Virus record (IMG/VR): IMGVR_UViG_3300037839_000499
Location: 901 to 64,900 of that record
Source: a virus
Taxonomy: Duplodnaviria; Caudoviricetes
Reading direction: 5' to 3' (one strand)
Length of the DNA stretch: 64,000 nt
The notes under the pieces: model-generated
Database searches by the model: none
What the model was told of the DNA's origin: nothing
Seen by the model: only the letters and a program-made list of their open reading frames with translations
Program-made: the position numbers and the translations under genes
Shown here: piece after piece, positions 1 to 64,000 of the stretch
Position numbering within the stretch: position 1 is the first letter of the stretch
Layout of the letters: each line of letters starts with the position of its first letter

Positions 1-347
1 GGCAGAGGTTCAACCCCTTTGCCCCTTGCCCTTACCCACGCAAATGGGGAGGGTGGTTCAGCGGGTCAAGGACTTACGCAGGACAGCCCGAAAGGGGAGG
101 GTTTCGGGCGGAGGCAGGGAAACGCAAGAGTAAAAGCAATCACTAGAAGCAGAGGCCACCCCAACCCACCCCCGAAATCCACACGCCAAAGCTCAACGGA
201 TAACGTAATATAAATAGTTAGGGTTCCCTGCCCACCCCCAACATATTATTTTACCCAGGCCCCCCCATATAAATTTTAAGCAGCCGGATTATTGTGCCAC
301 CCCCCCCTATAATTATTTTGAAAAAAGCCTAAAATCTGATAAATGAG

Positions 348-974
348 ATGGGGATGGAATGCGCTTGCAAGAGATTTAATAAAGAGCTTCGCGGATGTGA
401 TCCGCAGTATGAGGCAATACGCGCGTTACGGCCTGAGCTTGGGTTTATGCATATCCCAAGGACTAGCGGAACAGCTTTAGGAAAAGCGCTTGGCCTTGGG
501 CTTTGGGATCCGCTTTTGCATAAAGATTTTCTCGGATGGCATTTGCCGCTTAGTGAGGAGAATCGAACAAAGCGCAAACATTGGTTTACAATCATAAGAA
601 ATCCATACCAAAGAGTTGCTTCAGAATTCAAATACGCAAAACATGCCGCAGTTCTGAAAAAGAACAAAACCCAAGTTCGAGCCATGCCCAATAACGTTGC
701 TGAGTTGGTTGATTTTACAATACCGGCTGACAACCATTTTTGTCTTCAGTATTCAATAGCAAATGGCATAAAAACTTGGATTCGACATGAAAACATGCAG
801 GCTGAACTTAATGAATTTATGGATAGCATTGGATATCCAAGAATTGAACTGCCAACCAACGCTCTTTGGGAGAAGGGGGTTAGACTGAAAGAACACATAT
901 TGACTGAAGCTGACAAAGAGATCATTTACGAAAAATACAAAACAGACTTTGAAAAATTGGGCTACAACAAATAA
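348..974 (+). CDS. Sulfotransferase family 2-like protein
   Basis: FMHIPRTSGT (5'-PSB loop), FTIIRNPYQRVASEF (3'-PB), IRHEN and C-terminal YKTDFEKLGY pattern. Confidence 0.8.
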   Translation: MGMECACKRFNKELRGCDPQYEAIRALRPELGFMHIPRTSGTALGKALGLGLWDPLLHKDFLGWHLPLSEENRTKRKHWFTIIRNPYQRVASEFKYAKHAAVLKKNKTQVRAMPNNVAELVDFTIPADNHFCLQYSIANGIKTWIRHENMQAELNEFMDSIGYPRIELPTNALWEKGVRLKEHILTEADKEIIYEKYKTDFEKLGYNK

Positions 975-1260
975 TTAACCCAAAACACGGGGTCACACCC
1001 CAAAACTAAAATCAACGCTAAGGCCTCTGGAAGGCCTTATAAATGATCTGAATTAGCAAATAGGGTGGTGTATCCATTTGGTATATCAAATCATTTTCCA
1101 GGGATAACTGTCTTCTACAAATAGAGTTTGATCTTTGTTATCAGGCATTTGCAGAAGCTAGTGTTAGATGGCTATTCTAGCACTCAACACCAACCCTTCT
1201 TTCCCCCTTGCATCCCCCTATCATCTGAAACTTAAATATAACTATCTTACTTATGAGTTA

Positions 1261-1337
1261 TGTTATAACAGGACATCTATCTTTAATACTATATGATGAA
1301 GTAACACCTATATATATGTTATAACATATATGTTATA
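1261..1337. repeat. AT-rich intergenic palindromes
   Basis: TGTTATAACA 1261-1270; perfect 20-bp palindrome ATATATGTTATAACATATAT 1312-1331 overlapping an 18-bp palindrome TATAACATATATGTTATA 1320-1337. Confidence 0.75.
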
Positions 1338-1448
1338 CTCCTGATCTGTAACTATTATGGAGAGTTATAAGAGAACCAATGTTGATAGTGAAGGCTATCT
1401 GAGTACTAACGCTAATTTTGTTAGCTATGATGGATTGGGTTAGTTTTT

Positions 1449-1467
1449 GCGGACGAAAAACGTTTAA
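1449..1467 (+). promoter_or_regulatory. Motif A copy (RCGGAC-N7-GTTNAA)
   Basis: GCGGAC gaaaaac GTTTAA gggt ATG(1472). Confidence 0.75.
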
Positions 1468-1471
1468 GGGT

Positions 1472-1930
1472 ATGAAAATAACAATACTGCTAACACTAAT
1501 GCTAACCCTTAATGCAAACGCTGGTGATCGGCCGCCACCTTGGCAGGCAATTGAGCCAATGCGTAAGTATGGCGGAACCCAGCTGGTCAAGGTCAAGGAG
1601 CGCGACGCAACCCTAGACGAAGTCCGTGCTTATGGGGATCTGGCTCGGCATGTTCCAGCGCACCTTATCTCCGAGGTGTCTTGCTACATGCCCGACTACC
1701 TCAAGGAGTTCTTCATTAACGGCAAAAAGATGCCCGGCGCACCATTCCCATCGGCCTACTGCTGGGATCGATTCCATGCTGACGTTGCCGCCGGCAAGAA
1801 AATACCCTTGCACATGCGTTACATTGTTAATTCCCAAAAGGCCCAAGAGGAGTTCTTCAAAAGTAATCCTGGCTCAAGACCTGAAGAAGCTAAGCCCGAT
1901 GAGGCCAAGCCCGATGAGGAGGCCAAATGA
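1472..1930 (+). CDS. Hypothetical protein with N-terminal signal peptide
   Basis: Start moved to ATG 1472 after motif A; MKITILLTLMLTLNANA looks like a Sec signal; C-terminal EAKPD repeats. Confidence 0.65.
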   Translation: MKITILLTLMLTLNANAGDRPPPWQAIEPMRKYGGTQLVKVKERDATLDEVRAYGDLARHVPAHLISEVSCYMPDYLKEFFINGKKMPGAPFPSAYCWDRFHADVAAGKKIPLHMRYIVNSQKAQEEFFKSNPGSRPEEAKPDEAKPDEEAK

Positions 1931-2553
1931 TTACCATCAACCCACGCAAAGTAGCCATTTACAGTAGGGTTTCTACTGACGATCAGGATACCGCGCTCCA
2001 AACAACGGAGCTACTTGAGTACTCTAAAAAGCGCGGATGGGAACCAATTATGTTTGAGGATCACGGGTTTTCGGGAGCCAAGTTTGACCGACCGGCCTTA
2101 AACAAAATGATGGATGGCGTTCGGTCTGGAGCCATTGACCTTGTGCTGACTTGGAAGCTGGATCGGATGGGCAGATCCACTCAGCACTTGGCCGGAATCA
2201 TTAATGAGCTTTTGGAGGCCGATGTCGGCCTAGTGGTTCCAACCCAAGGTATCGACACGTCGGCTGGCTCGATTAATCCTGCCAGCAAGCTCCAGCTCAA
2301 CGTGCTTGCGGCCGTGGCTGAATTCGAGCGCGACTTAATCCGTGAACGAACCAAGGCTGGGATGAAAGCCGCCAAGTCTCGCGGGATCCTTATTGGTCGA
2401 AGGACTATCGTAACCGAAGAACAGCTTGCACACGCAAAGCTTTTGGTTAGCACAGGCAACGACGTGACTATTCGCCATATCGCCACATGTGTAGGGGTTT
2501 CTCGCGGGACCGCTTGGAGGCTTCGTCGCAAGATTGAGGACGGCCTGTTATGA
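1927..2553 (+). CDS. Small serine recombinase (resolvase/invertase family)
   Basis: YSRVSTDDQ catalytic Ser motif, SGAKFDRPAL, KLDRMGRS, AEFERDLIRERTKAG, C-terminal HTH. Confidence 0.95.
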   Translation: MITINPRKVAIYSRVSTDDQDTALQTTELLEYSKKRGWEPIMFEDHGFSGAKFDRPALNKMMDGVRSGAIDLVLTWKLDRMGRSTQHLAGIINELLEADVGLVVPTQGIDTSAGSINPASKLQLNVLAAVAEFERDLIRERTKAGMKAAKSRGILIGRRTIVTEEQLAHAKLLVSTGNDVTIRHIATCVGVSRGTAWRLRRKIEDGLL

Positions 2554-2714
2554 AGCCGATTGTAGGCGTAAGGATTGTATGCAAGACCCCAGTACCCAGA
2601 GGGCAGAGAGTGGTTCACCACCATCCGCTTTTGGGATGGCTGCGAATTATGTGGCTCCAGCACCAACACCGGATACCGGTATTCCCAACGTGGAAGTGGA
2701 AGGGCAGGAACTAA

Positions 2715-2740
2715 GCGGCACAGAGCAACCTTCATTGTTG
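2715..2740 (+). promoter_or_regulatory. Motif B copy (GCGGCACASAGC-N10-GTTG), putative late promoter
   Basis: GCGGCACAGAGC aaccttcatt GTTG; starts 57 nt before GTG 2772. Confidence 0.65.
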
Positions 2741-2771
2741 GCTCAGATTAGAAAGCGCACAACTTCGGGAC

Positions 2772-4034
2772 GTGCCATTACTGCCATTCACTAACGCCGC
2801 TCAGTTGCCCTCAATTCCGCGAAGCGTAAGCGAAACGCCGGCAGGGGCCGCAGCAATACAACTCCCTTATGCCTCAATAGCTCAAACGCCATTTAGCGTT
2901 GGCGCCGCGAGCGACATTTCAGCCAAGGAAGACAAATCCAATAAAGGGATAGCTAATGGCTATGCCCCGCTAGACGCAACAAGCAAGGTGCCATCTGGCA
3001 ATTTACCAACCATTGACGTTTCTGGTCAGATCTCCACTCACAACTCTGCGACTACTTCGGTTCACGGAATAGCAAACACAGCAAACCTTGTAACCACCTC
3101 GATTCTTGCAAGTCACGAAGCGGACACCACATCAGTACACGGAATTGCGAATACAGCTACCCTTGTGGTGACTAGTGATTCGAGGTTGTCCGACCCAAGA
3201 AGACCACTTCCATATCCCGTACTTAGCGAAACGCTATTCTCTGGTGTTACGGCAGAAAAGCGGGTGCATACTCGTTCTTACAATAGTGGTGATCAACTTT
3301 GGGAAACAAATGTTGCAGTTACTCAGCTACCGCTTGTTTTGGACGCATACCATGATCCTGCGGTGATTTATGAAAATGGTGAAGAGGGATGGTCAATCAC
3401 CACATCCTCCGCCGTCGTTGCTTTTGGAACTTCAAATACTTCTGGGCTAATCTTTGAGTCCGACGATGAGGGGGCTAAGATAATGAGGCTGGGCGCAATA
3501 GTTGTACCGCCACTACCAAACCCAGCCCCACCATCTCCATACACGACACAAGCTACTTTTATTGAGTCCTTCAGTGCAATCATTTTTAAAGCAGGGGGGG
3601 CTTGGGATTCTTCTGCTTTTGCGAGCACGTGGAACTCAGTAAGTCCATCACGAAATATATTCAACTCAAGAACTTTCAACGATCAAAGCGAGACGATAAA
3701 GGAATGGCAACTTGAAGCTGGCTACGGCCCCTCCTACGACTCCTTCAATGTTGCCATGGCATCCCCTAACATTCTGCTTAGGTGTTCAAAAAGGTACACC
3801 TCTTGGACAAACGGCGTTAGCCCATCAGTTGAGGGAAATGGAAATATTATTGTTGAAATTATTTTCTACGGAATACCGAAAAGTCTTTCCTTTGGAACTA
3901 CAGCTGGAACCTATTGCCAAGGGAATGATTCAAGACTTTCTAATTCAAGGACACCAACGGCACACACGCACGCCATGTCGGATGTTACTAGCCTTCAGGC
4001 AACACTAATCGCCTTCGCCATCGCACTAGGATAA
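2772..4034 (+). CDS. Tail fibre-like virion protein
   Basis: Tandem TTSVHGIANTA repeat; FGTTAGTYCQGNDSRLSNSRTPTAHTH fibre-type motif. Confidence 0.6.
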   Translation: MPLLPFTNAAQLPSIPRSVSETPAGAAAIQLPYASIAQTPFSVGAASDISAKEDKSNKGIANGYAPLDATSKVPSGNLPTIDVSGQISTHNSATTSVHGIANTANLVTTSILASHEADTTSVHGIANTATLVVTSDSRLSDPRRPLPYPVLSETLFSGVTAEKRVHTRSYNSGDQLWETNVAVTQLPLVLDAYHDPAVIYENGEEGWSITTSSAVVAFGTSNTSGLIFESDDEGAKIMRLGAIVVPPLPNPAPPSPYTTQATFIESFSAIIFKAGGAWDSSAFASTWNSVSPSRNIFNSRTFNDQSETIKEWQLEAGYGPSYDSFNVAMASPNILLRCSKRYTSWTNGVSPSVEGNGNIIVEIIFYGIPKSLSFGTTAGTYCQGNDSRLSNSRTPTAHTHAMSDVTSLQATLIAFAIALG

Positions 4035-4038
4035 ATAT

Positions 4039-4992
4039 ATGAAACAAATCGCATCAGCTTATACCTACAACAAAACGAGTGGCGTAATCGTTCTTTCGGG
4101 ATCGACTATCGACAGAGATCAGTTGCTTTTAGTTGTCAACACGACGAGGAATGTCACTTACTACAATTTCGCTGATTCCGCAACAACGCTTCAGTCTTAC
4201 GTTAATCCTAGTGTATATAAGGGTTTTTATGATGGTGGCGGGATGTATAACATAGGCGACATTGTTCAGACAAACGGCAACCCATACGGGACTGCCGGGG
4301 GATTCTTCATAAGGCTCCAAGCTCCGAATGCTGGATATGCCCCTGCGGTGGGCGGTGGAAGCAATAGCCATTGGGCGCCTACAAGTGCGTCGGGAACTAC
4401 CATCACTCTCAACGCATCGGTTGTATCCTCGGCGAGTAGCCACAATAACGCGGATGCCTTAACAATTTACTACGACGATCAAGCAGGTTCTGGTGTGATC
4501 TCTGGCACGGTAGACTCCGTTCTCAAATACCTAGATGACGAAATCGTAGCCCAACCCTTAGCAGACATTACGGGGACTTTACAGGCAAAGGCTATGGGAA
4601 CAGCCATTATTGATGACGAACCCACAAATAAGCAGATTAAGGTTGATGAGGAGGGCGTGGTACAAGTATATCACCCTTCCGCCCTCATCTTTCATCCCGC
4701 CCAAGGCGCAGCTGTAACCAACACAAATTTCACAAGCACTATTCCCTCTACCTCACTTGTCTTTGGAAACGCAGGCAGAAGAGTGTTGACCGTATTTAAC
4801 GAAGGGCCAGGACTGCTTTATATTTCTGCGATTGGTGATGGGACAACGTGTACAACCACCTCATATCAAGTTCGCCTAGGGGTGGGCGATTACTGGGAGG
4901 CTCCCGCAGGACAGCTGCAACTCAACCATGCAGCAGTATTCGGAACGGCAGGGACGGCTAGGGTAAGCCAAGGAATTGCCTTCGGCTTTTAA
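4039..4992 (+). CDS. Putative virion structural protein
   Basis: Beta-rich Thr/Ser/Gly composition; co-transcribed with fibre-like genes. Confidence 0.5.
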   Translation: MKQIASAYTYNKTSGVIVLSGSTIDRDQLLLVVNTTRNVTYYNFADSATTLQSYVNPSVYKGFYDGGGMYNIGDIVQTNGNPYGTAGGFFIRLQAPNAGYAPAVGGGSNSHWAPTSASGTTITLNASVVSSASSHNNADALTIYYDDQAGSGVISGTVDSVLKYLDDEIVAQPLADITGTLQAKAMGTAIIDDEPTNKQIKVDEEGVVQVYHPSALIFHPAQGAAVTNTNFTSTIPSTSLVFGNAGRRVLTVFNEGPGLLYISAIGDGTTCTTTSYQVRLGVGDYWEAPAGQLQLNHAAVFGTAGTARVSQGIAFGF

Positions 4993-5002
4993 GGAGAAGG
5001 CG

Positions 5003-5881
5003 ATGCCTTTATTCATCCCCAGCGTTTCACTTGCCCCAGTTGATTACATCGAGACATCGACTACTGGCAATACAACCAAGGGCTTAAGCACATTTCGCTT
5101 CATGCGGATATTTATGTTTGGCGGAGGCGGAGGAGGCGGTGGTGGGATGGCTAGGGCAAGTACAGCAGTCAGTAAGTACGGAGGCGGAGGAGGCGGAGGA
5201 GGGCAATACCTAGATATGCTTTTCCCTTGTGCCGAGTTCGGTTCTGGTAGTGTGTACATTGGTTACACAATAGCTAATGCCGTGGCTGGCGGAGCGGGTG
5301 GAGACTATGGGGTAGATGGAACCGCAGGGGGAGATTCAGTTGTGCAGATAGGAACTCTTGCACTGAGGGCAAGAGGAGGCTCTGCTGGAGAGGGAGGAAA
5401 TGTGTTCAACGGACTTGGAGCGCAAGGGAATAACTCTGGTGGAGGAGGAAATAGCTCTACTGGCCAGACGGCACAGGCAGGCGGAAGTGGATATGCTGGT
5501 TCTGGCGGAGGTGCGGGTGGAGTAAATACGGACTCCACCAACGCAAGAAATGGTGGAAGTGGTGGTGCTGGTGCTTGGCCAAATGCAAGTAATGGGCCAT
5601 CTGGCGGACTTGGAAAGAGCACAGTAAATGGTGGAGCTGGTGGTGCAGGATACAATGGCATCACCTCAACCACACAGCCTTACATCATCGGTGGTGGTGG
5701 GGGTTCTGGTGCAGGGGCTACGATAGCAAGCGGACTCAATGGGGGGGTGGGCGGTGCGGGAGGGTCTAATGGTGGCGGGGGCGGCGGCGGAGGAGCGAGT
5801 GGACACGCAACCGTGGTTGGTCTTGGTGGTGTGGGTGGCGCGGGTGGCAAAGGTGCAATTAAAATACTTTTTTACCGATGA
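5003..5881 (+). CDS. Glycine-rich tail fibre/adhesin-like protein
   Basis: Poly-Gly tracts, GGGGGGG near N-terminus and GGKGAIKI at C-terminus; AAGGAG before ATG 5003. Confidence 0.7.
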   Translation: MPLFIPSVSLAPVDYIETSTTGNTTKGLSTFRFMRIFMFGGGGGGGGGMARASTAVSKYGGGGGGGGQYLDMLFPCAEFGSGSVYIGYTIANAVAGGAGGDYGVDGTAGGDSVVQIGTLALRARGGSAGEGGNVFNGLGAQGNNSGGGGNSSTGQTAQAGGSGYAGSGGGAGGVNTDSTNARNGGSGGAGAWPNASNGPSGGLGKSTVNGGAGGAGYNGITSTTQPYIIGGGGGSGAGATIASGLNGGVGGAGGSNGGGGGGGGASGHATVVGLGGVGGAGGKGAIKILFYR

Positions 5882-6066
5882 GCTATAACCGAGAAGGTCA
5901 ATGCATAAAGGCCCTGCAGTATTTGTGGGACGAGGGATTTTTGCGGTTATGGGAGGAGAACGGCGAAGCAAGGCTTGCTCTTACAACCGAGCTATCTGAG
6001 GTGCATAAGGCAATTAAGGTGAAGTTTAGGCGCAAGACCGATCCGGCGGATTGGTGGAAGAAATGA
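5878..6066 (+). CDS. Hypothetical protein
   Basis: ATGA overlap with previous gene. Confidence 0.5.
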   Translation: MSYNREGQCIKALQYLWDEGFLRLWEENGEARLALTTELSEVHKAIKVKFRRKTDPADWWKK

Positions 6067-6299
6067 TGAAAAAGAGTAAGCCAAAAAAAAAGTCCCGCTC
6101 TTTGAAATACGAGAAAACAGCATTGAAGGTAAGTCCCTTGGGCCTTAGTTTTCCGGATAATTTTATGGCAATCATGGGATGGAAGCGAGTATATGAAAAA
6201 TAAGCCAAAGAGTCTTTCAGAAAAACGGAGAGCCAACAAATTCGGCGAGTGGAAAACATCCACTTACGGATCTGGCAAAGGCACCGAAGTCTACTGGTC

Positions 6300-8063
6300 A
6301 TGGCCAAAACCAAAGCTGAAGAAAAAGAATTAACCCTTGAGGCCGTACAGGCCATAGCTCGCAAGGACTTTTTATCTTGGTGGGAGGGATTTACAAAAAT
6401 CCTGAACAAAGACGCCAAGATGGTCAATCCAGTCGCAAACTACTTGCAATGCCGAGTGGCAGAGATTGTTTCTTTCATGCGCGAAAATCAAAAGCCAATT
6501 CGGCTTGTTGTGCTGAAGCCACGGCAAATGGGTAGCTCCACTATAACGTCTGCCGTCATAACGCACTTTGTCAGATCCATGCCAAACGTGTCGGCATGCT
6601 TGATCGGGGATGAGCTGGATACTTCGCAAAATCTTTTCAACATGGTTAATCGCTACATCGAAAACGACTCGCTGGATTGGGGTACTACTTACAACCCAAG
6701 TCGGGGCGAGTTTAGCCATGGATCGCGAGTAGTGAAAGAAACCGCAAACGATCCTGGAGCCGGCCGGTCTATGACCCTGCAAGCATTGCTATGCTCCGAG
6801 GTTGCCCATTACCGCAGAACCGGAGAGCGATCTGGGGAGAAAATCTTGTTGGCCATCCGTAACTGCGTTCCAGCAAAGCCTGATACTATCGTGATCGAGG
6901 AATCCACGCCAAACGGAGCTGGCGGTGCGTTTTACAATACATGGCAGAACGCTGTGGAGTTTGAGGATTTCAAGAAAGGCCAGACCGGGAATGGCTACGT
7001 TCGGGTGTTTGCAGCTTGGCATGACTTCGAAGAAAATAGCGAACCACACGAAAACGATCTTGAACTGACCTTTCGAGAGGAGGATCTAAAGAGCCGCTTC
7101 AAATTAAGCAACGGGCAGATCCTTTGGAGGCGTAGGGTGCTAAAAGAAAAGTGCGCCGGCGACAGCAAGCAGTTTGACCAGGAGTATCCGAACGACCCGA
7201 TTACATGCTTCTTAACTTCTGGCAGACCAAGGTTCGACCAAGATGGGATGACTCACCTAGACCAGCTGGCAAGAAAAGAACCTCTTTACGGAGTGCTGGA
7301 TACGCCAAGCAATTTCACTAAGCCGATCTTCCGAAAGACATCCCAGCAGGAAAGCTGGCTCTATGTTTGGGAACAACCCCAGAACATGGCCAGATACTTG
7401 ATTGCGGTGGACGCGATGACTGGAAGCTCGCAAGTCAGCGGAGCGGATCCCGACGCGCATGCCGTATTTGTGCTGAAGGCTGGGTATCACGACGCAAGCA
7501 ACAAGTGGATTCGCCACTCGGTGGTGGCGAGGATCCGGCCGCCATGCCGAGTCGATATCGATGTCTTGGCTGACTTGACCGAGAGGATGGCCTTGTACTA
7601 CGGCGGATGCTTAATTGTGCCAGAGGTCAACGGCCCCGGACTTGCGCTGATTGAGTTGCTAAAGATGGCGAGCCTAAACATATATCAAAGAGAAATATTT
7701 AATCTTAGAGAATCAAAGCGATCAAAGGCTCTCGGCTGGCAAACTACCGACAAGACGCGAAGGATGGTGGTGGAAAACCTTGCGTCCCACATTAGGGATT
7801 ACAACGAAAGGGAATTCGGAATCGACATCTACTGCAAGCACGCAGTTGGCGAACTTAGGAGTTTTGTAATTGCAGAAAATGGCAGGCCGGAAGCTGCAAC
7901 TGGAAAGCATGACGATGACGTGTTAGCGGTAGCGATTGGATTGGCGACGATTGAGGGTGCAACGCCGTACACCGAGCCAAAGGCCATCAGGACTCTTCCT
8001 CCCGATTTGCAGAAGCTGGTTGATTCGCAATCAAAGAGCCACTTGGTCACGACGTTTAGTTAA
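6300..8063 (+). CDS. terL: Terminase large subunit
   Basis: Walker A LKPRQMGSST, Walker B LLCSEVAH, coupling motif ESTPNG, RNase H-like IAVD and HDDDVLAVAI; start uncertain (6249 or 6300). Confidence 0.95.
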   Translation: MAKTKAEEKELTLEAVQAIARKDFLSWWEGFTKILNKDAKMVNPVANYLQCRVAEIVSFMRENQKPIRLVVLKPRQMGSSTITSAVITHFVRSMPNVSACLIGDELDTSQNLFNMVNRYIENDSLDWGTTYNPSRGEFSHGSRVVKETANDPGAGRSMTLQALLCSEVAHYRRTGERSGEKILLAIRNCVPAKPDTIVIEESTPNGAGGAFYNTWQNAVEFEDFKKGQTGNGYVRVFAAWHDFEENSEPHENDLELTFREEDLKSRFKLSNGQILWRRRVLKEKCAGDSKQFDQEYPNDPITCFLTSGRPRFDQDGMTHLDQLARKEPLYGVLDTPSNFTKPIFRKTSQQESWLYVWEQPQNMARYLIAVDAMTGSSQVSGADPDAHAVFVLKAGYHDASNKWIRHSVVARIRPPCRVDIDVLADLTERMALYYGGCLIVPEVNGPGLALIELLKMASLNIYQREIFNLRESKRSKALGWQTTDKTRRMVVENLASHIRDYNEREFGIDIYCKHAVGELRSFVIAENGRPEAATGKHDDDVLAVAIGLATIEGATPYTEPKAIRTLPPDLQKLVDSQSKSHLVTTFS

Positions 8064-8089
8064 GCGGCACACAGCCACAGAAGTAGTTG
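8064..8089 (+). promoter_or_regulatory. Motif B copy
   Basis: GCGGCACACAGC cacagaagta GTTG; starts 57 nt before ATG 8121. Confidence 0.7.
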
Positions 8090-8120
8090 TCCGGCACCTG
8101 CACAGGGCAAGATTAGTGGG

Positions 8121-8423
8121 ATGGACAAATCTCAAAAATACGCGGGGCCTGCGCCTACGTCTGGCGTGGCGAGCTACGACATGAAGCCTTTGAAAAATGA
8201 ATTTATGGCAAGCTCTGGTCCGACCAAAGATCGTCTCGCCCAAAGGGAGGAAAAGAAGTCCACGCAAAGCACGATGAGCAAGGGTTATAAACCCAAGCTA
8301 AAGGCGACCGACGCCCAGATGCGCGACTACGAAAGAAATAAACCAGTCAATACCCCAGCGGGTCGGGCAAGATACGCCGACAAAGCTCCTAAAATTAACC
8401 TTCGCAAGGCGTACCAAGACTAA
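8121..8423 (+). CDS. Basic hypothetical protein
   Basis: 100 aa Lys/Arg-rich ORF directly after motif B. Confidence 0.6.
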   Translation: MDKSQKYAGPAPTSGVASYDMKPLKNEFMASSGPTKDRLAQREEKKSTQSTMSKGYKPKLKATDAQMRDYERNKPVNTPAGRARYADKAPKINLRKAYQD

Positions 8424-9962
8424 ATGGCTATTACGCGCACCGCTGAGCCAGAGGCAATGCGAAGGATCGGCGGTGGCCGCGGATCCCGAGGCGGAGACGA
8501 TTTTGCAGGCTTAGGTGGTTCGTTTGCTGGACCCGGATCTGAGTTTACTGGCGCATATTTGCAAAATCGGCTTTCTGGAATGAATAGGGCAACGGTAAGT
8601 AACGCCGTTAACCAAAAGAGGGTTATGGCATCCCCAGAGTTTGCGTTGGCCAAGACCCTTGGAATCAGCACGGTGTATAATAGTGGTGGAAACCAAGTGG
8701 ACGTACAGGGAGCCAGACAGACGATTAATAATCCGTATTCAACAAGAATGGAACGTGATTACGCGCAGGGGAGGATGGATAGTTACAACCAAAAGGCGGC
8801 CAACGCCCCAAGAAACCCTGTGATGGCTGCCGCTGGACTCGCGGCTCCGGGTGATGCAATTCAAGCCGACGACGGTTACGCAGGGCCAACTGGTTCTCAA
8901 GGCGCATTCGATAAAATTCAAGAAAAATTCGGAACGCCACAGCAAAAGATTCCGCAAATTCCGACTACCCCAGGCGCAACTGGAGGCGGCGCACCGCAAC
9001 CGACTCTTCCCGCGTCCGCAGGCGACCAAGCCGCTGTCCCGATAAGTCCGAAGGCGGCTAGGGACGCAACCAGAGCGCCAATCGGCGCGGAACTGCCAGC
9101 AACCAGCGGGGAACCAGAAAGCCGAAGGACTCCAACAAAGGAAACCACTAAAGGGCCAAGGCTAGATACTTATCGGGGGCCGACACCGACGGGGAATGCT
9201 GGGACGTTCAAGGGTGGGCAGGAGGCGAGGGCTTCAGCGGACGAGAGCAGAGCGAATTTCTCGACTCCAGGATCGCAGATGCAGAGAGCTAATGCTTACC
9301 GCAAGGAACAAGGGATGGATGAGGTGGATTTTGCGGGGCAAGAGCCAAAGTATGATCAAGCTGGAATTAACGACGCAAACTCAAGGCGGGATGTTGCCCT
9401 TAAAGAAATGTCTGGCACTCGAGATGCCGAGGAAAAATTTGAGATTGCGAAAAAAATAAACAAAGCGCAGGACGACAGGGAGGCAATTAAGAAGGGTTTT
9501 AACGACGCGAGTGAGTCAGTTGGTTTTGAGCAAGCTAAAAACAAGAATGTGTACGGCAACGCTTACGGCCCAGACGGCGGAGAGTCCCGAAGAATGAGTG
9601 AAAGACCACCAGAACTTGCTCCCTTGGGAGGGTTCGACGAAAAAGTTGTTTCGGGAGCACGGGGCGGAACCAATGAGGCCCCGAGGGGCAGCGGCCAAGA
9701 CAGGGAGCAGACTCAACAAGGCAGGCAACGCCCAGCAGAAACGGAAACAGTTGCTGTCGGCCCCATGACAAACAAGCCAGCAAGCTCGCAGGCGGAGTAC
9801 GACCAGAGAACAAAAGCTTTTGACGACGCAGGCGTAAAACAAAAGCAGGATAACGCCGACACGGCAGAGCGGAAAAAAAAGGCCGGTGAACAGAAGAATT
9901 TAGAGCAGTTAAACAAGAAGTATGCTGGTCCGGGGCCGTTCCCCAAGAGGGCTGGAGCATGA
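8424..9962 (+). CDS. Low-complexity, probably disordered protein (possible internal virion protein)
   Basis: 512 aa rich in G/A/P/Q/R/E with no Cys or Trp; immediately precedes the giant gene. Confidence 0.6.
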   Translation: MAITRTAEPEAMRRIGGGRGSRGGDDFAGLGGSFAGPGSEFTGAYLQNRLSGMNRATVSNAVNQKRVMASPEFALAKTLGISTVYNSGGNQVDVQGARQTINNPYSTRMERDYAQGRMDSYNQKAANAPRNPVMAAAGLAAPGDAIQADDGYAGPTGSQGAFDKIQEKFGTPQQKIPQIPTTPGATGGGAPQPTLPASAGDQAAVPISPKAARDATRAPIGAELPATSGEPESRRTPTKETTKGPRLDTYRGPTPTGNAGTFKGGQEARASADESRANFSTPGSQMQRANAYRKEQGMDEVDFAGQEPKYDQAGINDANSRRDVALKEMSGTRDAEEKFEIAKKINKAQDDREAIKKGFNDASESVGFEQAKNKNVYGNAYGPDGGESRRMSERPPELAPLGGFDEKVVSGARGGTNEAPRGSGQDREQTQQGRQRPAETETVAVGPMTNKPASSQAEYDQRTKAFDDAGVKQKQDNADTAERKKKAGEQKNLEQLNKKYAGPGPFPKRAGA

Positions 9963-10020
9963 ACTGGGGATTAGGATCCGCATCCCAAGCGGCCCTGGCG
10001 TAAGCCAGCGGTAATTTCGA

Positions 10021-13000
10021 ATGTCCTTACCCGATTTTGGTGGAACTGGAGTTGACGGCAAGCCAGAGGATAGCTTTGGTGGGCCAGAACCAGAGTATGT
10101 GCCGAGGACGAGGAGTGAGGCTCGGAGTCTTGAGCAGGAGCAAACAGGGAAGATCAAGGAAGCCACAAGGGCGTATAACTACGGATCAGAGCAAGCTCTT
10201 GAAGAGGCTGGTATAAAATACAAGACGGACGAGCAAGGATTTGTTCAACCCCGCTATGAACCGAATAATGAGTTTGGAAGGTCTGTTGAGTTTGGGACTT
10301 CGGAGTTCAAGGATCCGATTACCGAAGAAACGAGGCAGATTGATAAAACCGGAAAAGTTAAGCCCAAGAAACGGCAGAACGTAACGTATAAGTCTGGCGA
10401 CGCAAACAACCCTAATTTTCCCAATCCGTCTAGGATATACAGAGTATATACACGCGAGCAGGACGCTGGAGTTGAGGATCCCAATCAGCCTTTTGCAGCA
10501 ACTAAGGCAGAAGATATTGGAAGTGCTTTCGACTTGCAGGGGGTTTCAGATCAAGGCATTTCATCGCTGGCCAAGGAAGCCGTAAGGAAAAATAGGCAAT
10601 ACGAGCTTAGTTCGGCCAAGTCGGTGCTGGACGCAAGAGGCCAGCAGCTGGATGTCGAGTCGGAGACGTTCAAATCCCAGATCGATACCCTTAACCAAAC
10701 GCCAATCCCAGATTGGCAGCCCGACGGAGACAAAATGGATCCAGCCATCGCGGCGGAGGTTGGCGGTAAGGCTGACGCAAAAACTAGGCAAAATGTGGCC
10801 GCAAGAATTGGAATGTCCAGAGACCAGAAGATTGGCGAGGTCAGTTCGCAGTTGGCCGAAAAGAATAAGGAAAGAATCCGCAATCGTGCGCTCCAGGTCG
10901 AGCTTCAGTCGCAAATGTCCTTTGATGAGGGTGAGTCCATATATGACAACCGCGTTCAACAGCTTCTAAAGAATGGAGCAAAACAAGAGGATATTGATAA
11001 GGATCCGCTTATCGGAGCAATCCGAGAGGGGCTTACAAACATTCAGAAGCCTGTCCTGCCCTTGTCAGAGGTTTTCAAGGATCCAACGCTTGCCCCGCAG
11101 GCAATTTATGAAACAAGGGCATCCCAGCGTGAAAAGGCAAGAATTGAGGCCGAGGGAAGGCTTGCCAAGGAAAAGGCCACAGAATTTCTAAAGCCATTTA
11201 TTGAGCAGGCGGCCGACACGTCCATCAGTTACACGACATTGGCTGGGCGCAGAAATAGGCTTTCTTCTGTTTACAACAAACTTCTAGAGGACGCCGATTC
11301 ATCCGACACAAACCAGAAGGGATCTGGACTAAATCTGCGCGCGCAGGCGGCTGGTTACGCGGAAGCCATCGGAGTTCTTGACGACCAGCTTGGTAGAATT
11401 GGCAAGCAAGCCTTGATAGCCCAGGATGGGGCAAAGATTCAGGGTGAGTTTGCAAAAGAGAAGGAGCAGCGGGTTCAACAGGAGTTGAAGACCAGACTTA
11501 CGAAGCTCGAGCAAGAAACTGCGCTCAAGGTTGAGAAGTTTAAGCAACGCAAAGAGCTGGAAGATGGAGCCTTCATGGGCCCGCCGGCTCCTGAGGACAT
11601 TCCTCCATCCACGCCAACACAAGGTTCTCCGACCCAACCCACGACACCCTCCCAACCAGAAAGTCCGACAAGCTGGTTCCAAGGCGGTCTTAATAACCTC
11701 TTTAGCAAAGACACGATGCGACAAGCAACTCGAGGATACTTTGAGCTTAATCAGAAGTTTGCCTCTGGAACTTACCTTGCCGCCGCAAACTCGTTAAGAA
11801 TCCGCGGCCAAGAAATGCCGACAATGGGATCTGAGTTTGTTGGCGCAATGACCACATCCCCGTCTATGCCTGCCAAAATTATGGCGGTTCTGGGTATGGT
11901 CGACAGGCAGTTTGGAGGGAAACTTCACAATAAGGCCGCAAATTACTTTGAAGAATCTGCGACCGCAGCCAAGGAGAACGAGACAGCCATACGCAACGAG
12001 AAGTTCCTTGGAGCCGAGCCGGTAAGTCCAGAGTGGCGGGAAAGCGATGTCGGCCAAGTGGTCAAGTCGCTTACCGAGCTTCCGTTTTACATCGGCACAA
12101 CAATGATCAATCCGGCTGTCGGGTTTATTGCTACATTTGGCACGTCCTACGACGAGGCCATCCAAAACCAGCTGAATTCGGGAGTAAGAAATCCAGATCA
12201 TGTCACGGCCTTGGCTGAAGCAATCCCAGTAGCAGCAGCCGAAAGCCTTGGAAATATGGTCCAACTTGGACTAGCTAAATCTCTTGGCAGGAAGTTCATT
12301 CAAAACCTCGAAAGTATGACAGCTAGAAGCCTTCGTGGCCTTTTCGCAAGTGCGGCCATGAAAATCGGGGGAGGCTCTGCATTCGAAGGGATGGAGGAAG
12401 GCGTTCAAACGTGGTGGTCAAATATGATTGCCAAGCATATCGGTAAATTTGATCCAAACAGACCGCTAGATAAAGACGTTTGGAAAAGTATCTACGTTGC
12501 GATGTGGGCCGGTGGAGCTGGAGTTACCGTAATGGGAGGCGGAACTGTTGTTCTGACAGGCGCACAGAACGCACTCAATGAGCGTGGGCTTCGGAAACAG
12601 GTCGACGAAATGAGGACAGCTACCGAGGACATTCCTCTAAACGGATGGGAGGACTGGGGAAATAAACTTCCAGAGCAAGTGCTGGATCCTGGACTGGCTG
12701 AAAGTTTTGGCGAAATCGGTGCTGATCTTGATGAGCAACAAGGGCAATTCCTTGTTGGATTGGCTGACAGCATTAAGGGCGCGCCATTCAGAAGATTGCT
12801 GGAACTTGGCAAATCAATCGACGAAAGCATTAATCAACCGCCCGCTCTTCAAAGCCGAGCGGCCGGGATCCTGACCGGAGCCAAAAACGAACAATTGAAG
12901 GGTGAGGCAGACTTATATGCCGAAAGGGCTAACCTTGCCGCGATTATGCAGGGAGAGGCACAACTTCGCTTGCGTGTCGCAAGGGAGATTGGAACGCTTC

Positions 13001-16000
13001 CGACTGACCCTGTTGACGGCGGTCTGGATCAACAGGCGACTGGTCTTATCGCTGCCAAGGTTTTGTTTGGATCTAGCGGAGTTACCCAAGAGGAGCTGAA
13101 GGCAAAATACCGAGGGATGCCAATCATCCAAACCGACTCTAATGGTATTCAAGTGCCATCAGAGTTTGTGAAGCAGGACATATTTTCACAAGCGCCAACC
13201 ATGTCCGAACAGCTGAAAGGATTTTTAAGTCGGGTAGATCAAGCTATGGCAAAAGCGGAAGTTTCTGGCGGTGCGAGCGCAGAACCCCCAGAGCCACCGA
13301 AGCCAGAGCAGAAGCCAACCGGGAAGCCGAGACAAGTTGATCAAGCGAACCTGAAGACCCCGCGCCAGATCGCGGAGGCCAGCGCAAAGACAGGATCCCC
13401 CGCTCTGATGGCAAGGCTGGAAGGCACGACCCCGGACGAGAGATGGGCATCGGTTGAGTCGAAGATGAAAAATCTCGTAACAGCCATCGGCTCAAAGGGG
13501 CTGGATGTGAAATTTCTCTCTGATGACAGGCAAGAAGCATCTTCTGCCGGATTTGATGTGGACAACAAAACACTCCGTATCAACCTCAACCGAAAGGCTT
13601 TCATGGATATGGAGGGTACTGATCCAGAGGCAAACAACCGGTATGTAAGGGAAGAGATAGCTCACCTTGGAGACATTGCAGAGGGGGCATTGGACGCAAA
13701 AAGACAGGGCAAGGACAACTACCGCGAGCATTGGGAACAGCAACGCGCGACCATGCTTTCAAGAATCTTTAATGTCGCAAAGCAAGACAAGGCAGTAGAG
13801 GAATCGGTGGTAGCGGCTGCAAATCTTTATCTTGAAAACGTCTTTAGCAAGCCGATGACGGATGACGGCGGGAACAAGTTCTCGTCTACGAGCGCACCGA
13901 TGTCCGCCACGATGGATGCGCTTGTCCGTGGCGAAGTGATGCCTCAGTTCAAAACAATTTCAGATGTTCAGCGGTACATGGTTCGGAATGGGGTGGGCGG
14001 GGAGAAGGGTGTTCGTGCGATGCCCCTCTTTATGGCTGAGATGCTTCGGATGCTTAAGACGTATGGACAGCCCCAAACGGAATCTAGAAACTACCTCCGC
14101 ACGGCCGCGAAAACAACGGGAGGTTCGCGAGCCATTATCAAGATCATTTCCGATTACCTTCGAAAAGTATACAAAGCGCTGTTTTCCATTAAGGATAGCC
14201 TGGTCAAAGCCGACCCTCAGCTGGCTGAAGATTTGAGCAACCTCTTGTCTGAAATAGACGATGTTCTCTCTGATTCACCTAGCCAGCCAAGAGTGGAAAT
14301 AAATCCACGTAGCCCCAATGAGCCACAAGCTCCAGAGGCCAAGCCCCGCGCCCCACCCGAAACAGGTGAAAATGTCCCGCAACCGCCAGTTGAACCGCCG
14401 GTTATCGCCCCTCAAGGAGGAGGTCAAGCAGTTGGAACTATTGCACCGCCAGCGACAAGAATAGTCCCTCGAGGCCGGATGGTATCAGTTACCTATGACA
14501 AGCTTGGGTCTGGGGGAGTGGAATCAGTCACGGAACAAGTCCAGCTGACAAAGGAGCAAGAACTAGAGTGGGAAAAGGGCGAGGCGAATTACCGGCAGTC
14601 AGCGGAGATGGCTAAAAGGACAAAAGATCCGGCCATGCGCTCGAGCCGGATGCAAGGCGCTGGGTATGAGTGGGCGAAAAGAAAGAGGGAGATAACTGGC
14701 CGACTCCATTACAGGGAGCAGATGGAGAAAGAAGCCCGAGAGAAAAAAAATTACATCGGCAAGAAGGTTGGGATTCAGGCTGAGGAGGGGATTCTCTCGG
14801 CAACTATTATTGGGAATCCGTTCGGGCGGGTTAAGGTTCGGCTTGAGGACGGGCAAGAGCTTACGGTTCTGCCAGATCAGCTGACGAGCGCGCCCGAGAT
14901 CGAGCAAGACGAACCCACGACAATTCCATCTGGTCAAGTTGTCGATTTCCCAGTCAATAAGATCGTTGTTAACGACAAGATCCAGCAATTCAAAAAGAAG
15001 GCCAAGAAGGATTCGGGAGTCGTAAAAGCTCTAACTGGAGAATACCAAGCAACTCCGAAGAACCCGATTGTTATCTGGGAGCGAAACGACGGAGTGTTCG
15101 AGGTTATTACGGGCCGTCATCGGCTGGATCTGGCCAAGCGAAACAACATGGCAACAGTTCCAGCCCAAATCGTCAAAGAATCAGAGGGATGGACACAAGA
15201 AAAAGCTGAAACTTTCGATGCCGAAGCGAACATCCGCGACGGCCAAGGCGACCTCGAGGACTTTGCCTACTATTTTAGAAAGTCTGGAATCAGCCAGCAG
15301 GACGCCGAAGTAAAGGGTCTGTTGCGAGATGACGGCAAGGGGAAAGCTGGATTCTTAATCGCCAACGAGGCGACTGAAGATGTTTATGCAGGGCTAATGG
15401 CCGGCAAGGTGGACGCAGGGATGGCGGTTATTATCGCCTCTGGTGCTCCGAAATCTGTTGGAGCCGTCAATGAATCGATCCAGAGGGCGGCCTTGAACTA
15501 TGTTACTTCAGAAAGAGTAACCCAGCAGGACGTTCGCAACTTCATCTCAGGGATGATCGCAACGTTCGCCGATAAGGGGCCATCCGAGTCGCAATCAGAC
15601 CTGTTTGGTAGCGATGACTCCGCCTTGGAGCTGATGAAGCAACGAGCAAAGAAGGCCTCAAAGATCCAAAGGGATGTGCGTCAAAAGCTGAACGCAATGT
15701 TGAATTTCAAAAAGCTGAGCCGAGAGGGGCAGGCTCAAGCCTTAGAGGATGTAGGTGTAACCATAGCTGTGGGAGAAGACTCCGTGGCGAAGGTAAACCA
15801 AAAAATAACGGATCTGCAGGCCGAACTCGCCTCTTGGGAGAGATGGGCTACGGATCCAGAGAAGGTGGGCCAGATCGACCAAATGCCTAACATCAAGGCA
15901 CAAAGGATTAACATCCAGGCTCAGCGTATTGACGACACCCAAGAAGGAGGCGTAGACTCTAATAGTGAAGAACGAACTCAATCCGGAACAAGTGAAGGAA

Positions 16001-19000
16001 TACAGCCGACTGGCAGCGGAGGAGGCATATCCCCGACTGGTGAAGTGGCAACGGGACAACCCGGAGAACTTCAGAATGTGGAAGACGGACGCGGACGCCC
16101 TTTATCAGGATCCGTGGATCAACGACTTGACGGAGGATCCGGAGAGAACCAAGGATTGGCTGACAACGCTGTTCCGGCAAGCGTGCGGATCAGTAGAGGG
16201 CCACAACCAAATCTTGGCGCTCTTCAGTCGCTCCAAAGGAGAGAACCGAGAGTCGAAGTTGGGCGAACTGCTAATGTCGATGACGCTGAACGAGTTTTAG
16301 GCGAGGGTCTAGAAACCCAAGTTCCTTGGGTTCCGGTTATTCAGGGTAGCGGGGTTAGCCTAAAGACATTTGCTCCCGCTGGCATTGCGGACGAGATGCG
16401 CAGAAACTTGGAGAGAATCGACAGGGAGCGCGGTGGATTAGAGCAGTACGTAGCTAATGCGCTTGGCCTTGCAGACACTTCCGAGCTTTACCGAGTCATA
16501 AATCCAAAGGCTGGATCTAGGCTCAACAAGGAGCAAGTTGAGACAATCGCGGCCGCGCTTGACCGCATGGATGCAGGTAAGTCCTGTATTATTGGACATG
16601 AGATGGGCATAGGCAAGGGGCGCCCGTGCGCAGCTATCCTTTACGTGGCCTATTTGCGCGGCCAAATCCCGATCTTCTTTACGGCTAACTCGAGAACCTT
16701 GTATCCGACTCTAATGGATGACTTTAAGGATCTTGGATTCAAGATGGATCCATTTATTACCGACCAAGACTTTGAATCAGTAATGGGTGATGGAAGTGTT
16801 TTAACAAACAAGGGTAAAAATCCGAAGGCATTGTTCGATTCGATTGCAGCAAGCAAGAAATTGCCGACTGGCAAGACGATGATAATGACCACATGGGAGC
16901 AGGCGCGGCTCAAGGATGTGAACGCTGTTCTTAACGCCTTGGCTCCAAATGCGGTCTTCGTAATCGACGAGGCTCACAAAGGAACTGGCGATTCGCTCTC
17001 ATCGGAAGTTGCTCGAGGCATTCTGAAGAAAGCAAAAGGAGTGACGTTCTCCAGCGGAACAGCCATTAAGAATCTTGAGGCGATGCGCCTCTATTTCCCA
17101 TTCACTTCCGTCAATCGGGCCATTCCTTCCGTTCGCCGGCTAAACCAGCTTCTCAAGAAGTTTGCCAATCCTTTGCTCGAGCTGATGAATCGAGGCCTTG
17201 TCTCTGCGGGTGAGTATATTCGCTACCAGAGAGGCCTGACCCATAATGGCGAGCCGGTACCATTTACCGCATTGGCTCTACGTACTGGACCACAGGTTGT
17301 GGAGGTGAACGAGACGGCAAACGAAATCGCTGGCGAGTTAAAACAGATCCAAGCAGGGCCGTTTATGAAGCAGTTGCGCGGGGTGCTCATGCCTCTGGTG
17401 AAAACTAAGGCAGCCGCAATGATCGAGGACAAGCCCGAGCTGGCTGCAACGCTGACAATAAAAGTAGAGCCGTACCCCATGAAGTCGCAGTTCCACAATA
17501 TCGCAAACATCATGGTGCTGGCCTCGAAAATCCCCGAGATTTCAAAGCAGATTAAAGCCCTGGTCGATCAAGGCAATAAGGTGTTTGTAGCCTCTGACGC
17601 AACTGGGGAAGCCGCAGTACAAGAGTTGCTTGATGATATTTCGCTAGAAACCGACCCAAAGAATGCTTCGTTTGCGGATGCCCTTTCCCGATATACCGAC
17701 AAGCTAAAGTACATAACTATCACGGCAAAGGTCGGCCCCAAGGGTAGGCAACAGACCTTATTCCGCCAAAAGCTCGATCTGAATAGAGCGCAGGAAGAGT
17801 ACCCAGAGGCAGTAGAGAGAGCGCAACAAGTACTACAGCAGATTGCTGATGCCAAGAGCATGATTGAGTCCTCAAGGAATATTCTTGGGAGACTAGGCAT
17901 CTCGCCGATGGATTCACTCCGACAACAGCTGGAGTCAGTACAGATCCCAAGCGTCGAGATCTCCGGCCGGTCGGCCACAGTGATGCCTGATGGAACCCGC
18001 GAAAAGCGGACGGAGCTAGACCAAGACCGAATGGCCTCGCTTTCGATGTTTAACAACTTGGACGATATGAATGTAATTTCAGTTTCACGCTCTGGCTCAA
18101 CTGGGATTAACGCCCATAATTCCCCTAAATTTAACTCTCAAAAGGATCGCGTATTCTTTCTTTTGCAGCCGTCTCCGAACGTAGTGGACACAGTTCAGGT
18201 TGCCGCCCGCGTGAATCGAACCGGACAGCTGACGGCGCCTCACCTTTACATGGCCTATGCCGAGGAGTTGCCTGCAGAAAAGCGGATGATGGCTCTAACA
18301 GCCAAGAAGATGTCGAAGCTCGGAGCGTCAAGCACCGGCGGACAAAAGCTCGATATGTCGGAAACCTTTGGGGAGGACATGCACAACGCTTACGGAGATC
18401 TGGCAATGGCCAATGTTCTGGCAAGGGACGAAACATTCAGACAAGAGTTTCAGTCTAGGCATAACGAATACTTCCCAGGATCCAATGAAGAGGAGGTTCG
18501 GGCAAACCTAATGAAGGGAGCTGGCAACGGAGATGTGTTCAGAAGGTTTGAGCACATGCTTATCATTATGCCTTTGGACATTTACTCCCAAATTTCGGAG
18601 CAAATACGCGACGAATATAATGAGATCGTTGAGACGGAAAAGATGGCTGGACGATACAACCTCACGTCCGAAAAGATGGACTACAAGGCGGTGCTGGTGG
18701 ATGACATGCCGGGAATGGCCCCATACAGCCCCCGCAGGGAAGGCGAACCAGATATCGGGACCGCCCAGCCCACGCAACTTCGCAGATATCGATTTACCAA
18801 CCCAACGCCACCGCCGGCATCCGAACAGCTGATTAAGGACATCGACAAGGTGAAGGCCGATACGGCTCAACTTGTGCAGAAATACAACGAATCAGCGGAG
18901 AAATACCTGAGCGACAGGGTCAATTTGATTACAAGCCGATCCCGCCTTGATCCAAATGCAAGGAATCTGCTTATTCAGGCCATCACAAGAAAGATGGCGG

Positions 19001-22000
19001 TAGCCCAAGCGGCCGTGGCGGCTGCGGCTGAAAAGGTGGGCGGAGGCTACTGGTATCACATTAACGACACTCAAGTTCCAGTTTTTGTGACTGGCTTACG
19101 GCTGAACATTAAGTATCCGCATGTTGTCGCTTCTCAGCGTATGCTTATCCAAAGCGCGGGGTTCAACCATCTCATGCCGGTTCCAATTTCCGCCAACCCT
19201 CTTTCTCGGTTGGCATCGGCCCAAGCCGCTTTCAATAATAACCCGCTCGAGCAGAACGAGCTTGGCATCGAGATGCCCCTTCTGGACATCACTCCGACTG
19301 GCCAAGACTCCGAGGCGGCTTTCTATCGCTCATTCCAGCAGACGGAAACGTATGCAGCTGCAAAAGCTTGGGAGAACCATCCTTTCGCACTCCGAGAAAA
19401 ATACATGAGCTTCGCTATGGATAGAGCCGGGTATAGGCCTGGATTCTTCAGAGTTAACCGCAAATTCTCAGACGGAAAGACGGTGAATAGTCTTTATTAC
19501 GACGGGAACACGATTATCGAGATGTCTCCTGTGCGTACCCGCGAGATTCTTTCCTTTGTGTCTGAAAAGACTGAGAACGCCCAGACCGAAAAAGAGGTAG
19601 TTGACGCATTTGCTGAGGCGTTGGATGTAACGCAGGACATCGACACAATAACCGATGAGGGCGCGGTAGCTACGGATCAAGGGCAAAAGCAATTTGTAGG
19701 CAAGATGAACAACCGCCGGCGCAACCAAGTTGTATCTGGTGCGTATGACCGCGAGCGCCAGAAGGCGATGCAACAAGACCACTTCGTTATTGCTGGCAAT
19801 CCCTTGGTGGCTGCAGATATGGCGACTAGGTTGTTTGGCCAGCAGTTAAATCACCGCATCATGCGATTCACTAATCAGGACGGAAGTGAGACAACTGGCA
19901 TTGTTGTTCCCGCCCAAGCCGAGTTCAGTCAGCTCAGGAAGCTTTCAGACGTAATGAATACCAAAGAGACAATTCAGCGTTCTGATGCCGAGAGGGTGCT
20001 GGACTTCCTGAATAGCACCATCACAAGACACCATAACGCAACGGAGGTCGTGTTTACGGACGGAGCCACAATTTCATACGCAACCACAGAGGCAACGGCC
20101 ATTGAGACACCCCATTCACTCAAATCGATAATCCCAAATCGAGTGTGGGAAATGGCGCAAGATCAGCTGGCCGACTTATCTGTTGTGGAGGAGGGAGGAG
20201 TCCCTGATGAGGTCAGAGCGGAGCTTGAGAAGTTAGTTCCTGGAGCAAAGGTATCGGCAGAGGGGCCATACATTGTTGTTGCAATGGGTGGTTTTGATGC
20301 CGGAAAATACATCGCTAAGAGGATGGCGAGGGCTTCCGACAGGATCGCTACTGGCGCAACGCCTATTGAAGGTTACGCCTATTCCGGCCCCCGCTCAGTT
20401 CAAATTCACGCCCAGCGGATTGGGGATGAAATCACCCCAGAGATATGGAACTACTACCGGATCGCCACCCAACAGACTACTGACTCAGATGGGGGCGTGG
20501 GGCCGTCGCCAGCAGTTCGAATGGTTCTACGAATGTTCCCGAATATGGATGCCTCGTATGTGGAGGATTCAGCTGTTTCTGGTGTTCTGAAAGCCATTAA
20601 AGCTCTTGCCGTAATGCGGACGCAGGATCCGGGCAAGTTTGCCGAAATGGAGGGATCCATGACTCCTGAAGGCGGAATACCCAAGAAGATTTTCTCCTAC
20701 ATGGTCGAAGCCGCCAAAAACAGCGTGCTTACGTCCTACCAAAAGTTTGGGCAGTACGAGGTTGACCCACCCGAGCAACAAGGGATGCAGATGCTTGAGG
20801 ATGAGGAAACCGTGGCCGAGGTTCTGGCGGGTAGGGCAACCGCATTTAGCGATGATGAGGGGCCGGACATCGTTACTCCCAAGGAGATAGAAGAGACTGA
20901 GTTTACCAAGGCCCTGCGTAGCGACATGGAAGCCGCATTCCAGATTATTGATCCACGCTTGGCCCAAGTGTTTGTCGCTCACAACCGAGGAATGACATTC
21001 GAGGCAATTGCAGATGAATTTGCGTTGCCACCGATTATCGGGAAGGACGGGAAGCAACGCCCAAACAAGCAGATGGCCCAGCGTATGTACGATGATGCGC
21101 TCCGAGCCTTACAAGACTTTGCTGGTGACAATAGCTTGTTCGCAACCAACTCGAGGCCACAAAAGCCTGTGAGTAGGGCATTGCGGCTCGCCATGGAAGC
21201 AGGGCTAATTCGACCCATGTCGATCAACGCACAGCGGATCTACACAACCGATTCTGAGGAAGACGGTGAAACAGCGAACCTTGTTCGGCAGTTCCGTAGC
21301 ACCCAGCTTGGGCAGGCCATTGCGGCGCTTCGTTCTGGACCGCAACCAGCCGGCAACCTCATCCGTGGGATTGCGGAGCCAGCAAACGAAAACAATAAGG
21401 CGATCCAAGCCTACTACCGGCTTCTTAGCCAAGCCTTGGTCAAGGGTATTGAGGCCAACCCATCGTCATTCCTTGGCAGGGCATCAAATACCGACGTAGT
21501 AATCGATGAATCGATCCCAACGTCTCACTTCTCGTCGAGCAAAATGGATCCGTTTACGATGGGAATTATCCGGCTTCACCCTGGTCAATTGAGTCCGAGG
21601 GTAATTCTGCATGAATTTGTTCATGCCTTTACCGCTCAACTCATTGGAACCGAAATCATTAAGAATTTCCAACCTCGCCGTGGAGAGATGACTGGATCGA
21701 AGTATCGCGAGGCATTAACCACTTACGCCAACAAGCAACCCATCGATACAGACAACCCAACAGGGGCGATCCCCGCGATGCAGAGCCTTGTGAAGGCATA
21801 TCTTGGGGCATTGAAGTACGCCAAAGACGATGCCGGTCAACCGATTGAGAACGCAATCTTTGGTTCTGGCCTAACTGCCAGCTTCTCAATCACGTTGCCT
21901 ATGCACCGAGCGAGCTATGCCGGCGGATTGCATATGTCGGCGCACATTGATGCGTCCAATTCAAAGGCTATCTATGACCACTTTACCGAACTTGGGCTTG

Positions 22001-25000
22001 AGGGTAAGGCTGGAGTGCCGAATGACACTCTTGATGCCTATGTAAATAAGAATGGTTCGACCAATGACTTCTTTATCTCCAGTCCGGCCGGATCGCTTGC
22101 TGGCCTAGAGGTTGAGGCTGACGGAAAGCTCATACTTACCCCTTCTGGGCTAGAAAAGCTAAGGACTCAGAATGTAGCCCCTTCGGCATATTCAACTTAC
22201 ACCATACGCTCCTCGAAGCCTGTGTTTAAGCAGAGGATTCTGGGCGTGGTTGGCGATCCCACGAAAAGGGCGATGTCGATTCTCTATGGATTCAAGAACA
22301 TTGACGAGTTTTCCGCTGAAACGATGAGCAACCCTTCATTTGTGGGTATGATTGCTGGTCTGGATGTGCCGAAAGGGCTAACCAAGACCCCGCATGACTA
22401 TCTGATTGAATGGTTTGATCAGCTGGAGTCAGATCTGCTGAACCTAAAGGGTGGAATGAAGGGAGCCGTGAGGAACATGGCTGCCGGAACCCTAGTAGGG
22501 TCGACGGCTGGATCCTTGATGGACATCGGATCGATCAAGATTACCGATTATCAGACTATTCTTGGGAATCGAGAGTCAGCCACAAGGTCAGAATCTCCCA
22601 CACAACAAGGACAGCTTTTTGCCCAAAGGATCGGCGGAGATAGGCTTGAGGAGAAGATTACAAACACAATTCAGGCGATGCCAAGGGGCGGCCTAATTAC
22701 TACTACTAAAGGGGCATTCTCGATACGGCCGAGGGTTGGGTCGGATGGTTGGGTAACGAGGGGAATCGACAATCCAAGAAGGGTTATCACTAAGACCATC
22801 TCGGCCGCCGTTGCTGGGTTGCCCGGGATCCGCGGTATGGTGCAAGTGGTTAAGTCCTACACCCGCGATGACGTAGCCCCTTCGGATCTAGGCGGTGAAA
22901 AGAACCCATTAGCCTTGGAATACAAGAAGTTAACCGATATTCCGACCCCCACCGATGAACAGCGCAAGCGGATCTCAGAAATCGAGAGGTTTGCCACCAA
23001 GTACAAGATGCCAGGAGTCGGCGTTCAGCAAGCCTTGTTCGACACGGGCAAATACGCTGGGTCGCCCAATCGGCCAACGGGATCTACTCCATCCGTTATC
23101 GAGACTCCGCCAGCTAGGTTTATCGCACCCCAAATGGAGCTTGCCCTTAATGCCCAACGGATTGAGCCAAGCGGATCCCAAAAAATCCTTTCTGAAATTA
23201 ACCAGCTTCGCGCGATGCGTGACTCTGGCCAGTCCTACAACGAGAAGCGGTTGCGCCAACTAGAGTTTACTGCCAGCCAAACCAAGCTGGCCGGGTATCA
23301 GCCGGAAGGCCAGCTGATGGCCACAGAGACAAGCCTCAATCCAACAGTTCAGCCCTTTGCGTTAGAGCAAGAAACAAGGCCGGCAATGGTGCAACAGAAT
23401 TTGTTTGCTCAAAGGATTGATTACGACGACAACGGAAACCCTGTGGTTACGCCAAAGCCACTTACCCCAGAAGAGTTAATGTCTATCCGAGCCGACCTCT
23501 TGGGTGACTTGGGTAAAGATGCCCCAGAAGTGATGGCGATGTATCGCAAGTTACGTATCCAGCCATCTGGGGTTAAGACGCTGGGTGGAGTCTACCAAAC
23601 AGGCGAAAACGGCGGGCCGGCGAGAAGCTTGGCAAACCCTGGACAAACAGCCGAACAGCGGGACTTGATTAACGCGATGGATGCGATGCGTTTCCAGCGT
23701 GGGCTTGGGATTAAGCAGGATTCGGCAGTTGAGGACGCCGCCACTCAAATTCTTTCTACGCCGGAAGGTCGGCTTGGAGTCCAAGAGGCCGTTCTATCAG
23801 GTCAGTCTCTAAACACGGAAACAACATTAGCGGCCATGAAAATGGTCGGAGAGATGGTGCAAGAGGCAATTACCAGCGAAAACGCTGAGGACTTAGGTAA
23901 GGCATACGCTATGACGTACATGTATCGAGAAGCCAGATCCGAGACCGCTCGCTCCCTTCGGATTGGCTACGACAGGCTAATGACGCCAGCTCAGCGACAC
24001 TCTGAGTTTCTTATGGCCGTAATGGTTCAGCCTGAGCGAAACAGGATTCTTGAACTAAAGTATTACCCAACCGAATCCCAAAACCGAAGCGATATAAGAA
24101 GCTTGCAGGCAACACTTGAGGATTTGCTTAAGGAAAGAAACGACTTACTAGGCTCCCAAGGCAACTCGGAAGAGATGGCGGCCGTGCTGGAACAGAGGAA
24201 CGCCGAGATTCAAGCAATGCAGGCGCAAATCGCGGATTTACAGAATCGCGTGACTCGAGAGCAAGTTATGGCCCAAGAAGCACAAGAGAGGTTGGCGGAT
24301 GTAAATCGCACGCTCGCTGGCCTTGGAACAAGTCTCCAGCAGTTAATGAAGGAGTCCGAGCTTTCAGAAATTAGAACAGGACGGCCGGCTACCCAAATGC
24401 TGGATCAAGTGAGGCTTTCTCCAAAGGAACGTGAGGCGGTGGAGCTGATTATGATCGGGCATGACCCGGTTTCAGTTTCCAAGCAAACCAAAGTTAAGCT
24501 GGTGGATATTAAGGGTGCGATGGATGTCATGCGGTCTGAGGCCAAAAGAAGGTTTAGCCAGATCGCTCAAAGCGGGATGACCCGAGACCAGCTCCGCAAG
24601 GCGCTCCTCGAAAACGCAAGAACGGACGCTTCGATGAGGCAGATATTGGCCCAGCGGATTCCAGACAATCAGCCGTTGGGCGAGGAAGAGGCGATGGAGG
24701 AGATCTACAACATGCTGGGCCTTACGCTTACCCCAACTGGTGACTATAAGTGGGCTGAGCGCAAGGGCAAAAGCAACCTCTTCGACCTACGGAAACCAGA
24801 ACATATCGTGGTGCTTGCAAAATCCATTCAAGCCGGGAAGCCAACAATCGACGGAACTATATTTGAGGCTTACGTCGCAAGCATTTTCAGCGGATTCGCA
24901 ACGCAAATTGCAAATATGGCGATGACCCCACTTTCCCCAATCACAACATCTGTTCATCGCGGATTTCAAGCGCTTACTACATATCTTTTGGGCAAGGCCG

Positions 25001-26967
25001 GAATCAATCAAGAAGTCGAAGTTGACAAGATCGACAATCGGCAAGTCCCACTCTTTAAGCCAGGGACAGCATACAATAGTCTATCAGATGCGGCAGAGGG
25101 GGCAGGCCGTGAGATTGGATATATATTGAGAGCAGTTGTTCCGGCATTCTTCGAGGCGGTAACAATGGGTAAGTTGGCTTGGGCAACCGAAGCAGGATTC
25201 TTTGACTACAATGTTTCTGGAGTTCTTGAGGACATCGATGATCCACAGACAAGGTTTGGTGCGTTCCTGCAGAAGTACGGAAGAACGAGAAAGACAAGAA
25301 TACCCGGAAAGCTCGGGAAGGCGGTTCGCGCTCCGCTTCGCGGTCTGCTTGCTGCCGATGAATTCACGAAGACGTTCAGGGCATACATGAATGTTGGCGC
25401 GCATGCCTATCGGTTAGGCAAAGCCTCTGGTCTTAATGGTGCGGAGTTAAATTCATTTGTAGAAAAGGAGATTAATGGGGCTGGCTCAACAAGCTGGATG
25501 CTTGCGGCCCGCCGAGCAACCAAGGAGACATTCACATTCCAATTAAGGCCAGAAAACGGCCAAGTCCGCTCTGTCGGCGACTTTGCGGCCGAAAACGTAG
25601 GGCGACTCTCAGATTTTTACGCAAGCCTTGAAAACGCCGCAACTGCCATGGACGGGAATCCGCTATTTATGCCAGCTAGGGCGACCCTTCGCCTCATCCA
25701 GTCGTTTTTGGTTTTAATCAAAAGCCCATTCAATATTTACCGCGAAGGTTATGCCTACACGGCTCCTGCCATACTTAACTTAATTTCAAGAGCTAGGAGG
25801 TTTAAGGAGACCGAGGTTGCTGGCAAGAAAATCAAGTATCTGCCCGTGACCGAGTACGACGACTTTGTTGAAAGGCTAACAAGCTTTGGAATCGGAACTG
25901 CAATACTTGCTGGTTTCTTAATCGGGGGCGCAGAAGGAGATGACGATGACGACAAGAAGCTCTTGCTTGTTACCGGGACGCCAGATCCGCTGGCTCCAGG
26001 AGGACAGCGGGTAACTAGGTTTGGCAACTCTCCATTCAAAATTATTCTTAGGGGCGATTGGCTTAAGAGCCTCGGCGTTACTACTGGCGAATACGTCCTC
26101 GACTACAGCCGAGTCGAACCCATTGGAACCTTAATTTCGGCTAATATTAATATCGCCAGAACGATGAAGGAGACCTTCAGAAACCCAAGCCAAGCTGGAT
26201 CTGCTGGCGCAAATCTATTTAAGGACTATTTCTTGGCTCCCGGAACAAGAACCTACGGCAAAGCATGGCGCGATATGGTGAGCCTGTTTGATTTGGAGGG
26301 AAGCGGATGGCAAAGGGTCTTAAGGGACAAGTTATCCGCCATAATGTCGCCCAATTTATTCAAGCAACCGTTTGGTGGGATCCCCGAATATGAGAAGGAT
26401 GTTTATAATCCAGATCCATTAGCCGCAGATGCTCTTGCATTTGCGATCCTGCCAGGACTCGGAGACCAGCTAGGGATTCCTGATCGGCGCACATTCGAGG
26501 GCATGAAAGTTCCCAACCCAGTTCTGTACGATGGGGCCGGCCCAGCTGCAAGGTCAGTCGCTCGGCTATTGCCCGGACGATTCGGCGAAGGATTCGGGAA
26601 GACAGATTTCGAGAAATTCATAGACAACTACAATCGTCAACACCCTGACAAAAGGTGGAATCCAGACCTTTCTCGACCAGATCGATTCTTTGACGACAAA
26701 TATCTTCGCCAAAGGGTTGCCTTGACCAACTCCGAGTACGAGATGGTGCTCAAAATGGCCGCACCCAAAATAAAGGCCTATCTGTATGGGAATAGCGCGG
26801 AGAGCGGTACTTTATCTCAAAAGGACTTATCTGGCTTTATTCCAGAAGACCGCAAGGACGTAGTCCAAAGAACGATTTCTGGATTCTATCGGGATGCTAA
26901 GAAAGCAGTTGTGGATGCGCGGCACAGAAGAGAGCTGAAGGCTTTACAGTCTAGCCCCGCTAAGTAG
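10021..26967 (+). CDS. Giant polyvalent internal-virion/ejection protein (ParB-like, Strawberry-notch SF2 helicase, sigma70-like, zincin metallopeptidase domains)
   Basis: 5648 aa between terL and portal; PIVIW..ITGRHR (ParB-like), GHEMGIGKG / IDEAH / SRSGSTGINAH / QVAARVNRTGQ (Sno helicase), sigma region 2/4 patterns, LHEFVH..DEFSAE (zincin). Confidence 0.85.
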   Translation: MSLPDFGGTGVDGKPEDSFGGPEPEYVPRTRSEARSLEQEQTGKIKEATRAYNYGSEQALEEAGIKYKTDEQGFVQPRYEPNNEFGRSVEFGTSEFKDPITEETRQIDKTGKVKPKKRQNVTYKSGDANNPNFPNPSRIYRVYTREQDAGVEDPNQPFAATKAEDIGSAFDLQGVSDQGISSLAKEAVRKNRQYELSSAKSVLDARGQQLDVESETFKSQIDTLNQTPIPDWQPDGDKMDPAIAAEVGGKADAKTRQNVAARIGMSRDQKIGEVSSQLAEKNKERIRNRALQVELQSQMSFDEGESIYDNRVQQLLKNGAKQEDIDKDPLIGAIREGLTNIQKPVLPLSEVFKDPTLAPQAIYETRASQREKARIEAEGRLAKEKATEFLKPFIEQAADTSISYTTLAGRRNRLSSVYNKLLEDADSSDTNQKGSGLNLRAQAAGYAEAIGVLDDQLGRIGKQALIAQDGAKIQGEFAKEKEQRVQQELKTRLTKLEQETALKVEKFKQRKELEDGAFMGPPAPEDIPPSTPTQGSPTQPTTPSQPESPTSWFQGGLNNLFSKDTMRQATRGYFELNQKFASGTYLAAANSLRIRGQEMPTMGSEFVGAMTTSPSMPAKIMAVLGMVDRQFGGKLHNKAANYFEESATAAKENETAIRNEKFLGAEPVSPEWRESDVGQVVKSLTELPFYIGTTMINPAVGFIATFGTSYDEAIQNQLNSGVRNPDHVTALAEAIPVAAAESLGNMVQLGLAKSLGRKFIQNLESMTARSLRGLFASAAMKIGGGSAFEGMEEGVQTWWSNMIAKHIGKFDPNRPLDKDVWKSIYVAMWAGGAGVTVMGGGTVVLTGAQNALNERGLRKQVDEMRTATEDIPLNGWEDWGNKLPEQVLDPGLAESFGEIGADLDEQQGQFLVGLADSIKGAPFRRLLELGKSIDESINQPPALQSRAAGILTGAKNEQLKGEADLYAERANLAAIMQGEAQLRLRVAREIGTLPTDPVDGGLDQQATGLIAAKVLFGSSGVTQEELKAKYRGMPIIQTDSNGIQVPSEFVKQDIFSQAPTMSEQLKGFLSRVDQAMAKAEVSGGASAEPPEPPKPEQKPTGKPRQVDQANLKTPRQIAEASAKTGSPALMARLEGTTPDERWASVESKMKNLVTAIGSKGLDVKFLSDDRQEASSAGFDVDNKTLRINLNRKAFMDMEGTDPEANNRYVREEIAHLGDIAEGALDAKRQGKDNYREHWEQQRATMLSRIFNVAKQDKAVEESVVAAANLYLENVFSKPMTDDGGNKFSSTSAPMSATMDALVRGEVMPQFKTISDVQRYMVRNGVGGEKGVRAMPLFMAEMLRMLKTYGQPQTESRNYLRTAAKTTGGSRAIIKIISDYLRKVYKALFSIKDSLVKADPQLAEDLSNLLSEIDDVLSDSPSQPRVEINPRSPNEPQAPEAKPRAPPETGENVPQPPVEPPVIAPQGGGQAVGTIAPPATRIVPRGRMVSVTYDKLGSGGVESVTEQVQLTKEQELEWEKGEANYRQSAEMAKRTKDPAMRSSRMQGAGYEWAKRKREITGRLHYREQMEKEAREKKNYIGKKVGIQAEEGILSATIIGNPFGRVKVRLEDGQELTVLPDQLTSAPEIEQDEPTTIPSGQVVDFPVNKIVVNDKIQQFKKKAKKDSGVVKALTGEYQATPKNPIVIWERNDGVFEVITGRHRLDLAKRNNMATVPAQIVKESEGWTQEKAETFDAEANIRDGQGDLEDFAYYFRKSGISQQDAEVKGLLRDDGKGKAGFLIANEATEDVYAGLMAGKVDAGMAVIIASGAPKSVGAVNESIQRAALNYVTSERVTQQDVRNFISGMIATFADKGPSESQSDLFGSDDSALELMKQRAKKASKIQRDVRQKLNAMLNFKKLSREGQAQALEDVGVTIAVGEDSVAKVNQKITDLQAELASWERWATDPEKVGQIDQMPNIKAQRINIQAQRIDDTQEGGVDSNSEERTQSGTSEGIQPTGSGGGISPTGEVATGQPGELQNVEDGRGRPLSGSVDQRLDGGSGENQGLADNAVPASVRISRGPQPNLGALQSLQRREPRVEVGRTANVDDAERVLGEGLETQVPWVPVIQGSGVSLKTFAPAGIADEMRRNLERIDRERGGLEQYVANALGLADTSELYRVINPKAGSRLNKEQVETIAAALDRMDAGKSCIIGHEMGIGKGRPCAAILYVAYLRGQIPIFFTANSRTLYPTLMDDFKDLGFKMDPFITDQDFESVMGDGSVLTNKGKNPKALFDSIAASKKLPTGKTMIMTTWEQARLKDVNAVLNALAPNAVFVIDEAHKGTGDSLSSEVARGILKKAKGVTFSSGTAIKNLEAMRLYFPFTSVNRAIPSVRRLNQLLKKFANPLLELMNRGLVSAGEYIRYQRGLTHNGEPVPFTALALRTGPQVVEVNETANEIAGELKQIQAGPFMKQLRGVLMPLVKTKAAAMIEDKPELAATLTIKVEPYPMKSQFHNIANIMVLASKIPEISKQIKALVDQGNKVFVASDATGEAAVQELLDDISLETDPKNASFADALSRYTDKLKYITITAKVGPKGRQQTLFRQKLDLNRAQEEYPEAVERAQQVLQQIADAKSMIESSRNILGRLGISPMDSLRQQLESVQIPSVEISGRSATVMPDGTREKRTELDQDRMASLSMFNNLDDMNVISVSRSGSTGINAHNSPKFNSQKDRVFFLLQPSPNVVDTVQVAARVNRTGQLTAPHLYMAYAEELPAEKRMMALTAKKMSKLGASSTGGQKLDMSETFGEDMHNAYGDLAMANVLARDETFRQEFQSRHNEYFPGSNEEEVRANLMKGAGNGDVFRRFEHMLIIMPLDIYSQISEQIRDEYNEIVETEKMAGRYNLTSEKMDYKAVLVDDMPGMAPYSPRREGEPDIGTAQPTQLRRYRFTNPTPPPASEQLIKDIDKVKADTAQLVQKYNESAEKYLSDRVNLITSRSRLDPNARNLLIQAITRKMAVAQAAVAAAAEKVGGGYWYHINDTQVPVFVTGLRLNIKYPHVVASQRMLIQSAGFNHLMPVPISANPLSRLASAQAAFNNNPLEQNELGIEMPLLDITPTGQDSEAAFYRSFQQTETYAAAKAWENHPFALREKYMSFAMDRAGYRPGFFRVNRKFSDGKTVNSLYYDGNTIIEMSPVRTREILSFVSEKTENAQTEKEVVDAFAEALDVTQDIDTITDEGAVATDQGQKQFVGKMNNRRRNQVVSGAYDRERQKAMQQDHFVIAGNPLVAADMATRLFGQQLNHRIMRFTNQDGSETTGIVVPAQAEFSQLRKLSDVMNTKETIQRSDAERVLDFLNSTITRHHNATEVVFTDGATISYATTEATAIETPHSLKSIIPNRVWEMAQDQLADLSVVEEGGVPDEVRAELEKLVPGAKVSAEGPYIVVAMGGFDAGKYIAKRMARASDRIATGATPIEGYAYSGPRSVQIHAQRIGDEITPEIWNYYRIATQQTTDSDGGVGPSPAVRMVLRMFPNMDASYVEDSAVSGVLKAIKALAVMRTQDPGKFAEMEGSMTPEGGIPKKIFSYMVEAAKNSVLTSYQKFGQYEVDPPEQQGMQMLEDEETVAEVLAGRATAFSDDEGPDIVTPKEIEETEFTKALRSDMEAAFQIIDPRLAQVFVAHNRGMTFEAIADEFALPPIIGKDGKQRPNKQMAQRMYDDALRALQDFAGDNSLFATNSRPQKPVSRALRLAMEAGLIRPMSINAQRIYTTDSEEDGETANLVRQFRSTQLGQAIAALRSGPQPAGNLIRGIAEPANENNKAIQAYYRLLSQALVKGIEANPSSFLGRASNTDVVIDESIPTSHFSSSKMDPFTMGIIRLHPGQLSPRVILHEFVHAFTAQLIGTEIIKNFQPRRGEMTGSKYREALTTYANKQPIDTDNPTGAIPAMQSLVKAYLGALKYAKDDAGQPIENAIFGSGLTASFSITLPMHRASYAGGLHMSAHIDASNSKAIYDHFTELGLEGKAGVPNDTLDAYVNKNGSTNDFFISSPAGSLAGLEVEADGKLILTPSGLEKLRTQNVAPSAYSTYTIRSSKPVFKQRILGVVGDPTKRAMSILYGFKNIDEFSAETMSNPSFVGMIAGLDVPKGLTKTPHDYLIEWFDQLESDLLNLKGGMKGAVRNMAAGTLVGSTAGSLMDIGSIKITDYQTILGNRESATRSESPTQQGQLFAQRIGGDRLEEKITNTIQAMPRGGLITTTKGAFSIRPRVGSDGWVTRGIDNPRRVITKTISAAVAGLPGIRGMVQVVKSYTRDDVAPSDLGGEKNPLALEYKKLTDIPTPTDEQRKRISEIERFATKYKMPGVGVQQALFDTGKYAGSPNRPTGSTPSVIETPPARFIAPQMELALNAQRIEPSGSQKILSEINQLRAMRDSGQSYNEKRLRQLEFTASQTKLAGYQPEGQLMATETSLNPTVQPFALEQETRPAMVQQNLFAQRIDYDDNGNPVVTPKPLTPEELMSIRADLLGDLGKDAPEVMAMYRKLRIQPSGVKTLGGVYQTGENGGPARSLANPGQTAEQRDLINAMDAMRFQRGLGIKQDSAVEDAATQILSTPEGRLGVQEAVLSGQSLNTETTLAAMKMVGEMVQEAITSENAEDLGKAYAMTYMYREARSETARSLRIGYDRLMTPAQRHSEFLMAVMVQPERNRILELKYYPTESQNRSDIRSLQATLEDLLKERNDLLGSQGNSEEMAAVLEQRNAEIQAMQAQIADLQNRVTREQVMAQEAQERLADVNRTLAGLGTSLQQLMKESELSEIRTGRPATQMLDQVRLSPKEREAVELIMIGHDPVSVSKQTKVKLVDIKGAMDVMRSEAKRRFSQIAQSGMTRDQLRKALLENARTDASMRQILAQRIPDNQPLGEEEAMEEIYNMLGLTLTPTGDYKWAERKGKSNLFDLRKPEHIVVLAKSIQAGKPTIDGTIFEAYVASIFSGFATQIANMAMTPLSPITTSVHRGFQALTTYLLGKAGINQEVEVDKIDNRQVPLFKPGTAYNSLSDAAEGAGREIGYILRAVVPAFFEAVTMGKLAWATEAGFFDYNVSGVLEDIDDPQTRFGAFLQKYGRTRKTRIPGKLGKAVRAPLRGLLAADEFTKTFRAYMNVGAHAYRLGKASGLNGAELNSFVEKEINGAGSTSWMLAARRATKETFTFQLRPENGQVRSVGDFAAENVGRLSDFYASLENAATAMDGNPLFMPARATLRLIQSFLVLIKSPFNIYREGYAYTAPAILNLISRARRFKETEVAGKKIKYLPVTEYDDFVERLTSFGIGTAILAGFLIGGAEGDDDDDKKLLLVTGTPDPLAPGGQRVTRFGNSPFKIILRGDWLKSLGVTTGEYVLDYSRVEPIGTLISANINIARTMKETFRNPSQAGSAGANLFKDYFLAPGTRTYGKAWRDMVSLFDLEGSGWQRVLRDKLSAIMSPNLFKQPFGGIPEYEKDVYNPDPLAADALAFAILPGLGDQLGIPDRRTFEGMKVPNPVLYDGAGPAARSVARLLPGRFGEGFGKTDFEKFIDNYNRQHPDKRWNPDLSRPDRFFDDKYLRQRVALTNSEYEMVLKMAAPKIKAYLYGNSAESGTLSQKDLSGFIPEDRKDVVQRTISGFYRDAKKAVVDARHRRELKALQSSPAK

Positions 26968-26976
26968 TCGAGTTAT

Positions 26977-29166
26977 ATGGCTGAAACGCAGATAGATACG
27001 CTTTTGGAGAGCACGGACGCCCTTGAAAAGGCCATAGACCAAGCCAAACCGCTGGAAGGCGGGGAGGCACTAGGAGGCGGATCCCCAGCTCCCAATAGCT
27101 TTTCAACAGCCTATCTGCTTACGGCGGAACAGGAGAAAAACCTAGTCGCCCACGCCATAAGAAGGCTCCGGGAAACCGAAGCCGACATGGGTCGCAACCT
27201 CACCCGATCTGCCGCTTGGCATAACAATATGTCGGGCGGGATTCCGGCTCATGATACTTTCCTTGGTAGAAGGCAGATATTTGAATGGATTTACGAGAAT
27301 AACGTAAGCTGGCGTCCGTTCACGATGGGCGGAATCTTTGAGCATAGTAATCTCATCGTTCCGTTAACTCGCAGGATTGCTCGGCAAATGATCGCTCGAG
27401 CCGTTAAGTATTTCCTTGGTACAGACCCTTGGTTCGGGGTTTTGCCAGAAGGATCCTCAGATCGGAATGTGGCCGACCGGCTTGAAAAGTACGCCCGATT
27501 TAAGTTTGACCGACTGAAGATTAAGGATGCCCTAAAGATGGCCATCCAGATTGCATTTGTCCGAGGGGAGTGCGTCGTCAAAACCACCTACACCCAGAAA
27601 GATCAAATATATAAAAAGCTCCTGCGGGTAATGGTAGACGGCCAAGGGAATCCCATTATGGCGGCCGACGGTGATTTTATTACAGAAAACGACCGGTTTG
27701 CCCCATCTCAAGACGGCCAAATGGTTCTCCAGAGAGACATGCAGACCCCGCAACCCATGTTCCCAATCTTTATGGAGCAATTGGTTACACGGAAGTCCGA
27801 CATATTTATCGGGCCTGCGGCCGAGCCAGTATACTTTCAAGACTTTTTGTGTCCGCTAAATGCGTCTTCTGTCGATGATGCCGATTTCTGCGCTCATCTT
27901 TACGATGCACCGGTGATGGAGCTGGCCGACCTTTACAGGAAAAAGGGAGTCGGATCGGAGGATCCAGACGAAGAGCTGGCAAGAATCCGTAGCGTGATTG
28001 AGCAGATTCGGCTGGCCTCAAGCGAAAGCGGAGATCCCAAAACAGGGGCTGGGCAAGCTAGGTCTGAACGAGGTGAGGGTCAGGTGGGGGTCAACAATAC
28101 AGCCCAGCCGTCCCTTGAAGTGGCTGAATGCTACATTCGCTACGATGCGGATGGCGACGGGATTACCGAAGAAATTATGCTACTTCTCGATGTTAAGAAC
28201 CAAAAAGCCATCTTTTATGAGTACACAGCCAATGTAACTGCTGACGGTAAGAGGCCGTTCACAGTTCTTAGGGTTAATCCAGTAGACGGCCGGTGGTATG
28301 GGATCGGAGCGGTGGAGCAGTTTAAGTCCTCGCAGGACTTTATTGATCTGACGGTAAACCGATTAAACTTTGCCCAAGGAGCAAGCGGGCGGATCACGTT
28401 CTGGAGGCCAGACGCCACTTACGAGGGATCCTCTAATCCAAACCTAGTTCTCAACAGCGGAGGCACTTACACGCTTCGCCCAGGATTTTCAGCCAAGGAT
28501 GCCGTTGAATATGTGGCACTCCCAGAGACCAAAAACGACCAGCTGAGCTTCATGTTGAACTATTTTACGCAGATTGTTCAGCTGGAGTCAGGGATTGTGA
28601 ATCCCGGCGACCAAGACTTTGCGGGTCTTCCAAGTTCCAAGCTGGCAACCGGAATCCGCTCGATTGACGCTTCGGGCCAAGAAATGTTTAGCCAATACAT
28701 TCAAGACATGCTCGCCCCGCTGATGCAGATTATGAATCGTCTCGTTCTGCTACTACTCAAAAACTTAGACAAGAAGGAGGCTTTCAACTATCTCGAAGGA
28801 GATGCGTTGAGTCTTATCTCTATCGGGCCAGATGACGTAAAGGGCATGGAATTGAATATAAAATTACTTCTAACCCGCTTCTACGGAGAGCAACAGCTTC
28901 AGAGTAATGCCCAAGCGGCCAATCTTGTGACGCAATTTTACTCCCTCCCGCCCGAAATTCAGCAGAAAGTATCCTTGTTCTACACTCAATCATTGAAGTC
29001 CCTTGGCGTTGTAGAGGCCGAGCAGATTATTCAGCCATTTGAAGTAACAGGGGCAACTACCCAAGATGGAAGAGTTTTCGGGCAATCCGGATCCCCAGGA
29101 GCGCCAGCCGGTGCAGTTGGGAATCCAAGACAAGTACCACTAGATCCCGGATCCGCTGGCGGATGA
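26977..29166 (+). CDS. Portal protein
   Basis: 729 aa; YDADGDGITEE, RPFTV..GRWYGIGAVE..QDFID..N and ATGI patterns typical of podovirus-type portals; position upstream of scaffold and capsid. Confidence 0.85.
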   Translation: MAETQIDTLLESTDALEKAIDQAKPLEGGEALGGGSPAPNSFSTAYLLTAEQEKNLVAHAIRRLRETEADMGRNLTRSAAWHNNMSGGIPAHDTFLGRRQIFEWIYENNVSWRPFTMGGIFEHSNLIVPLTRRIARQMIARAVKYFLGTDPWFGVLPEGSSDRNVADRLEKYARFKFDRLKIKDALKMAIQIAFVRGECVVKTTYTQKDQIYKKLLRVMVDGQGNPIMAADGDFITENDRFAPSQDGQMVLQRDMQTPQPMFPIFMEQLVTRKSDIFIGPAAEPVYFQDFLCPLNASSVDDADFCAHLYDAPVMELADLYRKKGVGSEDPDEELARIRSVIEQIRLASSESGDPKTGAGQARSERGEGQVGVNNTAQPSLEVAECYIRYDADGDGITEEIMLLLDVKNQKAIFYEYTANVTADGKRPFTVLRVNPVDGRWYGIGAVEQFKSSQDFIDLTVNRLNFAQGASGRITFWRPDATYEGSSNPNLVLNSGGTYTLRPGFSAKDAVEYVALPETKNDQLSFMLNYFTQIVQLESGIVNPGDQDFAGLPSSKLATGIRSIDASGQEMFSQYIQDMLAPLMQIMNRLVLLLLKNLDKKEAFNYLEGDALSLISIGPDDVKGMELNIKLLLTRFYGEQQLQSNAQAANLVTQFYSLPPEIQQKVSLFYTQSLKSLGVVEAEQIIQPFEVTGATTQDGRVFGQSGSPGAPAGAVGNPRQVPLDPGSAGG

Positions 29167-30170
29167 ACGTCGCCGTAATCACAGCGGCAACCAAGCGGTT
29201 TAGTTACGCCCTTTATGGGTCGATCATGTCCGTTAAGAGGGCTATGGCTGGCGTCCCTTACACGCACATACTGGCAACGGACAAGTCTGGAGTGGCTGAA
29301 AAGATCATTAAATCCACAGGGGTAAATGCGATCATTCTGGAGCTGGACGTTGACGATGACTCACTCAAGTACAAGGAGGACAGCCAAATTGTAATAGCTA
29401 GGCTTCAGCAGGCCTGCCTAGATCAAGCTGTGGCCTTGGATGCAGATCTATGCTGGTCGGTAGAATCCGACATGCTGGTTCACCCAGACTCTTTTCGTGG
29501 CCTACGATGGACGCTTGATTGTCCTACCCCGACTTACGATATCGCCGTATCCACCTATTGGAATGGAAGCTTCCTGTGTGGGCGCGGAACCGAGAAAAAG
29601 CAGATTTGCGAGGACTACACAGAAGAAGAGAGGGAACTGCCCGAGGAACTTAAGAAGCAATTAGAAGGCAAGCGCAAGGAGTGGACGGCCTGCGTCGAGA
29701 AGAAGGAAAAGCCAAGCGAGGAACTGATGAAAGAACTGAGGGAGCTTGATGAAAAGATTAAGCAATGCCCGCCAAAGGGGAATGTATTTGCGCTTAATGC
29801 TACTAAATGGAGGAAGCGCGGCTGGCTGGATCAAGCGTATCCTGGGGCGGCCGTGCATGGAGCCGTACTTCCCACGGATTGGTGCGGGATGGGTTGCACT
29901 CTTTTAAGCAAGAAGGCATTGGCAGTTTCAAACTTTGATGGTTATGACGGCAAGGGAACTCAAGACCTCTACCTCGTTTGGAACCGATGGTCTCCGGCTG
30001 GCCTAAAAATAGCTTGTAACGTATCCGTCCCTGCATCTCACGTTAAAAAGGGCGAGGATGGGTACGTGGTGCACCAGCCCTACTTTAGTTCGCAGGACGA
30101 GGAGACGAGTGGACATATCCGCGTATACCCAAGAAAATACCTCGAACTGACAACCTATTCTCCTGCGTAG
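29163..30170 (+). CDS. GT-A fold glycosyltransferase-like protein
   Basis: CWSVESDM (DxD-like), TDWCGMGCTLLSKKAL, QDLY, SH motifs; charged coiled-coil insertion. Confidence 0.7.
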   Translation: MNVAVITAATKRFSYALYGSIMSVKRAMAGVPYTHILATDKSGVAEKIIKSTGVNAIILELDVDDDSLKYKEDSQIVIARLQQACLDQAVALDADLCWSVESDMLVHPDSFRGLRWTLDCPTPTYDIAVSTYWNGSFLCGRGTEKKQICEDYTEEERELPEELKKQLEGKRKEWTACVEKKEKPSEELMKELRELDEKIKQCPPKGNVFALNATKWRKRGWLDQAYPGAAVHGAVLPTDWCGMGCTLLSKKALAVSNFDGYDGKGTQDLYLVWNRWSPAGLKIACNVSVPASHVKKGEDGYVVHQPYFSSQDEETSGHIRVYPRKYLELTTYSPA

Positions 30171-32917
30171 CATTCACCTGCGTGACCATCACCCCACTTT
30201 TTCTTAAAAGCTGGATGCGTCCAGAGGTAGGAGGCGGCGTTTTTATTATAGATCAATGACTTGTCGCCCTTATTAAAATAAGTCGCCGTGTCTCCTATGA
30301 GTGGAATCGGAATTCCAGGCTGTGGAAAATCGCATCCGGAGCAGTTAACTGAAAATACGTGGTCTGTTTCTACGGGCATAACCTGGCCTTGATTCCAGGT
30401 ATTCCATCCCACGCTCTTTGTGGCTATATAAGTGTATGGGATTGCTTTTGCAATCCATGCCCCCTTAAAAGTGCTGTCAAACGAAGTGGAGAAAGCTTTG
30501 GTAGAAAAAGTTGTTTCAAACGATTCCGAGACCTTTTCCTTGCTGGATATTACGTTAAGCCCTCCGTGAGCAACAATGGTTTGCTTCGCTCCGGCCAAGA
30601 ACCTCGCAAGGCTCCCTTCCGCCCCGTAGCTATTTTTGAAAGCTCCTGTATTAAAAGAGTAGCTAAATGTGCCTGTGGTGATTTTGCCATTAACAACTCC
30701 GTGCCCCGGCCAAGACGCTTGATTCCAGATTTTAGCGGTTGGATCGGAAATATAGTAGGAGTGTACATCGCCATCATGTGAGGCTGTGGCCGTGCCTTTA
30801 GATTTCCCGTTTGGGGATCCAACAAGGTACACGGCATCACCAGTAGCGAGCGCAATGAAGGTCTTTTTTGCGCCATCAGATCCAAACTGGGTTGTCCTGC
30901 CCATTGGATTGTAGTACGCGCCATCAAATGCAAATGTTGCATGAGAGTTTTCGATGTCCGAATTTGACTGCTTCAGGCTAAACGAAGTTGCGGTTTGCAT
31001 GCTCTTCTTGGAATAATCCCAGAAATAGAGACCCTCGTCCTTCTGGAGTGTCACTTGAAATCCTCCATCCTCAAAAGCAATTCCTGTTGTTAGGGTCTGA
31101 GCGCGGGTGACGTGATTGTAGGACACCTCGTAAGATACTTGGCCTACTTGGGCACAATCTCCTTGTCTTTCTATTTGCTCATTCTCCGTTCTATAAACTG
31201 GCCATCCATACTCTGGAACCCCTCTTTCGCAGCAATCAGTGTATGTGAAATTGGGATCTCCATCCTCACGACCATCATTGAACACTTGAGTGCATTCGTT
31301 GCAATTTGCGCCGGAATCATAACATTGAGTTTGGCCTGGAATATTCGGTCCCGGAGCAGTCGTTTCCCCTTTTGTGCTTGTGCATCCGCAGTTCATAGCA
31401 CAGCTATTAGTGAGTGGCGGGCCTTTTACAGCAATCGCTCTTGCAACATTGCCGCCTGCGCATGTAACACATACTGCCTGAAGGTGCATGCTGACGATGG
31501 GGCTACTAAAAGAAACGCAATCATATTTATCAACAGAGTTAGCATTGCTATTCCAACTGGATCCATTCGAAGTGCTGTAACCAAACTCACCCCAAGCCAA
31601 GTGATCTTTTCTTTCTATTGAGGTTGCTTGGTACGCCACGTAATCGCCTACGGCAACGGTGCTAATTTTCGAATGAGTGAATAAAAACGAGCTCCCAGCA
31701 AGCACGGTATCTGTTGTCTTTTCTGTGACCCCTTCCGATGAACAGCTTGTTCCTTGATCCAAGTCGAGGCAGCACGGGTTAGCGCCAGGGCCAGTCTCCG
31801 TATAAGCAATCCCCTCTGAGGTACACTTAACTTCGGTGCTATAAAACAATGTGACCGGATCTCCACCACCCTGATAGCCACCAGCACCAACCTTGTATGT
31901 GCTGGTAGATGCACCGCTTTCACCCAACCAGACGTAGGAATTTGTATACGAAGATTCCTTGCCCTTTAGGCCGGTATATTTAACCTCGGCATTGTCGTAC
32001 GTAAAAGTCTGATTTATTTCGGGTGATGCCGATCCAGAGGTCATGCTGAACTCAACGGCTTTATCTGTGGATAAAGCATAAACAGTTACGGTTTTGAATG
32101 AGTCGATATTCTTGCTTCCTGTCGTAATGTAGTTTCCAGTTTTTGATAGAATATATGCGCTCTCGCAATCAGGATAATCATAAATAGGGCATGGGTCTGC
32201 TGTTTTCCAAGAAAATAATGGCCCCCCGTCAGGGCTATCAGCTTTGCCGCAGTTATCGTAATACGTTGGGACAACAATTACGCAACCGGAACAGGTCTCA
32301 GTAGCGATGCACTTTTTGTCTCCATCTCGTCCACCACACCAAGACCCAGTTGCGTTGCTGTCCAGCACGGCCGGGAAGTTGGGGCCGTCAGCGTAAAGAG
32401 AGAGTGGGTTTTGCGGAGTTAGATAAACGCAGTCTTTCGTGGTAGTCCCAAATGCCCCAATCCCCGGGATATCTTTGCCGCTATTAATGGAAGTAACGCA
32501 AGCCAGCTCGGCGGTTTTTGTGTAGGGATTCTCGGAGTTGCCTTCCGTGGAACTAAACCCATCTAGGCATGTTTGCTTCGCAAAAAGGCTGGCAGAAAGA
32601 GTGTTGGACTGATACGGAGCCTCTAGCTTTGCAACTCCAGTTGCGTTTTGAGTCTGCAACACGCAGTAACCTTGTCTGGCACACGCGTCGCTGTAGGAAA
32701 AGGCGCAATATCCATTGGAATTTGTGTAATCTATCTTCAATGTGTAGCGATAGTCTGGAGACTTTTCCCCTTGATCAAATGAGCACGGTGCTCCGCAATT
32801 ATCATCGCGAAATCCACCGCCCGATGGGGTCCAATACCATCCGCCACCATTCGTTTGCCCACCTTTCTGGATCTTGTTGTAGCCAGAAGCCTTGGAGTGT
32901 TTGTAGGTAGCGAACAT
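30155..32917 (-). CDS. Large Cys-rich beta protein (possible receptor-binding or decoration protein)
   Basis: About 920 aa from ATG 32917, about 34 Cys by manual count, rich in T/S/G/Y. Confidence 0.7.
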   Translation of the reverse strand: MFATYKHSKASGYNKIQKGGQTNGGGWYWTPSGGGFRDDNCGAPCSFDQGEKSPDYRYTLKIDYTNSNGYCAFSYSDACARQGYCVLQTQNATGVAKLEAPYQSNTLSASLFAKQTCLDGFSSTEGNSENPYTKTAELACVTSINSGKDIPGIGAFGTTTKDCVYLTPQNPLSLYADGPNFPAVLDSNATGSWCGGRDGDKKCIATETCSGCVIVVPTYYDNCGKADSPDGGPLFSWKTADPCPIYDYPDCESAYILSKTGNYITTGSKNIDSFKTVTVYALSTDKAVEFSMTSGSASPEINQTFTYDNAEVKYTGLKGKESSYTNSYVWLGESGASTSTYKVGAGGYQGGGDPVTLFYSTEVKCTSEGIAYTETGPGANPCCLDLDQGTSCSSEGVTEKTTDTVLAGSSFLFTHSKISTVAVGDYVAYQATSIERKDHLAWGEFGYSTSNGSSWNSNANSVDKYDCVSFSSPIVSMHLQAVCVTCAGGNVARAIAVKGPPLTNSCAMNCGCTSTKGETTAPGPNIPGQTQCYDSGANCNECTQVFNDGREDGDPNFTYTDCCERGVPEYGWPVYRTENEQIERQGDCAQVGQVSYEVSYNHVTRAQTLTTGIAFEDGGFQVTLQKDEGLYFWDYSKKSMQTATSFSLKQSNSDIENSHATFAFDGAYYNPMGRTTQFGSDGAKKTFIALATGDAVYLVGSPNGKSKGTATASHDGDVHSYYISDPTAKIWNQASWPGHGVVNGKITTGTFSYSFNTGAFKNSYGAEGSLARFLAGAKQTIVAHGGLNVISSKEKVSESFETTFSTKAFSTSFDSTFKGAWIAKAIPYTYIATKSVGWNTWNQGQVMPVETDHVFSVNCSGCDFPQPGIPIPLIGDTATYFNKGDKSLIYNKNAASYLWTHPAFKKKWGDGHAGECYAGE

Positions 32918-32921
32918 TGGC

Positions 32922-33428
32922 TTATGTGAAAACAGCCCAAGCGTATTTTGCTGTCTTATTGCACCCAGCCCCAAGGTAAGCAGCAACGTATGGAGTAAGG
33001 GAAATTCCGCCTGCTCCTGTCATTCTTCTTGCGTAGTAGGCATTGGCGGTATTCGGAACTGCCTCAACCTCGACAATCGGAACCTCTACAGTAGTTGGAT
33101 ACGAGTCTTCTTCAGGAGTCTGTGCCTCAGGATTTCCTACTTGAATCTCCGCGCTTGTTACGACCTGACCATCGGTTGTGATTACCACTTTGTAATACCC
33201 AACCGTTACGCCGCCAGAAAACCTCGGAACTGGAATGCCATTAGCATGTCCGCTTGTAATTTTGACCTGATTTCCTAAAATAAAAGGCGTAAAGGGCCAA
33301 GTAATCCTTGGGTCGCGATAAAGGTTTAATATTCCTTGCCCAATGAACTTTGCGCCCGACCCAGCAACGCTTCCGTAGTTGATTGAAGGCCTAACGAATC
33401 CACTTACGGCATCTCTTTTGTTGCTCAT
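32922..33428 (-). CDS. Hypothetical beta-rich protein
   Basis: 168 aa ORF ending 5 nt before the Cys-rich gene. Confidence 0.7.
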   Translation of the reverse strand: MSNKRDAVSGFVRPSINYGSVAGSGAKFIGQGILNLYRDPRITWPFTPFILGNQVKITSGHANGIPVPRFSGGVTVGYYKVVITTDGQVVTSAEIQVGNPEAQTPEEDSYPTTVEVPIVEVEAVPNTANAYYARRMTGAGGISLTPYVAAYLGAGCNKTAKYAWAVFT

Positions 33429-33479
33429 ATCTGGAGGTTAAGGGCTTCAACGTATTACTTCTAACGAAGAAGTCGTGGT

Positions 33480-33505
33480 GCGGCACACAGCCAATCAACA
33501 TGTTG
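33480..33505 (+). promoter_or_regulatory. Motif B copy
   Basis: GCGGCACACAGC caatcaacat GTTG; starts 57 nt before ATG 33537. Confidence 0.7.
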
Positions 33506-33536
33506 CTAAGGTAGTTCCAGAATCCAGTTTGCGTTA

Positions 33537-34505
33537 ATGAGCGAAACAACTACTCCGGTGCAAACCGAGCAAACAACAACTCAAACCCAAAACAATAAAC
33601 CTGACGTAGCAACGCTAGATGAGCGGGCGTATCAAGAGCTTGTCCAAAAGCTTTCGACTGCTGTAGAGCAGCCAAAAGCAGAGGAGGCTCCTGTCGCCAC
33701 GGATCCGGCTCCCCAGCCAGAACCTAAAGCCGAGGAACTAACCACGGCTGAGACTCATCCGGAAGAAGTTAAGGCTGAAGTGGCCGGTGATGAAATCCCC
33801 GATCCCCAGTCCAATATTCTTCCAGAGCGAGTAAGGGTTGGATCTTGGTCGGAGGAAGAGCGTAAAGCCCTTCAGATCCGTGCCAGGAATCCAGACCTCT
33901 CTCTTGCTCAAGCGATGGAGATGGTCAAAAAGGGTGAATCAGAGACAACCGCCACCCAGTATGCAGATCCAGCCACAATCGAAACCAAGATGTCGGAACG
34001 CGGCAAGGCGAAAGCCGAAGCCATCCGTGCGCTTGAGTTTGATAAGGCTGCTGACCTCGAGCTTGAGATTCAGAATCTTAGTCTTGAGTTAAGGCGTTCC
34101 GAAAGGCGTGCCTCAGAGGATGCAACTAAAGCCCAAGCGGACTTCAGCTATAGGGTTGGAGACGCAAAGGCGAAGGCGGTGAAATTCTACCCAGATGCCT
34201 CCGAGAAGAGCAGTCCCTTAGTGGCTAAGATGAATGAGATCTATGAATCCCTCAAGGATACGCAGAATCCTCTCATCTCAGACCCCGAACTGCCTTGGAA
34301 GCTGACCCAAATGGCGGCCAATGCCATCGGAATTGCACCCAATTCCGGCCGGCCGGCCCCCTCATCTAGCGTTGCGCGTCAAAACAAACCACCAATTGCG
34401 AGCGGTAACGCTCGCACAACTGCTCCTGCAAACATATCGCCGAAGGATCTGGTCGCAAACATACAGGACTTGGACACTCTCCAAGCTCTGGCGGCTAGGC
34501 TCTAA
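33537..34505 (+). CDS. Capsid scaffolding protein
   Basis: Acidic Pro-rich N-terminus, helical core, directly upstream of the capsid gene. Confidence 0.75.
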   Translation: MSETTTPVQTEQTTTQTQNNKPDVATLDERAYQELVQKLSTAVEQPKAEEAPVATDPAPQPEPKAEELTTAETHPEEVKAEVAGDEIPDPQSNILPERVRVGSWSEEERKALQIRARNPDLSLAQAMEMVKKGESETTATQYADPATIETKMSERGKAKAEAIRALEFDKAADLELEIQNLSLELRRSERRASEDATKAQADFSYRVGDAKAKAVKFYPDASEKSSPLVAKMNEIYESLKDTQNPLISDPELPWKLTQMAANAIGIAPNSGRPAPSSSVARQNKPPIASGNARTTAPANISPKDLVANIQDLDTLQALAARL

Positions 34506-34539
34506 GGTGCGCAGGAGTTAAAGAAAGGGGTCACTAACC

Positions 34540-36129
34540 ATGGCTTCACTATTAATCCCCGAATCAAATCGACTCGCTGATTTCGGAATCAGCAACTCAA
34601 CAGCATATAATGCTCTTTTGCCAGAACTCTGGCGGAAAGGCATACAACTGTCCGAGGCAACCGAGAACTTCTTCCAGCAGTTCGAAGGGCCGAGCGACAC
34701 ATATGCCGTACAGGCTATCCGCGACCTAAGTAAGGGCGCTGGATCTAAAATCACATTCCGCACAATGGCCCAGCTCTTCGGAGAAGGCGTCCAAGGTGAC
34801 GAACTGGTACAGGACAAGACGGAAGATTTCCGACTTGGCTCTTTCCAGCTGACTGTGGATTTTTTAAGACACGCAGTCTCGTACAACAAGCGGACTGAAG
34901 AGAAGATCGCTATTGCGTCCGAACTGAAGTCCAACGTGCCAACCATGCTTGGTAACTGGCTCGGCCGGATCAAAACAGAGCGCTTGCAGAAGTTGTTCCT
35001 CCACAAGGGGAATTCCGAGAATTATATTCTCGCGAACACTTCTGCTACGACTGAAGACGATCTCTTGTCTGGCGACACAATCAGCTACGACACCATCATC
35101 CGCGTAGGTCAGCAGTTGAAAACCCGTGGTGCGAAACCAGCAATGGTCGGCACTGTCGGAAAGAACAAGATCAACCGCTACTTGCTCGCTTCGACTGGTG
35201 AGGCTCTTGTCTCGCTCAAGGCGGAAAGCAACTACTTGCAAGCGCTTCGCGCGGCTGCAGCTGCTCAAGGCGAATCTAGCGTTCTGTTCACCGGCGGATA
35301 CGTCGATGTGGATGGGCATGTGATCCGTGAATACAACCCGATTGACCATGACGGCTTTGGGCCGGTTGGTTCATCGCTCAATTCCCGCGCCGTTTACGGC
35401 GGATATGTATCGAGCAGCGCGGTTGTCACAGGATTCCCGCAGCTCAACACGGCGGCTAACGGCCGGGCGGCGTTTGAAATCGCTGGTGGTGGCTCTGTCA
35501 CCGCTGGTGCAAAACGCACACAAGTAACAAGCGACATCTACGGACCGGCGTACTTCAAGTATTTCAATAACTTCAAGTACCGCTTTAATCCTGACGATTC
35601 ACTCGTTATTGGTGGCTCGGATCGTGGCTACGTCTTGATCTTGTCGAACGGCAAGTACACGCTCGCCCAGTACAGCACCAACGATGGCAACCGCCTGACA
35701 TTGACCGCTGTTCTCGGCACGACTGCCGTTACGTCCGGATCATTCGTGAAGAGCTTGGCTGGATGGGCGACGTTGGTGACTGGAACTGCTCCGGCCACCT
35801 TTAACGCTCAGTTTGCTGATGCGAAGATCCATGATACTGCCACTGCGGCAAACGCCATTACTCCTGGCGCGGTAGTCATTCAATGTAACAAGTGGGGAGT
35901 TCCACTTGGCAAATCCATCATGATGGGCGCCAATGCCGCGGTTCGCGGATACGGCTCTCTCGATGGCGAACGCTCCGAAGAAAACTTCGACGGGGAATTC
36001 GTGAGGAAGGTATACGTGACCAGCATCTTTGGTCAGTCTCCCTACCAACGGCCCGACGGTCGTCAGCCAAACTACGTCGTATTAAGCCATGCGGTGAAAT
36101 ACGCTGGGTTGGTTACACCGACAGTCTAA
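34540..36129 (+). CDS. Major capsid protein (N4-gp56/DUF4043-like)
   Basis: ELWRK..DLSKGAGSKITF..GVQGDE..LRHAV pattern; followed by a terminator. Confidence 0.88.
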   Translation: MASLLIPESNRLADFGISNSTAYNALLPELWRKGIQLSEATENFFQQFEGPSDTYAVQAIRDLSKGAGSKITFRTMAQLFGEGVQGDELVQDKTEDFRLGSFQLTVDFLRHAVSYNKRTEEKIAIASELKSNVPTMLGNWLGRIKTERLQKLFLHKGNSENYILANTSATTEDDLLSGDTISYDTIIRVGQQLKTRGAKPAMVGTVGKNKINRYLLASTGEALVSLKAESNYLQALRAAAAAQGESSVLFTGGYVDVDGHVIREYNPIDHDGFGPVGSSLNSRAVYGGYVSSSAVVTGFPQLNTAANGRAAFEIAGGGSVTAGAKRTQVTSDIYGPAYFKYFNNFKYRFNPDDSLVIGGSDRGYVLILSNGKYTLAQYSTNDGNRLTLTAVLGTTAVTSGSFVKSLAGWATLVTGTAPATFNAQFADAKIHDTATAANAITPGAVVIQCNKWGVPLGKSIMMGANAAVRGYGSLDGERSEENFDGEFVRKVYVTSIFGQSPYQRPDGRQPNYVVLSHAVKYAGLVTPTV

Positions 36130-36142
36130 ATTGGAAGTGATT

Positions 36143-36183
36143 GGCTCCCATCGGATAAAACCGGTGGGAGCCTTTCATCTTTT
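36143..36183 (+). terminator. Rho-independent terminator after capsid gene
   Basis: GGCTCCCATCGG-ataaaa-CCGGTGGGAGCC stem followed by TTTCATCTTTT. Confidence 0.75.
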
Positions 36184-36864
36184 ATGACAGTCGCGCAAGC
36201 CATTGATTCGATCTATGAAGTGTTCGGCATTCCGAATAATGCCGCTGCTCCAGAGATCATGCGTCGCCGAATCTTCAATGATCTAAACTCGGCCATGCAG
36301 CTCCTGTGGTCTAAAGGCCATAGGTTTCTTGATTTTTATACACGTAAAGAAATTACCGTAACCATTTCCGCGGCTACCGATAGCTCCGCCCTAAGTGACG
36401 ATATTCAGTCTGTCATCGGCCCCGTCCGCAGGGTGTCAGACAATATTCTCCTGCGCCCTATTTCAAGCAGGGGTGAATTTGAGGCGTTTCACTCCATATA
36501 TGCAGGATCTCTGACGGCCTTAACTAATTCAACCCCACAGGCGTACTTTATCGATGCTATTCGCCCAGATAGCGGGGCAGATGCCACATCGCTAAAGATC
36601 TTTGTTGTCCCCAAGCCAACCACAAACGTCAGCGTGTACATGGCCGTAGCCCTAAAGGCTCCAGCATTTACCATCAACGACTACTCGGCCAGTCCGTCCA
36701 CCAGCATTCCGATCCCGCATAACTACGCGGAAACCCTGCTTTTGCCGATTGCCAGATATTTGTCTTCATCGTCTCTTTTCTTTGCGGATAAATCCAAGCA
36801 ACGCGAGCCACAGCTTAAGTCTGAATATGATCGTGCTCTGCAAACACTCACGGAGTCTGCGTAA
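36184..36864 (+). CDS. Head-tail adaptor protein
   Basis: Helix / beta insert (PQAYFI, IFVVPKP) / IPIP..Y..LL helix layout; post-capsid position. Confidence 0.7.
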   Translation: MTVAQAIDSIYEVFGIPNNAAAPEIMRRRIFNDLNSAMQLLWSKGHRFLDFYTRKEITVTISAATDSSALSDDIQSVIGPVRRVSDNILLRPISSRGEFEAFHSIYAGSLTALTNSTPQAYFIDAIRPDSGADATSLKIFVVPKPTTNVSVYMAVALKAPAFTINDYSASPSTSIPIPHNYAETLLLPIARYLSSSSLFFADKSKQREPQLKSEYDRALQTLTESA

Positions 36865-37346
36865 TGCCTCCCGTAATCATTCCGGAAAACAACAAGGTTT
36901 CGGACATTCTTCGAGGAGTGCCGGAGTCAGTTAATCCAAGCGGGATCGCTGGAGGATATGTCGCATCGTCCTCGTTTGCTCCTTTAGGCGTATCGGCATA
37001 CACGATTCCGCCGGCAGCAACAACCTTCAATATAAATACAACGGCCACAGCGACCAAGTCGTATGAATCAAACTTTCTAACATCTTGGAGCACCTATGCT
37101 ACATACCAAACAACCACTCAATCTACGACCTTTCCTTCTTTCTTTATGAATGGCACTAAGGAGTCATTCAGAAGCGCATCGACGGTGGTTGATGTGTTTG
37201 CTTACGCGTACACAGCTACAGGAACTAACCCAGATGACCCGTCTGGAAACTTTTCGGCAACTACGTCCGCTTTGGGGACTTATGTCTTTAATACTTATTT
37301 AGTCGGATGGTGGACTTTCGCTGGATTTACGAGGTCAATCGCATGA
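36864..37346 (+). CDS. Thr/Ser-rich putative virion protein
   Basis: Translationally coupled, T/S/A/F/Y-rich. Confidence 0.55.
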   Translation: MPPVIIPENNKVSDILRGVPESVNPSGIAGGYVASSSFAPLGVSAYTIPPAATTFNINTTATATKSYESNFLTSWSTYATYQTTTQSTTFPSFFMNGTKESFRSASTVVDVFAYAYTATGTNPDDPSGNFSATTSALGTYVFNTYLVGWWTFAGFTRSIA

Positions 37347-37564
37347 CAAGGCACGACCTTTTGAATGACATCCACGCTAGGGTGGTTCGGCTTGAGACAC
37401 TAGCTGAGGGTAATAAGGAGGTTCTGTCAGATCTTCAAAAGAAGGTGAACCACCTTGAGCATGTCCGTGGAGTCATCGCCACGATGGGCGGCATACTGGG
37501 GGCAATCGCTGGACTTATCGGAAGCATAATAGTGAATCTATTTACTGTGAGGAATGGCCAATGA
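37343..37564 (+). CDS. Small coiled-coil plus C-terminal TM protein (XhlA/holin-like)
   Basis: RVVRLE..VNHLE coiled coil, then hydrophobic GILGAIAGLIGSIIVNLF. Confidence 0.55.
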   Translation: MTRHDLLNDIHARVVRLETLAEGNKEVLSDLQKKVNHLEHVRGVIATMGGILGAIAGLIGSIIVNLFTVRNGQ

Positions 37565-38424
37565 CATCAATGCAACTAGCCCAGCAAGTGTTGTCATACT
37601 CAATACTTCCCCAGGATCCAGCGTCTATTCCGGCCGATGCGGCCGCCACAATCGTAAACTGCATTAATAAGGGGTTCTCAAGATACTTCATTTACGCCCC
37701 ATCGAGCCGAAAGACTACGTTTGTCTCAAGCTACGTATTGGCTCCGACATCGCTGACGGCCACTTTCACAGCAGGGTCAGCAACTTTTTCTGGGAGCGGA
37801 CTCTCTGGATCGACTAGGATCGGTGACACCCTATACATCGGGGGCAAGAAGAAGGTATTGGCAACCGGAGAAAGCCTTCGGGAGCCATGGGATATGGGGT
37901 CTGGGCAGGCATCTGGGACTCTGTACGATGATGCGGTTGCATTGGCAGACCCCATCCGAAGAGTAGAGGGATCCATCATCTGGAATGAGACCAGAAGGCT
38001 CGAGTTCCTGCCGGAAGCACCAATTGTAGAAGATCAGGTAAAGCTGATCAATTTCAGCGGAGAACCACAATACTTCACGATTGAGAATCTGGGAGACACG
38101 GTTGGAGGCGCAGTAAGAGCCTTGCTTCGGATATTCCCGCTTCCTGCAACCGCTGGAACGATTCGGTTTACGGCCCAGATAAATCCACAGCGTCTATCCA
38201 TTTTTGACCTACAAAGCGCAGTAACAATTTACATAAACCCAACTGATTTGGATGCGTTTGCTCTGCCATTCATCATTGAGGAGCTTGCTCTTACAAAGTA
38301 TTGGCCTGACAAGGGAGACAAGAACCTAGCGAGCAAATCATCCGAAAAGGCTGAGGCTCTGTTAAAGGCATTCCAAGAATCAACTGGAGGCGGGTCGCGC
38401 GTAATGACGCCCGGAAACTTCTAA
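37561..38424 (+). CDS. Second adaptor-like virion protein
   Basis: Same layout as 36184 (MT..Q, GEPQYF, LRIFPLP). Confidence 0.6.
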   Translation: MTSMQLAQQVLSYSILPQDPASIPADAAATIVNCINKGFSRYFIYAPSSRKTTFVSSYVLAPTSLTATFTAGSATFSGSGLSGSTRIGDTLYIGGKKKVLATGESLREPWDMGSGQASGTLYDDAVALADPIRRVEGSIIWNETRRLEFLPEAPIVEDQVKLINFSGEPQYFTIENLGDTVGGAVRALLRIFPLPATAGTIRFTAQINPQRLSIFDLQSAVTIYINPTDLDAFALPFIIEELALTKYWPDKGDKNLASKSSEKAEALLKAFQESTGGGSRVMTPGNF

Positions 38425-39164
38425 TGATTGTAATGCCGTTATCCTATTCGGGCCAAAACAGACTGGCAAATGACATTAATACGATCTTATCAAAGATCCG
38501 CGTGGGTTGCGCTATGGCGAGGCAAGACAGCCAGCTAAACCCACCAACCAACATGATGGTGGACTTGCCTGAAGGCATAGATTTCGAGATTACGGCAATT
38601 TACTCTCACCAAAATGCTGGATATGCAAGGCAGACTACCACTACGAATTCTGGGAATACTGTCAATTCTGGAACTAAAAATAATACTGGAAGCACTAACG
38701 AGTCGGAGGCGAACACGGAATCAGGAGCTGAAACAGGCGCAGATACAGAAAGAGGAACGGAAGGCAATTCTGCAACGGATAGGGTCTCCGGCTCATCCAA
38801 TAAAGCGCAAAACGAGTCTGGATCTGAAACTGGGGGTGACTCCAAGAGCGAGACTGGAACAGAGTCCGGCTCGGAAGGAGACAGCCGCAGCGAATCGGAG
38901 TCTGGTTCGATCTCTGAAAGTCAAAGTGATAGTAAGAGCGGAAGCATTTCTGAAAGTGAATCGGAAAGTGAGTCCGGAAGTGAGAGTGGCTCAAAAAGCA
39001 ATAGCCTAAGTGGGTCCGGAAGTGAGAAGACAAGCGGGAAGAAGGAGCAAGCAGCTGCCGTGGGTCGACAGGTTAAGACTTTTGAGGATGAAACTGGCGG
39101 GGCCGGACCTCAGCTCTCGTTCCCAGACAATTTACCGCCCCAAGGCGGTACTTCATGCACCTAA
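38424..39164 (+). CDS. Ser/Glu/Gly-rich repeat protein (paralog of 39704)
   Basis: N-terminal helix + DLPEGIDFEI, long SESESGS tract, ends SCT. Confidence 0.75.
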   Translation: MIVMPLSYSGQNRLANDINTILSKIRVGCAMARQDSQLNPPTNMMVDLPEGIDFEITAIYSHQNAGYARQTTTTNSGNTVNSGTKNNTGSTNESEANTESGAETGADTERGTEGNSATDRVSGSSNKAQNESGSETGGDSKSETGTESGSEGDSRSESESGSISESQSDSKSGSISESESESESGSESGSKSNSLSGSGSEKTSGKKEQAAAVGRQVKTFEDETGGAGPQLSFPDNLPPQGGTSCT

Positions 39165-39176
39165 CAGGAGAACCAT

Positions 39177-39707
39177 ATGGCATTTCAAGCAGTAGACATT
39201 AAGAACCAAAGCACAACAAACGAGGCTGATTGCCGTACAGACAGCAATACAAACTCAGGCTCGGAATCGAACTCCAACTCGGGGTCAAATAGCGGGAGCA
39301 CAAGCGGATCTAACTCTGGATCAAACTCTGGATCCAATAGCGGATCGGAGTCTGGATCTAATAGTGCAAGTAATAGCGGTACTAATTCATCGTCAAACAG
39401 CGGGAATAATAACGCAACTAACACGGGAACCATTACGGGAACTAATAATTCGACAGGGTCTAATAGTGATACAACAAGCGAAAGTGGATCTAATTCAAAT
39501 TCATCGTCAAAGTCCAACTCTTTAAGTAGGTCAAACTCTTCAAGCCGCTCCGCGTCGGCAATCAAGAGTGGGAGTCAAAGCGGAATCAGTAGCCAGAGTG
39601 CAATTACGAGTCAGAGCGCATCTAAAATACAGTCTGAGCGTGATGACATAGGATGCGTCATCCGATTCAGGGTTCCAATCGTGGTGCAATTCCCTGGAGA
39701 TCCATGA
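39177..39707 (+). CDS. Ser/Asn/Gly-rich repeat protein
   Basis: GGAG RBS; (SNSG)n tract; ends GCVIRFRVPIVVQF. Confidence 0.75.
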   Translation: MAFQAVDIKNQSTTNEADCRTDSNTNSGSESNSNSGSNSGSTSGSNSGSNSGSNSGSESGSNSASNSGTNSSSNSGNNNATNTGTITGTNNSTGSNSDTTSESGSNSNSSSKSNSLSRSNSSSRSASAIKSGSQSGISSQSAITSQSASKIQSERDDIGCVIRFRVPIVVQFPGDP

Positions 39708-40444
39708 TTATTGCCCCTGTCGCAGATCTGGATTTAGTAATTAGGGATACCTTGCGCGAGATTCGCAGGGGCATCGCAACAGCTCGAAGCGCAAACCAAT
39801 CAAACCCAACCGCAGGACTTATGGCGGATCTTCCAGAGTACGTGGATTTTGAAATACAAGTAATTACAGGCCATCAGGTACTCTCAAGGGACAGCTCCGA
39901 TACCGACTCTGGAACCACAATCAACAGCGATACCACAACCAACACGGATACCACTACCAACAGCGATACTAATAACGATAGATCTAATAATAACGACACG
40001 TCCACAGAGTCCACAAGTCAATCTCAGGGCGGGTCGAACAATAAAACTAGGAATGCGTCGGGTTCGTTAAGTCGTAACGCGCAAAACAACAAAACCTTAG
40101 CTGGGACCAGCTCTAGCTTCCGATTCATCTCAAAAAGCGGAAGTTCGAATGGATCGAAGAGTAATAGTCGCAGCGTTTCCAAGAGTGGATCCTCAAGCGA
40201 CTCCAGAAGCACTAGCAAGAGCGGATCAAAGTCTCGCAGTAATAGCGTTTCTGGATCTGGATCAAACAGTAAGTCCACAAGCCGAAGCATTAAAACCCTT
40301 AACAAGCAAGAGGCCGACAACGTGCGCGCGTACGGGGTGTTGGATGAGGCAACTGGAGACTATATTGGCACCGGCAACTCAAGCAACCCGTTCGGGTTCA
40401 ATTCTCTCAGCGGCCGCACCCCGGCCCAACCATCATGCGGATAG
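39704..40444 (+). CDS. Ser/Thr/Lys-rich repeat protein (paralog of 38424)
   Basis: N-terminal helix + DLPEYVDFEI, long SKSGS tract, ends SCG. Confidence 0.75.
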   Translation: MIIAPVADLDLVIRDTLREIRRGIATARSANQSNPTAGLMADLPEYVDFEIQVITGHQVLSRDSSDTDSGTTINSDTTTNTDTTTNSDTNNDRSNNNDTSTESTSQSQGGSNNKTRNASGSLSRNAQNNKTLAGTSSSFRFISKSGSSNGSKSNSRSVSKSGSSSDSRSTSKSGSKSRSNSVSGSGSNSKSTSRSIKTLNKQEADNVRAYGVLDEATGDYIGTGNSSNPFGFNSLSGRTPAQPSCG

Positions 40445-40818
40445 TCTTAATCGCCTTCCTCGCTCTGGCTGGGTGTGCGTCTCTGCCACCACCCAAGAAT
40501 CCTTCTTTTGACAGAACGTGGGTGTATCTGGACGAAGCAGAAAGAAACTCTTCGGGCGGGGTTAGTAACGCCATCAAGAAGGCCAAGGAGCAACTAGCGG
40601 CCGCGGAGCAGGCTTGCATGGATAACACCAAGCTGGTGGATCAGTACGCAAAGGATATTGCGGTGTTGCAGGGAAAGGCTGACTACTGGAAGGAAAAGCA
40701 GCGGAAAGCGTTGAAGGAGTTGTGGGTGTGGAGAGGATTACTCATTGGCGTAATCATATTCGCAGCCCGAGGGCCGATCCTATGGGGCATCAGGAAGCTT
40801 GTGGGGATACCTTGGTGA
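40435..40818 (+). CDS. Lipoprotein with C-terminal TM helix (unimolecular spanin-like)
   Basis: Lipobox LAGC at aa 11-14, coiled coil, C-terminal LWVWRGLLIGVIIFAA; first gene of the lysis cassette. Confidence 0.65.
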   Translation: MRIVLIAFLALAGCASLPPPKNPSFDRTWVYLDEAERNSSGGVSNAIKKAKEQLAAAEQACMDNTKLVDQYAKDIAVLQGKADYWKEKQRKALKELWVWRGLLIGVIIFAARGPILWGIRKLVGIPW

Positions 40819-41159
40819 ACTGGATTAGGAATCATCAAGGCGCTGTATCGCTGGTTATCAGCGTTTTAGCTTTTTGGTTTGGCGGAAGTGTAATTCAAGC
40901 CATAGATCCAACGGCCGGGCGGTATGATACTGGGGCATTGCATGGCCTAATAACCGGATCTGTGGCCTACCTTACGGCCGTGTGGCTGGCGTGGATGGTG
41001 CTTCAAATCGAGTGGCCGACACTTAATGAGCATATTGACCTTCAGAAGTGGTTGCAGGACTGGAGGGTAATCAGACCGGAACAAAGGGTATGGTTTACCC
41101 TTGCGGTTTGGGGTCTCTTATTTGCTGGGGGAATTACGTGCCTGCTGGGGTGGAGATGA
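40815..41159 (+). CDS. Putative holin (3 TM)
   Basis: Three hydrophobic segments; directly upstream of endolysin; GTG start overlapping the previous stop. Confidence 0.65.
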   Translation: MNWIRNHQGAVSLVISVLAFWFGGSVIQAIDPTAGRYDTGALHGLITGSVAYLTAVWLAWMVLQIEWPTLNEHIDLQKWLQDWRVIRPEQRVWFTLAVWGLLFAGGITCLLGWR

Positions 41160-41644
41160 GGATCTATGTTCTGGCGTATTTTCTGCTGGCTTCTTGGGTA
41201 TCGGCCAAAACGGACGACCGAGAGTCCGTCCTTGCCGTCGCAAGGCCCTTGGTGGGCGAGGTAGAACATGGCAACAATGCTGGAGAATTTGTCGAAAGGG
41301 TCTTGTCATCTGTTGGGCTGGGTGCTGGGAACCCTTGGTGCGCCGCTTTTAATTATTATGTTTTCGAAAAAGCGGGCTTTAAGGATCGAGTACCAAAAAG
41401 CGCGTGGTCTCCAGACTGGCTTAGAGGAGGCGAAAGGCGGCGCGTCGGGCATCCGGCGGACGTATTCGGCATATACTTTCCTTCGAGAGGCCGTATCGCC
41501 CATACGGGTATCGTCGAGATTCAGCAGGGGCCTTGGCTTACGACCATTGAAGGCAATACCAATGAAGCTGGGTCAAGGGATGGGGACGGTGTTTATCGGA
41601 AAAAAAGGTCGGTCAACTCGGTCATCTTAAAGACGTACCTATGA
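41156..41644 (+). CDS. CHAP-domain endolysin with N-terminal signal/SAR
   Basis: PWCAAF, HTGIV, TIEGNT motifs; MRIYVLAYFLLASWVSA N-terminus. Confidence 0.88.
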   Translation: MRIYVLAYFLLASWVSAKTDDRESVLAVARPLVGEVEHGNNAGEFVERVLSSVGLGAGNPWCAAFNYYVFEKAGFKDRVPKSAWSPDWLRGGERRRVGHPADVFGIYFPSRGRIAHTGIVEIQQGPWLTTIEGNTNEAGSRDGDGVYRKKRSVNSVILKTYL

Positions 41645-41760
41645 ATCCATTGATCATCTGCCTAGGAGTTGTGGTTTTCATGATAATTGTACCAACTCTA
41701 GTTGCCTTCTGGTTGTGGGTTAAGGACAAAGAGCAGAAAGGATATTGGGACTCAGAATGA
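41641..41760 (+). CDS. Small membrane protein (39 aa)
   Basis: MNPLIICLGVVVFMIIVPTLVAFWLWVK..., ATGA-coupled at both ends. Confidence 0.5.
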   Translation: MNPLIICLGVVVFMIIVPTLVAFWLWVKDKEQKGYWDSE

Positions 41761-42119
41761 AACAACCAAGCCAACAGCTAATGAAAGTCCAGGACTGGAT
41801 GGAGCAAGCTTTCAACAGGGAAGACATCCGCGAAAAGATCGTAAAAGCAATCGAGACAGGCCTTACAGCCAATAGGCATCAATGGGAGGGCAAGGCTCAA
41901 TGCGCTTATGAGGTGCCTGACTACGGCATTAGGATAAAAGCAGCCGAGCTTGCCCTGAATTACATCATTGGAAGGCCTGTGGAGCGTTCGCAAATAGTGG
42001 TTGCGCATCAGAGATCCATCGACCCCAAGGAGCTGATTGAAAAGTCTCCAGCACTAAGGAGAGCCTTGAAGCACCTTGTCGAATCAGAACAGGAGGGAAA
42101 AGATGAAATCAGCAGTTAA
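41757..42119 (+). CDS. Hypothetical protein, possibly terminase small subunit-like
   Basis: PDYGIRIKAAELAL..GRP motif resembles TerS-like phage proteins; weak. Confidence 0.4.
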   Translation: MKQPSQQLMKVQDWMEQAFNREDIREKIVKAIETGLTANRHQWEGKAQCAYEVPDYGIRIKAAELALNYIIGRPVERSQIVVAHQRSIDPKELIEKSPALRRALKHLVESEQEGKDEISS

Positions 42120-42435
42120 TAACCCGGATTCTGACGCTCTTAATATTTGGGACTCAGCCAAGGAAGACGGGATTAGGAAATACAAGGCTGGGAGAGCTGC
42201 CCATAAGACATGCTTTTGGACCGGCGGGGCGGAATGGTATGTGAATGAGGCTAGAGCTGAGGCGCTTGATTTAATCGCCTACATACACCACACCAAAAAG
42301 AGGGTTCAGGGGCTTAAGGAGGCCGTCAAAGCATTCGCGTCCGGTGAAATTGGAAAAGATATTTTCGTGAGAACGGCCATGCGCTTGATAGAAGGCATGC
42401 CAAGCGGGAACGGAAGGAGCCGAAAAACAGAATGA
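42103..42435 (+). CDS. Hypothetical protein, possible all-alpha nucleotide pyrophosphatase
   Basis: G..KY...EARAEALDLIAY pattern. Confidence 0.4.
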   Translation: MKSAVNNPDSDALNIWDSAKEDGIRKYKAGRAAHKTCFWTGGAEWYVNEARAEALDLIAYIHHTKKRVQGLKEAVKAFASGEIGKDIFVRTAMRLIEGMPSGNGRSRKTE

Positions 42436-43238
42436 GCGCACCAAAAATATTGCTAGTCATTTCAGATATTCATTGCGGATCTGAAGTTGGGCTAATGCCC
42501 CCAGACTCAAAAACAAGGTCAAAGAACACCCTGGGGTTTGGTAAAAACATCCATCAGAAATGGCTATGGGATAAGTGGCTACTAATGCAGGAGGAGTTTC
42601 ATGCGTACCGCAAAAAAGATCCTTTTGTCCTTCTGCTTAATGGAGATCTCACGGAAGGCGTTCACCATCACAGCATTGAATCTTTGACTCAATCTGTTGA
42701 AGACCATGCAAACATGGCGATTGAGGCTCTCACTCCGCTTGCTGACAAAGCTGAACAGATCTTTGTTACCCTTGGAACCGAGTGCCATACCGGAATGATT
42801 GAGCACATGATTGCCGACAAGCTTGATGCAAGAAGTGGAGCAGCAAGGGGAACTTGGCTTTTCAAGGTTGGCGGGTGCCTTATCAACGCAACCCACCACA
42901 TAGGTACAGCCACTAGAGCCTACACCGAGGCCGGGCAACTGTCTGGTGTTATGGCGAATGCTAGGCTCCAAAGCGCGAGGGCTGGGCATCAGCCTGCTCA
43001 AATCTACTTGCGAGGTCATAGGCATACTGGGGGCTGGTTTTCCGACGGGTGCTCAATGATTGGAGTTACTGGGGCATGGCAGTTTCTTACTAGATTTGGG
43101 AAAAAAGTCGTGCCCGACTCCGTGCCAAGACCAAGCGTCCTTATTTTGGATTGGAGAAACACCAAGTCTGGCGATCTGCCAGCCATAAAAGAGCTAGTAT
43201 ATGCGCCAGAACAAGAAGAAATCGACTTCATCTCCTAA
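42432..43238 (+). CDS. Calcineurin-like metallophosphoesterase
   Basis: SDIHCG, NGDLTEG, GTECH, HH, RGHRH motifs. Confidence 0.85.
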   Translation: MSAPKILLVISDIHCGSEVGLMPPDSKTRSKNTLGFGKNIHQKWLWDKWLLMQEEFHAYRKKDPFVLLLNGDLTEGVHHHSIESLTQSVEDHANMAIEALTPLADKAEQIFVTLGTECHTGMIEHMIADKLDARSGAARGTWLFKVGGCLINATHHIGTATRAYTEAGQLSGVMANARLQSARAGHQPAQIYLRGHRHTGGWFSDGCSMIGVTGAWQFLTRFGKKVVPDSVPRPSVLILDWRNTKSGDLPAIKELVYAPEQEEIDFIS

Positions 43239-43503
43239 CCGAATCGATCTTGAGCGGTCTGCGTGGGAAGCCATTCTCAGGAAACAGACGCAAATGAAGT
43301 TCGACAAGATTCCACCAGGGTGGATCAACTATGAGCAGTTCGCAGAGAAGATGGGCGTTTGCCGAGAGGTCGCAGAGTTAAAGCTGAGGCAACTAGCAAG
43401 GGCTGGGCTATGCGAAAGAAAGGAGTTTAAAGTTCTGTGGGAGTGTGGAGGCGGCCGCGTCCCCACCGCAAGATTCCGACCTTATTTCAAGGTGAAGCAA
43501 TGA
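43201..43503 (+). CDS. Putative winged-helix DNA-binding protein
   Basis: FAEKMGVCREVAELKLRQLARAG. Confidence 0.5.
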   Translation: MRQNKKKSTSSPNRIDLERSAWEAILRKQTQMKFDKIPPGWINYEQFAEKMGVCREVAELKLRQLARAGLCERKEFKVLWECGGGRVPTARFRPYFKVKQ

Positions 43504-43865
43504 ATCCTCAAGAGTTTCGTGAAATGGTTTCGAAGCGTCGGTTTAACCATCCGATGCCCCAAACGCCACCAACGCCGCAACACTCAATGCCATCAATCCC
43601 GCAGATGGCGATGAACCTAGTAAAAGACGGGGCCAAGTGGATACAGGGCGGGATGAAGCTCGTCGCAGACGAAGTCGTGGAGGAACGAATGAAAATATGT
43701 AATAGCTGTGAGTTTTACGTAGGCTCGAGATGCTCAAAGTGTGGATGCCAGATGCGAGTCAAGACTACGCTGGCGACAAGCTCTTGCCCGATAGGGAATT
43801 GGGGGCCGGTTACTACCGCGATTTTGGCTTCCAATCAAACTCAAACGAGTCCGCCGGCATCCTAA
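43500..43865 (+). CDS. Cys-cluster protein (DUF6171-like)
   Basis: ERMKICNSC..RCSKCGC..KT..CPIGNW. Confidence 0.65.
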   Translation: MNPQEFREMVSKRRFNHPMPQTPPTPQHSMPSIPQMAMNLVKDGAKWIQGGMKLVADEVVEERMKICNSCEFYVGSRCSKCGCQMRVKTTLATSSCPIGNWGPVTTAILASNQTQTSPPAS

Positions 43866-44214
43866 GCTCGTCTGCCGAGTCATACGGCACGTCGGTACAG
43901 TTTAGAACGACTGCCTCATCAGATCCCAATGCGGTAAAGCCATGCCATACCCCTGGATGAATCACAAGGACGCTGTCAAATGGCATTAGGACTACGGATT
44001 TAGTGATTGAGTCGGTATGCAGACCGACCATAAGCCGGCCTGACAGCACGATGAATCGATCTGTCTGCTTTTCGTGCTTATGCCAAGCCTTTACAACACC
44101 GGGAAGGCAAGTTGTAACATAAACGTGCCCGATATTACCGAAGCTGGCGTTTACAAGCTCTGCAAGCCAACCCCTGTCATCGATATGCTTGTGAATCTTG
44201 AACTGGGCATTCAT
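43813..44214 (-). CDS. rmlC: dTDP-4-dehydrorhamnose 3,5-epimerase-like cupin
   Basis: DDRGWLAE, PGVVKAWHKH..Q, IHPGVWHGF motifs. Confidence 0.8.
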   Translation of the reverse strand: MNAQFKIHKHIDDRGWLAELVNASFGNIGHVYVTTCLPGVVKAWHKHEKQTDRFIVLSGRLMVGLHTDSITKSVVLMPFDSVLVIHPGVWHGFTALGSDEAVVLNCTDVPYDSADELRMPADSFEFDWKPKSR

Positions 44215-44684
44215 GTCTTAGGCTTGCACCAAGTGTCGTAGTAACCTTGCCCCCACCAAGTAACTATCTCTTCGCCCTTCTTGATCTGTTTTGTTGCCCC
44301 AAAGACCATAAGAAGCTGGTCTGCGATGATCGCAAATGAGGCGTTTGCGTCCTCTTGCTTGTCGGCGCAGTTGTAAATCGCTCCATAACCTAGTGGGAGT
44401 ATGTAGCGGGTTCCGTTGGCAGGGCAGTTAAGCAGGCATGGAGGCCGAGTTGGCCCAGGATTGCAATGGCAAGAGACAGGATATGCGTACCTTGAGATCG
44501 TTGAGTCGCGCTGATACTTCGCTGGCCAGTCGAATATCATGCAATGGCAGAACTCTATTGCCTCTTCCTTTTCAAAATCTTTGCTGGCAAAAACCCCCAT
44601 TCCCTTATGGTCTGCCCCCTTAAGGCTAACTGATGGCAAGTGGCCAGAAGCCTTTATCTCGGAGTACTTTTCTACCAAGTTCAT
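44211..44684 (-). CDS. SET-domain protein
   Basis: KGMGVFASKDF, GAIYNCA..NA (NH variant), ATKQIKKGEEIVTWWG. Confidence 0.8.
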   Translation of the reverse strand: MNLVEKYSEIKASGHLPSVSLKGADHKGMGVFASKDFEKEEAIEFCHCMIFDWPAKYQRDSTISRYAYPVSCHCNPGPTRPPCLLNCPANGTRYILPLGYGAIYNCADKQEDANASFAIIADQLLMVFGATKQIKKGEEIVTWWGQGYYDTWCKPKT

Positions 44685-45256
44685 CGATAAACCCCGAAAA
44701 CAGAATGCCAAGTACCCTCAAGCAAGTGGGCAAAGTGACCTTCGTCCCGCTTTTCGTAATACTTCTTGTAAACCTTTGCAGGGACAGACTTAATAAGTTT
44801 TTTCCTAGCCCAAAGTTGGGCGCCAACCATGAAGGATCCGCTTCTTGGAGGCTTTCCATCCCAAGGATATGCGTGGAGCTGTTCGTGCATGTCTCCCAGC
44901 TCGAAAGGCCAAGGCTTGTCGTTTGCGATATTGACCCCCAGATAGGCCATTGATCTTGGATCGTCTTGGGCTACGGCCTGTATTTGGGAGATCGATCCAT
45001 GCTTAAGGAAGTCACCCTGCACAAATAGGGTAGTGTCGGCCAACTTGTCCCAATTATGGATAATGTGCCATAAGTACTGTCCTGCCTCGCGCCCGCCGTT
45101 AGGGATCCTTGTGATTGGCAACTTGCCCAAGCTGTCCTTTTTGGCTTCACGGATCCCATCAGTAGCCCGGTAGATAGTCTTCTTCCAAGCCTTAGGGACA
45201 TCCTTAAGCCATTCCAACTGCTCGCTATACGATGCAACCACGATTTCTAATTTCAT
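44681..45256 (-). CDS. DUF3431-family protein
   Basis: IVVASYSEQLEWL, PNGGREAGQYLWHIIHNWDKLADTTLFVQG. Confidence 0.8.
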   Translation of the reverse strand: MKLEIVVASYSEQLEWLKDVPKAWKKTIYRATDGIREAKKDSLGKLPITRIPNGGREAGQYLWHIIHNWDKLADTTLFVQGDFLKHGSISQIQAVAQDDPRSMAYLGVNIANDKPWPFELGDMHEQLHAYPWDGKPPRSGSFMVGAQLWARKKLIKSVPAKVYKKYYEKRDEGHFAHLLEGTWHSVFGVYR

Positions 45257-45603
45257 TTTTTAACTCCCCTTAGTTTTAACGGCCAGCGCTTCTGTATGTT
45301 GCGGGTGTGTCGTTTGAGGGCTTCGGCCACGGCCGCCGGCGTCCACCCCATGTTTGCTAAATCAGTTATGATATTGTGCCGAATGGTGTCCAAGTTCTCG
45401 CCCTTAGTCCGTCCGGTCAGATGGTCATAGGCAACTTGGTATTTATTGCATAGGCCACCAAGGTCTTTTGAAATAGTTGCGGCTCTTGGGTTTTCTGGGG
45501 TGGACAACGAAACGATCCCCTCAAGTCTGGACATTCGCTTTTCAACGTCGCCCACGCGATAGGTCAAAGCAGCCCAGACGCTTTCTCTTGGATCGTTTAT
45601 CAT
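45253..45603 (-). CDS. HTH protein (DnaA C-terminal-like)
   Basis: R..I...L...GWTPAAVAEALKRH. Confidence 0.45.
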   Translation of the reverse strand: MINDPRESVWAALTYRVGDVEKRMSRLEGIVSLSTPENPRAATISKDLGGLCNKYQVAYDHLTGRTKGENLDTIRHNIITDLANMGWTPAAVAEALKRHTRNIQKRWPLKLRGVKK

Positions 45604-46091
45604 GCCCCATTCCTTCTTAAGCCGATTTTGCTTTTTGTGGTTTCGACTAAAAGAGTTTGCAAGTCGGCGGCCTTGCTAAGTCCCGAGTACCTTTGCGAAG
45701 CGGCATGAACTAGATCCTCCGTTCGCTCCATAAACTCAAGTTTATCCATTTTCTGCATCTCTTCGGCCTTTGAATATTGAACTGGTGTCAGCCATTGAGC
45801 CAAAAAATTCCATCCCGCTTGAGGAAGCAATAGGCAGGCTGTTCTAATCGAATAACAGATGCCGTTCTTAGCGCAGAAGTTCTCAACTTGGATCTCGCGA
45901 TCCGTATATTTACGCTCGTCCTTATCCCAAATCTTCCCGATCCCGCCAAGTTGCTGGACTATGGATAATGCGTCAAAGATCCACGCACCATGCTTCTCGA
46001 TTAAACTTTGCTTGGTTATGCGATCATATTCCGACCGCTTTTGATCTGATCTTGTTTCTGGTTTCATAAAGTTATAGTCCTGCCTCGACAA
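45600..46091 (-). CDS. Hypothetical protein
   Basis: Coupled ORF in the - strand operon. Confidence 0.55.
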   Translation of the reverse strand: MSRQDYNFMKPETRSDQKRSEYDRITKQSLIEKHGAWIFDALSIVQQLGGIGKIWDKDERKYTDREIQVENFCAKNGICYSIRTACLLLPQAGWNFLAQWLTPVQYSKAEEMQKMDKLEFMERTEDLVHAASQRYSGLSKAADLQTLLVETTKSKIGLRRNGA

Positions 46092-46737
46092 GCCTTCGCT
46101 TGGCCTGTCTCCACTCGTCTTCGCTTGAGTAGCCTTGCACCATCCAACCTGGCTCTGACGCCTTGTCTGGCTGTGCCGTCGTAATTTTAATGTTCCCTTC
46201 GCACTTCATCAGCCAGTTCTGGATAAAGCGAAGAGTCATGCGTCGTTCCGGCCGTGTGGTCAGCCAAGCCTTCATTTTCGCCAGCTGATCTCGAACGTTA
46301 ATGCCTCTGGCGTGATGCTCGTTTAGAAGTGCGTTAAGCCGAGTCTGGTCGGATGGGTTGCCCTTGAGATATAGGTCAAAACTATCAAACACTTTCTCAA
46401 GCCGTTCCTCGACCATGTGCTCCCTAGCCTTGGTTTTGCGACCCTCTTCGCGGATCATTCTTCGGCAGTAAGGAATCTTGCTATTTCCGTCCCGACTCCA
46501 AAGCTGGGAGGCCTCGATCTCGTCACGCATCTTAGTCAGCTGATCTTGAGTCAGCTTGTATCGCTCCATTAGATCCTCACTTCGCCACGGCCGGCCGTTG
46601 GGCTTAAGCAGGAAGCCTCGCCTCGGGCTTTCGTGCATGAGGATCACAAGCTCAAACCAGAACGCTCTGGTCTCCCATGAGAGGTTTGCCGTGTCGGCTC
46701 GCCAAGCTTTTGGGGAGAAGCGGATAAACACTTCCAT
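46072..46737 (-). CDS. Putative replication initiator-like protein
   Basis: F.P..W..D...LS...R..W..L...M N-terminus and RRM motif; C-terminal RFIQNWL. Confidence 0.55.
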   Translation of the reverse strand: MEVFIRFSPKAWRADTANLSWETRAFWFELVILMHESPRRGFLLKPNGRPWRSEDLMERYKLTQDQLTKMRDEIEASQLWSRDGNSKIPYCRRMIREEGRKTKAREHMVEERLEKVFDSFDLYLKGNPSDQTRLNALLNEHHARGINVRDQLAKMKAWLTTRPERRMTLRFIQNWLMKCEGNIKITTAQPDKASEPGWMVQGYSSEDEWRQAKRRLVEAGL

Positions 46738-46932
46738 TTATTGCTCACCCTTTTTCTCCAGTTCCTTTACCTTGTCGGCAAGCTCGCGCGTCAGTTGCCT
46801 AATTTCATGCTTTAGGTGTCCGTTCTCTAGGAACAGAGCCTCATTGGACTCGCGCATCTGGCGCAAGCCGACATGAAGAATAGCCTCTGCGGCGTTGGTA
46901 AAGGATAGGGGTGCGGGACGACCACTTAACAT
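46738..46932 (-). CDS. Small coiled-coil hypothetical protein
   Basis: Coupled ORF. Confidence 0.5.
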   Translation of the reverse strand: MLSGRPAPLSFTNAAEAILHVGLRQMRESNEALFLENGHLKHEIRQLTRELADKVKELEKKGEQ

Positions 46933-47378
46933 TTTGTGACCTTTGGAATTAGTAGTTTTGAGATTGAGATTTCGATCTTCGGAGGCTCACCCTGAGCAGA
47001 GTAAAATTTGGATGTCTCGCCAGCGCATACTTGGCCGTCATCTTTCCAGAATCCGGCATTCGTCAATGCGTCCATCAAAGGCTTGAGCATGTTGTCTCGA
47101 TCTGGCCGTACTGGAGCAAATACCCGCTCCTTGCCCTTAACTGACTTGGGGCGAGAAAGAATAAAGGAGACATCAACACGGATTGGTCCCTCCAACGGCC
47201 TAGAAGGCCGCGAAGTTCTTGCCAAAGCCACAAGGAGATCCACGTACCCCTTGCTCCGCTTGTCCCTAAAAACCCTGCCACGACCAAACCGAAGTCCGGA
47301 TTGGATGGTCTTAGGCTTTACCTCAAGGGTCAGTCGGATCGGAGAGTCTGGATTGCTGCTTTTAATTTCTGTTTCCAT
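46926..47378 (-). CDS. rusA: RusA-family Holliday junction resolvase
   Basis: RPDRDNMLKPLMDALT..FWKDDGQV. Confidence 0.9.
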   Translation of the reverse strand: METEIKSSNPDSPIRLTLEVKPKTIQSGLRFGRGRVFRDKRSKGYVDLLVALARTSRPSRPLEGPIRVDVSFILSRPKSVKGKERVFAPVRPDRDNMLKPLMDALTNAGFWKDDGQVCAGETSKFYSAQGEPPKIEISISKLLIPKVTKC

Positions 47379-47587
47379 GTTCTCTTATGTCCTTTAATTC
47401 GAACTAATGCCTTGCCGTCGCCAACAGGGAAGATGTCTAGTGGCCCAGCATCGGCCGTCATTCCGATGGCAATTGGCCCCCAGAAATGGATGTAGGCGTA
47501 CACCGCATTCCTCCAAAAGGCCTGTTGCTTGCGCTCTTGGCCGAGTTGGGTTTCCCGCTCTTGTCGCGATGTGGGGCGACTAGGCAT
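47330..47587 (-). CDS. Hypothetical protein
   Basis: ATG 47587 overlaps the upstream stop region. Confidence 0.45.
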   Translation of the reverse strand: MPSRPTSRQERETQLGQERKQQAFWRNAVYAYIHFWGPIAIGMTADAGPLDIFPVGDGKALVRIKGHKRTWKQKLKAAIQTLRSD

Positions 47588-47753
47588 CAGAGTAATCCCT
47601 CCTAACATTGACCTTCTTGGCTGTCTTGGCTGATTTGCGGAAGTTCTCAGCCGTGGGCGCACCATCCGCTCCAGTCTTCCTCATCTTCTCACCACTTCCA
47701 CCCGCGATCCTTCGTCTCTTGGCTTGAATGTTTGCGTAAAGGCCTTTTTTCAT
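47580..47753 (-). CDS. Small basic phage protein
   Basis: MKKGLYANIQAKRRRIAGGSGEKMRK..GAPT..F..SAKTAK, a motif I recognise from small environmental-phage proteins. Confidence 0.6.
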   Translation of the reverse strand: MKKGLYANIQAKRRRIAGGSGEKMRKTGADGAPTAENFRKSAKTAKKVNVRRDYSDA

Positions 47754-48001
47754 CAAAAGTCCACTCCCACGGATTCCTTGGCCTTCGGACGCTCTTGAGG
47801 GATGAGAGGGGAGACGGCGAGGGAGAGGTAGGTCTGCCCAGCCTTTGACTTCTTGATCCATCCGGCCAGACGCCACTTCTCGGACATTACGGTGACAGTT
47901 CCGGTGTAGTCTGGCTGTTTCTCTGTCTGCTTCTTTTCGTTGCGGAACAAGACCCCGCTGTTGTCCTTGTCTTGATAGACTTGGGTTGCTGTATCATTCA
48001 T
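47753..48001 (-). CDS. DUF736-like putative ssDNA-binding protein
   Basis: GVLFRNEKK..KQPDYTG..LAGW..YLSL, C-terminal DF. Confidence 0.65.
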   Translation of the reverse strand: MNDTATQVYQDKDNSGVLFRNEKKQTEKQPDYTGTVTVMSEKWRLAGWIKKSKAGQTYLSLAVSPLIPQERPKAKESVGVDF

Positions 48002-48543
48002 TGGTTGTTTCCTTTTGTTGGTTGTTTGGTTTCCCACTGGGCTGGACGACCCCTGCGAGTATTCACCCAGCCCTTATTTTTTGCGTAAATTACGGTTTCA
48101 TGAGCCACGCCGTAGCGAACAGCAATCTCCCCCTCAGTCATTCCTTGTTCGTAAAGCTTTCTCCATCCATCCCATCGCTTTGCCACAGATTTGGCGTCTC
48201 TGACATAGATGCCCTTGTCGCCATGCTGTTTGCACAGGCTTCGCACCTCCGCCATTTTGCCGGTTTCCTCGGCAAGCTTTTCGGTCAGCGTCTTGTACTG
48301 ATCAAACTTCACCAAAAGATTTAGCATCTGGGCTTGTGTATTTGAAATTATGCTTCGTAGCCTTGCCACCTCGTCCATCAGAAGTACGGCCTGAGAGTCG
48401 GAAACCATCTCTCGAATTGCCTCTGGGCTAACTTCAACTTGTGGAAGGCCAATCATCGTAGGCTTGTTCTGTGGGACTATTCTGACGGATCTAAATCCAG
48501 ATGATCTGCCCATATTTCTTTCAAAGGCCTTTAGTAAGCTCAT
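47998..48543 (-). CDS. Coiled-coil plus C-terminal HTH protein
   Basis: LYEQGMTEGEIAVRYGVAHETV. Confidence 0.6.
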   Translation of the reverse strand: MSLLKAFERNMGRSSGFRSVRIVPQNKPTMIGLPQVEVSPEAIREMVSDSQAVLLMDEVARLRSIISNTQAQMLNLLVKFDQYKTLTEKLAEETGKMAEVRSLCKQHGDKGIYVRDAKSVAKRWDGWRKLYEQGMTEGEIAVRYGVAHETVIYAKNKGWVNTRRGRPAQWETKQPTKGNNQ

Positions 48544-49607
48544 CCAGCCCTCACTAGCTTCTGGATGGTGCGAATCTTGAGGCAGTCGCCCAAAACGGCC
48601 GATGTCTTGCCCTTAACCTCTTTGGCGTTGATGCCCTGCTTTTCCTTCAGAACTTTCTCCAGCTTCGTGATTGAAACGTCAGAGCAGACCATTGCAACGC
48701 CATGCCCAAACGCATCCGCAATACGACCCATCGCATCGGCAGGGTCATCTATGTAACGAATATCGCTTTCGGTGAGCTTCCAGCCTTGGATATCAACGCC
48801 GCTAGTTAGCAATTCTTTCGCTTTTTTCTTTATGAGATCCGCAACTTTTTCCGCGATAGATGCTGCCTCAAGAAGCTTTGGTAGATCCGCTACATCAATG
48901 ATCTGGTAGTCGCTTGGTTGTTTGGCCAGCGCCAGACCCATACCTTGGCCCTCTGGGCAAACCGAGAGGCCGGTGCAGTACAGACAATGCATCCCAGCTG
49001 TCCTTGGAGCCATCGGCTGTGACGACCTTTCCAGCGCCGTCAGAATCTTTTCCTTCCAAAGCCTAATACTCTGTGCGTTCAAATGCCAAAGATCGTTGCC
49101 ACCCCCCAGCTGGATAACCGCAGAGTAAACCTCCGTGAATCCGTAGCGATTGGCTGACATTACCGCCAATGCCGCAAGCTGTGCGTTATCTCTGGCCGGA
49201 ACAATTATCTGGCCTGTTTTGTAATCCAGAACCAGTCCGATAGTATCATTCCCAATCTTTCCAGAGAAGATCACGTCTGGCTTGCCAGTCATTACAACCT
49301 TCTTCTTTTCTTCGAGAACCATCCTCATCTCGATCTGGCATACATTCACATCCGACCCGATCATCATTGAGAATTCCTTAATCACCTTGTCGGCTATCTC
49401 CTTGAGTTTATCGGCTACCCACAGCTGGTCTGGCGTTGCGTCGACCACCTTTTGACCTTCGAGAATCGAATGAATAATCGTGCCTTCGATTGCGGCCGAT
49501 CCGGCCTCTGGCTTGGGGATATCCCTTGTCAGGGCAACTGACCCTGGGCAAGCGATTACCCGCTCAATTCCAGATGCAGACGGCAATCCTAGTCTTTCGT
49601 CACTCAA
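48540..49607 (-). CDS. Cas4-like PD-(D/E)xK exonuclease (DUF2800-like)
   Basis: SAS..CPGS, GTIIH, GKPD, LDYKTG, NAQL, HCLYC..C; probable TTG start at 49607 after GAGGG. Confidence 0.85.
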   Translation of the reverse strand: MSDERLGLPSASGIERVIACPGSVALTRDIPKPEAGSAAIEGTIIHSILEGQKVVDATPDQLWVADKLKEIADKVIKEFSMMIGSDVNVCQIEMRMVLEEKKKVVMTGKPDVIFSGKIGNDTIGLVLDYKTGQIIVPARDNAQLAALAVMSANRYGFTEVYSAVIQLGGGNDLWHLNAQSIRLWKEKILTALERSSQPMAPRTAGMHCLYCTGLSVCPEGQGMGLALAKQPSDYQIIDVADLPKLLEAASIAEKVADLIKKKAKELLTSGVDIQGWKLTESDIRYIDDPADAMGRIADAFGHGVAMVCSDVSITKLEKVLKEKQGINAKEVKGKTSAVLGDCLKIRTIQKLVRAG

Positions 49608-49608
49608 T

Positions 49609-49818
49609 TTATCCCTCTTTCTCTTGGATGTGATCCCAAGCTGTTCTTGCGATAGAAACCCAGAAATCCCCAACTCCATGAACTTCTGCGCTTCTCTCGG
49701 CCTCTTGCTTGCTGATAAGGGTTGTGCTTGAGATAAACGCAACGGCCATGGCTTTTGCTGCATCGTCAAATGTTTTGCGATCTTCTGGGGTAAGGTCTCG
49801 AAGTTGTAAGGTTGTCAT
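49609..49818 (-). CDS. Hypothetical protein
   Basis: Coupled ORF. Confidence 0.5.
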   Translation of the reverse strand: MTTLQLRDLTPEDRKTFDDAAKAMAVAFISSTTLISKQEAERSAEVHGVGDFWVSIARTAWDHIQEKEG

Positions 49819-50132
49819 AGTTTCCTATACAGCGGTGTCATCCGAGCGTGACTACGCGGATCCTTCATTTTCACCCAATGTCCTGTCGGCACGATTAAGG
49901 CTCTTCCGATTGCGGTTCTCACGAAGGCTCCCCACGCATTGGGGTGCTTTGGCTCTGGAAGCTCCAGAAGCATGCGAAAGTCCTCTCCGGTTGCCTCATT
50001 AAAGTCCAGAGAGCGAAGGCGCGATATGGCCACGTCCATCCAGTCCTTGTTATTGTCGATCACCGAGGTGATGCCAGCGTCACGACGAAGCTCGCCCTCA
50101 AATAATGGAAGTTGCTCGGCGATGAAGATCAT
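49815..50132 (-). CDS. Hypothetical protein
   Basis: Coupled ORF; PKHPNAWGA..SHAR; N-terminal QLPLF. Confidence 0.6.
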   Translation of the reverse strand: MIFIAEQLPLFEGELRRDAGITSVIDNNKDWMDVAISRLRSLDFNEATGEDFRMLLELPEPKHPNAWGAFVRTAIGRALIVPTGHWVKMKDPRSHARMTPLYRKL

Positions 50133-50455
50133 AGCCTTGCCTCCGCTCGGCGACTCGACTCAAAGGAACGCCAGATCTCAATCTTTGCTTGCGCTGCAAC
50201 AAACTTCCAACGGAGCGTCTCTTCGGCCACAACGGCTTCCCTCAAGCCCTTTATGCAAACTAGATATCGCTCGTCGGCAAGTGCATCTCGACTCTGCTGG
50301 GCTACGGACGAATCCCCATTAATTTCCTTCATAAGGATGGCCTTGAGCGAATCCTTGTATTCCGAGACGTAGATCCTCTCGGCTTTTGCCTTCGCCATTT
50401 TTTCGGCGTTGGTCTGGATGAACTCAGCGGCCGCTACTGGATCAAGTTCACTCAC
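50129..50455 (-). CDS. Helical protein, possible recombination mediator
   Basis: All-helical; located near ERF and exonuclease genes. Confidence 0.5.
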   Translation of the reverse strand: MSELDPVAAAEFIQTNAEKMAKAKAERIYVSEYKDSLKAILMKEINGDSSVAQQSRDALADERYLVCIKGLREAVVAEETLRWKFVAAQAKIEIWRSFESSRRAEARL

Positions 50456-50600
50456 GTAGTCTGTCCTTTAACCACAGCGCAAAGGCCGTGCATGCCACCA
50501 AAACCGCTAAAAGAAGCATTGCAAAACCAACGGCAAAGCCGACGTAAACAAGCTTTGCGACTAGGCTTGCTGGGATGTTTTCTATGAGGAAATTCATAGA

Positions 50601-51368
50601 TCAAAACGGGACGGTGTTTCCGTCACCATCGGCATCATTCTTGCCCACGTAGGGGACATCGGACTTCTTGGTCTTAGATTTATTTAGTTCGTGTTCGGCC
50701 TTCCAATCGTCCAGAGCATTACGAAAATCTTGGGAGTCTGGATATTTTGGATTTACTTCAAAATTTGTGAACCACCACTCGAGCGACTTGGCGGGGATCT
50801 CGGAAAGCTTTTGCCCCTTCTTTGCTCCGATAGGGCAAACAAACTCTCCCCAATGCTTTCGTCCTTCGGTTACTACCCCAACAATCTTTGCATCAAACTG
50901 CTTCTGAACGGCCTTAACGATGTCGTTTGCCTCTACTCGAACTTCTAGCTTCGGGGCAGGGGATCGGTGGTTCTGTGCTGAATTGCCGTCATCGTCCTCG
51001 TCGGTTGCGATCCCGAGTAGAGCCGAAAGCCCATACCGACGAGCGTAGGTAATCCCAGATCCCCAAGCTTGTGGGCCATTGCTTCTGGCTGTGTCGCCGA
51101 CAATGACGGGGGTGAATCCAGAAATAAACTGCCCCGACACATGAAGCAGGGTGGTTACGATGCCGAACTGCCCATCCTTAAACTCACCACCTTGAACCCA
51201 CGATAGGCCGAATTCATGTATGACCGAAGCGGCCTCGTTGATTGCCTTTAGATCCGCATAGCTACTGCGGAAGTGGGGGTTGGTGGAATTTTTCTTTGCT
51301 GACGGCAACTTGGCTTGAGCCTTTACGAGACTAACCGCAAGTTGGTCGATTTGTTCTGATCTTTGCAT
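50601..51368 (-). CDS. erf: ERF-family ssDNA annealing protein
   Basis: KNSTNPHFRSSYADL, LLHVSGQ, GSGITYARRYGLSALLGIATDEDDDGN. Confidence 0.92.
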   Translation of the reverse strand: MQRSEQIDQLAVSLVKAQAKLPSAKKNSTNPHFRSSYADLKAINEAASVIHEFGLSWVQGGEFKDGQFGIVTTLLHVSGQFISGFTPVIVGDTARSNGPQAWGSGITYARRYGLSALLGIATDEDDDGNSAQNHRSPAPKLEVRVEANDIVKAVQKQFDAKIVGVVTEGRKHWGEFVCPIGAKKGQKLSEIPAKSLEWWFTNFEVNPKYPDSQDFRNALDDWKAEHELNKSKTKKSDVPYVGKNDADGDGNTVPF

Positions 51369-51550
51369 GAGTCCTCCTTTGCTTTTTGTAGTTCGTGAGT
51401 GACGATGGTGATGAAGTTCCAGCGGGGTGATTTGCCGACTAGGAAATGAGCCACATTGCGTAGCTGTTTGCGGGCTGTGGGAATACTGACCTTCCATCGG
51501 CGCGCGATTTCTTCCGCCGTAAGAGGCGGGTGTAATAAAAGTTCGCTCAC
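51323..51550 (-). CDS. Excisionase-like HTH protein
   Basis: LTAEEIARRWKVSIPT; adjacent to the attP-like site. Confidence 0.55.
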   Translation of the reverse strand: MSELLLHPPLTAEEIARRWKVSIPTARKQLRNVAHFLVGKSPRWNFITIVTHELQKAKEDSCKDQNKSTNLRLVS

Positions 51551-51626
51551 GAAGAAAACTCCGTGATTAAATCAGAATGTACTTCGGATTGTACTTGCAA
51601 TCGCAAGTCGTTGTGTGACAATATAC

Positions 51627-51660
51627 CGGTGCGGGAGGGATTCGAACCCTCGGTTCGCGA
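51627..51660 (-). other. attP core candidate: 3' end of a tRNA-Ser
   Basis: Minus strand ACCGAGGG-TTCGAAT-CCCTC-CCGCACC-G gives T arm, 3' acceptor strand and G discriminator; no 5' half; about 115 bp upstream of the integrase. Confidence 0.8.
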
Positions 51661-51774
51661 CATGCGTAGAAATTTGTTAGTAATTAAAAGATTTACCCTG
51701 ATTTGATTTGCTTTGGTATTAACTGTGTTCCACACTTTGTACAGGACTTGAGGAGTTGAAAGAGAAAGGAGTTT

Positions 51775-52854
51775 ATGGCGAGTCTTTATAAGCGCAGCAA
51801 TAGTCCCTACTGGTGGGTTTCTGTGAAGGAGTCCGACCAATGGGTTAAAAAGCGCACTGGATGGCGCTGGCGCAATCCGGTTGATACGGCCAAGGCAAAG
51901 GCCTTTGTCGCCGGTCAATCGCTTGCTGAGGGGCGTAATACCGAGCTTTCGATTGGTAATAGTTGGGTTGAGCCGGTTATCAGAAACCTTCCGATCTGTG
52001 AAAAGACTGTCACTCGCTATTTGGAAGAATGGAGATTCCTTGATCAGTTTATGACTGAACATCGAATCGCCCTTCATAACTTCGCGCCCCATGAAGCAGA
52101 TCTATATATTGAATGGAGAACGTCAACAAGAAAATGTAGAATAAAAAATACATGCAAAAATACTGCTTTACAAGAATTAAAATTTCTGAAATTCATGCAA
52201 AAACAAGCGCGGCTCCGAGGGAGAATGATCGACCGACCAATGGATGATTATGTCATTCGTCTATCTCCACAAAAAAAGAAGCCTGCGCTTACCAATGAAC
52301 AAATTTATAAAATGCGTGACGCACTTCAAAATTATCCAAGCTGGATGTCTGTCTGTTTTGAAATCGGACTGGCAACTGGGGCGAGACTCCAAGAATGCTC
52401 GATCCCATGCGACTGCATTAACCTCGAACACAGGACAATCACCTTTCCCAATCCAAAGGGCGGGGAGTCCAAGTCTTTCACTATTCCCATCCCGAAATCT
52501 ATCTTGCCCCTGCTTACTGCAATCAAAGCCAGCGGAGCTGAGCGCACTTGCGACATCCCGCCTACAAAGGCTTCCTTCAAATGGAGAAAGTTTTTCGACC
52601 GGCTGGGGATGAAGGACGTGTGCTTTCATTGCCTGCGCGTCACCCGAGTAACCCGCATGAGAATAGCGGGAGTGCCAGCGCCAGATGCACGAAGGCTTGT
52701 GAACCACTCGAGCGAGCTAATTCACCGACTCTACGACCGGCATCAAGTTGAAGAGCTTCGCCAGTACGTGGATTGCGGTAGTATTCCCGCCTCCATTCAT
52801 CAAAGTCCCCTTGAAAGACAACTCCCTCTATCAAGGGAAACCCTGGCAGCCTAA
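51775..52854 (+). CDS. int: Tyrosine integrase
   Basis: N-terminal arm-binding domain; TGARLQE (R), PKGG (K), FHCLR, VNH, RLY catalytic residues. Confidence 0.92.
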   Translation: MASLYKRSNSPYWWVSVKESDQWVKKRTGWRWRNPVDTAKAKAFVAGQSLAEGRNTELSIGNSWVEPVIRNLPICEKTVTRYLEEWRFLDQFMTEHRIALHNFAPHEADLYIEWRTSTRKCRIKNTCKNTALQELKFLKFMQKQARLRGRMIDRPMDDYVIRLSPQKKKPALTNEQIYKMRDALQNYPSWMSVCFEIGLATGARLQECSIPCDCINLEHRTITFPNPKGGESKSFTIPIPKSILPLLTAIKASGAERTCDIPPTKASFKWRKFFDRLGMKDVCFHCLRVTRVTRMRIAGVPAPDARRLVNHSSELIHRLYDRHQVEELRQYVDCGSIPASIHQSPLERQLPLSRETLAA

Positions 52855-52915
52855 TCATTCTCCTGACTCTCGAGTAACTCAGGCCATAGAACGCCTGAAC
52901 TTCCCTTAAACTCAT
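52640..52915 (-). CDS. Second excisionase/AlpA-like protein overlapping the int 3' end
   Basis: MSLREVQAFYGLSYSRVRRMIRLPGFP..F..W. Confidence 0.5.
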   Translation of the reverse strand: MSLREVQAFYGLSYSRVRRMIRLPGFPLIEGVVFQGDFDEWRREYYRNPRTGEALQLDAGRRVGELARSSGSQAFVHLALALPLFSCGLLG

Positions 52916-52996
52916 TGCCCTATTAGTATTGTACGAATGTTTACTCACGGAGACCAATAGAACTATAACAACCATATTAATTCAAGCGGTTGTTTC

Positions 52997-53032
52997 GGTG
53001 TTTAACACCTTTAACGATAGGTGGTTACCACC
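52997..53032. promoter_or_regulatory. Pair of palindromic operators GGTGNTTANCACC
   Basis: GGTGTTTAACACC 52997-53009 and GGTGGTTACCACC 53020-53032 between divergent genes. Confidence 0.65.
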
Positions 53033-53075
53033 CAATACATCCTTGACTAACTCATTTTTATGACTAAAGAGATAG

Positions 53076-53234
53076 ATGCCCAATCGCCGTCACCCTTCGA
53101 AAAGATTTATAGGAATATGGGGAACGATTAAAGTTTACGAGAAGTTGCAAGAGCTCGCCAAAAGGAAACGCATCAAGGTTTCGGCTTTGATCTGGAAAAT
53201 ATTATTGGATTTTGCAACCAAAAACCATAGCTAA
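53076..53234 (+). CDS. Ribbon-helix-helix regulator (52 aa, not in the ORF track)
   Basis: MPNRRHPSKRFIGIWGTIKVYEKLQELAKRKRIKVSALIWKILLDF; TTGACT upstream at 53043. Confidence 0.6.
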   Translation: MPNRRHPSKRFIGIWGTIKVYEKLQELAKRKRIKVSALIWKILLDFATKNHS

Positions 53235-53716
53235 TTTGCTGACTTCGCAAACGACCGATTATAAGCCATCTCCTCAAGCGCGGCCGTTGTCAGATACTTC
53301 TCAACAAGGATCTGCATGTTGACCCACGAAGCATGAAGCTTATCTAGTAGCGACTCAACGTTCTCGCATGGGCTGACCTCAATGCTCCACTCCATGCCGT
53401 GGCCGGGAACTGTAATTAGCTTCGGCCAGTTCCACGGCCCTGCGGTATATGGGAACTTTCCTTGGTCTGCCCACTTTGCCCAGTCCTGCGGTAGCCAGTA
53501 CATATGACCAGAAGCATCCCAACCAAGGTCGGAATGGCTGAAAACAAGCACGCTAGACCAGCATCCCGGCCATTCGGGCGGATCCAGAACAAACCCAACT
53601 GAGGCCATGTTATACAAAGGAAGATTGTCCAGCATCGCTATCGTCATAGCGTGGGCTGACTCCCATTCGTCTATCCGTGGATAGAGATCCGTGGCTGATC
53701 GAATCGTGAACTGCAT
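53231..53716 (-). CDS. Hypothetical Trp-rich protein
   Basis: 161 aa ORF; TTGACG upstream on the minus strand. Confidence 0.55.
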   Translation of the reverse strand: MQFTIRSATDLYPRIDEWESAHAMTIAMLDNLPLYNMASVGFVLDPPEWPGCWSSVLVFSHSDLGWDASGHMYWLPQDWAKWADQGKFPYTAGPWNWPKLITVPGHGMEWSIEVSPCENVESLLDKLHASWVNMQILVEKYLTTAALEEMAYNRSFAKSAN

Positions 53717-53757
53717 TTGCGAGGACTAAGCTAAACAACGCTATCGTCAATTACCAT

Positions 53758-54138
53758 CTACCCGAGACGCCCTCCAAATGCAGTTAGTTCGTCATGCACT
53801 TTGATTAAATTATCCCACTTGTTAAATCTCGGGCCTACCTCTGTTATTAAGGAGGTCGCACACTCTCCTTCGGGATCCTTGAGCGTGATTCTTGCCCCAT
53901 AAAATCCTTGGCGAAGAGCTTTATTTATATACTGCGAATCAGCCCCATCAGCAGTCATTTGCCTCATCATAAGCCCCATGTCTGGCCTCCATCTGTCCGT
54001 ATAGAAAACCCTGTAACCATGAAGGGTCTTGTAAAGACGATGTGGCTCTCCAATCGTCGGCCTCTGACCATCGAAGTCTCCGATTGGAAGATCCTTGCTC
54101 GTAATGCACCAATGCCTTCTAAGGAGCTTGATAACCAT
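53758..54138 (-). CDS. Hypothetical protein
   Basis: RLYKTLHGYRVF..D..Y..ARITLK. Confidence 0.55.
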   Translation of the reverse strand: MVIKLLRRHWCITSKDLPIGDFDGQRPTIGEPHRLYKTLHGYRVFYTDRWRPDMGLMMRQMTADGADSQYINKALRQGFYGARITLKDPEGECATSLITEVGPRFNKWDNLIKVHDELTAFGGRLG

Positions 54139-54157
54139 TCATGGCCAATACCATCTG

Positions 54158-54183
54158 GCGGCACACAGCAAACACGGAAGTTG
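54158..54183 (+). promoter_or_regulatory. Motif B copy
   Basis: GCGGCACACAGC aaacacggaa GTTG; starts 58 nt before GTG 54216. Confidence 0.65.
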
Positions 54184-54215
54184 TCGATGTGACATGCGGG
54201 GCATAGCACAAAGAC

Positions 54216-54545
54216 GTGCTCACCCGTCGGCGAACTTTGCTCCGCAAAACAAGGCTGCGTCCCATCTCAGCCAAGCGCCGGCGGGTGGGTGCGATATACA
54301 CAAAACTCCGAATCCAGCACTTACTCAAAAACCCAATGTGTAAAGTATGTCAGCGTAGCCCTTCGTCCCAGATCCACCACATGGCTGGAAGAGTTGGAGA
54401 TAAGCTGAATGAAGTTAAGCATTTTCTTGCCGTGTGCTTTAATTGCCATCTGAAAATCCACGACAACCCCGCATGGGCTGTTGCAAAAAAGTACCTAGTG
54501 AGAACTGCCCCAGACAATGCTGGCCTGCCGTTATCCTCCTTCTGA
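54216..54545 (+). CDS. HNH endonuclease-like protein
   Basis: CKVC..IHH..GR..N..LAVCFNCHLKIH. Confidence 0.75.
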   Translation: MLTRRRTLLRKTRLRPISAKRRRVGAIYTKLRIQHLLKNPMCKVCQRSPSSQIHHMAGRVGDKLNEVKHFLAVCFNCHLKIHDNPAWAVAKKYLVRTAPDNAGLPLSSF

Positions 54546-54739
54546 CCCGATGACTCGCGAGCTTGCTAAGCGTGGGTACTACTCCCGCTATACAACAGCG
54601 AGCTGGGGGGGGATTGTCCCAGAGGGAATGGTTGGATCCGACTTGCTTAAGCTGATCAAAGAGCTTGAGCCAGAATATAAAAAGATATCTCGAGGGGATC
54701 CCCTTGATGAATGCAGAAAAAGGGGAGCTTTAGAAGGCT

Positions 54740-54988
54740 ATGAAACTGCCAGAGCAACCAGCTGACCAGCTTGAGCTTGTCCGCCGGCTCCGTGAAAGCA
54801 TTGGATATACCCAATGGTATGTCCCGATGCTCGAAATGATGATCGCAAACCTCCACGAAGAGATGCTTGAGGAAAAAATCACCCCAGAAGAAAGAAACAT
54901 ACGATTCCACAAGTACTTGCTGGCGAGAACGCTTGCGCGAATGGTGGACAACCAAGAGGCAGCCCTAACAAGGCTGGCAAAGAAGTAA
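54740..54988 (+). CDS. Hypothetical protein
   Basis: Coupled to the next gene. Confidence 0.55.
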   Translation: MKLPEQPADQLELVRRLRESIGYTQWYVPMLEMMIANLHEEMLEEKITPEERNIRFHKYLLARTLARMVDNQEAALTRLAKK

Positions 54989-55734
54989 TGGAAATTAAGA
55001 CAACCGATATTGTCGTAGCATCACACAAGGAGACTCTTCGATGGGTCGAGATGTGGAAAGCCTTCAACAAGGTCACTCCAATCCTTCCTGGATGTAAATT
55101 TAAGATTTACAGAACTGGAGATCCGATGGAAGGGGCGACTATGCTGGTCAATAAAGGTCGAGAGGCCGGACAATGGTTGGCTCACATTGTTGAGAACTAC
55201 GACAAGCTTGCGGATGTAACCCTGTTTGTCCAAGCAGACCTTGGTGCTTCCTTTGGGCAAAACCCAAATGAATGGCCACAAGACTTAAACGTTTTCAAGC
55301 GAATGCGTCTCCCCGTTGTTGATGGCGGGGGCTGTTGCGAGCTTGGGCCAATAGATGATTACAGCTACTACGGCTGGCCTTCTCTAAGCAGGGTTCGGGT
55401 CTCTGTCACGACGCCGGGCTTTGGGGAAAAACATAATCGTGGTTTTGGGCCGAACCTTGCCGCTTCTCCGGCCGACCCAGAGATAAAGCTATTATGGGGC
55501 GAGAAAACACCATCGTTGATTAACTGGTCTGCTGGAGGCATGGAATTCGGAGCGCAACACATGTTGACTCGAGGTTTCATCCGTCGCCTCCCCAAGGAGT
55601 ATTACTCAAACATTTTGGATGCGGTAAGGAACTACGAACTTGCTCATTGGCTAGAGTTTGGGAAGTGGCCGGTAATTATTTACGATGTGTTCCGCCAAGG
55701 ACCCCTGCGTGACCCTTCTCCAACTAAAGCCTGA
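54988..55734 (+). CDS. DUF3431-family protein (second paralog)
   Basis: IVVASHKETLRW, NKGREAGQWLAHIVENYDKLADVTLFVQA. Confidence 0.8.
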   Translation: MEIKTTDIVVASHKETLRWVEMWKAFNKVTPILPGCKFKIYRTGDPMEGATMLVNKGREAGQWLAHIVENYDKLADVTLFVQADLGASFGQNPNEWPQDLNVFKRMRLPVVDGGGCCELGPIDDYSYYGWPSLSRVRVSVTTPGFGEKHNRGFGPNLAASPADPEIKLLWGEKTPSLINWSAGGMEFGAQHMLTRGFIRRLPKEYYSNILDAVRNYELAHWLEFGKWPVIIYDVFRQGPLRDPSPTKA

Positions 55735-55930
55735 AATCTGGGTTATGACCCCAAGGGGCGAGGGATTGGCCTTTCTTGTGGCGGATCCTGGCATGGATCA
55801 CAACAAGGTCTTCACAGTCCTCCTCCAGGAGGGATCCATACTCGACTTTGATTTGAAGGATTGCCGGCGATGCGAAAACCCGACCTATGGCGTTCCGCCT
55901 CCCTCCATCCCAAAGCCTCACTACCCATAA
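55685..55930 (+). CDS. Hypothetical protein
   Basis: TPRGEGLAFLVADPG; start uncertain (GTG 55709 possible). Confidence 0.5.
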   Translation: MCSAKDPCVTLLQLKPEIWVMTPRGEGLAFLVADPGMDHNKVFTVLLQEGSILDFDLKDCRRCENPTYGVPPPSIPKPHYP

Positions 55931-55931
55931 C

Positions 55932-55950
55932 GCGGACTCCAAGCGTTTAA
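55932..55950 (+). promoter_or_regulatory. Motif A copy
   Basis: GCGGAC tccaagc GTTTAA ggga ATG(55955). Confidence 0.75.
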
Positions 55951-55954
55951 GGGA

Positions 55955-56836
55955 ATGATCGAAATACCCAGTTTCAGACATTCGAATCTGATGAAGAAAG
56001 AGAAGGAGCGTCACGAAAATGCCGTCTTTGAAATTGAGAAAGCCAAAAGGATCGAGTTGGGATCCCTCTTTGGAGTCCCAGATGAAGTGGTGCTGGGGGA
56101 GGATGAGAACGGCCATTGGGGATCTAAGTGGGATATAATCGACAAGCACTTTAAGAAGCTAGTTCAAGGCGAGGACGGCAAGCTTGTGTTCTCTACCGAA
56201 AGAGACGGATTTGTGGATCAGCAGATGCCTGTTGACGGAATTGTCTTTTATCACGGCAAGCCTCCAACCAAGAACCGATGCCATAAAGGATTCTCCGTAA
56301 CCTTTGGGATATACCAAGCCCCCAACGGCCTTTGGATTGGTGAGGCCAAGAACTTTCGTTGCCCTTCCCAAGGCCACAACTTTGGCACGCACAGCTGGTT
56401 TAATTTCAAAACGGCTTTCATTAGCCAAGACGAGGCCTTCAGCCATTGCGTTGAGGAGGCGGTTCATTATCTAACTGGCCCAGTTGAGGTGGATTCGGAT
56501 CCTCAACAAATCGAGGTCAACTGCCCAAACTGCGAGGCTTGGGTCAAAGCATACCTCGGCAAGAAGTGTGAAACCGAGATTGCTGTAAATACAGACGGCG
56601 AAACAGGCGTTCTGGGTCAGAAAATATGCCCTGTGTGCGAAGAAGAGCATACCTTTGATCCTAATTGGCCGAACAAGCTCTGGCGGCTTGAGACACCCGC
56701 AGAGGTTGAGGTAAGAATAGGGGAGGACTCTGAAAAGAGGGGCTTTGATGCCAAGTTTCAGCCTCTGGCCGATGAATTTGCTACAACTCTGCTCTCGATG
56801 GTCAAGGGCGCCAAGCAACTGGAGCTTGCCCTATGA
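55955..56836 (+). CDS. Zn-ribbon-containing hypothetical protein
   Basis: CPNC..CPVC; ends KQLELAL. Confidence 0.65.
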   Translation: MIEIPSFRHSNLMKKEKERHENAVFEIEKAKRIELGSLFGVPDEVVLGEDENGHWGSKWDIIDKHFKKLVQGEDGKLVFSTERDGFVDQQMPVDGIVFYHGKPPTKNRCHKGFSVTFGIYQAPNGLWIGEAKNFRCPSQGHNFGTHSWFNFKTAFISQDEAFSHCVEEAVHYLTGPVEVDSDPQQIEVNCPNCEAWVKAYLGKKCETEIAVNTDGETGVLGQKICPVCEEEHTFDPNWPNKLWRLETPAEVEVRIGEDSEKRGFDAKFQPLADEFATTLLSMVKGAKQLELAL

Positions 56837-57129
56837 GGGAGGGATCCAAGGTGGTTTGCGTAGATGCGGAGTTTCCGAGGGAAATCGTGAAGTTTTACAC
56901 CGACCTCCCAAAGAAGGATGGCGTTTATACCATACGGACTATTGAGGTTGGCGTGGACTTGTCGGGTCAGGCCGGCGAAGTGGCCGTGACCCTAACCGAA
57001 ATTGTGAACCCAGTCTCCAAAACGCCTCCACACCGAGAAAGAGGCTTCCGCCAGGATCGCTTCCGAGAGGTCGAGCCTCCGAAAGCCGACGCAGAGGAAG
57101 AGCGTCATCCAGTTGAGGAGCTGGCGTGA
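56833..57129 (+). CDS. Hypothetical protein
   Basis: GSKVVCVDA..YTIR..F...RFR. Confidence 0.6.
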   Translation: MREGSKVVCVDAEFPREIVKFYTDLPKKDGVYTIRTIEVGVDLSGQAGEVAVTLTEIVNPVSKTPPHRERGFRQDRFREVEPPKADAEEERHPVEELA

Positions 57130-57148
57130 GCGGACGGCCGTTGTTTAA
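57130..57148 (+). promoter_or_regulatory. Motif A copy
   Basis: GCGGAC ggccgtt GTTTAA gggt ATG(57153). Confidence 0.75.
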
Positions 57149-57152
57149 GGGT

Positions 57153-57428
57153 ATGAAAATAACATTAACAGAAAGTCCCTTAACAATCGCACGCGAAGCC
57201 AAGTGGCGCAAGCGATGCGACAAATGGAGTTGGAATCTCAACCTTGCCGAGATTGCCAAGGAGTTGATCGACGCAGGACTCGAGAACAACACGGCAGAGT
57301 TCAAGACTTTAGAGAAAGTCTTTAACGAATACTTCGGCGGTAAGGGTGGTATCGGTGTCGACAAGGACGGCATACCAGTGACCCCCACAATGGAAGCCAT
57401 CGGGTACATTCTTGAGAACTTCAAATAA
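57153..57428 (+). CDS. Hypothetical early protein
   Basis: Start set by motif A. Confidence 0.6.
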   Translation: MKITLTESPLTIAREAKWRKRCDKWSWNLNLAEIAKELIDAGLENNTAEFKTLEKVFNEYFGGKGGIGVDKDGIPVTPTMEAIGYILENFK

Positions 57429-57555
57429 AAAAGAGCAAAATGAAAAATAAAAACCGCACTAAAAAGCAATTCAAGCCTGACTGGAAGGAAATCAAGGGAA
57501 GGCCAGAAATGAAAAAACTGGCTAAAAATCTTCTCAAGATGGGCTGGGTGCTGAA

Positions 57556-57798
57556 ATGAGCGACAAAATGTCATTCTATTCGGATCCACATTCTGGTGAC
57601 TGGGGCTTCGATCATTTGGGTGTCCTCCACAAGGCGATCTGTGCCGACATCGTGAAGAACCCAGATGGAAGTTGCGAGGAGGAATACGGCCTCGTCTTTA
57701 AGTGCAGAGACGGAAAGATTCGCACCGCTTGGATTATGTGTGACCCAGAAGGCAACGGAGCGGGGCATCTCGACATCGTTGCGCAGGAGGCCAAATGA
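57556..57798 (+). CDS. Hypothetical early protein
   Basis: CDPEGNGAGHL; coupled to the next gene. Confidence 0.55.
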   Translation: MSDKMSFYSDPHSGDWGFDHLGVLHKAICADIVKNPDGSCEEEYGLVFKCRDGKIRTAWIMCDPEGNGAGHLDIVAQEAK

Positions 57799-57986
57799 CC
57801 AGTATTAAATTCGAAATCACTTGGGAAGATGTCAAGGATGTCGCAAGTCAGCGGAGGGATGAAGCCCTAACCAAGAAACAGGCTTGCGAATTGCTGGCAG
57901 ATATTGAGGACGGAGTGCGTGGCTGGTTTAACGAAACCAAGGGAGACGCAATCTGCGATTCGTCGGATTTTGTTGGAGGCAAATGA
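57795..57986 (+). CDS. Hypothetical early protein
   Basis: GGAGG RBS, ATGA coupling. Confidence 0.55.
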   Translation: MTSIKFEITWEDVKDVASQRRDEALTKKQACELLADIEDGVRGWFNETKGDAICDSSDFVGGK

Positions 57987-58213
57987 AATATCCATTCATC
58001 CTCATAATCGGACGGCTCTCAGACGAGGAAAACACGCTGGCCGTTTACCAAGACACCACATCAGAGATGGCTCGGAAAGCCTTCCACAAACAGCTTTGCG
58101 ACATCTGGGAAGATCGCTCGGCAAAAAAGGATCTCATCATTGAGGCCGTCATCGCCTCCAATGAGCCTCCAAATGTCTTGGATAGCGACACAATGATCAA
58201 AACAAGTTTCTAG
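57983..58213 (+). CDS. Hypothetical early protein
   Basis: GGAGG RBS, ATGA coupling. Confidence 0.55.
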   Translation: MKYPFILIIGRLSDEENTLAVYQDTTSEMARKAFHKQLCDIWEDRSAKKDLIIEAVIASNEPPNVLDSDTMIKTSF

Positions 58214-58252
58214 CGATATGCCTTGAATAACGACTTCTCTTATTAAAGAACG

Positions 58253-58271
58253 GCGGACTTGTTTTGTTGAA
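58253..58271 (+). promoter_or_regulatory. Motif A copy
   Basis: GCGGAC ttgtttt GTTGAA gggt ATG(58276). Confidence 0.75.
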
Positions 58272-58275
58272 GGGT

Positions 58276-58701
58276 ATGAAAACAAAAACATCTACCCAAA
58301 ACGAAAGAGGGCCAGACTTGTCTGAACGCCTTCTGGCCTTCACCTCTGGTATGATTGGATTGTCGGCCTCCCTCCCCACAGATCGGGCTGGTAGCCACTT
58401 GGCCGAGCAACTCCTCCGAACCTCCACCGCTGCTTACTTCCGCCACGGCGAAGCCGAGGGGTCTCCCTCCGCCAAGGACTTTACGGAAAAGTTCCGTGCG
58501 TGTCTGGTCGAATTGAGGACAGCTCGCCGAGCCTTGCAACTGCTGGACAAAACAAGCCTCCCTTGCGGCGGTTTGAATGGGGGTCGGTTAAGCCTCCCTT
58601 GCGATGGCCAAGCGGTTCGCACCCTGCTTGAAGATGTAGACCTCCTTATCCGCATTTTCTTCTCCTCCATCCGAACGCTTGAAGGGAGTGCAACGAAATG
58701 A
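58276..58701 (+). CDS. Four-helix-bundle protein (23S rRNA IVP/Avd-like family)
   Basis: DLSERLLAF..LP..QLLRTST..GEAEGSPSAKDF..K....L.EL. Confidence 0.75.
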   Translation: MKTKTSTQNERGPDLSERLLAFTSGMIGLSASLPTDRAGSHLAEQLLRTSTAAYFRHGEAEGSPSAKDFTEKFRACLVELRTARRALQLLDKTSLPCGGLNGGRLSLPCDGQAVRTLLEDVDLLIRIFFSSIRTLEGSATK

Positions 58702-58874
58702 GCGTGGTTCTTTTTCAAAGCTCAATCAAATGTTCCGACTGCGGGGAGGAGTTCACCCCCGAACAGATGCGGAAAGACGAGGTTCGCATCCACAAAATGC
58801 GGGACGGCCAACTCCTCTGTGAGTGCTGTCATGAGGATTACATGGAAAAGTTCTGTTCGTGCGAGGAGGACTAA

Positions 58875-59057
58875 ATGGAGAATAAAGCTACGAAACTATG
58901 GGATAAACTTGGGAACATCCCTACTGGTGACGATGATTGCATTGAGTTGCCGTTTGAGCATTTCAAAGCAGGAACACATCGTGAGGAGATTTGGCATTGG
59001 TTCGAGGCCACCTTCAAGGTTCGAGTGTATGACCTTCAAGGAAAATCGAGCGTATAA
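58875..59057 (+). CDS. Hypothetical early protein
   Basis: GAGGAGG RBS; F.AGTHREEIWHWFE. Confidence 0.6.
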   Translation: MENKATKLWDKLGNIPTGDDDCIELPFEHFKAGTHREEIWHWFEATFKVRVYDLQGKSSV

Positions 59058-59243
59058 ATGGACATCCGAACCGAGTACCGACAAAAGCCAATTCCCTGGC
59101 GTTGCTTTGATTGGGAAGCCTTCGACTACGACACCTTGGACGAAGATTCAAAAACTGGCTTTGGAGCAACCGAGGCGGAGGCCATTGAGTCCCTGCTCCT
59201 CCAAGTGGCGGATCTTGAAATTCAACTGGTGACAGCGGACTGA
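59058..59243 (+). CDS. Hypothetical early protein
   Basis: GFGATEAEAI. Confidence 0.55.
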   Translation: MDIRTEYRQKPIPWRCFDWEAFDYDTLDEDSKTGFGATEAEAIESLLLQVADLEIQLVTAD

Positions 59244-59253
59244 CGAAGTTAAA
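59235..59253 (+). promoter_or_regulatory. Motif A copy
   Basis: GCGGAC tgacgaa GTTAAA gggcata ATG(59261). Confidence 0.7.
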
Positions 59254-59260
59254 GGGCATA

Positions 59261-59491
59261 ATGAGTTCACACCGATGGATCGCCGAAGAAGTCGAAGACA
59301 ACGGAGAACGCAGTTTTGTGGTCTATGACCACGACAGAGAGGACTCCCCAGTATCCGACTTCCAAATGTATGACCGATACGAAACGATGGAAGAAGCGGT
59401 GAAGGCTTGCCAAGCCTACTACTGGGACTTCTACAAATGGAACAATCTCAAGCCCCTCCAACCGGCGGACGCTCAGGGTTTAAGGGTATGA
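59261..59491 (+). CDS. Hypothetical early protein
   Basis: Follows motif A. Confidence 0.55.
   Translation: MSSHRWIAEEVEDNGERSFVVYDHDREDSPVSDFQMYDRYETMEEAVKACQAYYWDFYKWNNLKPLQPADAQGLRV
59465..59483 (+). promoter_or_regulatory. Motif A copy
   Basis: GCGGAC gctcagg GTTTAA gggt ATG(59488). Confidence 0.75.
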
Positions 59492-59847
59492 GAAAATCCC
59501 ACAACTATCCCGCAAGAGAATGGTCTATGGCCACCATCCGAGGACTTTGCGATGATGTAGAGCGTCACACGGAATCAGTAGATCAAATGGATTTACTGGT
59601 TTCCGTCCTCGCTCACCTCGTCAAGGACTCACAACACCGAGCAACTCCCGACCAGAAATGGCGTTGGGAATATGAAATCCACGCACCCGACCTTTCTCTG
59701 TTGGCTGACACATTCCAACTCCTTGCCGACTATGCGGGAGAGTGCGATAGGCAAAAGACATTCGACTCGACCAAGGTTATGACAACGCTTGAAACCCTCC
59801 ACGATTGCCTAGCGAAGAAAACAATCAAAGCCGTGGGGAGGGCGTAA
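59488..59847 (+). CDS. Hypothetical early protein
   Basis: Start set by motif A. Confidence 0.55.
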   Translation: MRKSHNYPAREWSMATIRGLCDDVERHTESVDQMDLLVSVLAHLVKDSQHRATPDQKWRWEYEIHAPDLSLLADTFQLLADYAGECDRQKTFDSTKVMTTLETLHDCLAKKTIKAVGRA

Positions 59848-60095
59848 TGGGCTTTAGGGTAACATCCCCAGACGGCTTTGATCTTGAGATGGGCAAAACC
59901 TACAAGACAAAGGAACAAGCCAAGAAGGCATTTACTAAGTGGGTCAAGAGGTACGAGGCACAAGGACACTACACAACTGGACGATGGGAACGGATACCAT
60001 TGGCTGAGATAGCTGACCATTGCACGATTTATGATTGCCGTCGCCGACTGGCATCATCGTCGATAGCAGAGGCGGACAACCTAAGTTCAAGATAA
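59847..60095 (+). CDS. Hypothetical early protein
   Basis: GGGGAGG RBS; SPDGF..W..RY..QG.Y. Confidence 0.55.
   Translation: MGFRVTSPDGFDLEMGKTYKTKEQAKKAFTKWVKRYEAQGHYTTGRWERIPLAEIADHCTIYDCRRRLASSSIAEADNLSSR
60072..60090 (+). promoter_or_regulatory. Motif A copy
   Basis: GCGGAC aacctaa GTTCAA gataagattt ATG(60101). Confidence 0.65.
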
Positions 60096-60100
60096 GATTT

Positions 60101-60523
60101 ATGAAAACAAAAACACCAAGACTAAAGACGGAAACCCTTCCCGAAACCCAGTCCCCACTTCGCCTCCTCGCCAGTGCCTTGCATCACTTCGGGGTTGCGA
60201 ATATGGAAGCGGATTTCTCTGGAGCTGGCGACTCTGGCGAAATCAACGACATTCGCTTCTACAAGGTCGCTTCTGGCATAACATCTTCCGAGATTGATAG
60301 CAAAGACATCCCAGACAACCTCCACGAAGAGGCTCGTCAGATTGCCAACACGATCATCGCCAAGCTCTCTGGGGATTGGTGGAACAATGACGGCGGATAT
60401 GGCTCTGTCGAAGTGGACTTCGTGAACGGCAAGGTGAACCTTGAGGGCAACTACTACGAGATGCGTGTGGCCGACACCGAGACAATGGAAATGAACCTAG
60501 AGCTGGAAGGGAGGGATGAATGA
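60101..60523 (+). CDS. DUF6878-like protein
   Basis: FSGAGDSGEI..DWWNNDGGYGSV. Confidence 0.65.
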   Translation: MKTKTPRLKTETLPETQSPLRLLASALHHFGVANMEADFSGAGDSGEINDIRFYKVASGITSSEIDSKDIPDNLHEEARQIANTIIAKLSGDWWNNDGGYGSVEVDFVNGKVNLEGNYYEMRVADTETMEMNLELEGRDE

Positions 60524-60936
60524 ATCCCTATCACCACGCTCTCTCCTCCTCCAAGAAGTTCGGCGGCCTCCCCGAAGATTACCAGCCCATCCACGATTGG
60601 TTCGATGAGTCCAAGATGATGTACGCCAACTTCCGCCATCGTGCCTTACGGCATCACGCCGAGGGTTGCTATATGGCGGAGAGAATCTTCGGCCATACCA
60701 TCACCACCTCCAACGGCAAAAAGATTCCGACCAGATGGGTTGCCGAACAGCACATCTTGGAAGATATGGGCTTCATCCCTTCGATGCAGGATTGGCTCTC
60801 CAACATCTCTGCCCAAGAATGGATGAGGCCGAGGTTTGATAAGGCAGACCAACCCGCCACGCTCAAGACGACCAAGTTGGAGGTCAGTTTCAAGGATGAG
60901 TGGAGAAATAAGAACTGGCCGATGGCGGACGCATAA
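60520..60936 (+). CDS. DUF6915-like protein
   Basis: PYHHALSSSKKFGG..DY.PIHDWFDESK..HRALRHHAEG..EQHILED. Confidence 0.7.
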   Translation: MNPYHHALSSSKKFGGLPEDYQPIHDWFDESKMMYANFRHRALRHHAEGCYMAERIFGHTITTSNGKKIPTRWVAEQHILEDMGFIPSMQDWLSNISAQEWMRPRFDKADQPATLKTTKLEVSFKDEWRNKNWPMADA

Positions 60937-60943
60937 AGTTGAA
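60925..60943 (+). promoter_or_regulatory. Motif A copy
   Basis: GCGGAC gcataaa GTTGAA gtggt ATG(60949). Confidence 0.75.
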
Positions 60944-60948
60944 GTGGT

Positions 60949-61512
60949 ATGATCGACCTATCCAAAGTCCAATCGAAGGCCAACAAAACCAAGTCGGCCA
61001 AAACCGAGAAGCTATCCATCCCCGCCACCCCCGAACTGGTGGACTCCTTTGCCGAGGCCAAGGTATCCTATGCCTCTGCCGAAGGGGCGTTTGAGGTTGC
61101 CAAACAGCAACTCCTCGCCGAGGTGACTCTGCCGTGGTTCAAGACCATCGCCGACCTTGCCAATGCGAACCAAGAAGTGCCGTCCTCTGGGGTTCTGCTT
61201 GGAAACTCCAAGGTTTGCCGTTTGACGATGACCAAGCGGTATCCAGTTATCGAAACTGCTCCCAGCGGATTGGAGCAACACTTCCGCCAAGCGTTCACAT
61301 TCAAAATTGACGGCTCGAAGTTGCCTCCCGCTACTGCCCAAGAGTTCGTCAATCGTTTGACCGAGCTTCTGCCGTTGGCTGGCGAGGCCGTGGACATTAA
61401 AATCGGTGTTACTCCGACTCCCAGCTTCCACACCGAGCGAGCGAAACTCCTTACCCCAGATGGCAACATCGAGTTTCAGAGAATCTGCCCTGCCGTTATT
61501 TATGTCGCTTAA
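60949..61512 (+). CDS. Hypothetical early protein
   Basis: 187 aa ORF after motif A. Confidence 0.6.
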   Translation: MIDLSKVQSKANKTKSAKTEKLSIPATPELVDSFAEAKVSYASAEGAFEVAKQQLLAEVTLPWFKTIADLANANQEVPSSGVLLGNSKVCRLTMTKRYPVIETAPSGLEQHFRQAFTFKIDGSKLPPATAQEFVNRLTELLPLAGEAVDIKIGVTPTPSFHTERAKLLTPDGNIEFQRICPAVIYVA

Positions 61513-62128
61513 AACCGAAGCCGTGCCGTTGCAGTTCTACCCTGCACGGCCAACCAACTGGCCTAACTCTCGGAATGTTCTTCCCGCAAAAGGTTGGGCG
61601 TGTGAGCCAAAGATTAACGGCTGGCGAATCATCATAGACACCGAGCTTGGCCAAGTTTGGAACAGACACGGCAAAATCTTTTCTCACTCCGCCAAGGTTC
61701 TGGATATTCTTTCCCCGCTTCTTCTGACTTGGAACGCATCCCGCTTCTTGGATGGTGAGTTCCTCGGACTCCGCACCAAGTTCGGGAAAGATTCTGTCGT
61801 TCTGTTTGATTCAATGGACTTGAACGACTCGACTTCTTACGACATTCGCAAGACCCGCCTTATGGATGCAATCGGTGAGAATCCCTTGCAAATGTTTGAC
61901 TGGGTTAAGGGGCTGTCTCCAATCAGTTATTTGCCCGATTGCTCTGGCTCTCCAACCTCTGCCAACTCCAAATGGATGGAGGAGTTTAATAAAAAAGTGG
62001 GCGAGGATTTCTTTGAGGGTTGGGTTTTCAAAGATCGTGGGGCGTATCCGTGGCAACGCACCGCAACCGCTCACTCCGCTCAATGGATTAAAGACCGCTA
62101 CATCGTCCCAAGGGGTGACGGACTTTGA
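61502..62128 (+). CDS. ATP-dependent ligase-like nucleotidyltransferase (adenylation domain only)
   Basis: EPKINGWR (motif I), LDGEF (III), LFD (IIIa), EGWVFK (IV), WIK (V); ends before any OB domain. Confidence 0.75.
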   Translation: MSLKTEAVPLQFYPARPTNWPNSRNVLPAKGWACEPKINGWRIIIDTELGQVWNRHGKIFSHSAKVLDILSPLLLTWNASRFLDGEFLGLRTKFGKDSVVLFDSMDLNDSTSYDIRKTRLMDAIGENPLQMFDWVKGLSPISYLPDCSGSPTSANSKWMEEFNKKVGEDFFEGWVFKDRGAYPWQRTATAHSAQWIKDRYIVPRGDGL

Positions 62129-62136
62129 ATGTTTAA
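62118..62136 (+). promoter_or_regulatory. Motif A copy
   Basis: ACGGAC tttgaat GTTTAA tgat ATG(62141). Confidence 0.7.
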
Positions 62137-62140
62137 TGAT

Positions 62141-62383
62141 ATGACAACCACAACTCAAAGAAAAACATTCGCACGGCTTATATCTTCGCAAGCCGTCTCC
62201 GAATATCTAACCGAAGCGAAGCGGGTCAATTACAGAATCGCAAAAGACTCCGACTCTTTTGCGGTTTGGACTGATGAGTGCGAAAATCACCCTGCTGGCG
62301 AGTTGGTTTTCAAGGGACTCAAAAAAGACAGCAACACTTGGATTGTCGGTTTTAATACCGCCTACTGGCAGGAGGACAAATGA
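62141..62383 (+). CDS. Hypothetical early protein
   Basis: Start set by motif A. Confidence 0.55.
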   Translation: MTTTTQRKTFARLISSQAVSEYLTEAKRVNYRIAKDSDSFAVWTDECENHPAGELVFKGLKKDSNTWIVGFNTAYWQEDK

Positions 62384-62565
62384 ACCAGACAAACATTCAA
62401 AACGCCGTTGCTTTGGCATCCGAAAAAACCTCTGGGTTTGATGAACTTCGTCAAGCCGTTCTCCTTTTGGGAATGGAACTTAACAAGCTCCAAGGAATCA
62501 AGCAGATCGAGCAAGATCGGTTTGATTGGGAGATGGCCGAGTATTATGCCCAGATTGCGGACTAA
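62380..62565 (+). CDS. Hypothetical early protein
   Basis: GGAGGA RBS, ATGA coupling. Confidence 0.55.
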   Translation: MNQTNIQNAVALASEKTSGFDELRQAVLLLGMELNKLQGIKQIEQDRFDWEMAEYYAQIAD

Positions 62566-62575
62566 CTCTGTTTAA
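62557..62575 (+). promoter_or_regulatory. Motif A copy
   Basis: GCGGAC taactct GTTTAA cttt ATG(62580). Confidence 0.75.
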
Positions 62576-62579
62576 CTTT

Positions 62580-62960
62580 ATGACTACAACCATAGACCTA
62601 ATCCGACACACCGACCAGATACGAAACCTTAACGACTCCTTCCGCCGTGGTTTTCATTACGGCGATAAGCTGGGGCGAGTTGTTATGACAAGGGGAGTTC
62701 AGTTCTTAATTAAGGACAACATCCAGCGGGGGTTTGTACTCGATCAAGAATTGGTGGACAAGGTGCAATCCTTCGACTCCTTCGATGAGGCCAACGATCC
62801 GCACGGCGAACACGATTTCTTTGCCTTCGACTTCCGTGGCAAAAAGCTGTTTGCAAAGATCGACTACTACGACACCACCTACGAATTCGGCTCACCGAAT
62901 CCTGCCGACCCTTTGCAGACTCGCCGAGTTCTCACCATTATGCTCTCGGAGGAGTATTGA
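62580..62960 (+). CDS. DUF3768-family protein
   Basis: IRNLNDSFR..NDPHGEHDF..KIDYYD..PADP..TRRVLTIML.EEY. Confidence 0.85.
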   Translation: MTTTIDLIRHTDQIRNLNDSFRRGFHYGDKLGRVVMTRGVQFLIKDNIQRGFVLDQELVDKVQSFDSFDEANDPHGEHDFFAFDFRGKKLFAKIDYYDTTYEFGSPNPADPLQTRRVLTIMLSEEY

Positions 62961-63123
62961 AAATGGAGTTCGTTGCCTTGTTCGTTATCTTCAGCGTCTC
63001 CGTGCTTCTGATCTGGCTCGCAACTCGATGACCTACTTCGCTTAAACTTGCCAACACCCAGAAGGTAAATCAGCAAGTGTCATACGCTGGCTTGGCGTGA
63101 GCAATAAAACCAAGCCACTTTTT

Positions 63124-63142
63124 ACGGACGGCGGGAGTTGAA
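63124..63142 (+). promoter_or_regulatory. Motif A copy
   Basis: ACGGAC ggcggga GTTGAA tggt ATG(63147). Confidence 0.7.
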
Positions 63143-63146
63143 TGGT

Positions 63147-63524
63147 ATGACAACCTACAAATTGAATCCATACGCAGACATAAACGGCACTTCCAAAGTT
63201 GCCACACTCAACACAACCTTCGGCCAACTGCTGGCAGTTTTCGGGATGCCCGAAGAATCAGACGGCCACAAGTCCAGCGGAGATTGGCTTTTCAGTTCGG
63301 ACAATGGCGATGTTTTCACCATCTACGACTGGAAGGCCACGAATCTCTATGATTCCAGCTTGCCCAGCGTGGAGAAGTTCCGCAGTTCGCCCGACCTCGT
63401 TGCGTTTTCGGTGGGCGGTCAGAGTGATGCTTCCGAGTTTCTGTCTTGGGTATCGTTCAAGCTGAACGAAGAAGCCGAGCCAGTCCCAAGCATTACGGCC
63501 AGTTGGCGGACGCTTGCGGTTTAA
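63147..63524 (+). CDS. Hypothetical early protein
   Basis: GTS..L..FG.P..DG.K..W..FTIYDWK..VGG. Confidence 0.65.
   Translation: MTTYKLNPYADINGTSKVATLNTTFGQLLAVFGMPEESDGHKSSGDWLFSSDNGDVFTIYDWKATNLYDSSLPSVEKFRSSPDLVAFSVGGQSDASEFLSWVSFKLNEEAEPVPSITASWRTLAV
63506..63524 (+). promoter_or_regulatory. Motif A copy
   Basis: GCGGAC gcttgcg GTTTAA tggt ATG(63529). Confidence 0.75.
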
Positions 63525-63528
63525 TGGT

Positions 63529-63678
63529 ATGACAACACAAATGATTCAAGCCCAAATCGGAGGGGCAGAAGTCTCCGACACTCTCTATATGCTATTTGTA
63601 GCACCTTGGAAGTGCCAGATCAGCAGGGAGCAGATTGAGCAGATGGAGGCGGAGGAGTGCGAGCCGTTGGTGGACTAA
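63529..63678 (+). CDS. Small hypothetical early protein (49 aa, not in the ORF track)
   Basis: ATG directly after motif A; followed by coupled small ORFs 63679-63804 and 63801-63983. Confidence 0.5.
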   Translation: MTTQMIQAQIGGAEVSDTLYMLFVAPWKCQISREQIEQMEAEECEPLVD

Positions 63679-64000
63679 ATGAAAATCAACAAAATCAAAA
63701 CCGAAGCCTTGGAGAAATTGGAAGCCGAAGTGGGGCAGACTCAAAAGGACTCTGCTTACTTCCAGCACATCACCGAAGAACTCGAAAGGAGAGCCAGCAA
63801 ATGAAAGACCGCAGTTTTAGCGAAATGTTGCAAGCCAGAATTGACCAGATCAACCGCCGACAAGAGCGGAACAGAAAAGCCGTGATGGAAGCAGTTGCAA
63901 GGATTGAAACGGCCAAAGCGGTGGAGGCATCGAGCCAGAGCCATTGGCCAGCCATCCGATTGTCAGCCTTGTGTGCCAAGTAAAGAAAGGAGGAGCTTAT

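Follow-up and report, generated by a model that had tools for sequence, protein, structure and literature searches.

A lineage-specific junction peptide at the module joints of a giant phage polyvalent protein and its probable role as a cleavage tag

The complete 64.9-kb genome of an uncultured short-tailed phage encodes a giant protein of 5,648 aa (P0001). Its ORF lies at positions 10021-26967 of the window, the whole 64,000-nucleotide stretch of DNA that was analysed, and all features given below are on the plus strand of the window. The giant gene sits amid virion morphogenesis genes, with the terminase large subunit (6249-8063, from PHROGs) on one side and an SU10-type portal (26977-29166; PHROGs phrog_1216, E=6e-23; Pfam SU10_portal, E=1.9e-25) directly 3' on the other. 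A 335-aa protein encoded after the portal is glycosyltransferase-like. Other metagenome contigs encode full-length homologues of P0001 (5,528-5,746 aa).

P0001 is a polyvalent protein, probably of the internal-virion/ejection type. It consists of a conserved N-terminal module, swappable cargo cassettes and a conserved C-terminal module that is internal-virion-protein-like, and a short junction peptide is placed at the joints between the modules. The N-terminal module (aa 1-1460, 10021-14400) is common only to P0009, P0010 and P0013-P0016, at ~24% identity. The cargo runs in the order ParB-like region, Strawberry-notch (Sno) type helicase, 273-aa unit, HExxH zincin-like unit and two small units. 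The ParB-like region (aa about 1625-1812, 14893-15456) is weak, with PHROGs matches to phrog_3264 (E=1e-4) and phrog_1033 (E=2.9e-4). The helicase (aa 2168-2799, 16522-18417) matches Pfam Helicase_C_4 (E=1.8e-16), AAA_34 and ResIII. The zincin-like unit (aa 3847-4120, 21559-22380) is conserved in P0010 and P0013; it has LHEFVH at nt 21607-21624 and DEFSAE downstream, both as reported in an earlier sequence-only reading of this DNA. A conserved region with a coiled-coil stretch (aa 4463-4876, 23407-24648) gives 109 phmmer domain rows among representatives, and the mostly helical C-terminal module (aa 4877-5648, 24649-26964) defines the family. The domain labels of the sequence-only reading stand in part. 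Its Sno helicase is strong by Pfam and its ParB-like region is weak, but the segments it called sigma-like and zincin have no Pfam match in P0001, and its coiled coil has weak matches.

The junction peptide contains AQRI, which occurs eight times in P0001, starting at aa 1960, 1967, 3464, 3737, 4201, 4378, 4463 and 4877 (nt 15898, 15919, 20410, 21229, 22621, 23152, 23407 and 24649). The preceding dipeptides are, in order, IK, IQ, IH, IN, LF, LN, LF and IL, so that all junctions (8/8 sites) fit the single consensus [IL]-x-AQRI. Sites 1 and 2 form a tandem, IK-AQRI-N-IQ-AQRI (aa 1958-1970, 15892-15930). They are followed by site 3 (IH-AQRI, aa 3462-3467, 20404-20421), site 4 (IN-AQRI, aa 3735-3740, 21223-21240), site 5 (LF-AQRI, aa 4199-4204, 22615-22632) and site 6 (LN-AQRI, aa 4376-4381, 23146-23163). 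Site 7 (LF-AQRI, aa 4461-4466, 23401-23418) is where the family-wide C-terminal region begins, and site 8 (IL-AQRI, aa 4875-4880) is at 24643-24660. A recount reproduced exactly the positions and dipeptides first read from the letters.

The composition of P0001 predicts 0.109 chance copies of AQRI, in line with the roughly 0.1 estimated earlier, and the eight observed correspond to a Poisson p of 4.4e-13. With an [LIMV]-x prefix the expectation drops to 0.024 (p=3e-18). The most frequent 4-mer never exceeded 5 copies in 500 shuffles of P0001, and in the real sequence no 4-mer other than AQRI exceeds 4 copies. The eight copies are encoded by seven distinct 12-nt codings, which bears out the earlier remark that their codons differ; therefore, the constraint acts on the protein. 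AQRI is absent from every other stop-to-stop frame of at least 100 aa in all six frames of the 64.9-kb genome. Relaxed variants were likewise absent from the 32 other ORFs at window positions 19-43865 (8,658 aa), which include the portal and the major capsid protein (34540-36129).

On a disorder scale, the flanks of the eight sites score as more disordered than positions drawn at random (P=0.0002). An AF2 model of the C-terminal module is good except over the first 10 residues past site 8, where the pLDDT is 39. The model of aa 3440-4560, which spans sites 3-7, folded poorly (pLDDT 35.5).

The tag was also sought in 104 non-redundant giant relatives that have the C-terminal module in common. 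A repeated L-x-4mer tag of the protein's own was found at p<1e-6 in 30 of the 104 (controls: 5 reversed, 1 shuffled), and the [LIMV]-x version of the search gave 29 of 130 giants (controls: 2 reversed, 0 shuffled). The other 74 of the 104 have no significant tag at p<1e-6, which may be explained by low copy number or by real absence. The versions include AAPL, ARRS, SRGL, QSER, TSPL and others, at 3-12 copies per protein. Where L, I, M or V was allowed, Leu occupies 90 of 103 sites pooled across 19 lineages; A, G or S stands at position -3 in 53/103, and G, P, D, E and S are frequent in the flanks. The general form of the tag is a small residue, Leu, any residue (x), Ala or Ser and three lineage-specific residues, within linkers predicted to be flexible.

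Near homologues of P0001 (84-93% identity) retain AQR[ILV] at the same sites; at the tandem of P0006-P0008, copy 1 has decayed to AQTI and copy 2 is AQRV. More distant relatives have their own consensus at orthologous junctions. Joints aligned to sites 4, 5, 7 and 8 carry AR[QE]x in P0010, SRG[LI] in P0013 (for which the alignment at site 4 is weak) and AR[TLM]x in P0009. The joint orthologous to site 4 is LS-ARQI in P0010. At site 5 the counterparts are LL-ARQI (P0010), LF-SRGI (P0013) and LF-AR.. (P0009), at site 7 VQQSLF-AREL (P0010) and LF-AKVP and LF-AKAP (P0014 and P0015), and at site 8 LM-AREA (P0010), LR-SRGI (P0013) and LM-ARMD (P0009). Tag type agrees with the tree of the C-terminal core, and one clade has 62 copies of L-x-[AST][AS]PL in 30 proteins versus 5 copies in 60 proteins outside it. 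The sequence-only reading had proposed a comparison of homologous giants, and its expectation is borne out, since a tag is kept at the same joints while the cargo differs. On sequence comparison, a junction peptide is widespread in a large family of giant phage polyvalent proteins, and [I/L]-x-AQRI is the form it takes in this lineage.

The sites also coincide with the edges of cassettes and domains. At site 6, P0006 and P0007 have an inserted cassette of 96 columns whose exact borders are AQR[IL] (left) and [S/A]QRI (right). Among near homologues, indels of at least 3 columns show no significant enrichment close to the sites (3/10, P=0.24). Tabulated tag sites have zero overlaps with the reported best Pfam stretches, and several abut them. 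LPD1 spans 284-357 of P0155, followed by a site at 367, and another site at 603 precedes an ART domain from 609; LPD1 at 2684-2756 of P0115 is followed by a site at 2766. P0121 has an ART domain (1979-2104) flanked by sites 1930 and 2131, and its PBECR5 from 2236 follows site 2234. Domains found in relatives with the C-terminal module are ART-PolyVal (4/10), Kinase-PolyVal, LPD1, LPD5, ddrB-ParB, InPase and PBECR5. Several unrelated conflict-type domains thus occur per polypeptide, P0001 itself having the Sno helicase and the weak ParB-like region.

The C-terminal module is matched in 552 representatives at E<=1e-3, and its AF2 model has a pLDDT of 75 and a pTM of 0.77. In a Foldseek comparison against BFVD, that is, of a predicted structure with predicted structures, it gave 29 matches at E<=1e-3, among them matches at E=1e-8 to 4e-18 with TM about 0.5. 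Two matches of this 772-aa fragment, again to predicted structures, are annotated "internal virion protein" (E=1.7e-9 and 4.2e-9, TMq about 0.5), and the annotated matches are from Pelagibacter phage EXVC018P and Synechococcus phage S-CBP3. The modelled fold past the last site therefore resembles that of internal virion proteins of T7-like marine podophages, although those proteins are stand-alone or smaller, unlike the C-terminal part of a giant chain. A PDB structure search with the module gave no match, protease-like folds included, and tblastn against deposited phages gave no sequence match. A 2,811-aa polyvalent protein, phi24B gp47, has been found in virions and proposed as an ejection protein; unlike the reading of P0001 offered here, that account does without a junction tag or processing, as far as the accessible part of the preprint goes (bioRxiv 10.64898/2026.04.10.717836).

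The AQRI tag probably marks where the giant chain is cut. All joints of one protein are alike and the orthologous joints of relatives carry their own tag, which argues for one sequence-specific reader co-evolving with the phage backbone. Judged from sequence, this single reader is most likely a protease. The best explanation as a whole, a lineage tag read by an endopeptidase that cuts the chain at the module joints, may be given an even chance of being correct. P0001 would then be cut into about 8 proteins of 1959, 1497, 273, 464, 177, 85, 414 and 772 aa, plus a 7-aa spacer. The cuts could be made either inside the head or once the protein has been ejected, and would separate the effectors from the end modules that form the channel. 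The scissile bond may lie before Leu, as for a zincin-like enzyme with Leu at P1', between x and Ala/Ser, as for a papain-like enzyme with Leu at P2, or after Ala/Ser, as for an assemblin- or signal-peptidase-like enzyme with Leu at P3 and a small residue at P1. The third position is less favoured in the APPT-type lineage, where Pro would fall at P1'.

A search for the protease in the genome gave little. Pfam on the 71 other ORFs returned only a sub-threshold CHAP match, in a 198-aa late protein. Peptidase_Prp, Peptidase_S78 (PF04586) and MPTase-PolyVal were not found in the genome, and the earlier remark that no separate prohead protease was recognised in the window holds for these and the neighbouring ORFs. 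A more ambitious form of the cleavage reading is a true polyprotein strategy of the phage family. The internal-virion/ejection protein would be synthesised in a single chain with as many as a dozen effectors destined for injection, and a dedicated endopeptidase of a still unrecognised kind would release them. This enzyme could be part of the C-terminal region found across the family, or else a separate phage protein not yet characterised. The residues that it recognises past Leu-x-Ala/Ser would drift clade by clade, together with all junctions of the chain. In this full form the proposal is rather unlikely.

Docking without cleavage would leave much the same signature as cutting, namely disordered linkers and a tag that is uniform within each protein and tracks the backbone tree. 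The tag would act as a short linear motif for a phage partner (scaffold, portal, capsid interior or chaperone) that co-evolves with it, and such binding would pin the chain in several places so that it is packaged, or ejected in order. The 3-12 copies per protein, the adjoining portal gene and the empty protease searches suit such a role. However, no such partner was found, and the tags stand exactly at cassette edges, even around an 85-aa cassette and a 7-aa tandem, which fits cut sites more than anchors. The fixed Leu, variable residue and small residue also resemble protease subsite patterns. Docking is an improbable alternative to cleavage.

Somewhat less probable still is self-cutting, in which the embedded HExxH zincin (aa about 3847-4120) would cleave the AQRI junctions of its own chain. 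P0001, P0010 and P0013, at 26-32% identity, all keep H3864, E3865, H3868, E4096 and E4100, and a small residue-Leu-x-small residue site would suit a zincin, with Leu at P1'. Such autoprocessing was proposed by Iyer et al. 2017 (PMC5512222). The sequence-only reading had taken AQRI as a cleavage (or packaging or translocation) signal and this zincin as the candidate protease. The first part stands insofar as AQRI is a protein-level junction signal and relatives of P0001 keep a tag at the same joints, whereas the second is not supported. HExxH is present in only 11 of 30 tag-bearing giants and missing from 19; of the 74 giants in which no tag was detected, 23 have it (Fisher p=0.65). P0009 lacks HExxH although it carries at least 7 sites, half of the P0001 sites (4/8) are upstream of the zincin, and P0001 has no Pfam match to MPTase, MPTase-PolyVal or another peptidase. 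The zincin region also lies in the poorly folded AF2 model. At best, the embedded zincin is a candidate protease for particular lineages.

The tag could also be a recombination scar or module-shuffling boundary that is inherited with the cassettes and has no biochemical reader. Tags do bound the cassette indel on both sides, and the end modules are constant while cargo differs between relatives. However, the seven codings do not suggest a copied scar, homologous exchange needs more than 12-18 nt, and the helicase and zincin cargo is flanked by AQRI in one lineage and by SRGL in another. The tags therefore change together whatever the cargo, and this calls for protein-level selection. A scar is very unlikely. 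Least likely of all is a host-factor motif, either like the beta-clamp-binding Q-x-x-L-F (motif QL[SD]LF) or a host protease site such as that of signal peptidase I: Q..[LM]F is about 2-fold enriched in the giants (137 observed, 69.6 expected), P0001 has 6 Q..LF against 0.84 expected and L-x-A resembles the -3/-1 rule of signal peptidase, but Q..[LIMV]F, with Gln three residues before Leu-Phe, occurs in only 7/103 pooled sites, no hydrophobic h-region precedes the sites and conserved host machines would not account for clade-specific +2 to +4 residues.

Endopeptidase cleavage at the joints can be set beside several known systems. Proteolytic processing of polyvalent proteins into units was proposed by Iyer, Burroughs, Anand, de Souza and Aravind 2017 (PMC5512222), with MPTase as the processing agent; this zincin-like hub domain is found in about 36% of phage polyvalent proteins and is not obligatory. 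The main text of that paper does not contain the word "linker", and its accessible part gives no junction motif; no published description of such junction tags was found in the literature. The proteins described there are like P0001 in having conflict-type domains in one giant chain and a gene among head genes, whereas the P0001 family has a precise lineage-specific tag that is not associated with HExxH. The polyvalent N4 virion RNA polymerase is reported there to be packaged uncut, which counts against the cleavage reading. With respect to MPTase, P0001 has HExxH and conserved downstream Glu residues, but no Pfam MPTase-PolyVal match.

In prohead-protease maturation, head-packaged and ejected proteins are cut at a short consensus, as with T4 gp21 and phiKZ-type sites. 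SPN3US gp245 is a comparison case for internal/ejection proteins, as far as the accessible part of its description goes (PMC10052503). The reading of P0001 is similar in that a short consensus would be cut in such a protein. However, a prohead-protease site is not supported for AQRI: no prohead protease family was found in the complete genome, and the tag is missing from capsid, portal and the other ORFs at 19-43865. The junctions of viral polyproteins cut by picornavirus 3C or the coronavirus main protease have a common consensus within each virus, which varies from one related virus to another and evolves along with the protease. The giant family likewise has one consensus per chain and a different one in related chains, although those polyproteins belong to RNA viruses with a known protease in the chain, and P0001 to a dsDNA tailed phage in which the searches found no protease. 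MARTX-type toxins have conserved delivery ends, swappable central effectors, Leu-containing sites in unstructured interdomain linkers and autoprocessing by an identified cysteine protease domain. The tag of the P0001 family differs in being lineage-specific, in the extra residue between Leu and the small residue and in that no protease was found, but P0001 shares with these toxins conserved end regions and swappable central cassettes with a Leu-containing site between them.

The giant gene (10021-26967, plus strand) encodes the 5,648-aa protein P0001, in which the tetrapeptide AQRI occurs at aa 1960, 1967, 3464, 3737, 4201, 4378, 4463 and 4877 (sites 1-8). The nucleotide positions and preceding dipeptides reported for these copies in an earlier sequence-only reading are exact. 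Composition predicts 0.109 copies (Poisson p=4.4e-13), and the most frequent 4-mer of any kind in 500 shuffles of P0001 had at most 5 copies. The codons vary among the copies, as had been stated, with seven different 12-nt codings for the eight sites. AQRI is absent from other frames of at least 100 aa in the genome, and relaxed variants are absent from the 8,658 aa of the 32 further ORFs called at window 19-43865. The record behind the window is a single contig of 64,900 bases, rated 100% complete, and the window covers 64,000 of these. A Met lies 3-9 residues upstream of five of the seven P0001 junctions (sites 1, 4, 6, 7 and 8; P=0.004), an enrichment that is not family-wide (23/103 pooled sites). 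The AQRI repeat is real and far broader than the sequence-only reading could see.

Seven proteins with 84-93% identity to P0001 have AQR[ILV] at the positions of its sites; where two sites are side by side, or a cassette has been lost, one of the copies has degenerated to AQTI. With aa 4450-5648 as query, a full HMMER search returned 552 cluster representatives of metagenome-derived proteins at E<=1e-3; many of these relatives have the C-terminal module in chains of 3,000-6,900 aa. Neither megablast with the giant gene nor tblastn with the C-terminal module matched any of 50,697 deposited phage records, and no cultured family member turned up. Two peptide patterns scanned against species-representative genomes of bacteria and archaea gave 526 matches, with 0 relatives among them. 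By Pfam, ten relatives are typical phage polyvalent proteins with ART-PolyVal, Kinase-PolyVal, LPD1, LPD5, ddrB-ParB, InPase and PBECR5 domains, along with RadC, Sno helicase and sigma-70 regions 2 and 4. No peptidase family is common to all ten. The relative P0012 (starting MVQGSLF) was considered as a natural split gene with a junction at its start and rejected; the contig begins 11 nt upstream of it, so this start is an edge artefact.

The more distant relative P0009 (5,141 aa) matches P0001 over ~1,460 residues at the N-terminus and ~1,100 at the C-terminus only (24-31% identity), with a different middle. AQRI does not occur in P0009, which carries its own repeat, [IL]-x-AR[TSL]S, at no fewer than seven places. 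The helicase and zincin-like cargo of P0001 is also found in the giants P0010 and P0013. In a five-way alignment of the joints matching sites 4, 5, 7 and 8, where P0001 has AQRI, P0010 has ARQI, ARQI, AREL and AREA, P0013 has SRGI or SRGL (site 4 weaker), and P0009 has AR.., ARTS and ARMD at its aligned joints. Tags are kept at the same joints though the cargo differs, each lineage with its own residues, and the proposal that the motif is held at the protein level as a junction signal is well supported by this placement. Tag types also cluster on a C-terminal core tree of 90 giants; L-x-[AST][AS]PL has 62 copies in one 30-protein clade (at least one copy in 21 of the 30) versus 5 copies in the 60 proteins outside. 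The clustering and the lineage-specific tags at aligned joints indicate that the tag is inherited with the conserved backbone and not with the cargo. A tag that is uniform within a chain and changes between lineages at the same joints is the pattern that would be expected, judging from these sequence comparisons, of a single co-evolving sequence-specific reader.

The tags of other lineages include L-x-AAPL, L-x-ARRS, L-x-SRGL, L-x-QSER[IV], L-x-TSPLP, L-x-ATERP, L-x-ASPT, L-x-SSPA, L-x-SGRS and L-x-SRRA. When 130 proteins of at least 1,500 aa were scanned for a repeated [LIMV]-x-4mer at p<1e-6, 29 real, 2 reversed and 0 shuffled sequences scored. For L-x-4mer in 104 giants of at least 2,500 aa, counted without the near relatives P0002-P0008, the numbers were 30 real, 5 reversed and 1 shuffled at p<1e-6, and 41, 13 and 3 at p<1e-5. 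A profile was pooled from 103 sites in 19 lineages. Where any of L, I, M or V was accepted, 90 of the 103 sites have Leu; the residue preceding this position is A, G or S in 53, and the variable residue after it is most often F (26), followed by Q and N (14 each). The tag itself opens with A in 65 sites and with S in 22, and G, P, D, E and S are enriched in both flanks.

The location of the tags is consistent with linkers between modules. In six of the ten Pfam-scanned relatives, which were examined in detail, every tag lies outside the reported domain stretches, and several are directly next to one. The near homologues P0006 and P0007 contain a 96-column inserted cassette with AQR[IL] immediately on one side and [S/A]QRI immediately on the other. 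On a residue scale of disorder propensity, the flanks of the eight P0001 sites score above random positions (P=0.0002). Structure prediction by segment, which the sequence-only reading had looked to for the placement of AQRI in linkers, is informative for the last fragment only: the AF2 model of aa 4877-5648 has a pLDDT of 75 and a pTM of 0.77, with its first ten residues, directly after site 8, at pLDDT 39, and the model of aa 3440-4560 (sites 3-7; 9-row alignment) is unusable at pLDDT 35.5. Among the near homologues, with the N-terminally truncated P0003 left out, 3/10 indels lie near sites, which is not a significant enrichment (P=0.24), yet two of the three large indels abut sites. LPD1 ends 8-10 residues before a RETD-x-G-x-x-LF junction in two distant lineages (P0155, aa 284-367; P0115, aa 2684-2766), and in P0115 sigma-70 regions 2 and 4 come after this junction. 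LPD1 and the junction may form a recurring unit.

The domain labels first given to P0001 stand in part. Pfam reports the strawberry-notch helicase only (aa 2168-2799), the ParB-like region (aa ~1625-1812) is a weak PHROGs match, and the segments labelled "sigma-like" and "zincin" have no family match in P0001. When the eight AQRI-bounded segments were searched separately, PHROGs gave ParB-like matches only and Pfam at E<=5 gave coiled-coil noise only. A PDB sequence search with aa 3464-4876 returned nothing at E<0.1. The N-terminal module contains an invariant NNR-x3-EE-x2-H-x2-D (window 13633-13674, aa 1205-1218), common to P0001, P0009 and P0013, in a region with no family match; its residues might form a metal site. 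In the C-terminal module an acidic run, EGDDDDD (window 25933-25953, aa 5305-5311), is nearly invariant family-wide and is adjoined by conserved charged residues.

The giant gene lies between the terminase large subunit (6249-8063, plus strand) on its upstream side and an SU10-type portal (26977-29166, plus strand) on its downstream side, and a Phage_capsid_3 major capsid protein and an SU10-type adaptor are found further downstream. The C-terminal model has no PDB Foldseek match at E<=0.001. It matched 29 predicted viral structures at E<=1e-3 (predicted against predicted), including the "internal virion protein" of Pelagibacter phage EXVC018P and Synechococcus phage S-CBP3 and several ART-PolyVal or LPD proteins. 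The 2,811-aa polyvalent protein gp47 of phi24B is in the virion proteome and has been proposed to be an ejection protein, in a 2026 preprint whose relevant passages give nothing on gp47 processing (bioRxiv 10.64898/2026.04.10.717836). With the model matches in mind, we read P0001 as a putative internal-virion or ejection protein carrying a train of effectors.

The 335-aa ORF that overlaps the portal stop (window 29163-30170) resembles a glycosyltransferase and is not a protease; its nearest ESM Atlas clusters are viral GT-A-type glycosyltransferases (score 0.97). PDB sequence searches with this protein and with the 512-aa and 322-aa neighbours returned nothing at E<0.1, and an ESM Atlas search with the 512-aa upstream protein was uninformative. 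A 198-aa late protein (window 41048-41644), probably a lysin, has a sub-threshold CHAP match (E=1e-4; 23.2 bits where the cut-off is 26); the genome offers no other papain-fold candidate. Pfam matches to Resolvase, Phage_integrase, ERF and RusA, outside the virion module, occur among the 71 other ORFs, and their presence suggests a temperate lifestyle.

Cleavage at the tags is the best putative mechanism, and from the sequence pattern its chances appear about even. Three placements of the cut would fit the motif: in front of the Leu, as for the P1' pocket of a zincin; behind the variable residue, as for a papain-type enzyme with Leu at P2; or behind the Ala/Ser, as in assemblin- or signal-peptidase-like processing. 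With an APPT-type tag, the last placement would put Pro at P1'. Pfam found no protease families in the 71 other ORFs and targeted genome searches found no Peptidase_Prp, Peptidase_S78 or MPTase-PolyVal, so the initial remark that the window has no separate prohead protease holds.

The main rival is a docking motif that is bound and not cut, which is unlikely. It is somewhat more doubtful still that the embedded zincin cuts the AQRI junctions, even within the P0001 lineage. P0010 and P0013 keep its HExxH (aa 3864) and two downstream Glu unchanged in their homologous region. However, HExxH has no association with tags family-wide, occurring in 11/30 tag-bearing giants against 23/74 others in the 104-giant set (p=0.65), P0009 bears tags and has no HExxH, and in P0001 four of the eight sites precede the zincin. 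The zincin as reader, as first proposed, is therefore not supported as a general explanation. A general prohead-protease site is rejected, with the relaxed motif absent from the 32 other ORFs and Peptidase_S78 not found, and so is a beta-clamp motif, which only 7/103 pooled sites fit. Q-x-x-L-F, which recalls the bacterial clamp-binding motif, occurs 6 times in P0001 (aa 1858, 2577, 4196, 4336, 4458 and 5008) against 0.84 expected, and Q-x-x-[LM]-F is ~2-fold enriched across the 104 giants.

Polyvalent proteins were defined by Iyer et al. 2017 (PMC5512222), who proposed their MPTase-mediated processing; the word "linker" is absent from that text, and its relevant main-text passages give no junction motif. 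Literature searches found no published description of such a junction tag. These proteins are among the largest and least understood of phage proteins, and that they are cut into separate effectors, and how, has stood as a proposal since 2017. A precise and statistically solid junction tag makes this proposal testable at exact residues. It also tells where such giants can be divided into units to be annotated, expressed or studied structurally. Should a protease read the tags, it could be a sequence-specific enzyme of a new type whose specificities have diversified in nature. P0001 differs from prohead-protease maturation, since the tag is confined to one protein and the genome has no such protease that could be found. 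By analogy, its logic would resemble that of viral polyproteins and MARTX-type toxins.

What the first reader, a model, noticed from the sequence alone, without database searches (positions are those of the whole stretch)
20422..21228. A complete sigma70/ECF-like factor embedded in the virion polyprotein, flanked by AQRI on both sides
Seen: the roughly 270-aa segment between AQRI copies 3 and 4 has a region 2-like pattern (YVEDSAVSGVLKAI...IFSYMVEAAKNSVLTSYQK) and a region 4-like HTH (MEAAFQIIDPRLAQVFVAHNRGMTFEAIADEF...KQMAQRMYDDALRALQ). Inference: the phage injects its own sigma factor with the DNA, releases it by cleavage, and redirects host RNA polymerase to the non-sigma70 motif A in front of the early genes. 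This would be a sigma-based analogue of virion-packaged RNA polymerases such as N4 vRNAP, and no phage RNAP is visible in the window. Motif B is an alternative target.
Basis: partly seen in the sequence, partly recalled or inferred. Interest (0 to 1): 0.88.

Follow-up and report, generated by a model that had tools for sequence, protein, structure and literature searches.

The report
Sigma-factor module inside giant phage protein
An uncultured 65-kb phage carries a diverged sigma-factor-like module inside a 5,648-residue multi-domain protein encoded among its head genes, so it may bring its own promoter-recognition factor into the host with its DNA, although packaging, cleavage and activity are not shown.

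Summary
Window 20422-21228 encodes 269 aa lying exactly between AQRI copies 3 and 4 of a 5,648-aa ORF (10021-26967) that sits between terminase and portal. AQRI occurs 8 times against 0.11 expected.

Sequence evidence for a sigma identity is weak: Pfam finds nothing and TIGR02937 scores E=0.0014, below its cut-off. Several other lines converge:
- An AF2 model gives two helical domains joined by an acidic linker.
- Foldseek's best PDB and phage matches are almost all sigma factors, though none has a significant E-value.
- The N-domain is placed on the beta' clamp helices (ipSAE 0.62, best control 0.30).
- Two distant polyprotein relatives carry a segment of the same size between their own repeated motif, and it hits sigma models at E=1e-8 to 1e-9.
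- The segment is the best-conserved part of the polyprotein (dN/dS 0.02-0.07).

Delivery in the virion, cleavage at AQRI and promoter choice remain inference. Motif A (N7 spacer, 4 nt before ATG) does not fit sigma geometry. Motif B (GGCAC-N15-GTTG, 57-58 nt upstream of four operons) fits better.

Unchecked AI notes from this scan report similar sigma-like modules in head polyproteins of other phages. My literature searches found no published case.

The parts
10021..26967 (+). Gene for the 5,648-aa polyvalent (multi-domain) protein that carries the module. It lies between the terminase large subunit (6249-8063) and the portal (26977-29166).
   Evidence: ORF list and translation. Terminase, portal and major head protein by PHROGs. 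ParB-like and Sno/SNF2-like domains.
20410..20421 (+). AQRI copy 3 (context QIHAQRIGD), the N-terminal boundary of the module.
20422..21228 (+). Sigma-like module, 269 aa (residues 3468-3736 of the polyprotein).
20422..20757 (+). N-terminal helical domain (module residues 1-112), sigma2-like. Helices 6-16, 30-38, 44-68, 70-77 and 88-109.
   Evidence: AF2 on this domain alone gives pLDDT 85.7 and pTM 0.77. The only Foldseek hits with rmsd <6 A and TMq >=0.35 are sigma domain-2 structures. 20 of 30 nearest named Atlas clusters carry Sigma70_r2.
20551..20625 (+). Region-2.2-like helix (module residues 44-68, includes YVEDSAVSGVLKAIKAL), the predicted contact with the beta' clamp helices.
   Evidence: The predicted interface uses residues 43-60 and 4-17. 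MAFFT aligns it with RpoE PDVVQEAFIKAYRAL.
20683..20748 (+). Region-2.3/2.4-like helix (module residues 88-109, KKIFSYMVEAAKNSVLTSYQKF), with the nearly invariant Asn100.
   Evidence: The TIGR02937 match starts at residue 88, profile position 50. N100 is nearly invariant in alignment A6. It aligns with MAYIDRAVKNNLRTRL of the distant relatives.
20758..20898 (+). Acidic, predicted disordered linker (module residues 113-159; pI 4.05; 15 D/E against 2 K/R).
   Evidence: pLDDT <50 for residues 110-159. Composition.
20899..21126 (+). C-terminal sigma4-like HTH domain (module residues 160-235). Helices 160-175, 178-188, 193-199 and 216-234, with a beta-hairpin (about residues 205-212) inserted in the turn of the HTH.
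   Evidence: AF2. hhalign against 9 ECF sigmas gives P=8.8e-4 for residues 169-207 against template 129-168. A197 is nearly invariant.
21127..21228 (+). Basic C-terminal tail (module residues 236-269, pI 11.5), mostly low confidence, with a short helix at 252-259.
21229..21240 (+). AQRI copy 4 (context SINAQRIYT), the C-terminal boundary of the module.
15898..15930 (+). AQRI copies 1 and 2 in tandem (KAQRINIQAQRID), between the ParB-containing N-terminal part and the helicase part.
22621..22632 (+). AQRI copy 5 (QLFAQRIGG).
23152..23163 (+). AQRI copy 6 (ALNAQRIEP).
23407..23418 (+). AQRI copy 7 (NLFAQRIDY).
24649..24660 (+). AQRI copy 8 (QILAQRIPD).
14893..15456 (+). ParB-like domain of the polyprotein (aa about 1625-1812).
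   Evidence: PHROGs 3264 and 1033, E=1e-4 to 3e-4.
16522..18663 (+). Strawberry-notch/SNF2-like helicase of the polyprotein (ResIII, AAA_34, Helicase_C_4).
   Evidence: Pfam Helicase_C_4 at E=4.9e-18 and ResIII at 4e-5.
21610..21624 (+). The only HExxH motif of the polyprotein (HEFVH, aa 3864), in the segment after the sigma-like module. It is a candidate processing metallopeptidase by motif only.
   Evidence: Regex. No family or PDB support.
25876..25932 (+). The only strongly hydrophobic 19-aa stretch (aa 5286-5304), followed by DDDDD, in the C-terminal part shared with distant relatives.
   Evidence: Kyte-Doolittle scan. C-terminal homology with P0010 and P0011.
8064..8089 (+). Motif B copy (GCGGCACACAGC-N10-GTTG) 57 nt before the first gene (8121) of the operon that contains the polyprotein and the portal. 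It is a candidate promoter (inference).
2715..2740 (+). Motif B copy before the tail-fibre block (start 2772).
33480..33505 (+). Motif B copy before the block that begins with the 322-aa ORF at 33537 and includes the capsid gene.
54158..54183 (+). Motif B copy before 54216, upstream of the array of small genes that carry motif A.

Best explanation
The 269-aa stretch is a strongly diverged member, or close structural relative, of the sigma70 family with the compact ECF-like build: a sigma2-like helical domain, a 47-aa acidic linker and a sigma4-like helix-turn-helix domain. It is one cargo module of a 5,648-aa polyvalent protein encoded in the head-gene operon, and it is delimited on both sides by the conserved linker motif [IL]xAQRI.

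Most likely mechanism (steps 1-3 and 5 inferred; step 4 supported only by modelling):
1. The giant protein is packaged into the capsid.
2. It is cut at the AQRI linkers, by an unidentified protease or by its own HExxH segment.
3. The pieces leave the capsid with the DNA.
4. The freed sigma module binds the host core RNA polymerase through the beta' clamp helices.
5. It directs the polymerase to phage-specific promoters. Motif B (GCGGCACASAGC-N10-GTTG) is the best candidate. Motif A is not.

My odds: about 0.8 for the sigma-like identity, and about 0.35-0.4 for delivery plus sigma activity. The confidence given for this entry (0.45) is for the statement as a whole.
For: Sequence evidence:
- NCBIfam TIGR02937 (sigma70-ECF) scores E=0.0014 and 18.3 bits, with residues 88-202 on profile 50-145 of 165, which is the right order and register.
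- hhalign against 9 ECF sigmas (E. coli RpoE plus 8 phage sigmas) gives P=8.8e-4 for region 4. Among 128 tiles of all window ORFs, only the segment and two tiles overlapping it reach P<=0.003. The next best is 0.022.
- MAFFT lines up the 2.2-like, 2.3/2.4-like and 4.2-like stretches with RpoE. N100 and A197 are nearly invariant.

Language-model neighbours:
- For the whole segment, 4 of the 4 neighbour clusters that carry a family are sigma families, out of 30 listed.
- For the N-domain alone, 20 of 30 named neighbours carry Sigma70_r2.

Structure:
- AF2 gives two helical domains with a disordered acidic linker. The N-domain alone has pLDDT 85.7.
- In Foldseek against PDB, 24 of the 25 best rows are RNAP-sigma, sigma/anti-sigma or sigma-r4 entries, with alignments of 203-257 columns across both domains.
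- In Foldseek against BFVD, 14 of the 20 best rows are named sigma factors and the other 6 have no functional name.
- For the N-domain, the only matches with rmsd <6 A and TMq >=0.35 are sigma domain 2 structures: SigE N-domain (TMt 0.63, rmsd 3.8), SigA domain 2 and sigma28. SigI1 also reaches TMq 0.35 but at rmsd 7.7.

Core binding:
- With E. coli beta' 250-330 the score is 0.62, against 0.30 for the best of 3 controls.
- That mark was reached by 58 of 80 solved complexes and 2 of 110 mismatched pairs. These counts hold only roughly because my own alignment was used.
- The runs agree in at least 68% of contacts and the partner's pLDDT is at least 74.
- The interface joins beta' 267-294 to module residues 43-60 (the 2.2-like helix) and 4-17.
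- A pass may reflect likeness to solved sigma-beta' complexes. That likeness is itself the question here.

Relatives:
- P0010 and P0011 share 24% identity over the N-terminal ~1,400 aa and 29-31% over the C-terminal ~1,150 aa.
- Each carries a ~277-aa segment between copies of its own repeated motif LQAR[TS][ST].
- That segment hits TIGR02937 at E=1.1e-8 and 6.4e-8 (profile 13-155 of 165), TIGR02985 at 1.5e-9, and Pfam Sigma70_r4_2 at 3e-3 and 1.5e-4. Sigma models make up 9 of 9 and 9 of 10 listed NCBIfam families.
- It aligns colinearly with our segment: 112 columns, 29% identity, P=0.013.

Selection:
- The module is the most conserved of the 8 segments in the three most divergent close relatives (91-93% against 65-88%).
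- dN/dS is 0.023-0.065.

Context:
- The gene lies between terminase and portal. In its main text, the polyvalent-protein survey states that up to 35% of polyvalent proteins are phage- or prophage-encoded and likely to be packaged in the capsid, and that most of those phages have a portal-terminase packaging system (PMC5512222, passages read).
- No domain match straddles an AQRI site. The module's first 5 and last 9 residues are modelled as coil or low confidence.

Promoter candidate:
- Motif B has 4 copies against 0.06 expected, lies 57-58 nt before four operon starts, and is kept at orthologous sites in relatives while spacer and flanks diverge.
- Sigma70-type promoter matches are scarce in 52.5-64 kb: 3 against 8.2 +/- 2.6.
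Against: - No curated threshold is met. Pfam finds nothing for the segment or its fragments. TIGR02937 scores 18.3 bits against a cut-off of 42.9.
- An unrelated coiled-coil segment of the same protein also drew an NCBIfam hit at E=0.0014, so that level alone means little.
- phmmer over 1.84 billion representatives finds only the segment's own cluster.
- Sequence searches of the PDB find no sigma. My own 9-sequence HMM does not find the segment.
- No Foldseek match has E<=0.001. The best values are 0.019, 0.013 and 0.14, and whole-length TM-scores are 0.2-0.26. The full-length model has a mean pLDDT of only 61.7.
- The HTH carries an inserted hairpin in its turn. The helix after it has 3 basic and 3 acidic residues, so binding to a -35 element is uncertain.
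- The link between our segment and the clearer sigma module of the distant relatives is weak by itself (P=0.013, probability 3%).
- The complex was modelled with E. coli beta' as a stand-in for an unknown host.
- Nothing shows packaging, cleavage, ejection or transcription activity.
- Motif B heads mostly structural operons, which is not what one expects of a factor needed at time zero.
Confidence: 0.45

Rival explanations
1. Sigma mimic without promoter recognition. The module binds the sigma site on core RNA polymerase (beta' clamp helices) only to block host sigma factors and shut off host transcription, or to hold the polymerase at the entering DNA. It does not read a promoter.
For: The core-binding surface is the best-supported feature. 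The HTH has an inserted hairpin and a weakly basic recognition helix. The sigma4-like part scores worse than in the distant relatives. Injected host-takeover effectors such as T4 Alt are an accepted class (PMC5512222, passage read).
Against: Both domains and the acidic linker are kept under strong purifying selection. A pure blocker would need only the sigma2-like part. RpoE's own sigma4 is equally non-basic (pI 5.4). The phage has conserved non-sigma70 promoter-like motifs that need some reader.
Confidence: 0.2
2. A late sigma made and used in the producing cell. The module is released from newly made polyprotein and drives the motif-B operons, including its own, as a late-gene sigma. Any packaged copy is incidental.
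For: Motif B heads the tail, internal-protein/portal and capsid blocks. The polyprotein gene is itself in a motif-B operon (8064 before 8121). Free-standing phage sigma factors made after infection are common: 88 phage records match RpoE.
Against: A feedback loop needs a first source of the factor, and a packaged copy would provide it. Embedding a late regulator inside a 5,648-aa head-block protein with eight processing motifs is an odd way to make a soluble factor. A fourth motif-B copy heads the array of small, presumably early, genes. The same embedding recurs in a lineage that shares only the N- and C-terminal parts of the polyprotein.
Confidence: 0.15
3. Not a sigma homologue. A generic helical bundle plus HTH DNA-binding module of an internal virion protein, for example one that binds the packaged genome or its ends. 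The resemblance to sigma factors would come from common helical folds.
For: No match passes a significance threshold. LuxR/FixJ-type HTH proteins also appear among fold hits (ranks 20 and 27). The N-domain's best Foldseek E-values go to unrelated helical proteins (ranks 1-5).
Against: Those unrelated hits have rmsd 12-13 A and TMq 0.25-0.30, whereas the sigma2 hits have rmsd 3.2-5.5 A. Independent methods all point to the same family, in the same domain order and the same register. The positionally equivalent segment of distant relatives hits sigma models at E=1e-8 to 1e-9 over nearly the whole profile.
Confidence: 0.12

Closest known systems
ECF (group 4) sigma70-family factors, e.g. E. coli RpoE, M. 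tuberculosis SigH, P. aeruginosa AlgU
   Same: A two-domain sigma2-linker-sigma4 build of about 200-270 aa. A 2.2-like helix is predicted on the beta' clamp helices. The 2.3/2.4-like helix has the conserved Asn, and the 4.2-like part has the G-x-[ST]-[FY]-x-x-I-A pattern. These proteins are the top fold matches.
   Different: The segment scores below every family threshold. It has an extra N-terminal helix and hairpin. About 17 extra residues lie between the 2.2-like and 2.3-like helices. The acidic linker is 47 aa long. A beta-hairpin is inserted in the HTH turn. There is a basic 34-aa tail. It is not a free-standing gene but residues 3468-3736 of a 5,648-aa protein.
Free-standing phage-encoded sigma factors, e.g. 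the ECF-like sigmas of crAss-like Suoliviridae and Rhizobium phage P10VF found; T4 gp55 and SPO1 gp28 are recalled, not tested
   Same: A phage supplies its own promoter-specificity subunit for the host core polymerase. These proteins are the best BFVD fold matches.
   Different: Those factors are separate genes expressed after infection. This one is embedded in a head-block polyprotein between conserved linker motifs, which suggests it could be present before any phage gene is expressed.
Polyvalent proteins of phages and conjugative elements (Iyer, Burroughs, Anand, de Souza, Aravind 2017, PMC5512222; passages read)
   Same: A giant multi-domain protein with ParB-like and Strawberry-notch-like SWI2/SNF2 modules and a possible zincin motif, in a phage with a portal-terminase system. 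The paper proposes packaging, injection and autoproteolytic release of domains.
   Different: The words 'sigma' and 'promoter' occur 0 times in that paper's main text. I could not see its supplements or its web tables. A sigma-like cargo and an eight-fold [IL]xAQRI linker motif are not described in the passages I read.
Virion-packaged RNA polymerases (N4 vRNAP, phiKZ vRNAP; as described in PMC5512222, PMC7318152 and PMC13282480, passages read)
   Same: The logic is the same: transcription capacity for the first phage genes would travel in the capsid with the DNA.
   Different: Here only a specificity subunit would be delivered, and it would rely on the host's catalytic core. No polymerase domain was recognised in this genome.
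T4 Alt ADP-ribosyltransferase (as described in PMC5512222, passage read)
   Same: A packaged and injected protein that retargets host RNA polymerase to phage DNA.
   Different: Alt is an enzyme that modifies the polymerase. This module would work by stoichiometric binding as a subunit.

Membership tests
sigma70 family (ECF-like) | Sequence match to a family profile at or above its curated threshold | tested here: not met
   Pfam finds no family for the segment or three fragments of it. TIGR02937 scores 18.3 bits against a cut-off of 42.9, E=0.0014. The equivalent segments of distant relatives reach 34.9 and 32.4 bits (E=1e-8), also below the cut-off.
sigma70 family (ECF-like) | Domain order: sigma2, then linker, then sigma4 | tested here: met
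   The AF2 model shows this order. Foldseek alignments of 203-257 columns to sigma chains span both domains in order. The TIGR02937 match is colinear, and so is the MAFFT alignment.
sigma70 family (ECF-like) | Sigma2 (region 2) helical fold | tested here: inconclusive
   The N-domain model is confident (pLDDT 85.7). The best geometric matches are sigma2 domains (8b3z_C TMt 0.63, rmsd 3.8; 4x8k_A rmsd 3.2), but E-values are 0.7-3 and TMq is 0.40-0.42. 20 of 30 named Atlas neighbours carry Sigma70_r2.
sigma70 family (ECF-like) | Region 2.2 binds the beta' clamp helices of core RNA polymerase | tested here: met
   This was tested in silico only. ipSAE is 0.62, against 0.30 for the best of 3 controls. 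The mark was reached by 58 of 80 solved complexes and 2 of 110 mismatched pairs. The runs agree in at least 68% of contacts and the partner's pLDDT is at least 74. The interface joins beta' 267-294 to residues 43-60 and 4-17. E. coli beta' served as a stand-in. Biochemical binding was not tested.
sigma70 family (ECF-like) | Region 4.2 helix-turn-helix | tested here: inconclusive
   hhalign gives P=8.8e-4 for residues 169-207, with 23% probability. The AF2 model has the four-helix layout, but a hairpin (about residues 205-212) sits in the turn. The alignment after the turn is ambiguous.
sigma70 family (ECF-like) | Promoter recognition and -10 melting with core polymerase | not testable with these tools
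   This needs in vitro transcription or 5'-end mapping. The motif B geometry (GGCAC-N15-GTTG) is only suggestive.
Polyvalent proteins (Iyer et al. 2017) | Several (2-15) unrelated effector domains in one polypeptide | tested here: met
   ParB-like domain. Sno/SNF2-like helicase. Sigma-like module (this report). One HExxH motif.
Polyvalent proteins (Iyer et al. 2017) | Phage context with a portal-terminase packaging system and late or structural neighbours | tested here: met
   Terminase at 6249-8063, portal at 26977-29166 and major head protein at 34540-36129.
Polyvalent proteins (Iyer et al. 2017) | Zincin-like metallopeptidase (MPTase) domain for processing | tested here: inconclusive
   There is a single HEFVH motif at aa 3864. 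Pfam, NCBIfam and PDB sequence searches give no match for that segment.
Polyvalent proteins (Iyer et al. 2017) | Packaged in the capsid and delivered with the DNA | not testable with these tools
   This needs virion proteomics. All relatives are uncultured contigs.

The most novel reading that the evidence does not exclude
Some tailed phages ship a ready-made sigma subunit in the capsid as a releasable cargo of a giant polyvalent protein. Host core RNA polymerase would then be captured and given phage promoter specificity the moment the DNA enters, with no phage RNA polymerase and no prior gene expression. In the boldest form, the module stays tethered to, or is released beside, the ejection complex. 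It would recruit core polymerase to the incoming DNA end, and transcription from the private promoters would help pull the genome in. The module occurs in two polyprotein lineages that share only their N- and C-terminal parts. Unchecked notes of this scan report similar modules in other phages. Together these suggest a widespread, undescribed strategy.
Probability: 0.3. Interest if true: 0.85.

Novelty: new variant of a known kind. Interest (0 to 1): 0.7.

Why it matters
Two ways are known for a phage to control transcription from time zero. It can use host promoters, or it can carry a whole RNA polymerase in the virion (N4, phiKZ, crAss-like phages). A packaged sigma subunit would be a third and cheaper solution: borrow the host's catalytic core and bring only the specificity.

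It would also add a transcription-initiation factor to the list of polyvalent-protein cargos. It would explain why this phage has private promoter-like motifs and few sigma70-type matches. And it would give a concrete, testable pair: a 269-aa module and a 26-nt motif.

The eight-fold [IL]xAQRI linker, and the LQAR[TS][ST] linker of the distant lineage, would define processing sites of an unknown phage protease.

Tried and rejected
Searches that found nothing useful:
- tblastn and megablast of the segment or region against 50,697 phage records gave no match.
- phmmer of the segment against 1.84 billion representatives found only its own cluster.
- The word-indexed search found 7 relatives, all 90-94% identical.
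- Pfam on the 8 polyprotein segments and on 3 fragments of the module found no sigma family. The only weak hit was HARE-HTH at E=0.14.
- PHROGs gave only RNase E at E=0.096 for the module.
- PDB sequence searches with the segment, A1 and A5 found no sigma.
- My own hmmbuild of 9 sigma factors did not pick out the segment among 445 window ORFs.
- Six-frame family searches of the phage record for PF04542, TIGR02937 and PF00940 found nothing. The PF00940 control rang nowhere, so that result is uninformative.

Fold searches: none of the three gave E<=0.001. I rely on which families head the lists and on geometry, not on E-values.

Charge of the sigma4-like domain as a test of DNA binding: rejected, because RpoE's own sigma4 is equally acidic.

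Peptidase identity of the HExxH segment: not supported beyond the motif.

Motif A as the sigma target: rejected on geometry (N7 spacer, 4-10 nt before the ATG, + strand only). What motif A does remains open.

The near-site QMAQRM inside the last helix of the module: I do not count it as a linker, because it lies inside a modelled helix and two relatives lack it.

Covariation of module and motif across lineages could not be tested:
- No genomic context could be fetched for P0010 or P0011.
- The A5 search found nothing in viral contigs.
- It found one 4.9-kb contig without flanks in metagenomes.
- The last protein search returned only P0010 and P0011.

Literature: six full-text searches and passages of four papers turned up no virion-packaged or polyvalent-protein-embedded bacterial sigma factor. 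Supplements were closed, and subscription journals are not covered.

Full report
What is there.

The window is almost the whole of a 64.9-kb virus record that CheckV rates as complete. One ORF, 10021..26967 on the + strand, encodes 5,648 aa. It lies between the terminase large subunit (6249-8063) and the portal (26977-29166). The major head protein follows at 34540-36129.

The tetrapeptide AQRI occurs eight times in this protein, at aa 1960, 1967, 3464, 3737, 4201, 4378, 4463 and 4877. Composition predicts 0.11 copies. It occurs once in the five other frames of the window, in a 24-codon ORF. All eight copies fit [IL]-x-A-Q-R-I. In 7 of 7 close relatives the sites are kept as AQ[RT][ILV].

Is the segment sigma-like? 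Sequence evidence.

Direct sequence evidence is weak.
- Pfam gives nothing for the segment or for three fragments of it.
- A phmmer scan of 1.84 billion cluster representatives finds only the segment's own cluster.
- PDB sequence searches find no sigma.
- NCBIfam gives one match, TIGR02937 sigma70-ECF, at E=0.0014 and 18.3 bits against a cut-off of 42.9. It puts residues 88-202 on profile positions 50-145 of 165. That is the register expected if KKIFSYMVEAAKNSVLTSYQK is region 2.3/2.4 and GMTFEAIADEF is the first HTH helix of region 4.2.
- A caution: a coiled-coil segment of the same protein drew an unrelated NCBIfam hit at the same E-value.
- A profile-profile comparison with nine ECF sigmas (E. 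coli RpoE and eight phage sigmas fetched) matches region 4 at P=8.8e-4.
- As a control I tiled every window ORF of 150 aa or more into 128 pieces. Only the segment and the two tiles overlapping it reach P<=0.003, and the next best is 0.022.
- My own small HMM of the nine sigmas does not find the segment.

Is the segment sigma-like? Structure and model-based evidence.

AF2, with only five near-identical sequences, gives two helical domains (residues 1-112 and 160-235) joined by a low-confidence linker. The mean pLDDT is 61.7, with domain blocks at 70-83. The linker is acidic. The N-domain folded alone is confident, with pLDDT 85.7 and pTM 0.77.

Foldseek with the whole model finds no match at E<=0.001, but the order of the lists is striking.
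- In the PDB, 24 of the 25 best rows are RNA polymerase-sigma complexes, sigma/anti-sigma complexes or a sigma-region-4 chimera. Rank 20 is FixJ. The alignments cover 203-257 columns across both domains.
- I did not verify the chain identities separately. The target lengths of 159-346 residues fit sigma chains.
- In BFVD, 14 of the 20 best rows are named sigma factors and the other six have no functional name.
- Whole-length TM-scores are low (0.2-0.26), as expected when two domains hang on a flexible linker.

For the N-domain alone, the best E-values go to unrelated helical proteins at rmsd 12-13 A. The only matches with rmsd under 6 A and TMq of 0.35 or more are sigma domain 2 structures. 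These are the SigE N-domain (TMt 0.63, rmsd 3.8), SigA domain 2 (rmsd 3.2) and sigma28. SigI1 also reaches TMq 0.35, but at rmsd 7.7.

The protein-language-model neighbours agree. For the whole segment, the four neighbour clusters that carry a family, out of 30 listed, are all sigma families. For the N-domain, 20 of 30 named neighbours carry Sigma70_r2.

Core binding.

I modelled the N-domain with residues 250-330 of E. coli beta', which contain the clamp helices.
- The score is 0.62, against 0.30 for the best of three controls.
- The tool's mark was reached by 58 of 80 solved complexes and by 2 of 110 mismatched pairs. These counts hold only roughly, because my own alignment was used.
- The runs agree in at least 68% of contacts, and the partner's pLDDT is at least 74.
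- The pass may come from the model's memory of sigma-beta' complexes, and the host is unknown. It shows that the module looks like a sigma2 domain to the model. It does not show that it binds.

The strongest new evidence: distant relatives.

A search with the C-terminal part of the polyprotein found two distant relatives, P0010 (5,141 aa) and P0011 (4,218 aa). They share only the N-terminal ~1,400 aa (24% identity) and the C-terminal ~1,150 aa (29-31%) with our protein.

Each has its own repeated motif, LQAR[TS][ST]. Between two copies of that motif each carries a ~277-aa segment.
- It hits TIGR02937 at E=1.1e-8 and 6.4e-8, over profile positions 13-155 of 165.
- It hits TIGR02985 at 1.5e-9, and Pfam Sigma70_r4_2 at 3e-3 and 1.5e-4.
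- Nine of nine, and nine of ten, listed NCBIfam families are sigma factors.
- It matches the nine-sigma alignment at P=1.4e-5 with 80% probability.
- It aligns colinearly with our segment from the 2.3/2.4-like helix through the acidic linker to the HTH: 112 columns, 29% identity, P=0.013.

So two lineages of this polyprotein family keep a sigma-like cargo of the same size between processing-type motifs, and in one lineage the sigma identity is clear by sequence.

Selection.

In the three most divergent close relatives the module is the most conserved of the eight segments: 91-93% identity against 65-88% for the others. Its dN/dS against four related contigs is 0.023-0.065.

How it departs from textbook ECF sigmas.
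- An extra N-terminal helix and hairpin.
- About 17 extra residues between the 2.2-like and 2.3-like helices.
- A 47-aa acidic linker.
- A hairpin of about a dozen residues in the HTH turn.
- A basic 34-aa tail.
- The last HTH helix has three basic and three acidic residues. This is not decisive, because RpoE's sigma4 has a similar charge.

What the carrier is.

The polyprotein also holds a ParB-like domain, a Strawberry-notch/SNF2-like helicase, one HExxH motif and one strongly hydrophobic stretch near the C-terminus. No domain match straddles an AQRI site.

This is the architecture of the 'polyvalent proteins' of Iyer et al. 2017 (PMC5512222). In the passages I read, the authors state that up to 35% of these proteins are phage- or prophage-encoded and likely to be packaged in the capsid, and that most of those phages have a portal-terminase system. 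They name ParB-like and Strawberry-notch-like modules, and they propose autoproteolytic release by zincin-like peptidases. The words 'sigma' and 'promoter' occur 0 times in that paper's main text. I could not see its supplements.

A later survey by the same group mentions sigma factors and polyvalent proteins only separately (PMC7824862, passages read). Six full-text searches found no packaged bacterial sigma factor.

Promoter question.

Motif A (RCGGAC-N7-GTKNAA) has 12 copies, all on the + strand. Each lies 4-10 nt before an ATG that opens a 49-293-aa ORF, and 9 of the 12 lie exactly 4 nt before it. Two blocks 7 nt apart, placed where a ribosome-binding site would be, do not fit the -35/-10 geometry of sigma70-family holoenzymes (spacers of about 16-18 bp; textbook knowledge, recalled). 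Motif A looks more like a signal tied to the start codon, and I leave it open.

Motif B (GCGGCACASAGC-N10-GTTG) fits better.
- It has four copies against 0.06 expected. None of 100 shuffles reaches four.
- The copies lie 57-58 nt before the starts at 2772, 8121, 33537 and 54216.
- Read as GGCAC-N15-GTTG, it is close to the GGAAC-N16/17-GTT layout of ECF promoters (recalled).
- An exact-pattern scan of viral contigs found 39 stretches. Twelve are in clear relatives of this phage, at orthologous sites. One is doubtful. The other 26 are in unrelated contigs, which I take as background.
- At the orthologous sites the two blocks are kept while the spacer and flanks diverge. Because I selected by the exact pattern, this shows retention, not the full range of variation.
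- The copy at 54158 lies upstream of the whole motif-A gene array, and the copy at 8064 heads the operon containing the polyprotein itself.
- Sigma70-type promoter matches are scarce in 52.5-64 kb: 3 against 8.2 +/- 2.6 in shuffles.

A coherent but unproven picture is that the four motif-B sites are the promoters of all + strand units and are read by the phage's own sigma-like module.

Verdict.

The sigma-like identity of the module is well supported by converging evidence, none of which is individually significant, and by its clearer counterpart in distant relatives (my odds are about 0.8). Its place between conserved linker motifs in a head-block polyvalent protein is a fact of the sequence.

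Packaging, cleavage, ejection and sigma activity are inference. A core-binding decoy, a late sigma used only in the producing cell, and a non-sigma HTH module remain open.

Unchecked AI notes of this scan report sigma-like modules in head polyproteins of other phages, including a 64.7-kb phage with a 5,605-residue protein. A look-up with my segment's sequence found no look-alike in the scan's index. I did not test those notes and they are not evidence here.

Noticed in passing
window 1449-1467 and 55932-63524: Motif A, RCGGAC-N7-GTKNAA: 12 copies, all on the + strand. Each lies 4 (9 copies), 5, 7 or 10 nt before an ATG that opens a 49-293-aa ORF. Its tight coupling to start codons suggests a translation-linked or leaderless-start signal rather than a -35/-10 promoter.
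   Followed up: partly
window 2715-2740, 8064-8089, 33480-33505, 54158-54183; loci L015, L019, L024, L028, L030, L032, L040-L043, L049, L052: Motif B, GCGGCACASAGC-N10-GTTG, is kept at orthologous sites in 12 related viral contigs while spacer and flanks diverge. Its layout resembles ECF promoters.
   Followed up: partly
window 21076-21087: A near-copy of the linker motif, QMAQRM, lies inside the last helix of the sigma4-like domain. It is present in most relatives but not all. If it were cut, the HTH would be destroyed.
   Followed up: no
proteins P0010 (aa 871, 2100, 2213, 2494, 3957) and P0011 (aa 2096, 2208, 2490): The distant polyprotein lineage uses a different repeated linker motif, LQAR[TS][ST], and carries RuvA_C and ddrB-ParB Pfam domains in place of the Sno-like helicase. 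Only the N- and C-terminal thirds are shared with the window's protein.
   Followed up: partly
window 52500-64000: Sigma70-type promoter matches are fewer than in shuffles (3 against 8.2 +/- 2.6). The small genes there lack room for a normal Shine-Dalgarno sequence. Both features might reflect a host with non-canonical promoters and translation starts. The host is unknown.
   Followed up: no
window 25876-25947: The only strongly hydrophobic stretch of the polyprotein (LTSFGIGTAILAGFLIGGA) is followed by EGDDDDDKK. It could be a membrane-inserting element of an ejection protein.
   Followed up: no
window 43813-53716, minus strand: The minus-strand block holds an ERF-family recombinase (50601-51497), a DUF2800/PD-(D/E)XK nuclease (48540-49769) and a small protein with a resolvase-type HTH (47998-48543). 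None of its genes is preceded by motif A or motif B.
   Followed up: no
phage records (e.g. L007, L009-L012): Many crAss-like Suoliviridae genomes encode free-standing ECF-like sigma factors 24-33% identical to E. coli RpoE.
   Followed up: no
window 23407-24660 (polyprotein segment 7): This coiled-coil segment drew an NCBIfam hit (archaeal SMC-related protein) at E=0.0014. That is the same E-value as the sigma hit of the module, a reminder that this score level is not reliable by itself.
   Followed up: yes

Follow-up and report, generated by a model that had tools for sequence, protein, structure and literature searches.

Low-complexity, serine-rich sequence is usually dismissed as disordered spacer. 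In an uncultured lake virus of the Caudoviricetes (IMG/VR record IMGVR_UViG_3300037839_000499), three neighboring genes, here called A, B, and C, carry such segments matched in length within two residues. This raises the question of what the three proteins build together. The DNA analyzed (the window) is 64,000 nucleotides long and covers positions 901 to 64,900 of the 64.9-kb record. An earlier note on this DNA had proposed that the genes divide one small fold among them and co-assemble into a long tail structure.

The A-B-C genes and their neighbors

Genes A, B, and C are all on the + strand, with head and adaptor genes on one side and a lysis cassette on the other; the genes around them encode capsid, adaptor, spanin-like, holin-like, and endolysin proteins. 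The features of the locus are as follows (window coordinates).

37307..37564, + strand: 85-aa protein, coiled coil and C-terminal transmembrane helix
37561..38424, + strand: 287-aa protein, T7 gp11-type head-to-tail adaptor fold in an AlphaFold2 model; stop overlaps gene A start
38424..39164, + strand: gene A, 246 aa; N-domain, shaft, and C-terminal cap
38424-38621, + strand: gene A N-domain, residues 1-66; amphipathic helix, then candidate strand DLPEGIDFEITAI
residues ~67-214 of gene A, + strand: putative shaft, acidic Ser/Thr-x
39066-39161, + strand: gene A C-terminal cap, from R215; RQVKTFEDETG...SCT
39165..39176, + strand: A-B spacer, AGGAG inside; in frame
39177..39707, + strand: gene B, 176 aa; neutral shaft between an N-terminal strand and a C-terminal block
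39177-39206, + strand: gene B N-terminal candidate strand, MAFQAVDIKN
39642-39704, + strand: gene B conserved C-terminal block, DDIGCVIRFRVPIVVQFPGDP
39704..40444, + strand: gene C, 246 aa; paralog of A
39704-39886, + strand: gene C N-domain, residues 1-61, followed by a basic Ser/Thr-x shaft
40325-40441, + strand: gene C C-terminal cap, from R208; RAYGVLDEATG...SCG

Starts and stops are overlapping or closely spaced from the adaptor gene through A, B, and C, and the gene C start overlaps the gene B stop (ATGA). As the earlier note observed, A and B share a reading frame and are 12 nt apart; the frame is shared in all four close loci. Readthrough of the gene A stop codon is unlikely because the spacer has two in-frame stops in all three relatives compared and the AGGAG ribosome-binding site is kept in all four spacers.

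Paralogy of A and C, also claimed from the start, is borne out by BLASTP (40% identity, 80 residues, E 7e-14) over the first ~75 residues. The motifs named for the two proteins are all there (DLPEGIDFEI and FEDETG in A, DLPEYVDFEI and LDEATG in C), and both have a Cys two residues before the C-terminus. A and B have no sequence similarity; gene B does terminate in DDIGCVIRFRVPIVVQFPGDP. In each protein Ser or Thr occupies alternate positions for more than 100 residues, and a single phase is kept. Between the end motifs, the Ser/Thr share is 73% in A, 87% in B, and 74% in C at the favored parity and 9, 12, and 20%, respectively, at the opposite parity. In B the favored-parity share is 83-98% in 11 of 13 phages, and the phase relative to the anchor is always the same. 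Pro is absent from 23 of the 24 shaft segments tabulated. The A and C proteins of a more distant clade have lost strict alternation (only 0.11-0.68 Ser/Thr at the favored parity), and their sequence makes a beta shaft less evident; the length coupling described below still holds there. Net shaft charge in the window is -14 in A and +8 in C. The shafts of locus L013 carry +5 (A) and +2 (C), both shafts of L014 are acidic, and most family members are acidic.

The AlphaFold2 model of the 287-aa protein has a mean pLDDT of 78.4, and its top eight Foldseek matches in PDB are chains of phage tail or portal-tail complexes (probability 0.97-1.00). VIA-align superposes 162-197 residues, most of the chain, on 15 podovirus tail or portal-tail complex chains with Z of 8.0-12.6; the partners include cyanophage A4, Pa223, GP4, SU10 (7z47_A), T7 (6r21_N), and N4. 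The protein has no Pfam match, and judging from the model it folds like a T7 gp11-type tail adaptor. A homolog is directly 5' of the A gene in all related loci long enough to tell. The 85-aa coiled-coil protein has a homolog between B and C in the more distant clade and may be part of the A-B-C module. In a short-form clade, two adaptor genes are followed by A (104 aa in locus L041), B (72 aa), and a tail-fibre-like gene; scans with P0056 and P0053 gave no further short-form loci. No nozzle gene was recognized in the window by PHROGs or Pfam, no protease family was detected by Pfam or PHROG in the flanking genes scanned, and a PDB sequence search with the neighboring 943-, 512-, and 335-aa proteins gave no match.

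Read comparison showed that three other lake-water DNA runs contain fragments identical to the window. One RNA library, which possibly contains DNA, gave two 151-nt contigs (38960-39110 and 39128-39278), and these do not imply transcription. No length variants were seen among the matching reads and contigs.

A and C have no Pfam or PHROG match at E up to 0.1, and B has one borderline PHROG match (E 0.096) to a family of unknown function; no needle or fibre model is among the Pfam and PHROG matches of the three. A profile search of 1.84 billion representatives returned 51 clusters, all of the same unnamed family and none with a Pfam-annotated protein, and a second profile search returned 32 matches, none with a Pfam domain. 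An ESM Atlas search with the A N-domain gave no usable match. Searching with the B C-terminus found one close relative only, and B homologs were therefore read from the loci. No prophage or host relatives were found among 185,579 genomes, no cultured phage was found to carry the genes, the N-domain profiles have no sequence match in PDB, and no homolog has a solved structure. The literature covered on serine-rich low-complexity phage virion proteins, Pepco, and Trypco2 does not describe these proteins. The A-B-C family is without a Pfam, PHROG, PDB, or cultured-phage representative.

Length coupling and a probable chain register

The A-B-C set recurs in three viral and 34 metagenome loci. Length analysis used 15 distinct related loci with complete triads. 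Duplicates (L004, L005, L007, L012, and L030) were left out of the counts, and C-gene counts exclude L009, L010, L019, and L036, where the reading frame is broken within 115 nt of the contig end inside the repeats. The distance between end motifs ranges over 88-286 residues in A, 75-273 in B, and 86-284 in C, with pairwise r of at least 0.9996; in L015, a further A-B pair, the distances are 306 and 293. A exceeds B by 13 residues in 10 triads and by 11 in the other five, and it exceeds C by 2 in nine triads and by 0 in six. With partial loci added, A is longer than B by 11 or 13 residues in all 17 pairs, and C is longer than B by either amount in 19 of 20. The one exception, L023 on a 3.2-kb contig, is 10 residues off. 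Whole-protein lengths are also correlated (r = 0.98 for 17 A-B pairs and 0.99 for 20 B-C pairs). Length changes between sister loci in A, B, and C, respectively, are (12, 12, 12), (6, 6, 6), (18, 18, 18), (4, 4, 3), and (138, 134, 141). None of 100,000 permutations gave length differences spread as narrowly as those observed.

Parity is conserved together with length. The B distance is odd in all 24 unique B proteins (18 distinct values), and the distance in proteins with the N-domain is even in 73 of 79; of the six that break parity, at least two (P0034 and P0052) have an extra segment within the N-domain. Distances in the triads shift only by two-residue steps, and they have no period of 3. 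The repeat sequence itself is not conserved and may be SE, SGSN, SK/SR, TGTN, NQNS, or a ~200-residue (TG) run, depending on the phage, and insertions are local duplications specific to one gene. The A-B-C set thus recurs with conserved ends and with lengths that co-vary far beyond chance.

Insertions between sister loci indicate how the chains may be aligned. Compared with the sister locus L001, the window has one 12-residue insertion in each gene.

38658..38693, + strand: insertion in A, residues 79-90; 32-43 residues after DLPE
39552..39587, + strand: insertion in B, residues 126-137; 19-30 residues before DDIGC
39914..39949, + strand: insertion in C, residues 71-82; 29-40 residues after DLPE, within an 18-nt tandem repeat

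In three sister pairs, the A and C insertions lie just past the N-domain, whereas the B insertion lies just before the C-terminal block. The A/B offset is 13 in the window, which is the A-B length constant of that clade. It is 11, again the clade constant, for L028 and L029 (81-86 in A, 70-75 in B), and 14 against a constant of 13 for L020 and L039 (26-43 in A, 12-29 in B), a pair with just 53% identity in A and C; all these positions are uncertain by a few residues within repeats. C insertions are at 29-40 and 82-87, adjoining those of A. A parallel register would demand offsets of -94, -42, and -87. The indel positions fit a single linear register in which B would run antiparallel to A and C. 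With B antiparallel, the extended register would set its CVIRF strand opposite the IDFEI strand of A, so that the two halves would complement each other as the earlier note had suggested. The Cys residues would then sort to both shaft ends, as an antiparallel arrangement predicts.

Because lengths co-vary exactly, parity is kept, and compensating indels are mirrored, it appears that A, B, and C assemble together in register, in line with the co-assembly first proposed. The evidence suggests that A, B, and C zip side by side into a long beta-stranded rod or tube, a construction not described before. We consider it probable that they form a tail appendage whose beta shaft consists of three register-locked chains. 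The three would be late virion proteins, zipped residue for residue, with A and C parallel and B antiparallel to both. One end would be capped by the N-domains (helix plus strand) of A and C with the C-terminal strands of B (CVIRFRV and IVVQF), and the other by the R....FD.DTG...Cys motifs of A and C with the N-terminal strand of B. Pro-free Ser/Thr-x repeats would form the shaft, with small hydroxyl residues lining one face of each strand. Repeat length would set shaft length and drift fast by slippage; once one gene changed, the other two would change by the same amount, in two-residue steps. The unit would most likely be mounted on the upstream gp11-type adaptor as a needle, fibre, or tube of a short tail.

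Length coupling, parity, mirrored indels, and a conserved gene order are observed; other parts of this explanation are more indirect. We infer the beta conformation and the cap contacts from sequence, and from gene position alone, between the gp11-type adaptor and the lysis genes, we infer that the proteins belong to the virion as an appendage. A three-stranded sheet with two polar faces would have no obvious source of stability unless it is closed or stacked. AlphaFold2 applied to the short-form A homolog (104 aa, 17-row alignment) predicts an N-terminal helix only, at residues 7-30, with a mean pLDDT of 59.8, too poor for a fold search. Complex prediction with the short A, C, and B proteins of L003 (165, 160, and 96 aa), each with an alignment, gave ipSAE of 0.16 and 0.15 against a mark of 0.32, with no control runs.

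Matched length persists here despite full replacement of the sequence and a roughly four-fold change in length. It is length that has co-evolved, not residues, and the topology, two chains up and one down, is revealed without a structure. If confirmed, a heteromeric beta shaft of tunable length would be a new construction principle for a virus appendage and a clean test system for the stability of long beta structures without a hydrophobic core. Covariation of length and parity may also be a general method for finding partners among repeat proteins.

Other readings of the assembly

A sharper form of the preferred three-chain shaft, and the one the earlier note had in mind, is a barrel. Several A-B-C units (e.g., 6 or 12, following adaptor symmetry) would close into a beta-barrel like that of Pepco/Trypco2, with very long strands and amphipathic helices at the base, giving a Ser/Thr-lined nanotube that serves as tail tube or trans-envelope DNA conduit. 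We regard closure of this kind as possible but well short of probable. The N-domain has the expected amphipathic helix followed by a strand. The strands of a barrel must be equal in length, which would explain the length coupling. T7 encodes its nozzle after the gp11 adaptor; A, B, and C occupy that position in a window where PHROGs and Pfam recognize no nozzle. Contact between adjacent units would be favored by an acidic A and a basic C in the window's clade, but L013 and L014 show that this charge pattern is not general. The roughly four-fold variation in shaft length (75-293 residues) is hard to square with a fixed periplasmic span, a uniformly small Ser/Thr face suits close packing no less than it does a wide lumen, and no sequence link to PF19631 appeared at any threshold tried. 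A precedent is Pepco, which has 117 aa and a basal amphipathic helix and assembles into barrels of 9-10 subunits that resist SDS (bioRxiv 10.1101/2025.11.14.688446). Carried furthest, this idea makes A-B-C the unit of a self-measuring, Ser/Thr-lined barrel nanotube, tens of nm long, that would replace the nozzle or tail tube as DNA conduit and sit on the adaptor through a gene-split Pepco-like cap; we put it forward tentatively, as an unlikely outcome. If true, tube length would be written in three low-complexity genes edited together in two-residue steps. A phage tail would then be built and sized in a new way, and designable protein nanotubes would have a natural template.

The same three-chain assembly might instead belong to an internal head or ejection set, stored unfolded in the capsid, passed through the tail, and zipped outside. 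In P22- and T7-like gene orders, ejection and core genes come after the adaptor and nozzle genes. Chains without Pro or a hydrophobic core could pass a narrow channel, and the small coiled-coil/transmembrane protein accompanies the module. Ejection proteins gp20-24 of SU10 are likewise encoded downstream of the tail genes (PMC9509320). The short-form pair, however, sits between adaptors and tail-fibre-like genes, no membrane-active or peptidoglycan-degrading domain was found in A, B, or C, and large length variation would be more typical of external appendages. We judge an ejection role unlikely.

Less likely still, the repeats could be disordered tethers between the same two end complexes, with lengths matched since they span an equal distance. 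Tethers would need a minimum length, not equality within two residues across 75-293, and they would not be expected to conserve parity, exclude Pro, keep one Ser/Thr phase over more than 100 residues, or show mirrored compensating indels. These features make the reading improbable in our view, even though disordered low-complexity sequence typically has this composition, the repeat sequence is unconserved, the structure AlphaFold2 predicts is limited to a helix, and the only database matches (staphylococcal Ser-Asp stalks) are compositional.

Pairing of the A/B (or B/C) coding regions as a long RNA or DNA hairpin, whose two arms would give mirrored indel positions, is rejected as highly improbable: 38424-40444 contains 0 inverted repeats, blastn between the shaft regions gives minus-strand matches of 7-10 nt only, the best mirrored complementarity including G-U (0.437 for A/B and 0.442 for C/B, at offsets far from the protein register) is no complementarity that accounts for length coupling when set against maxima of 0.440 and 0.428 in codon-shuffled controls, and three matched partners and a two-codon step would be left unexplained.

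Comparison with known systems

Trypco2 (PF19631) was the family that the earlier note named for the proposed fold. This homology was not upheld: when the N-domains of A and C, the C-terminus of B, and the short L003 proteins were run against the model (78 positions, cut-off 24.2 bits), hmmscan gave no match at E up to 10. The 64.9-kb record, searched in six frames with this model, also gave 0 matches up to that E value, a result that HMMER filters, which may drop very weak matches, qualify. Relatives in which the halves are fused, which the note had suggested looking for, did not turn up among the 76 proteins retrieved within the length limits of the search; none of 59 pairs an N-domain with a B-type (RFxVP-type) C-terminus, and the others were read or, judging by length and identity, were homologs of A, either close or short-form. 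Trypco2 and Pepco are single small chains of about 80-120 aa; here A and C contain the helix and first strand, and the strands that might close the fold belong to B. Neither a trypsin- or caspase-like protease nor a defence locus was found in the flanking genes scanned. Judged by sequence, membership in Trypco2/Pepco is not supported.

There are still likenesses to Pepco, in which a small N-terminal amphipathic helix is followed by a beta strand and neighboring chains form a very stable sheet or barrel (bioRxiv 10.1101/2025.11.14.688446). Both systems would have a helix and then a strand, a fold completed by further strands, and assembly with adjacent chains, and the proposed contact between IDFEI of A and CVIRF of B resembles the strand pairing described in the earlier note. 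However, Pepco has no HMM or profile similarity to A-B-C, is one 117-aa chain rather than three genes, and has no low-complexity insert. It is a bacterial defence protein whose hallmark neighbor is a trypsin- or caspase-like protease (PMC7159879), whereas A, B, and C are phage late genes next to a tail adaptor and lysis genes.

Podovirus needles and fibres are closer in context. The P22 gp26-type needle, the SU10 gp18 needle, and the SU10 gp12/gp13 long fibres are elongated three-chain appendages whose genes lie 3' of the adaptor gene and which attach to the adaptor or nozzle (PMC9509320). All are homotrimeric, with parallel chains folded as coiled coils, beta-prisms, or beta-helices, whereas A-B-C would combine three different chains, one of them antiparallel, in a low-complexity shaft.

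MSCRAMM adhesins (ClfA, SdrC/D) also have Ser-x dipeptide repeats of variable length. NCBIfam MSCRAMM Ser-Asp models align to the repeat part only (E 6e-8 to 9e-14), and because their 24-50 bits compare with curated cut-offs of 999-2500, the match is compositional only and membership is rejected. These adhesins are single-chain flexible stalks on cell walls.

The T4 gp37 tip needle domain and the anthrax protective-antigen pore stem have beta strands that follow the long axis and in which small polar residues alternate. Each is encoded by one gene and has a fixed length of 10-20 nm, without the multi-gene length coupling of A-B-C. Molecular rulers, such as the lambda tape measure protein, injectisome YscP, and flagellar FliK, set the length of a structure by polypeptide length, and indels alter the measured length proportionally. 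In those systems a single chain measures a separate polymer; in A-B-C the three chains would measure each other, and the shaft itself would be the structure.

Genome setting of the A-B-C genes

The virus record is linear, 64.9 kb long and estimated to be complete, and the window covers 64.0 kb of it; the phage was found repeatedly in lake-water metagenomes. The window encodes a large terminase, an SU10-type portal (PF23899, E 1.9e-25) and a major capsid protein (phrog_334, E 6e-27), for which 50,697 deposited phage genomes gave distant matches only. Three Ser-rich genes, here called A, B and C, lie between adaptor genes and lysis genes.

Features of the window around A, B and C
36184-36864 (+), SU10-type adaptor (Pfam SU10_adaptor, PF24175, E 4e-7)
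36864-37346 (+), 160-aa gene, located after the first adaptor gene and before a small TM gene
37561-38424 (+), second adaptor-type gene, 287 aa, recognised by fold only
38424-39164, A, 246 aa
39177-39707, B, 176 aa
39704-40444, C, 246 aa
40435-40818 (+), lysis cassette, resembles a unimolecular spanin (lipoprotein signal, membrane helix at the C-terminus)
40722-41159 (+), lysis cassette, three hydrophobic segments, holin-like; start codon uncertain, listed ORFs overlap
41048-41644 (+), lysis cassette, CHAP-type endolysin (phrog_9589, E 5e-18); start codon uncertain, listed ORFs overlap

The model of the 287-aa protein (mean pLDDT 78.4) matched podovirus tail and portal-tail chains, among them those of SU10, T7, N4 and cyanophage A4 (Foldseek probability 0.97-1.00 in the top 8 matches; VIA-align Z 8.0-12.6 across 162-197 residues). 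By fold this protein is adaptor-type, and the A-B-C module thus comes after two adaptor-type genes. Two such genes (323 and 287 aa) also occur in the short-form clade, relatives with very short A and B. No gene of the window was recognised as a nozzle gene; T7 carries its nozzle gene after gp11. The 160-aa gene is a variable accessory gene, without a counterpart in the related loci L001 and L002 and 110 aa long in L003.

A single 5648-aa ORF (10021-26967, +), with the terminase region on one side and the portal gene on the other, has weak ParB-like matches (E 1e-4). It also contains a helicase segment of the P-loop/ResIII type and a domain known from the C-terminus of Strawberry-notch-type helicases (PF13871, E 1.2e-17), and it resembles the very large multi-domain proteins packaged by some phages as a defence against host restriction. 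A DNA-invertase-type serine recombinase (1927-2553, +; PF00239, E 2e-42; phrog_125) is encoded immediately upstream of three genes that weakly match tail or minor-tail proteins (2772-5881, +), and together they may form an invertible host-range switch. At the left genome end, a sulfotransferase-like gene (348-974, +; phrog_3347, E 9e-11) scores slightly under the cut-off for Pfam Sulfotransfer_2.

A, B and C are tightly coupled: the stop of the upstream gene overlaps the ATG of A, the B stop overlaps the C ATG, and the end of C in turn overlaps the gene that follows. A and C share 40% identity over their first 80 residues (E 7e-14), and B resembles neither. All of the motifs named in the earlier note were found. 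Between the conserved ends, Ser/Thr occupies the favoured parity at 73% (A), 87% (B) and 74% (C) and the opposite parity at 9-20%, and this phase runs without a slip over >100 residues. Searches of Pfam, PHROGs and NCBIfam gave only alignments that reflect composition, to staphylococcal Ser-Asp repeats and with scores far under the cut-offs. Two 151-nt contigs from one lake metatranscriptome library, which may contain DNA, are identical to the A end and A-B junction (38960-39278); such matches do not prove that the genes are transcribed.

A word-based search identified 12 close homologs of A. The profile of the N-domain, the conserved N-terminal region of A and C (amphipathic helix, then strand), retrieved 51 clusters from 1.84 billion representative proteins, none with a Pfam domain; neither it nor a short-form homolog had a match in any of the 50,697 deposited phage genomes. 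All members have the N-domain and a polar low-complexity middle, and most carry the C-terminal motif R-x4-[FL]-[DE]-x-x-[TS]-G followed by at least one Cys. Contig scans yielded 3 viral and 34 metagenome loci, and HMMs and motif searches over ORFs gave a constant gene order: a conserved 287-289-aa protein, an N-domain gene, B, a second N-domain gene, and a lipoprotein with a C-terminal membrane helix. In the more distant clade, an 84-91-aa coiled-coil/TM gene follows B and precedes the second N-domain gene. The short-form clade has A (104 aa) and B (72 aa, ending GCKIAFSVKIRGGFP) without C, flanked by two adaptor-like genes on one side and tail-fibre-like genes on the other; a monomer model of its A contained helix only.

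Coupled lengths and parity

After removal of duplicates and four contig-end artefacts, 15 distinct complete A-B-C sets (triads) were compared. Protein lengths range over 165-361 (A), 96-294 (B) and 160-370 (C) residues, with correlations of r = 0.969-0.994 and slopes of about 1; none of 100000 permutations gave a spread of length differences as small as observed. In close sister phages, all three genes change length together.

Length changes and positions of extra residues in sister phage loci (A and C counted after DLPE, B before DDIGC)
Window vs L001: A, B, C (12, 12, 12); A 32-43, C 29-40, B 19-30
L028 vs L029: A, B, C (6, 6, 6); A 81-86, C 82-87, B 70-75
L020 vs L039: A, B, C (18, 18, 18); A 26-43, C 32-47, B 12-29
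L013 vs L014: A, B, C (138, 134, 141), despite near-identical upstream proteins

The lock is exact when distances are taken between conserved anchors, which were DLPE and the C-terminal motif's Arg for A and C, and Met1 and DDIGC for B. Ten triads have an A-minus-B difference of 13 and the other five one of 11; A minus C is 2 in nine and 0 in six, and r is >= 0.9996 over B distances from 75 to 273. Partial loci gave 13 and 13 for A-B pairs, and 13, 13, 11 and 11 for B-C pairs with one outlier. In this pair, the sole mismatch found (L023:379-2020, on a 3.2-kb contig), B is 10 residues shorter than predicted from C, so that C minus B is 21 instead of 11; the pair may represent an intermediate that is tolerated, or a repeat may have collapsed in assembly. 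Repeat sequences are unrelated from phage to phage (SE, SGSN, SK/SR, TGTN, NQNS or a TG run). In L013, the C-type protein (2934-4046) contains about 200 residues of nearly pure (Thr-Gly) repeat, its partner A has a 12-residue SKSVSDSTSNSR repeat and B has SNS/SDS repeats, and each is about 135-140 residues longer than in sister contig L014. The conserved feature is length, not repeat sequence.

The B distance is odd in all 24 unique B proteins (18 distinct values), and the N-domain protein distance is even in 73/79, with six exceptions; no regularity modulo 3 was present. Length therefore changes in steps of two residues, which is the step of a beta-strand repeat and not of a helix, a polyproline/collagen-type helix or free coil, and we infer a beta conformation for the Ser/Thr-x repeat middle (shaft). 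Pro is absent from 23 of the 24 shafts tabulated. In the distant clade, strict alternation is lost in A and C and kept in B (83-98%).

Trivial causes were also considered. The insertions are local duplications whose sequence differs in each gene. Nucleic-acid pairing was rejected: the A-B-C region has 0 inverted repeats, and mirrored nucleotide complementarity of shaft-coding regions is at the level of codon-shuffled controls. Readthrough from A to B is unlikely, with two in-frame spacer stops in 3/3 relatives compared and AGGAG kept there in 4/4 sequences. Relatives keep a genome size of 64.2-65.3 kb irrespective of shaft length, so the shaft length is independent of capsid size.

Orientation and the proposed shaft

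Indel positions are mirrored in the three sister pairs where indels could be placed. The A-minus-B offsets (13, 11 and 14) match the clade constants (13, 11 and 13) exactly in two pairs and to within one residue in the third. A parallel register would require offsets of -94, -42 and -87. Therefore, B runs antiparallel to A and C in one linear register. Extended into the ends, this register would place B C-V-I-R-F opposite A I-E-F-D-I, with hydrophobic residues facing each other and Asp53 facing Arg, and Met1 of B opposite the conserved Arg of the A C-terminal motif. The complementation of A and B strands postulated in the earlier note matches this extension, with the cap contacts themselves still presumptive. 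Cysteines would also sort, A Cys29 with B GC at one end and the C-terminal Cys of A and C with B Cys19 at the other.

A-B-C is a real, conserved three-gene module coupled in length, parity and orientation; we found no description of such coupling in the literature. It is best explained as the beta shaft of a tail appendage, locked in register (A up, B down, C up), with beta conformation, cap contacts and virion location as presumed elements. The beta-barrel tube first suggested is possible but unproven, with closure and stoichiometry likewise presumed. In SU10, long trimeric fibres are attached to the adaptor, and the nozzle bears a protruding needle made of three chains (PMC9509320).

Comparison with Trypco2/Pepco

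The earlier note likened A and B to a Trypco2 fold split between two genes. The name Trypco2 was given to a small protein that occurs together with trypsin-like peptidases (PMC7159879); the phage module differs in having no protease neighbour. A PF19631 match was absent, profile searches gave no bridge, and a fused single-chain form was not found among retrieved homologs, so membership fails all tests run. The analogy between Pepco and the phage caps is attractive: a 2025 preprint equates Trypco2 with Pepco and describes a protein of 117 aa, with an amphipathic helix at its base, that assembles into SDS-resistant beta-barrel pores (9-10-mers; 10.1101/2025.11.14.688446).
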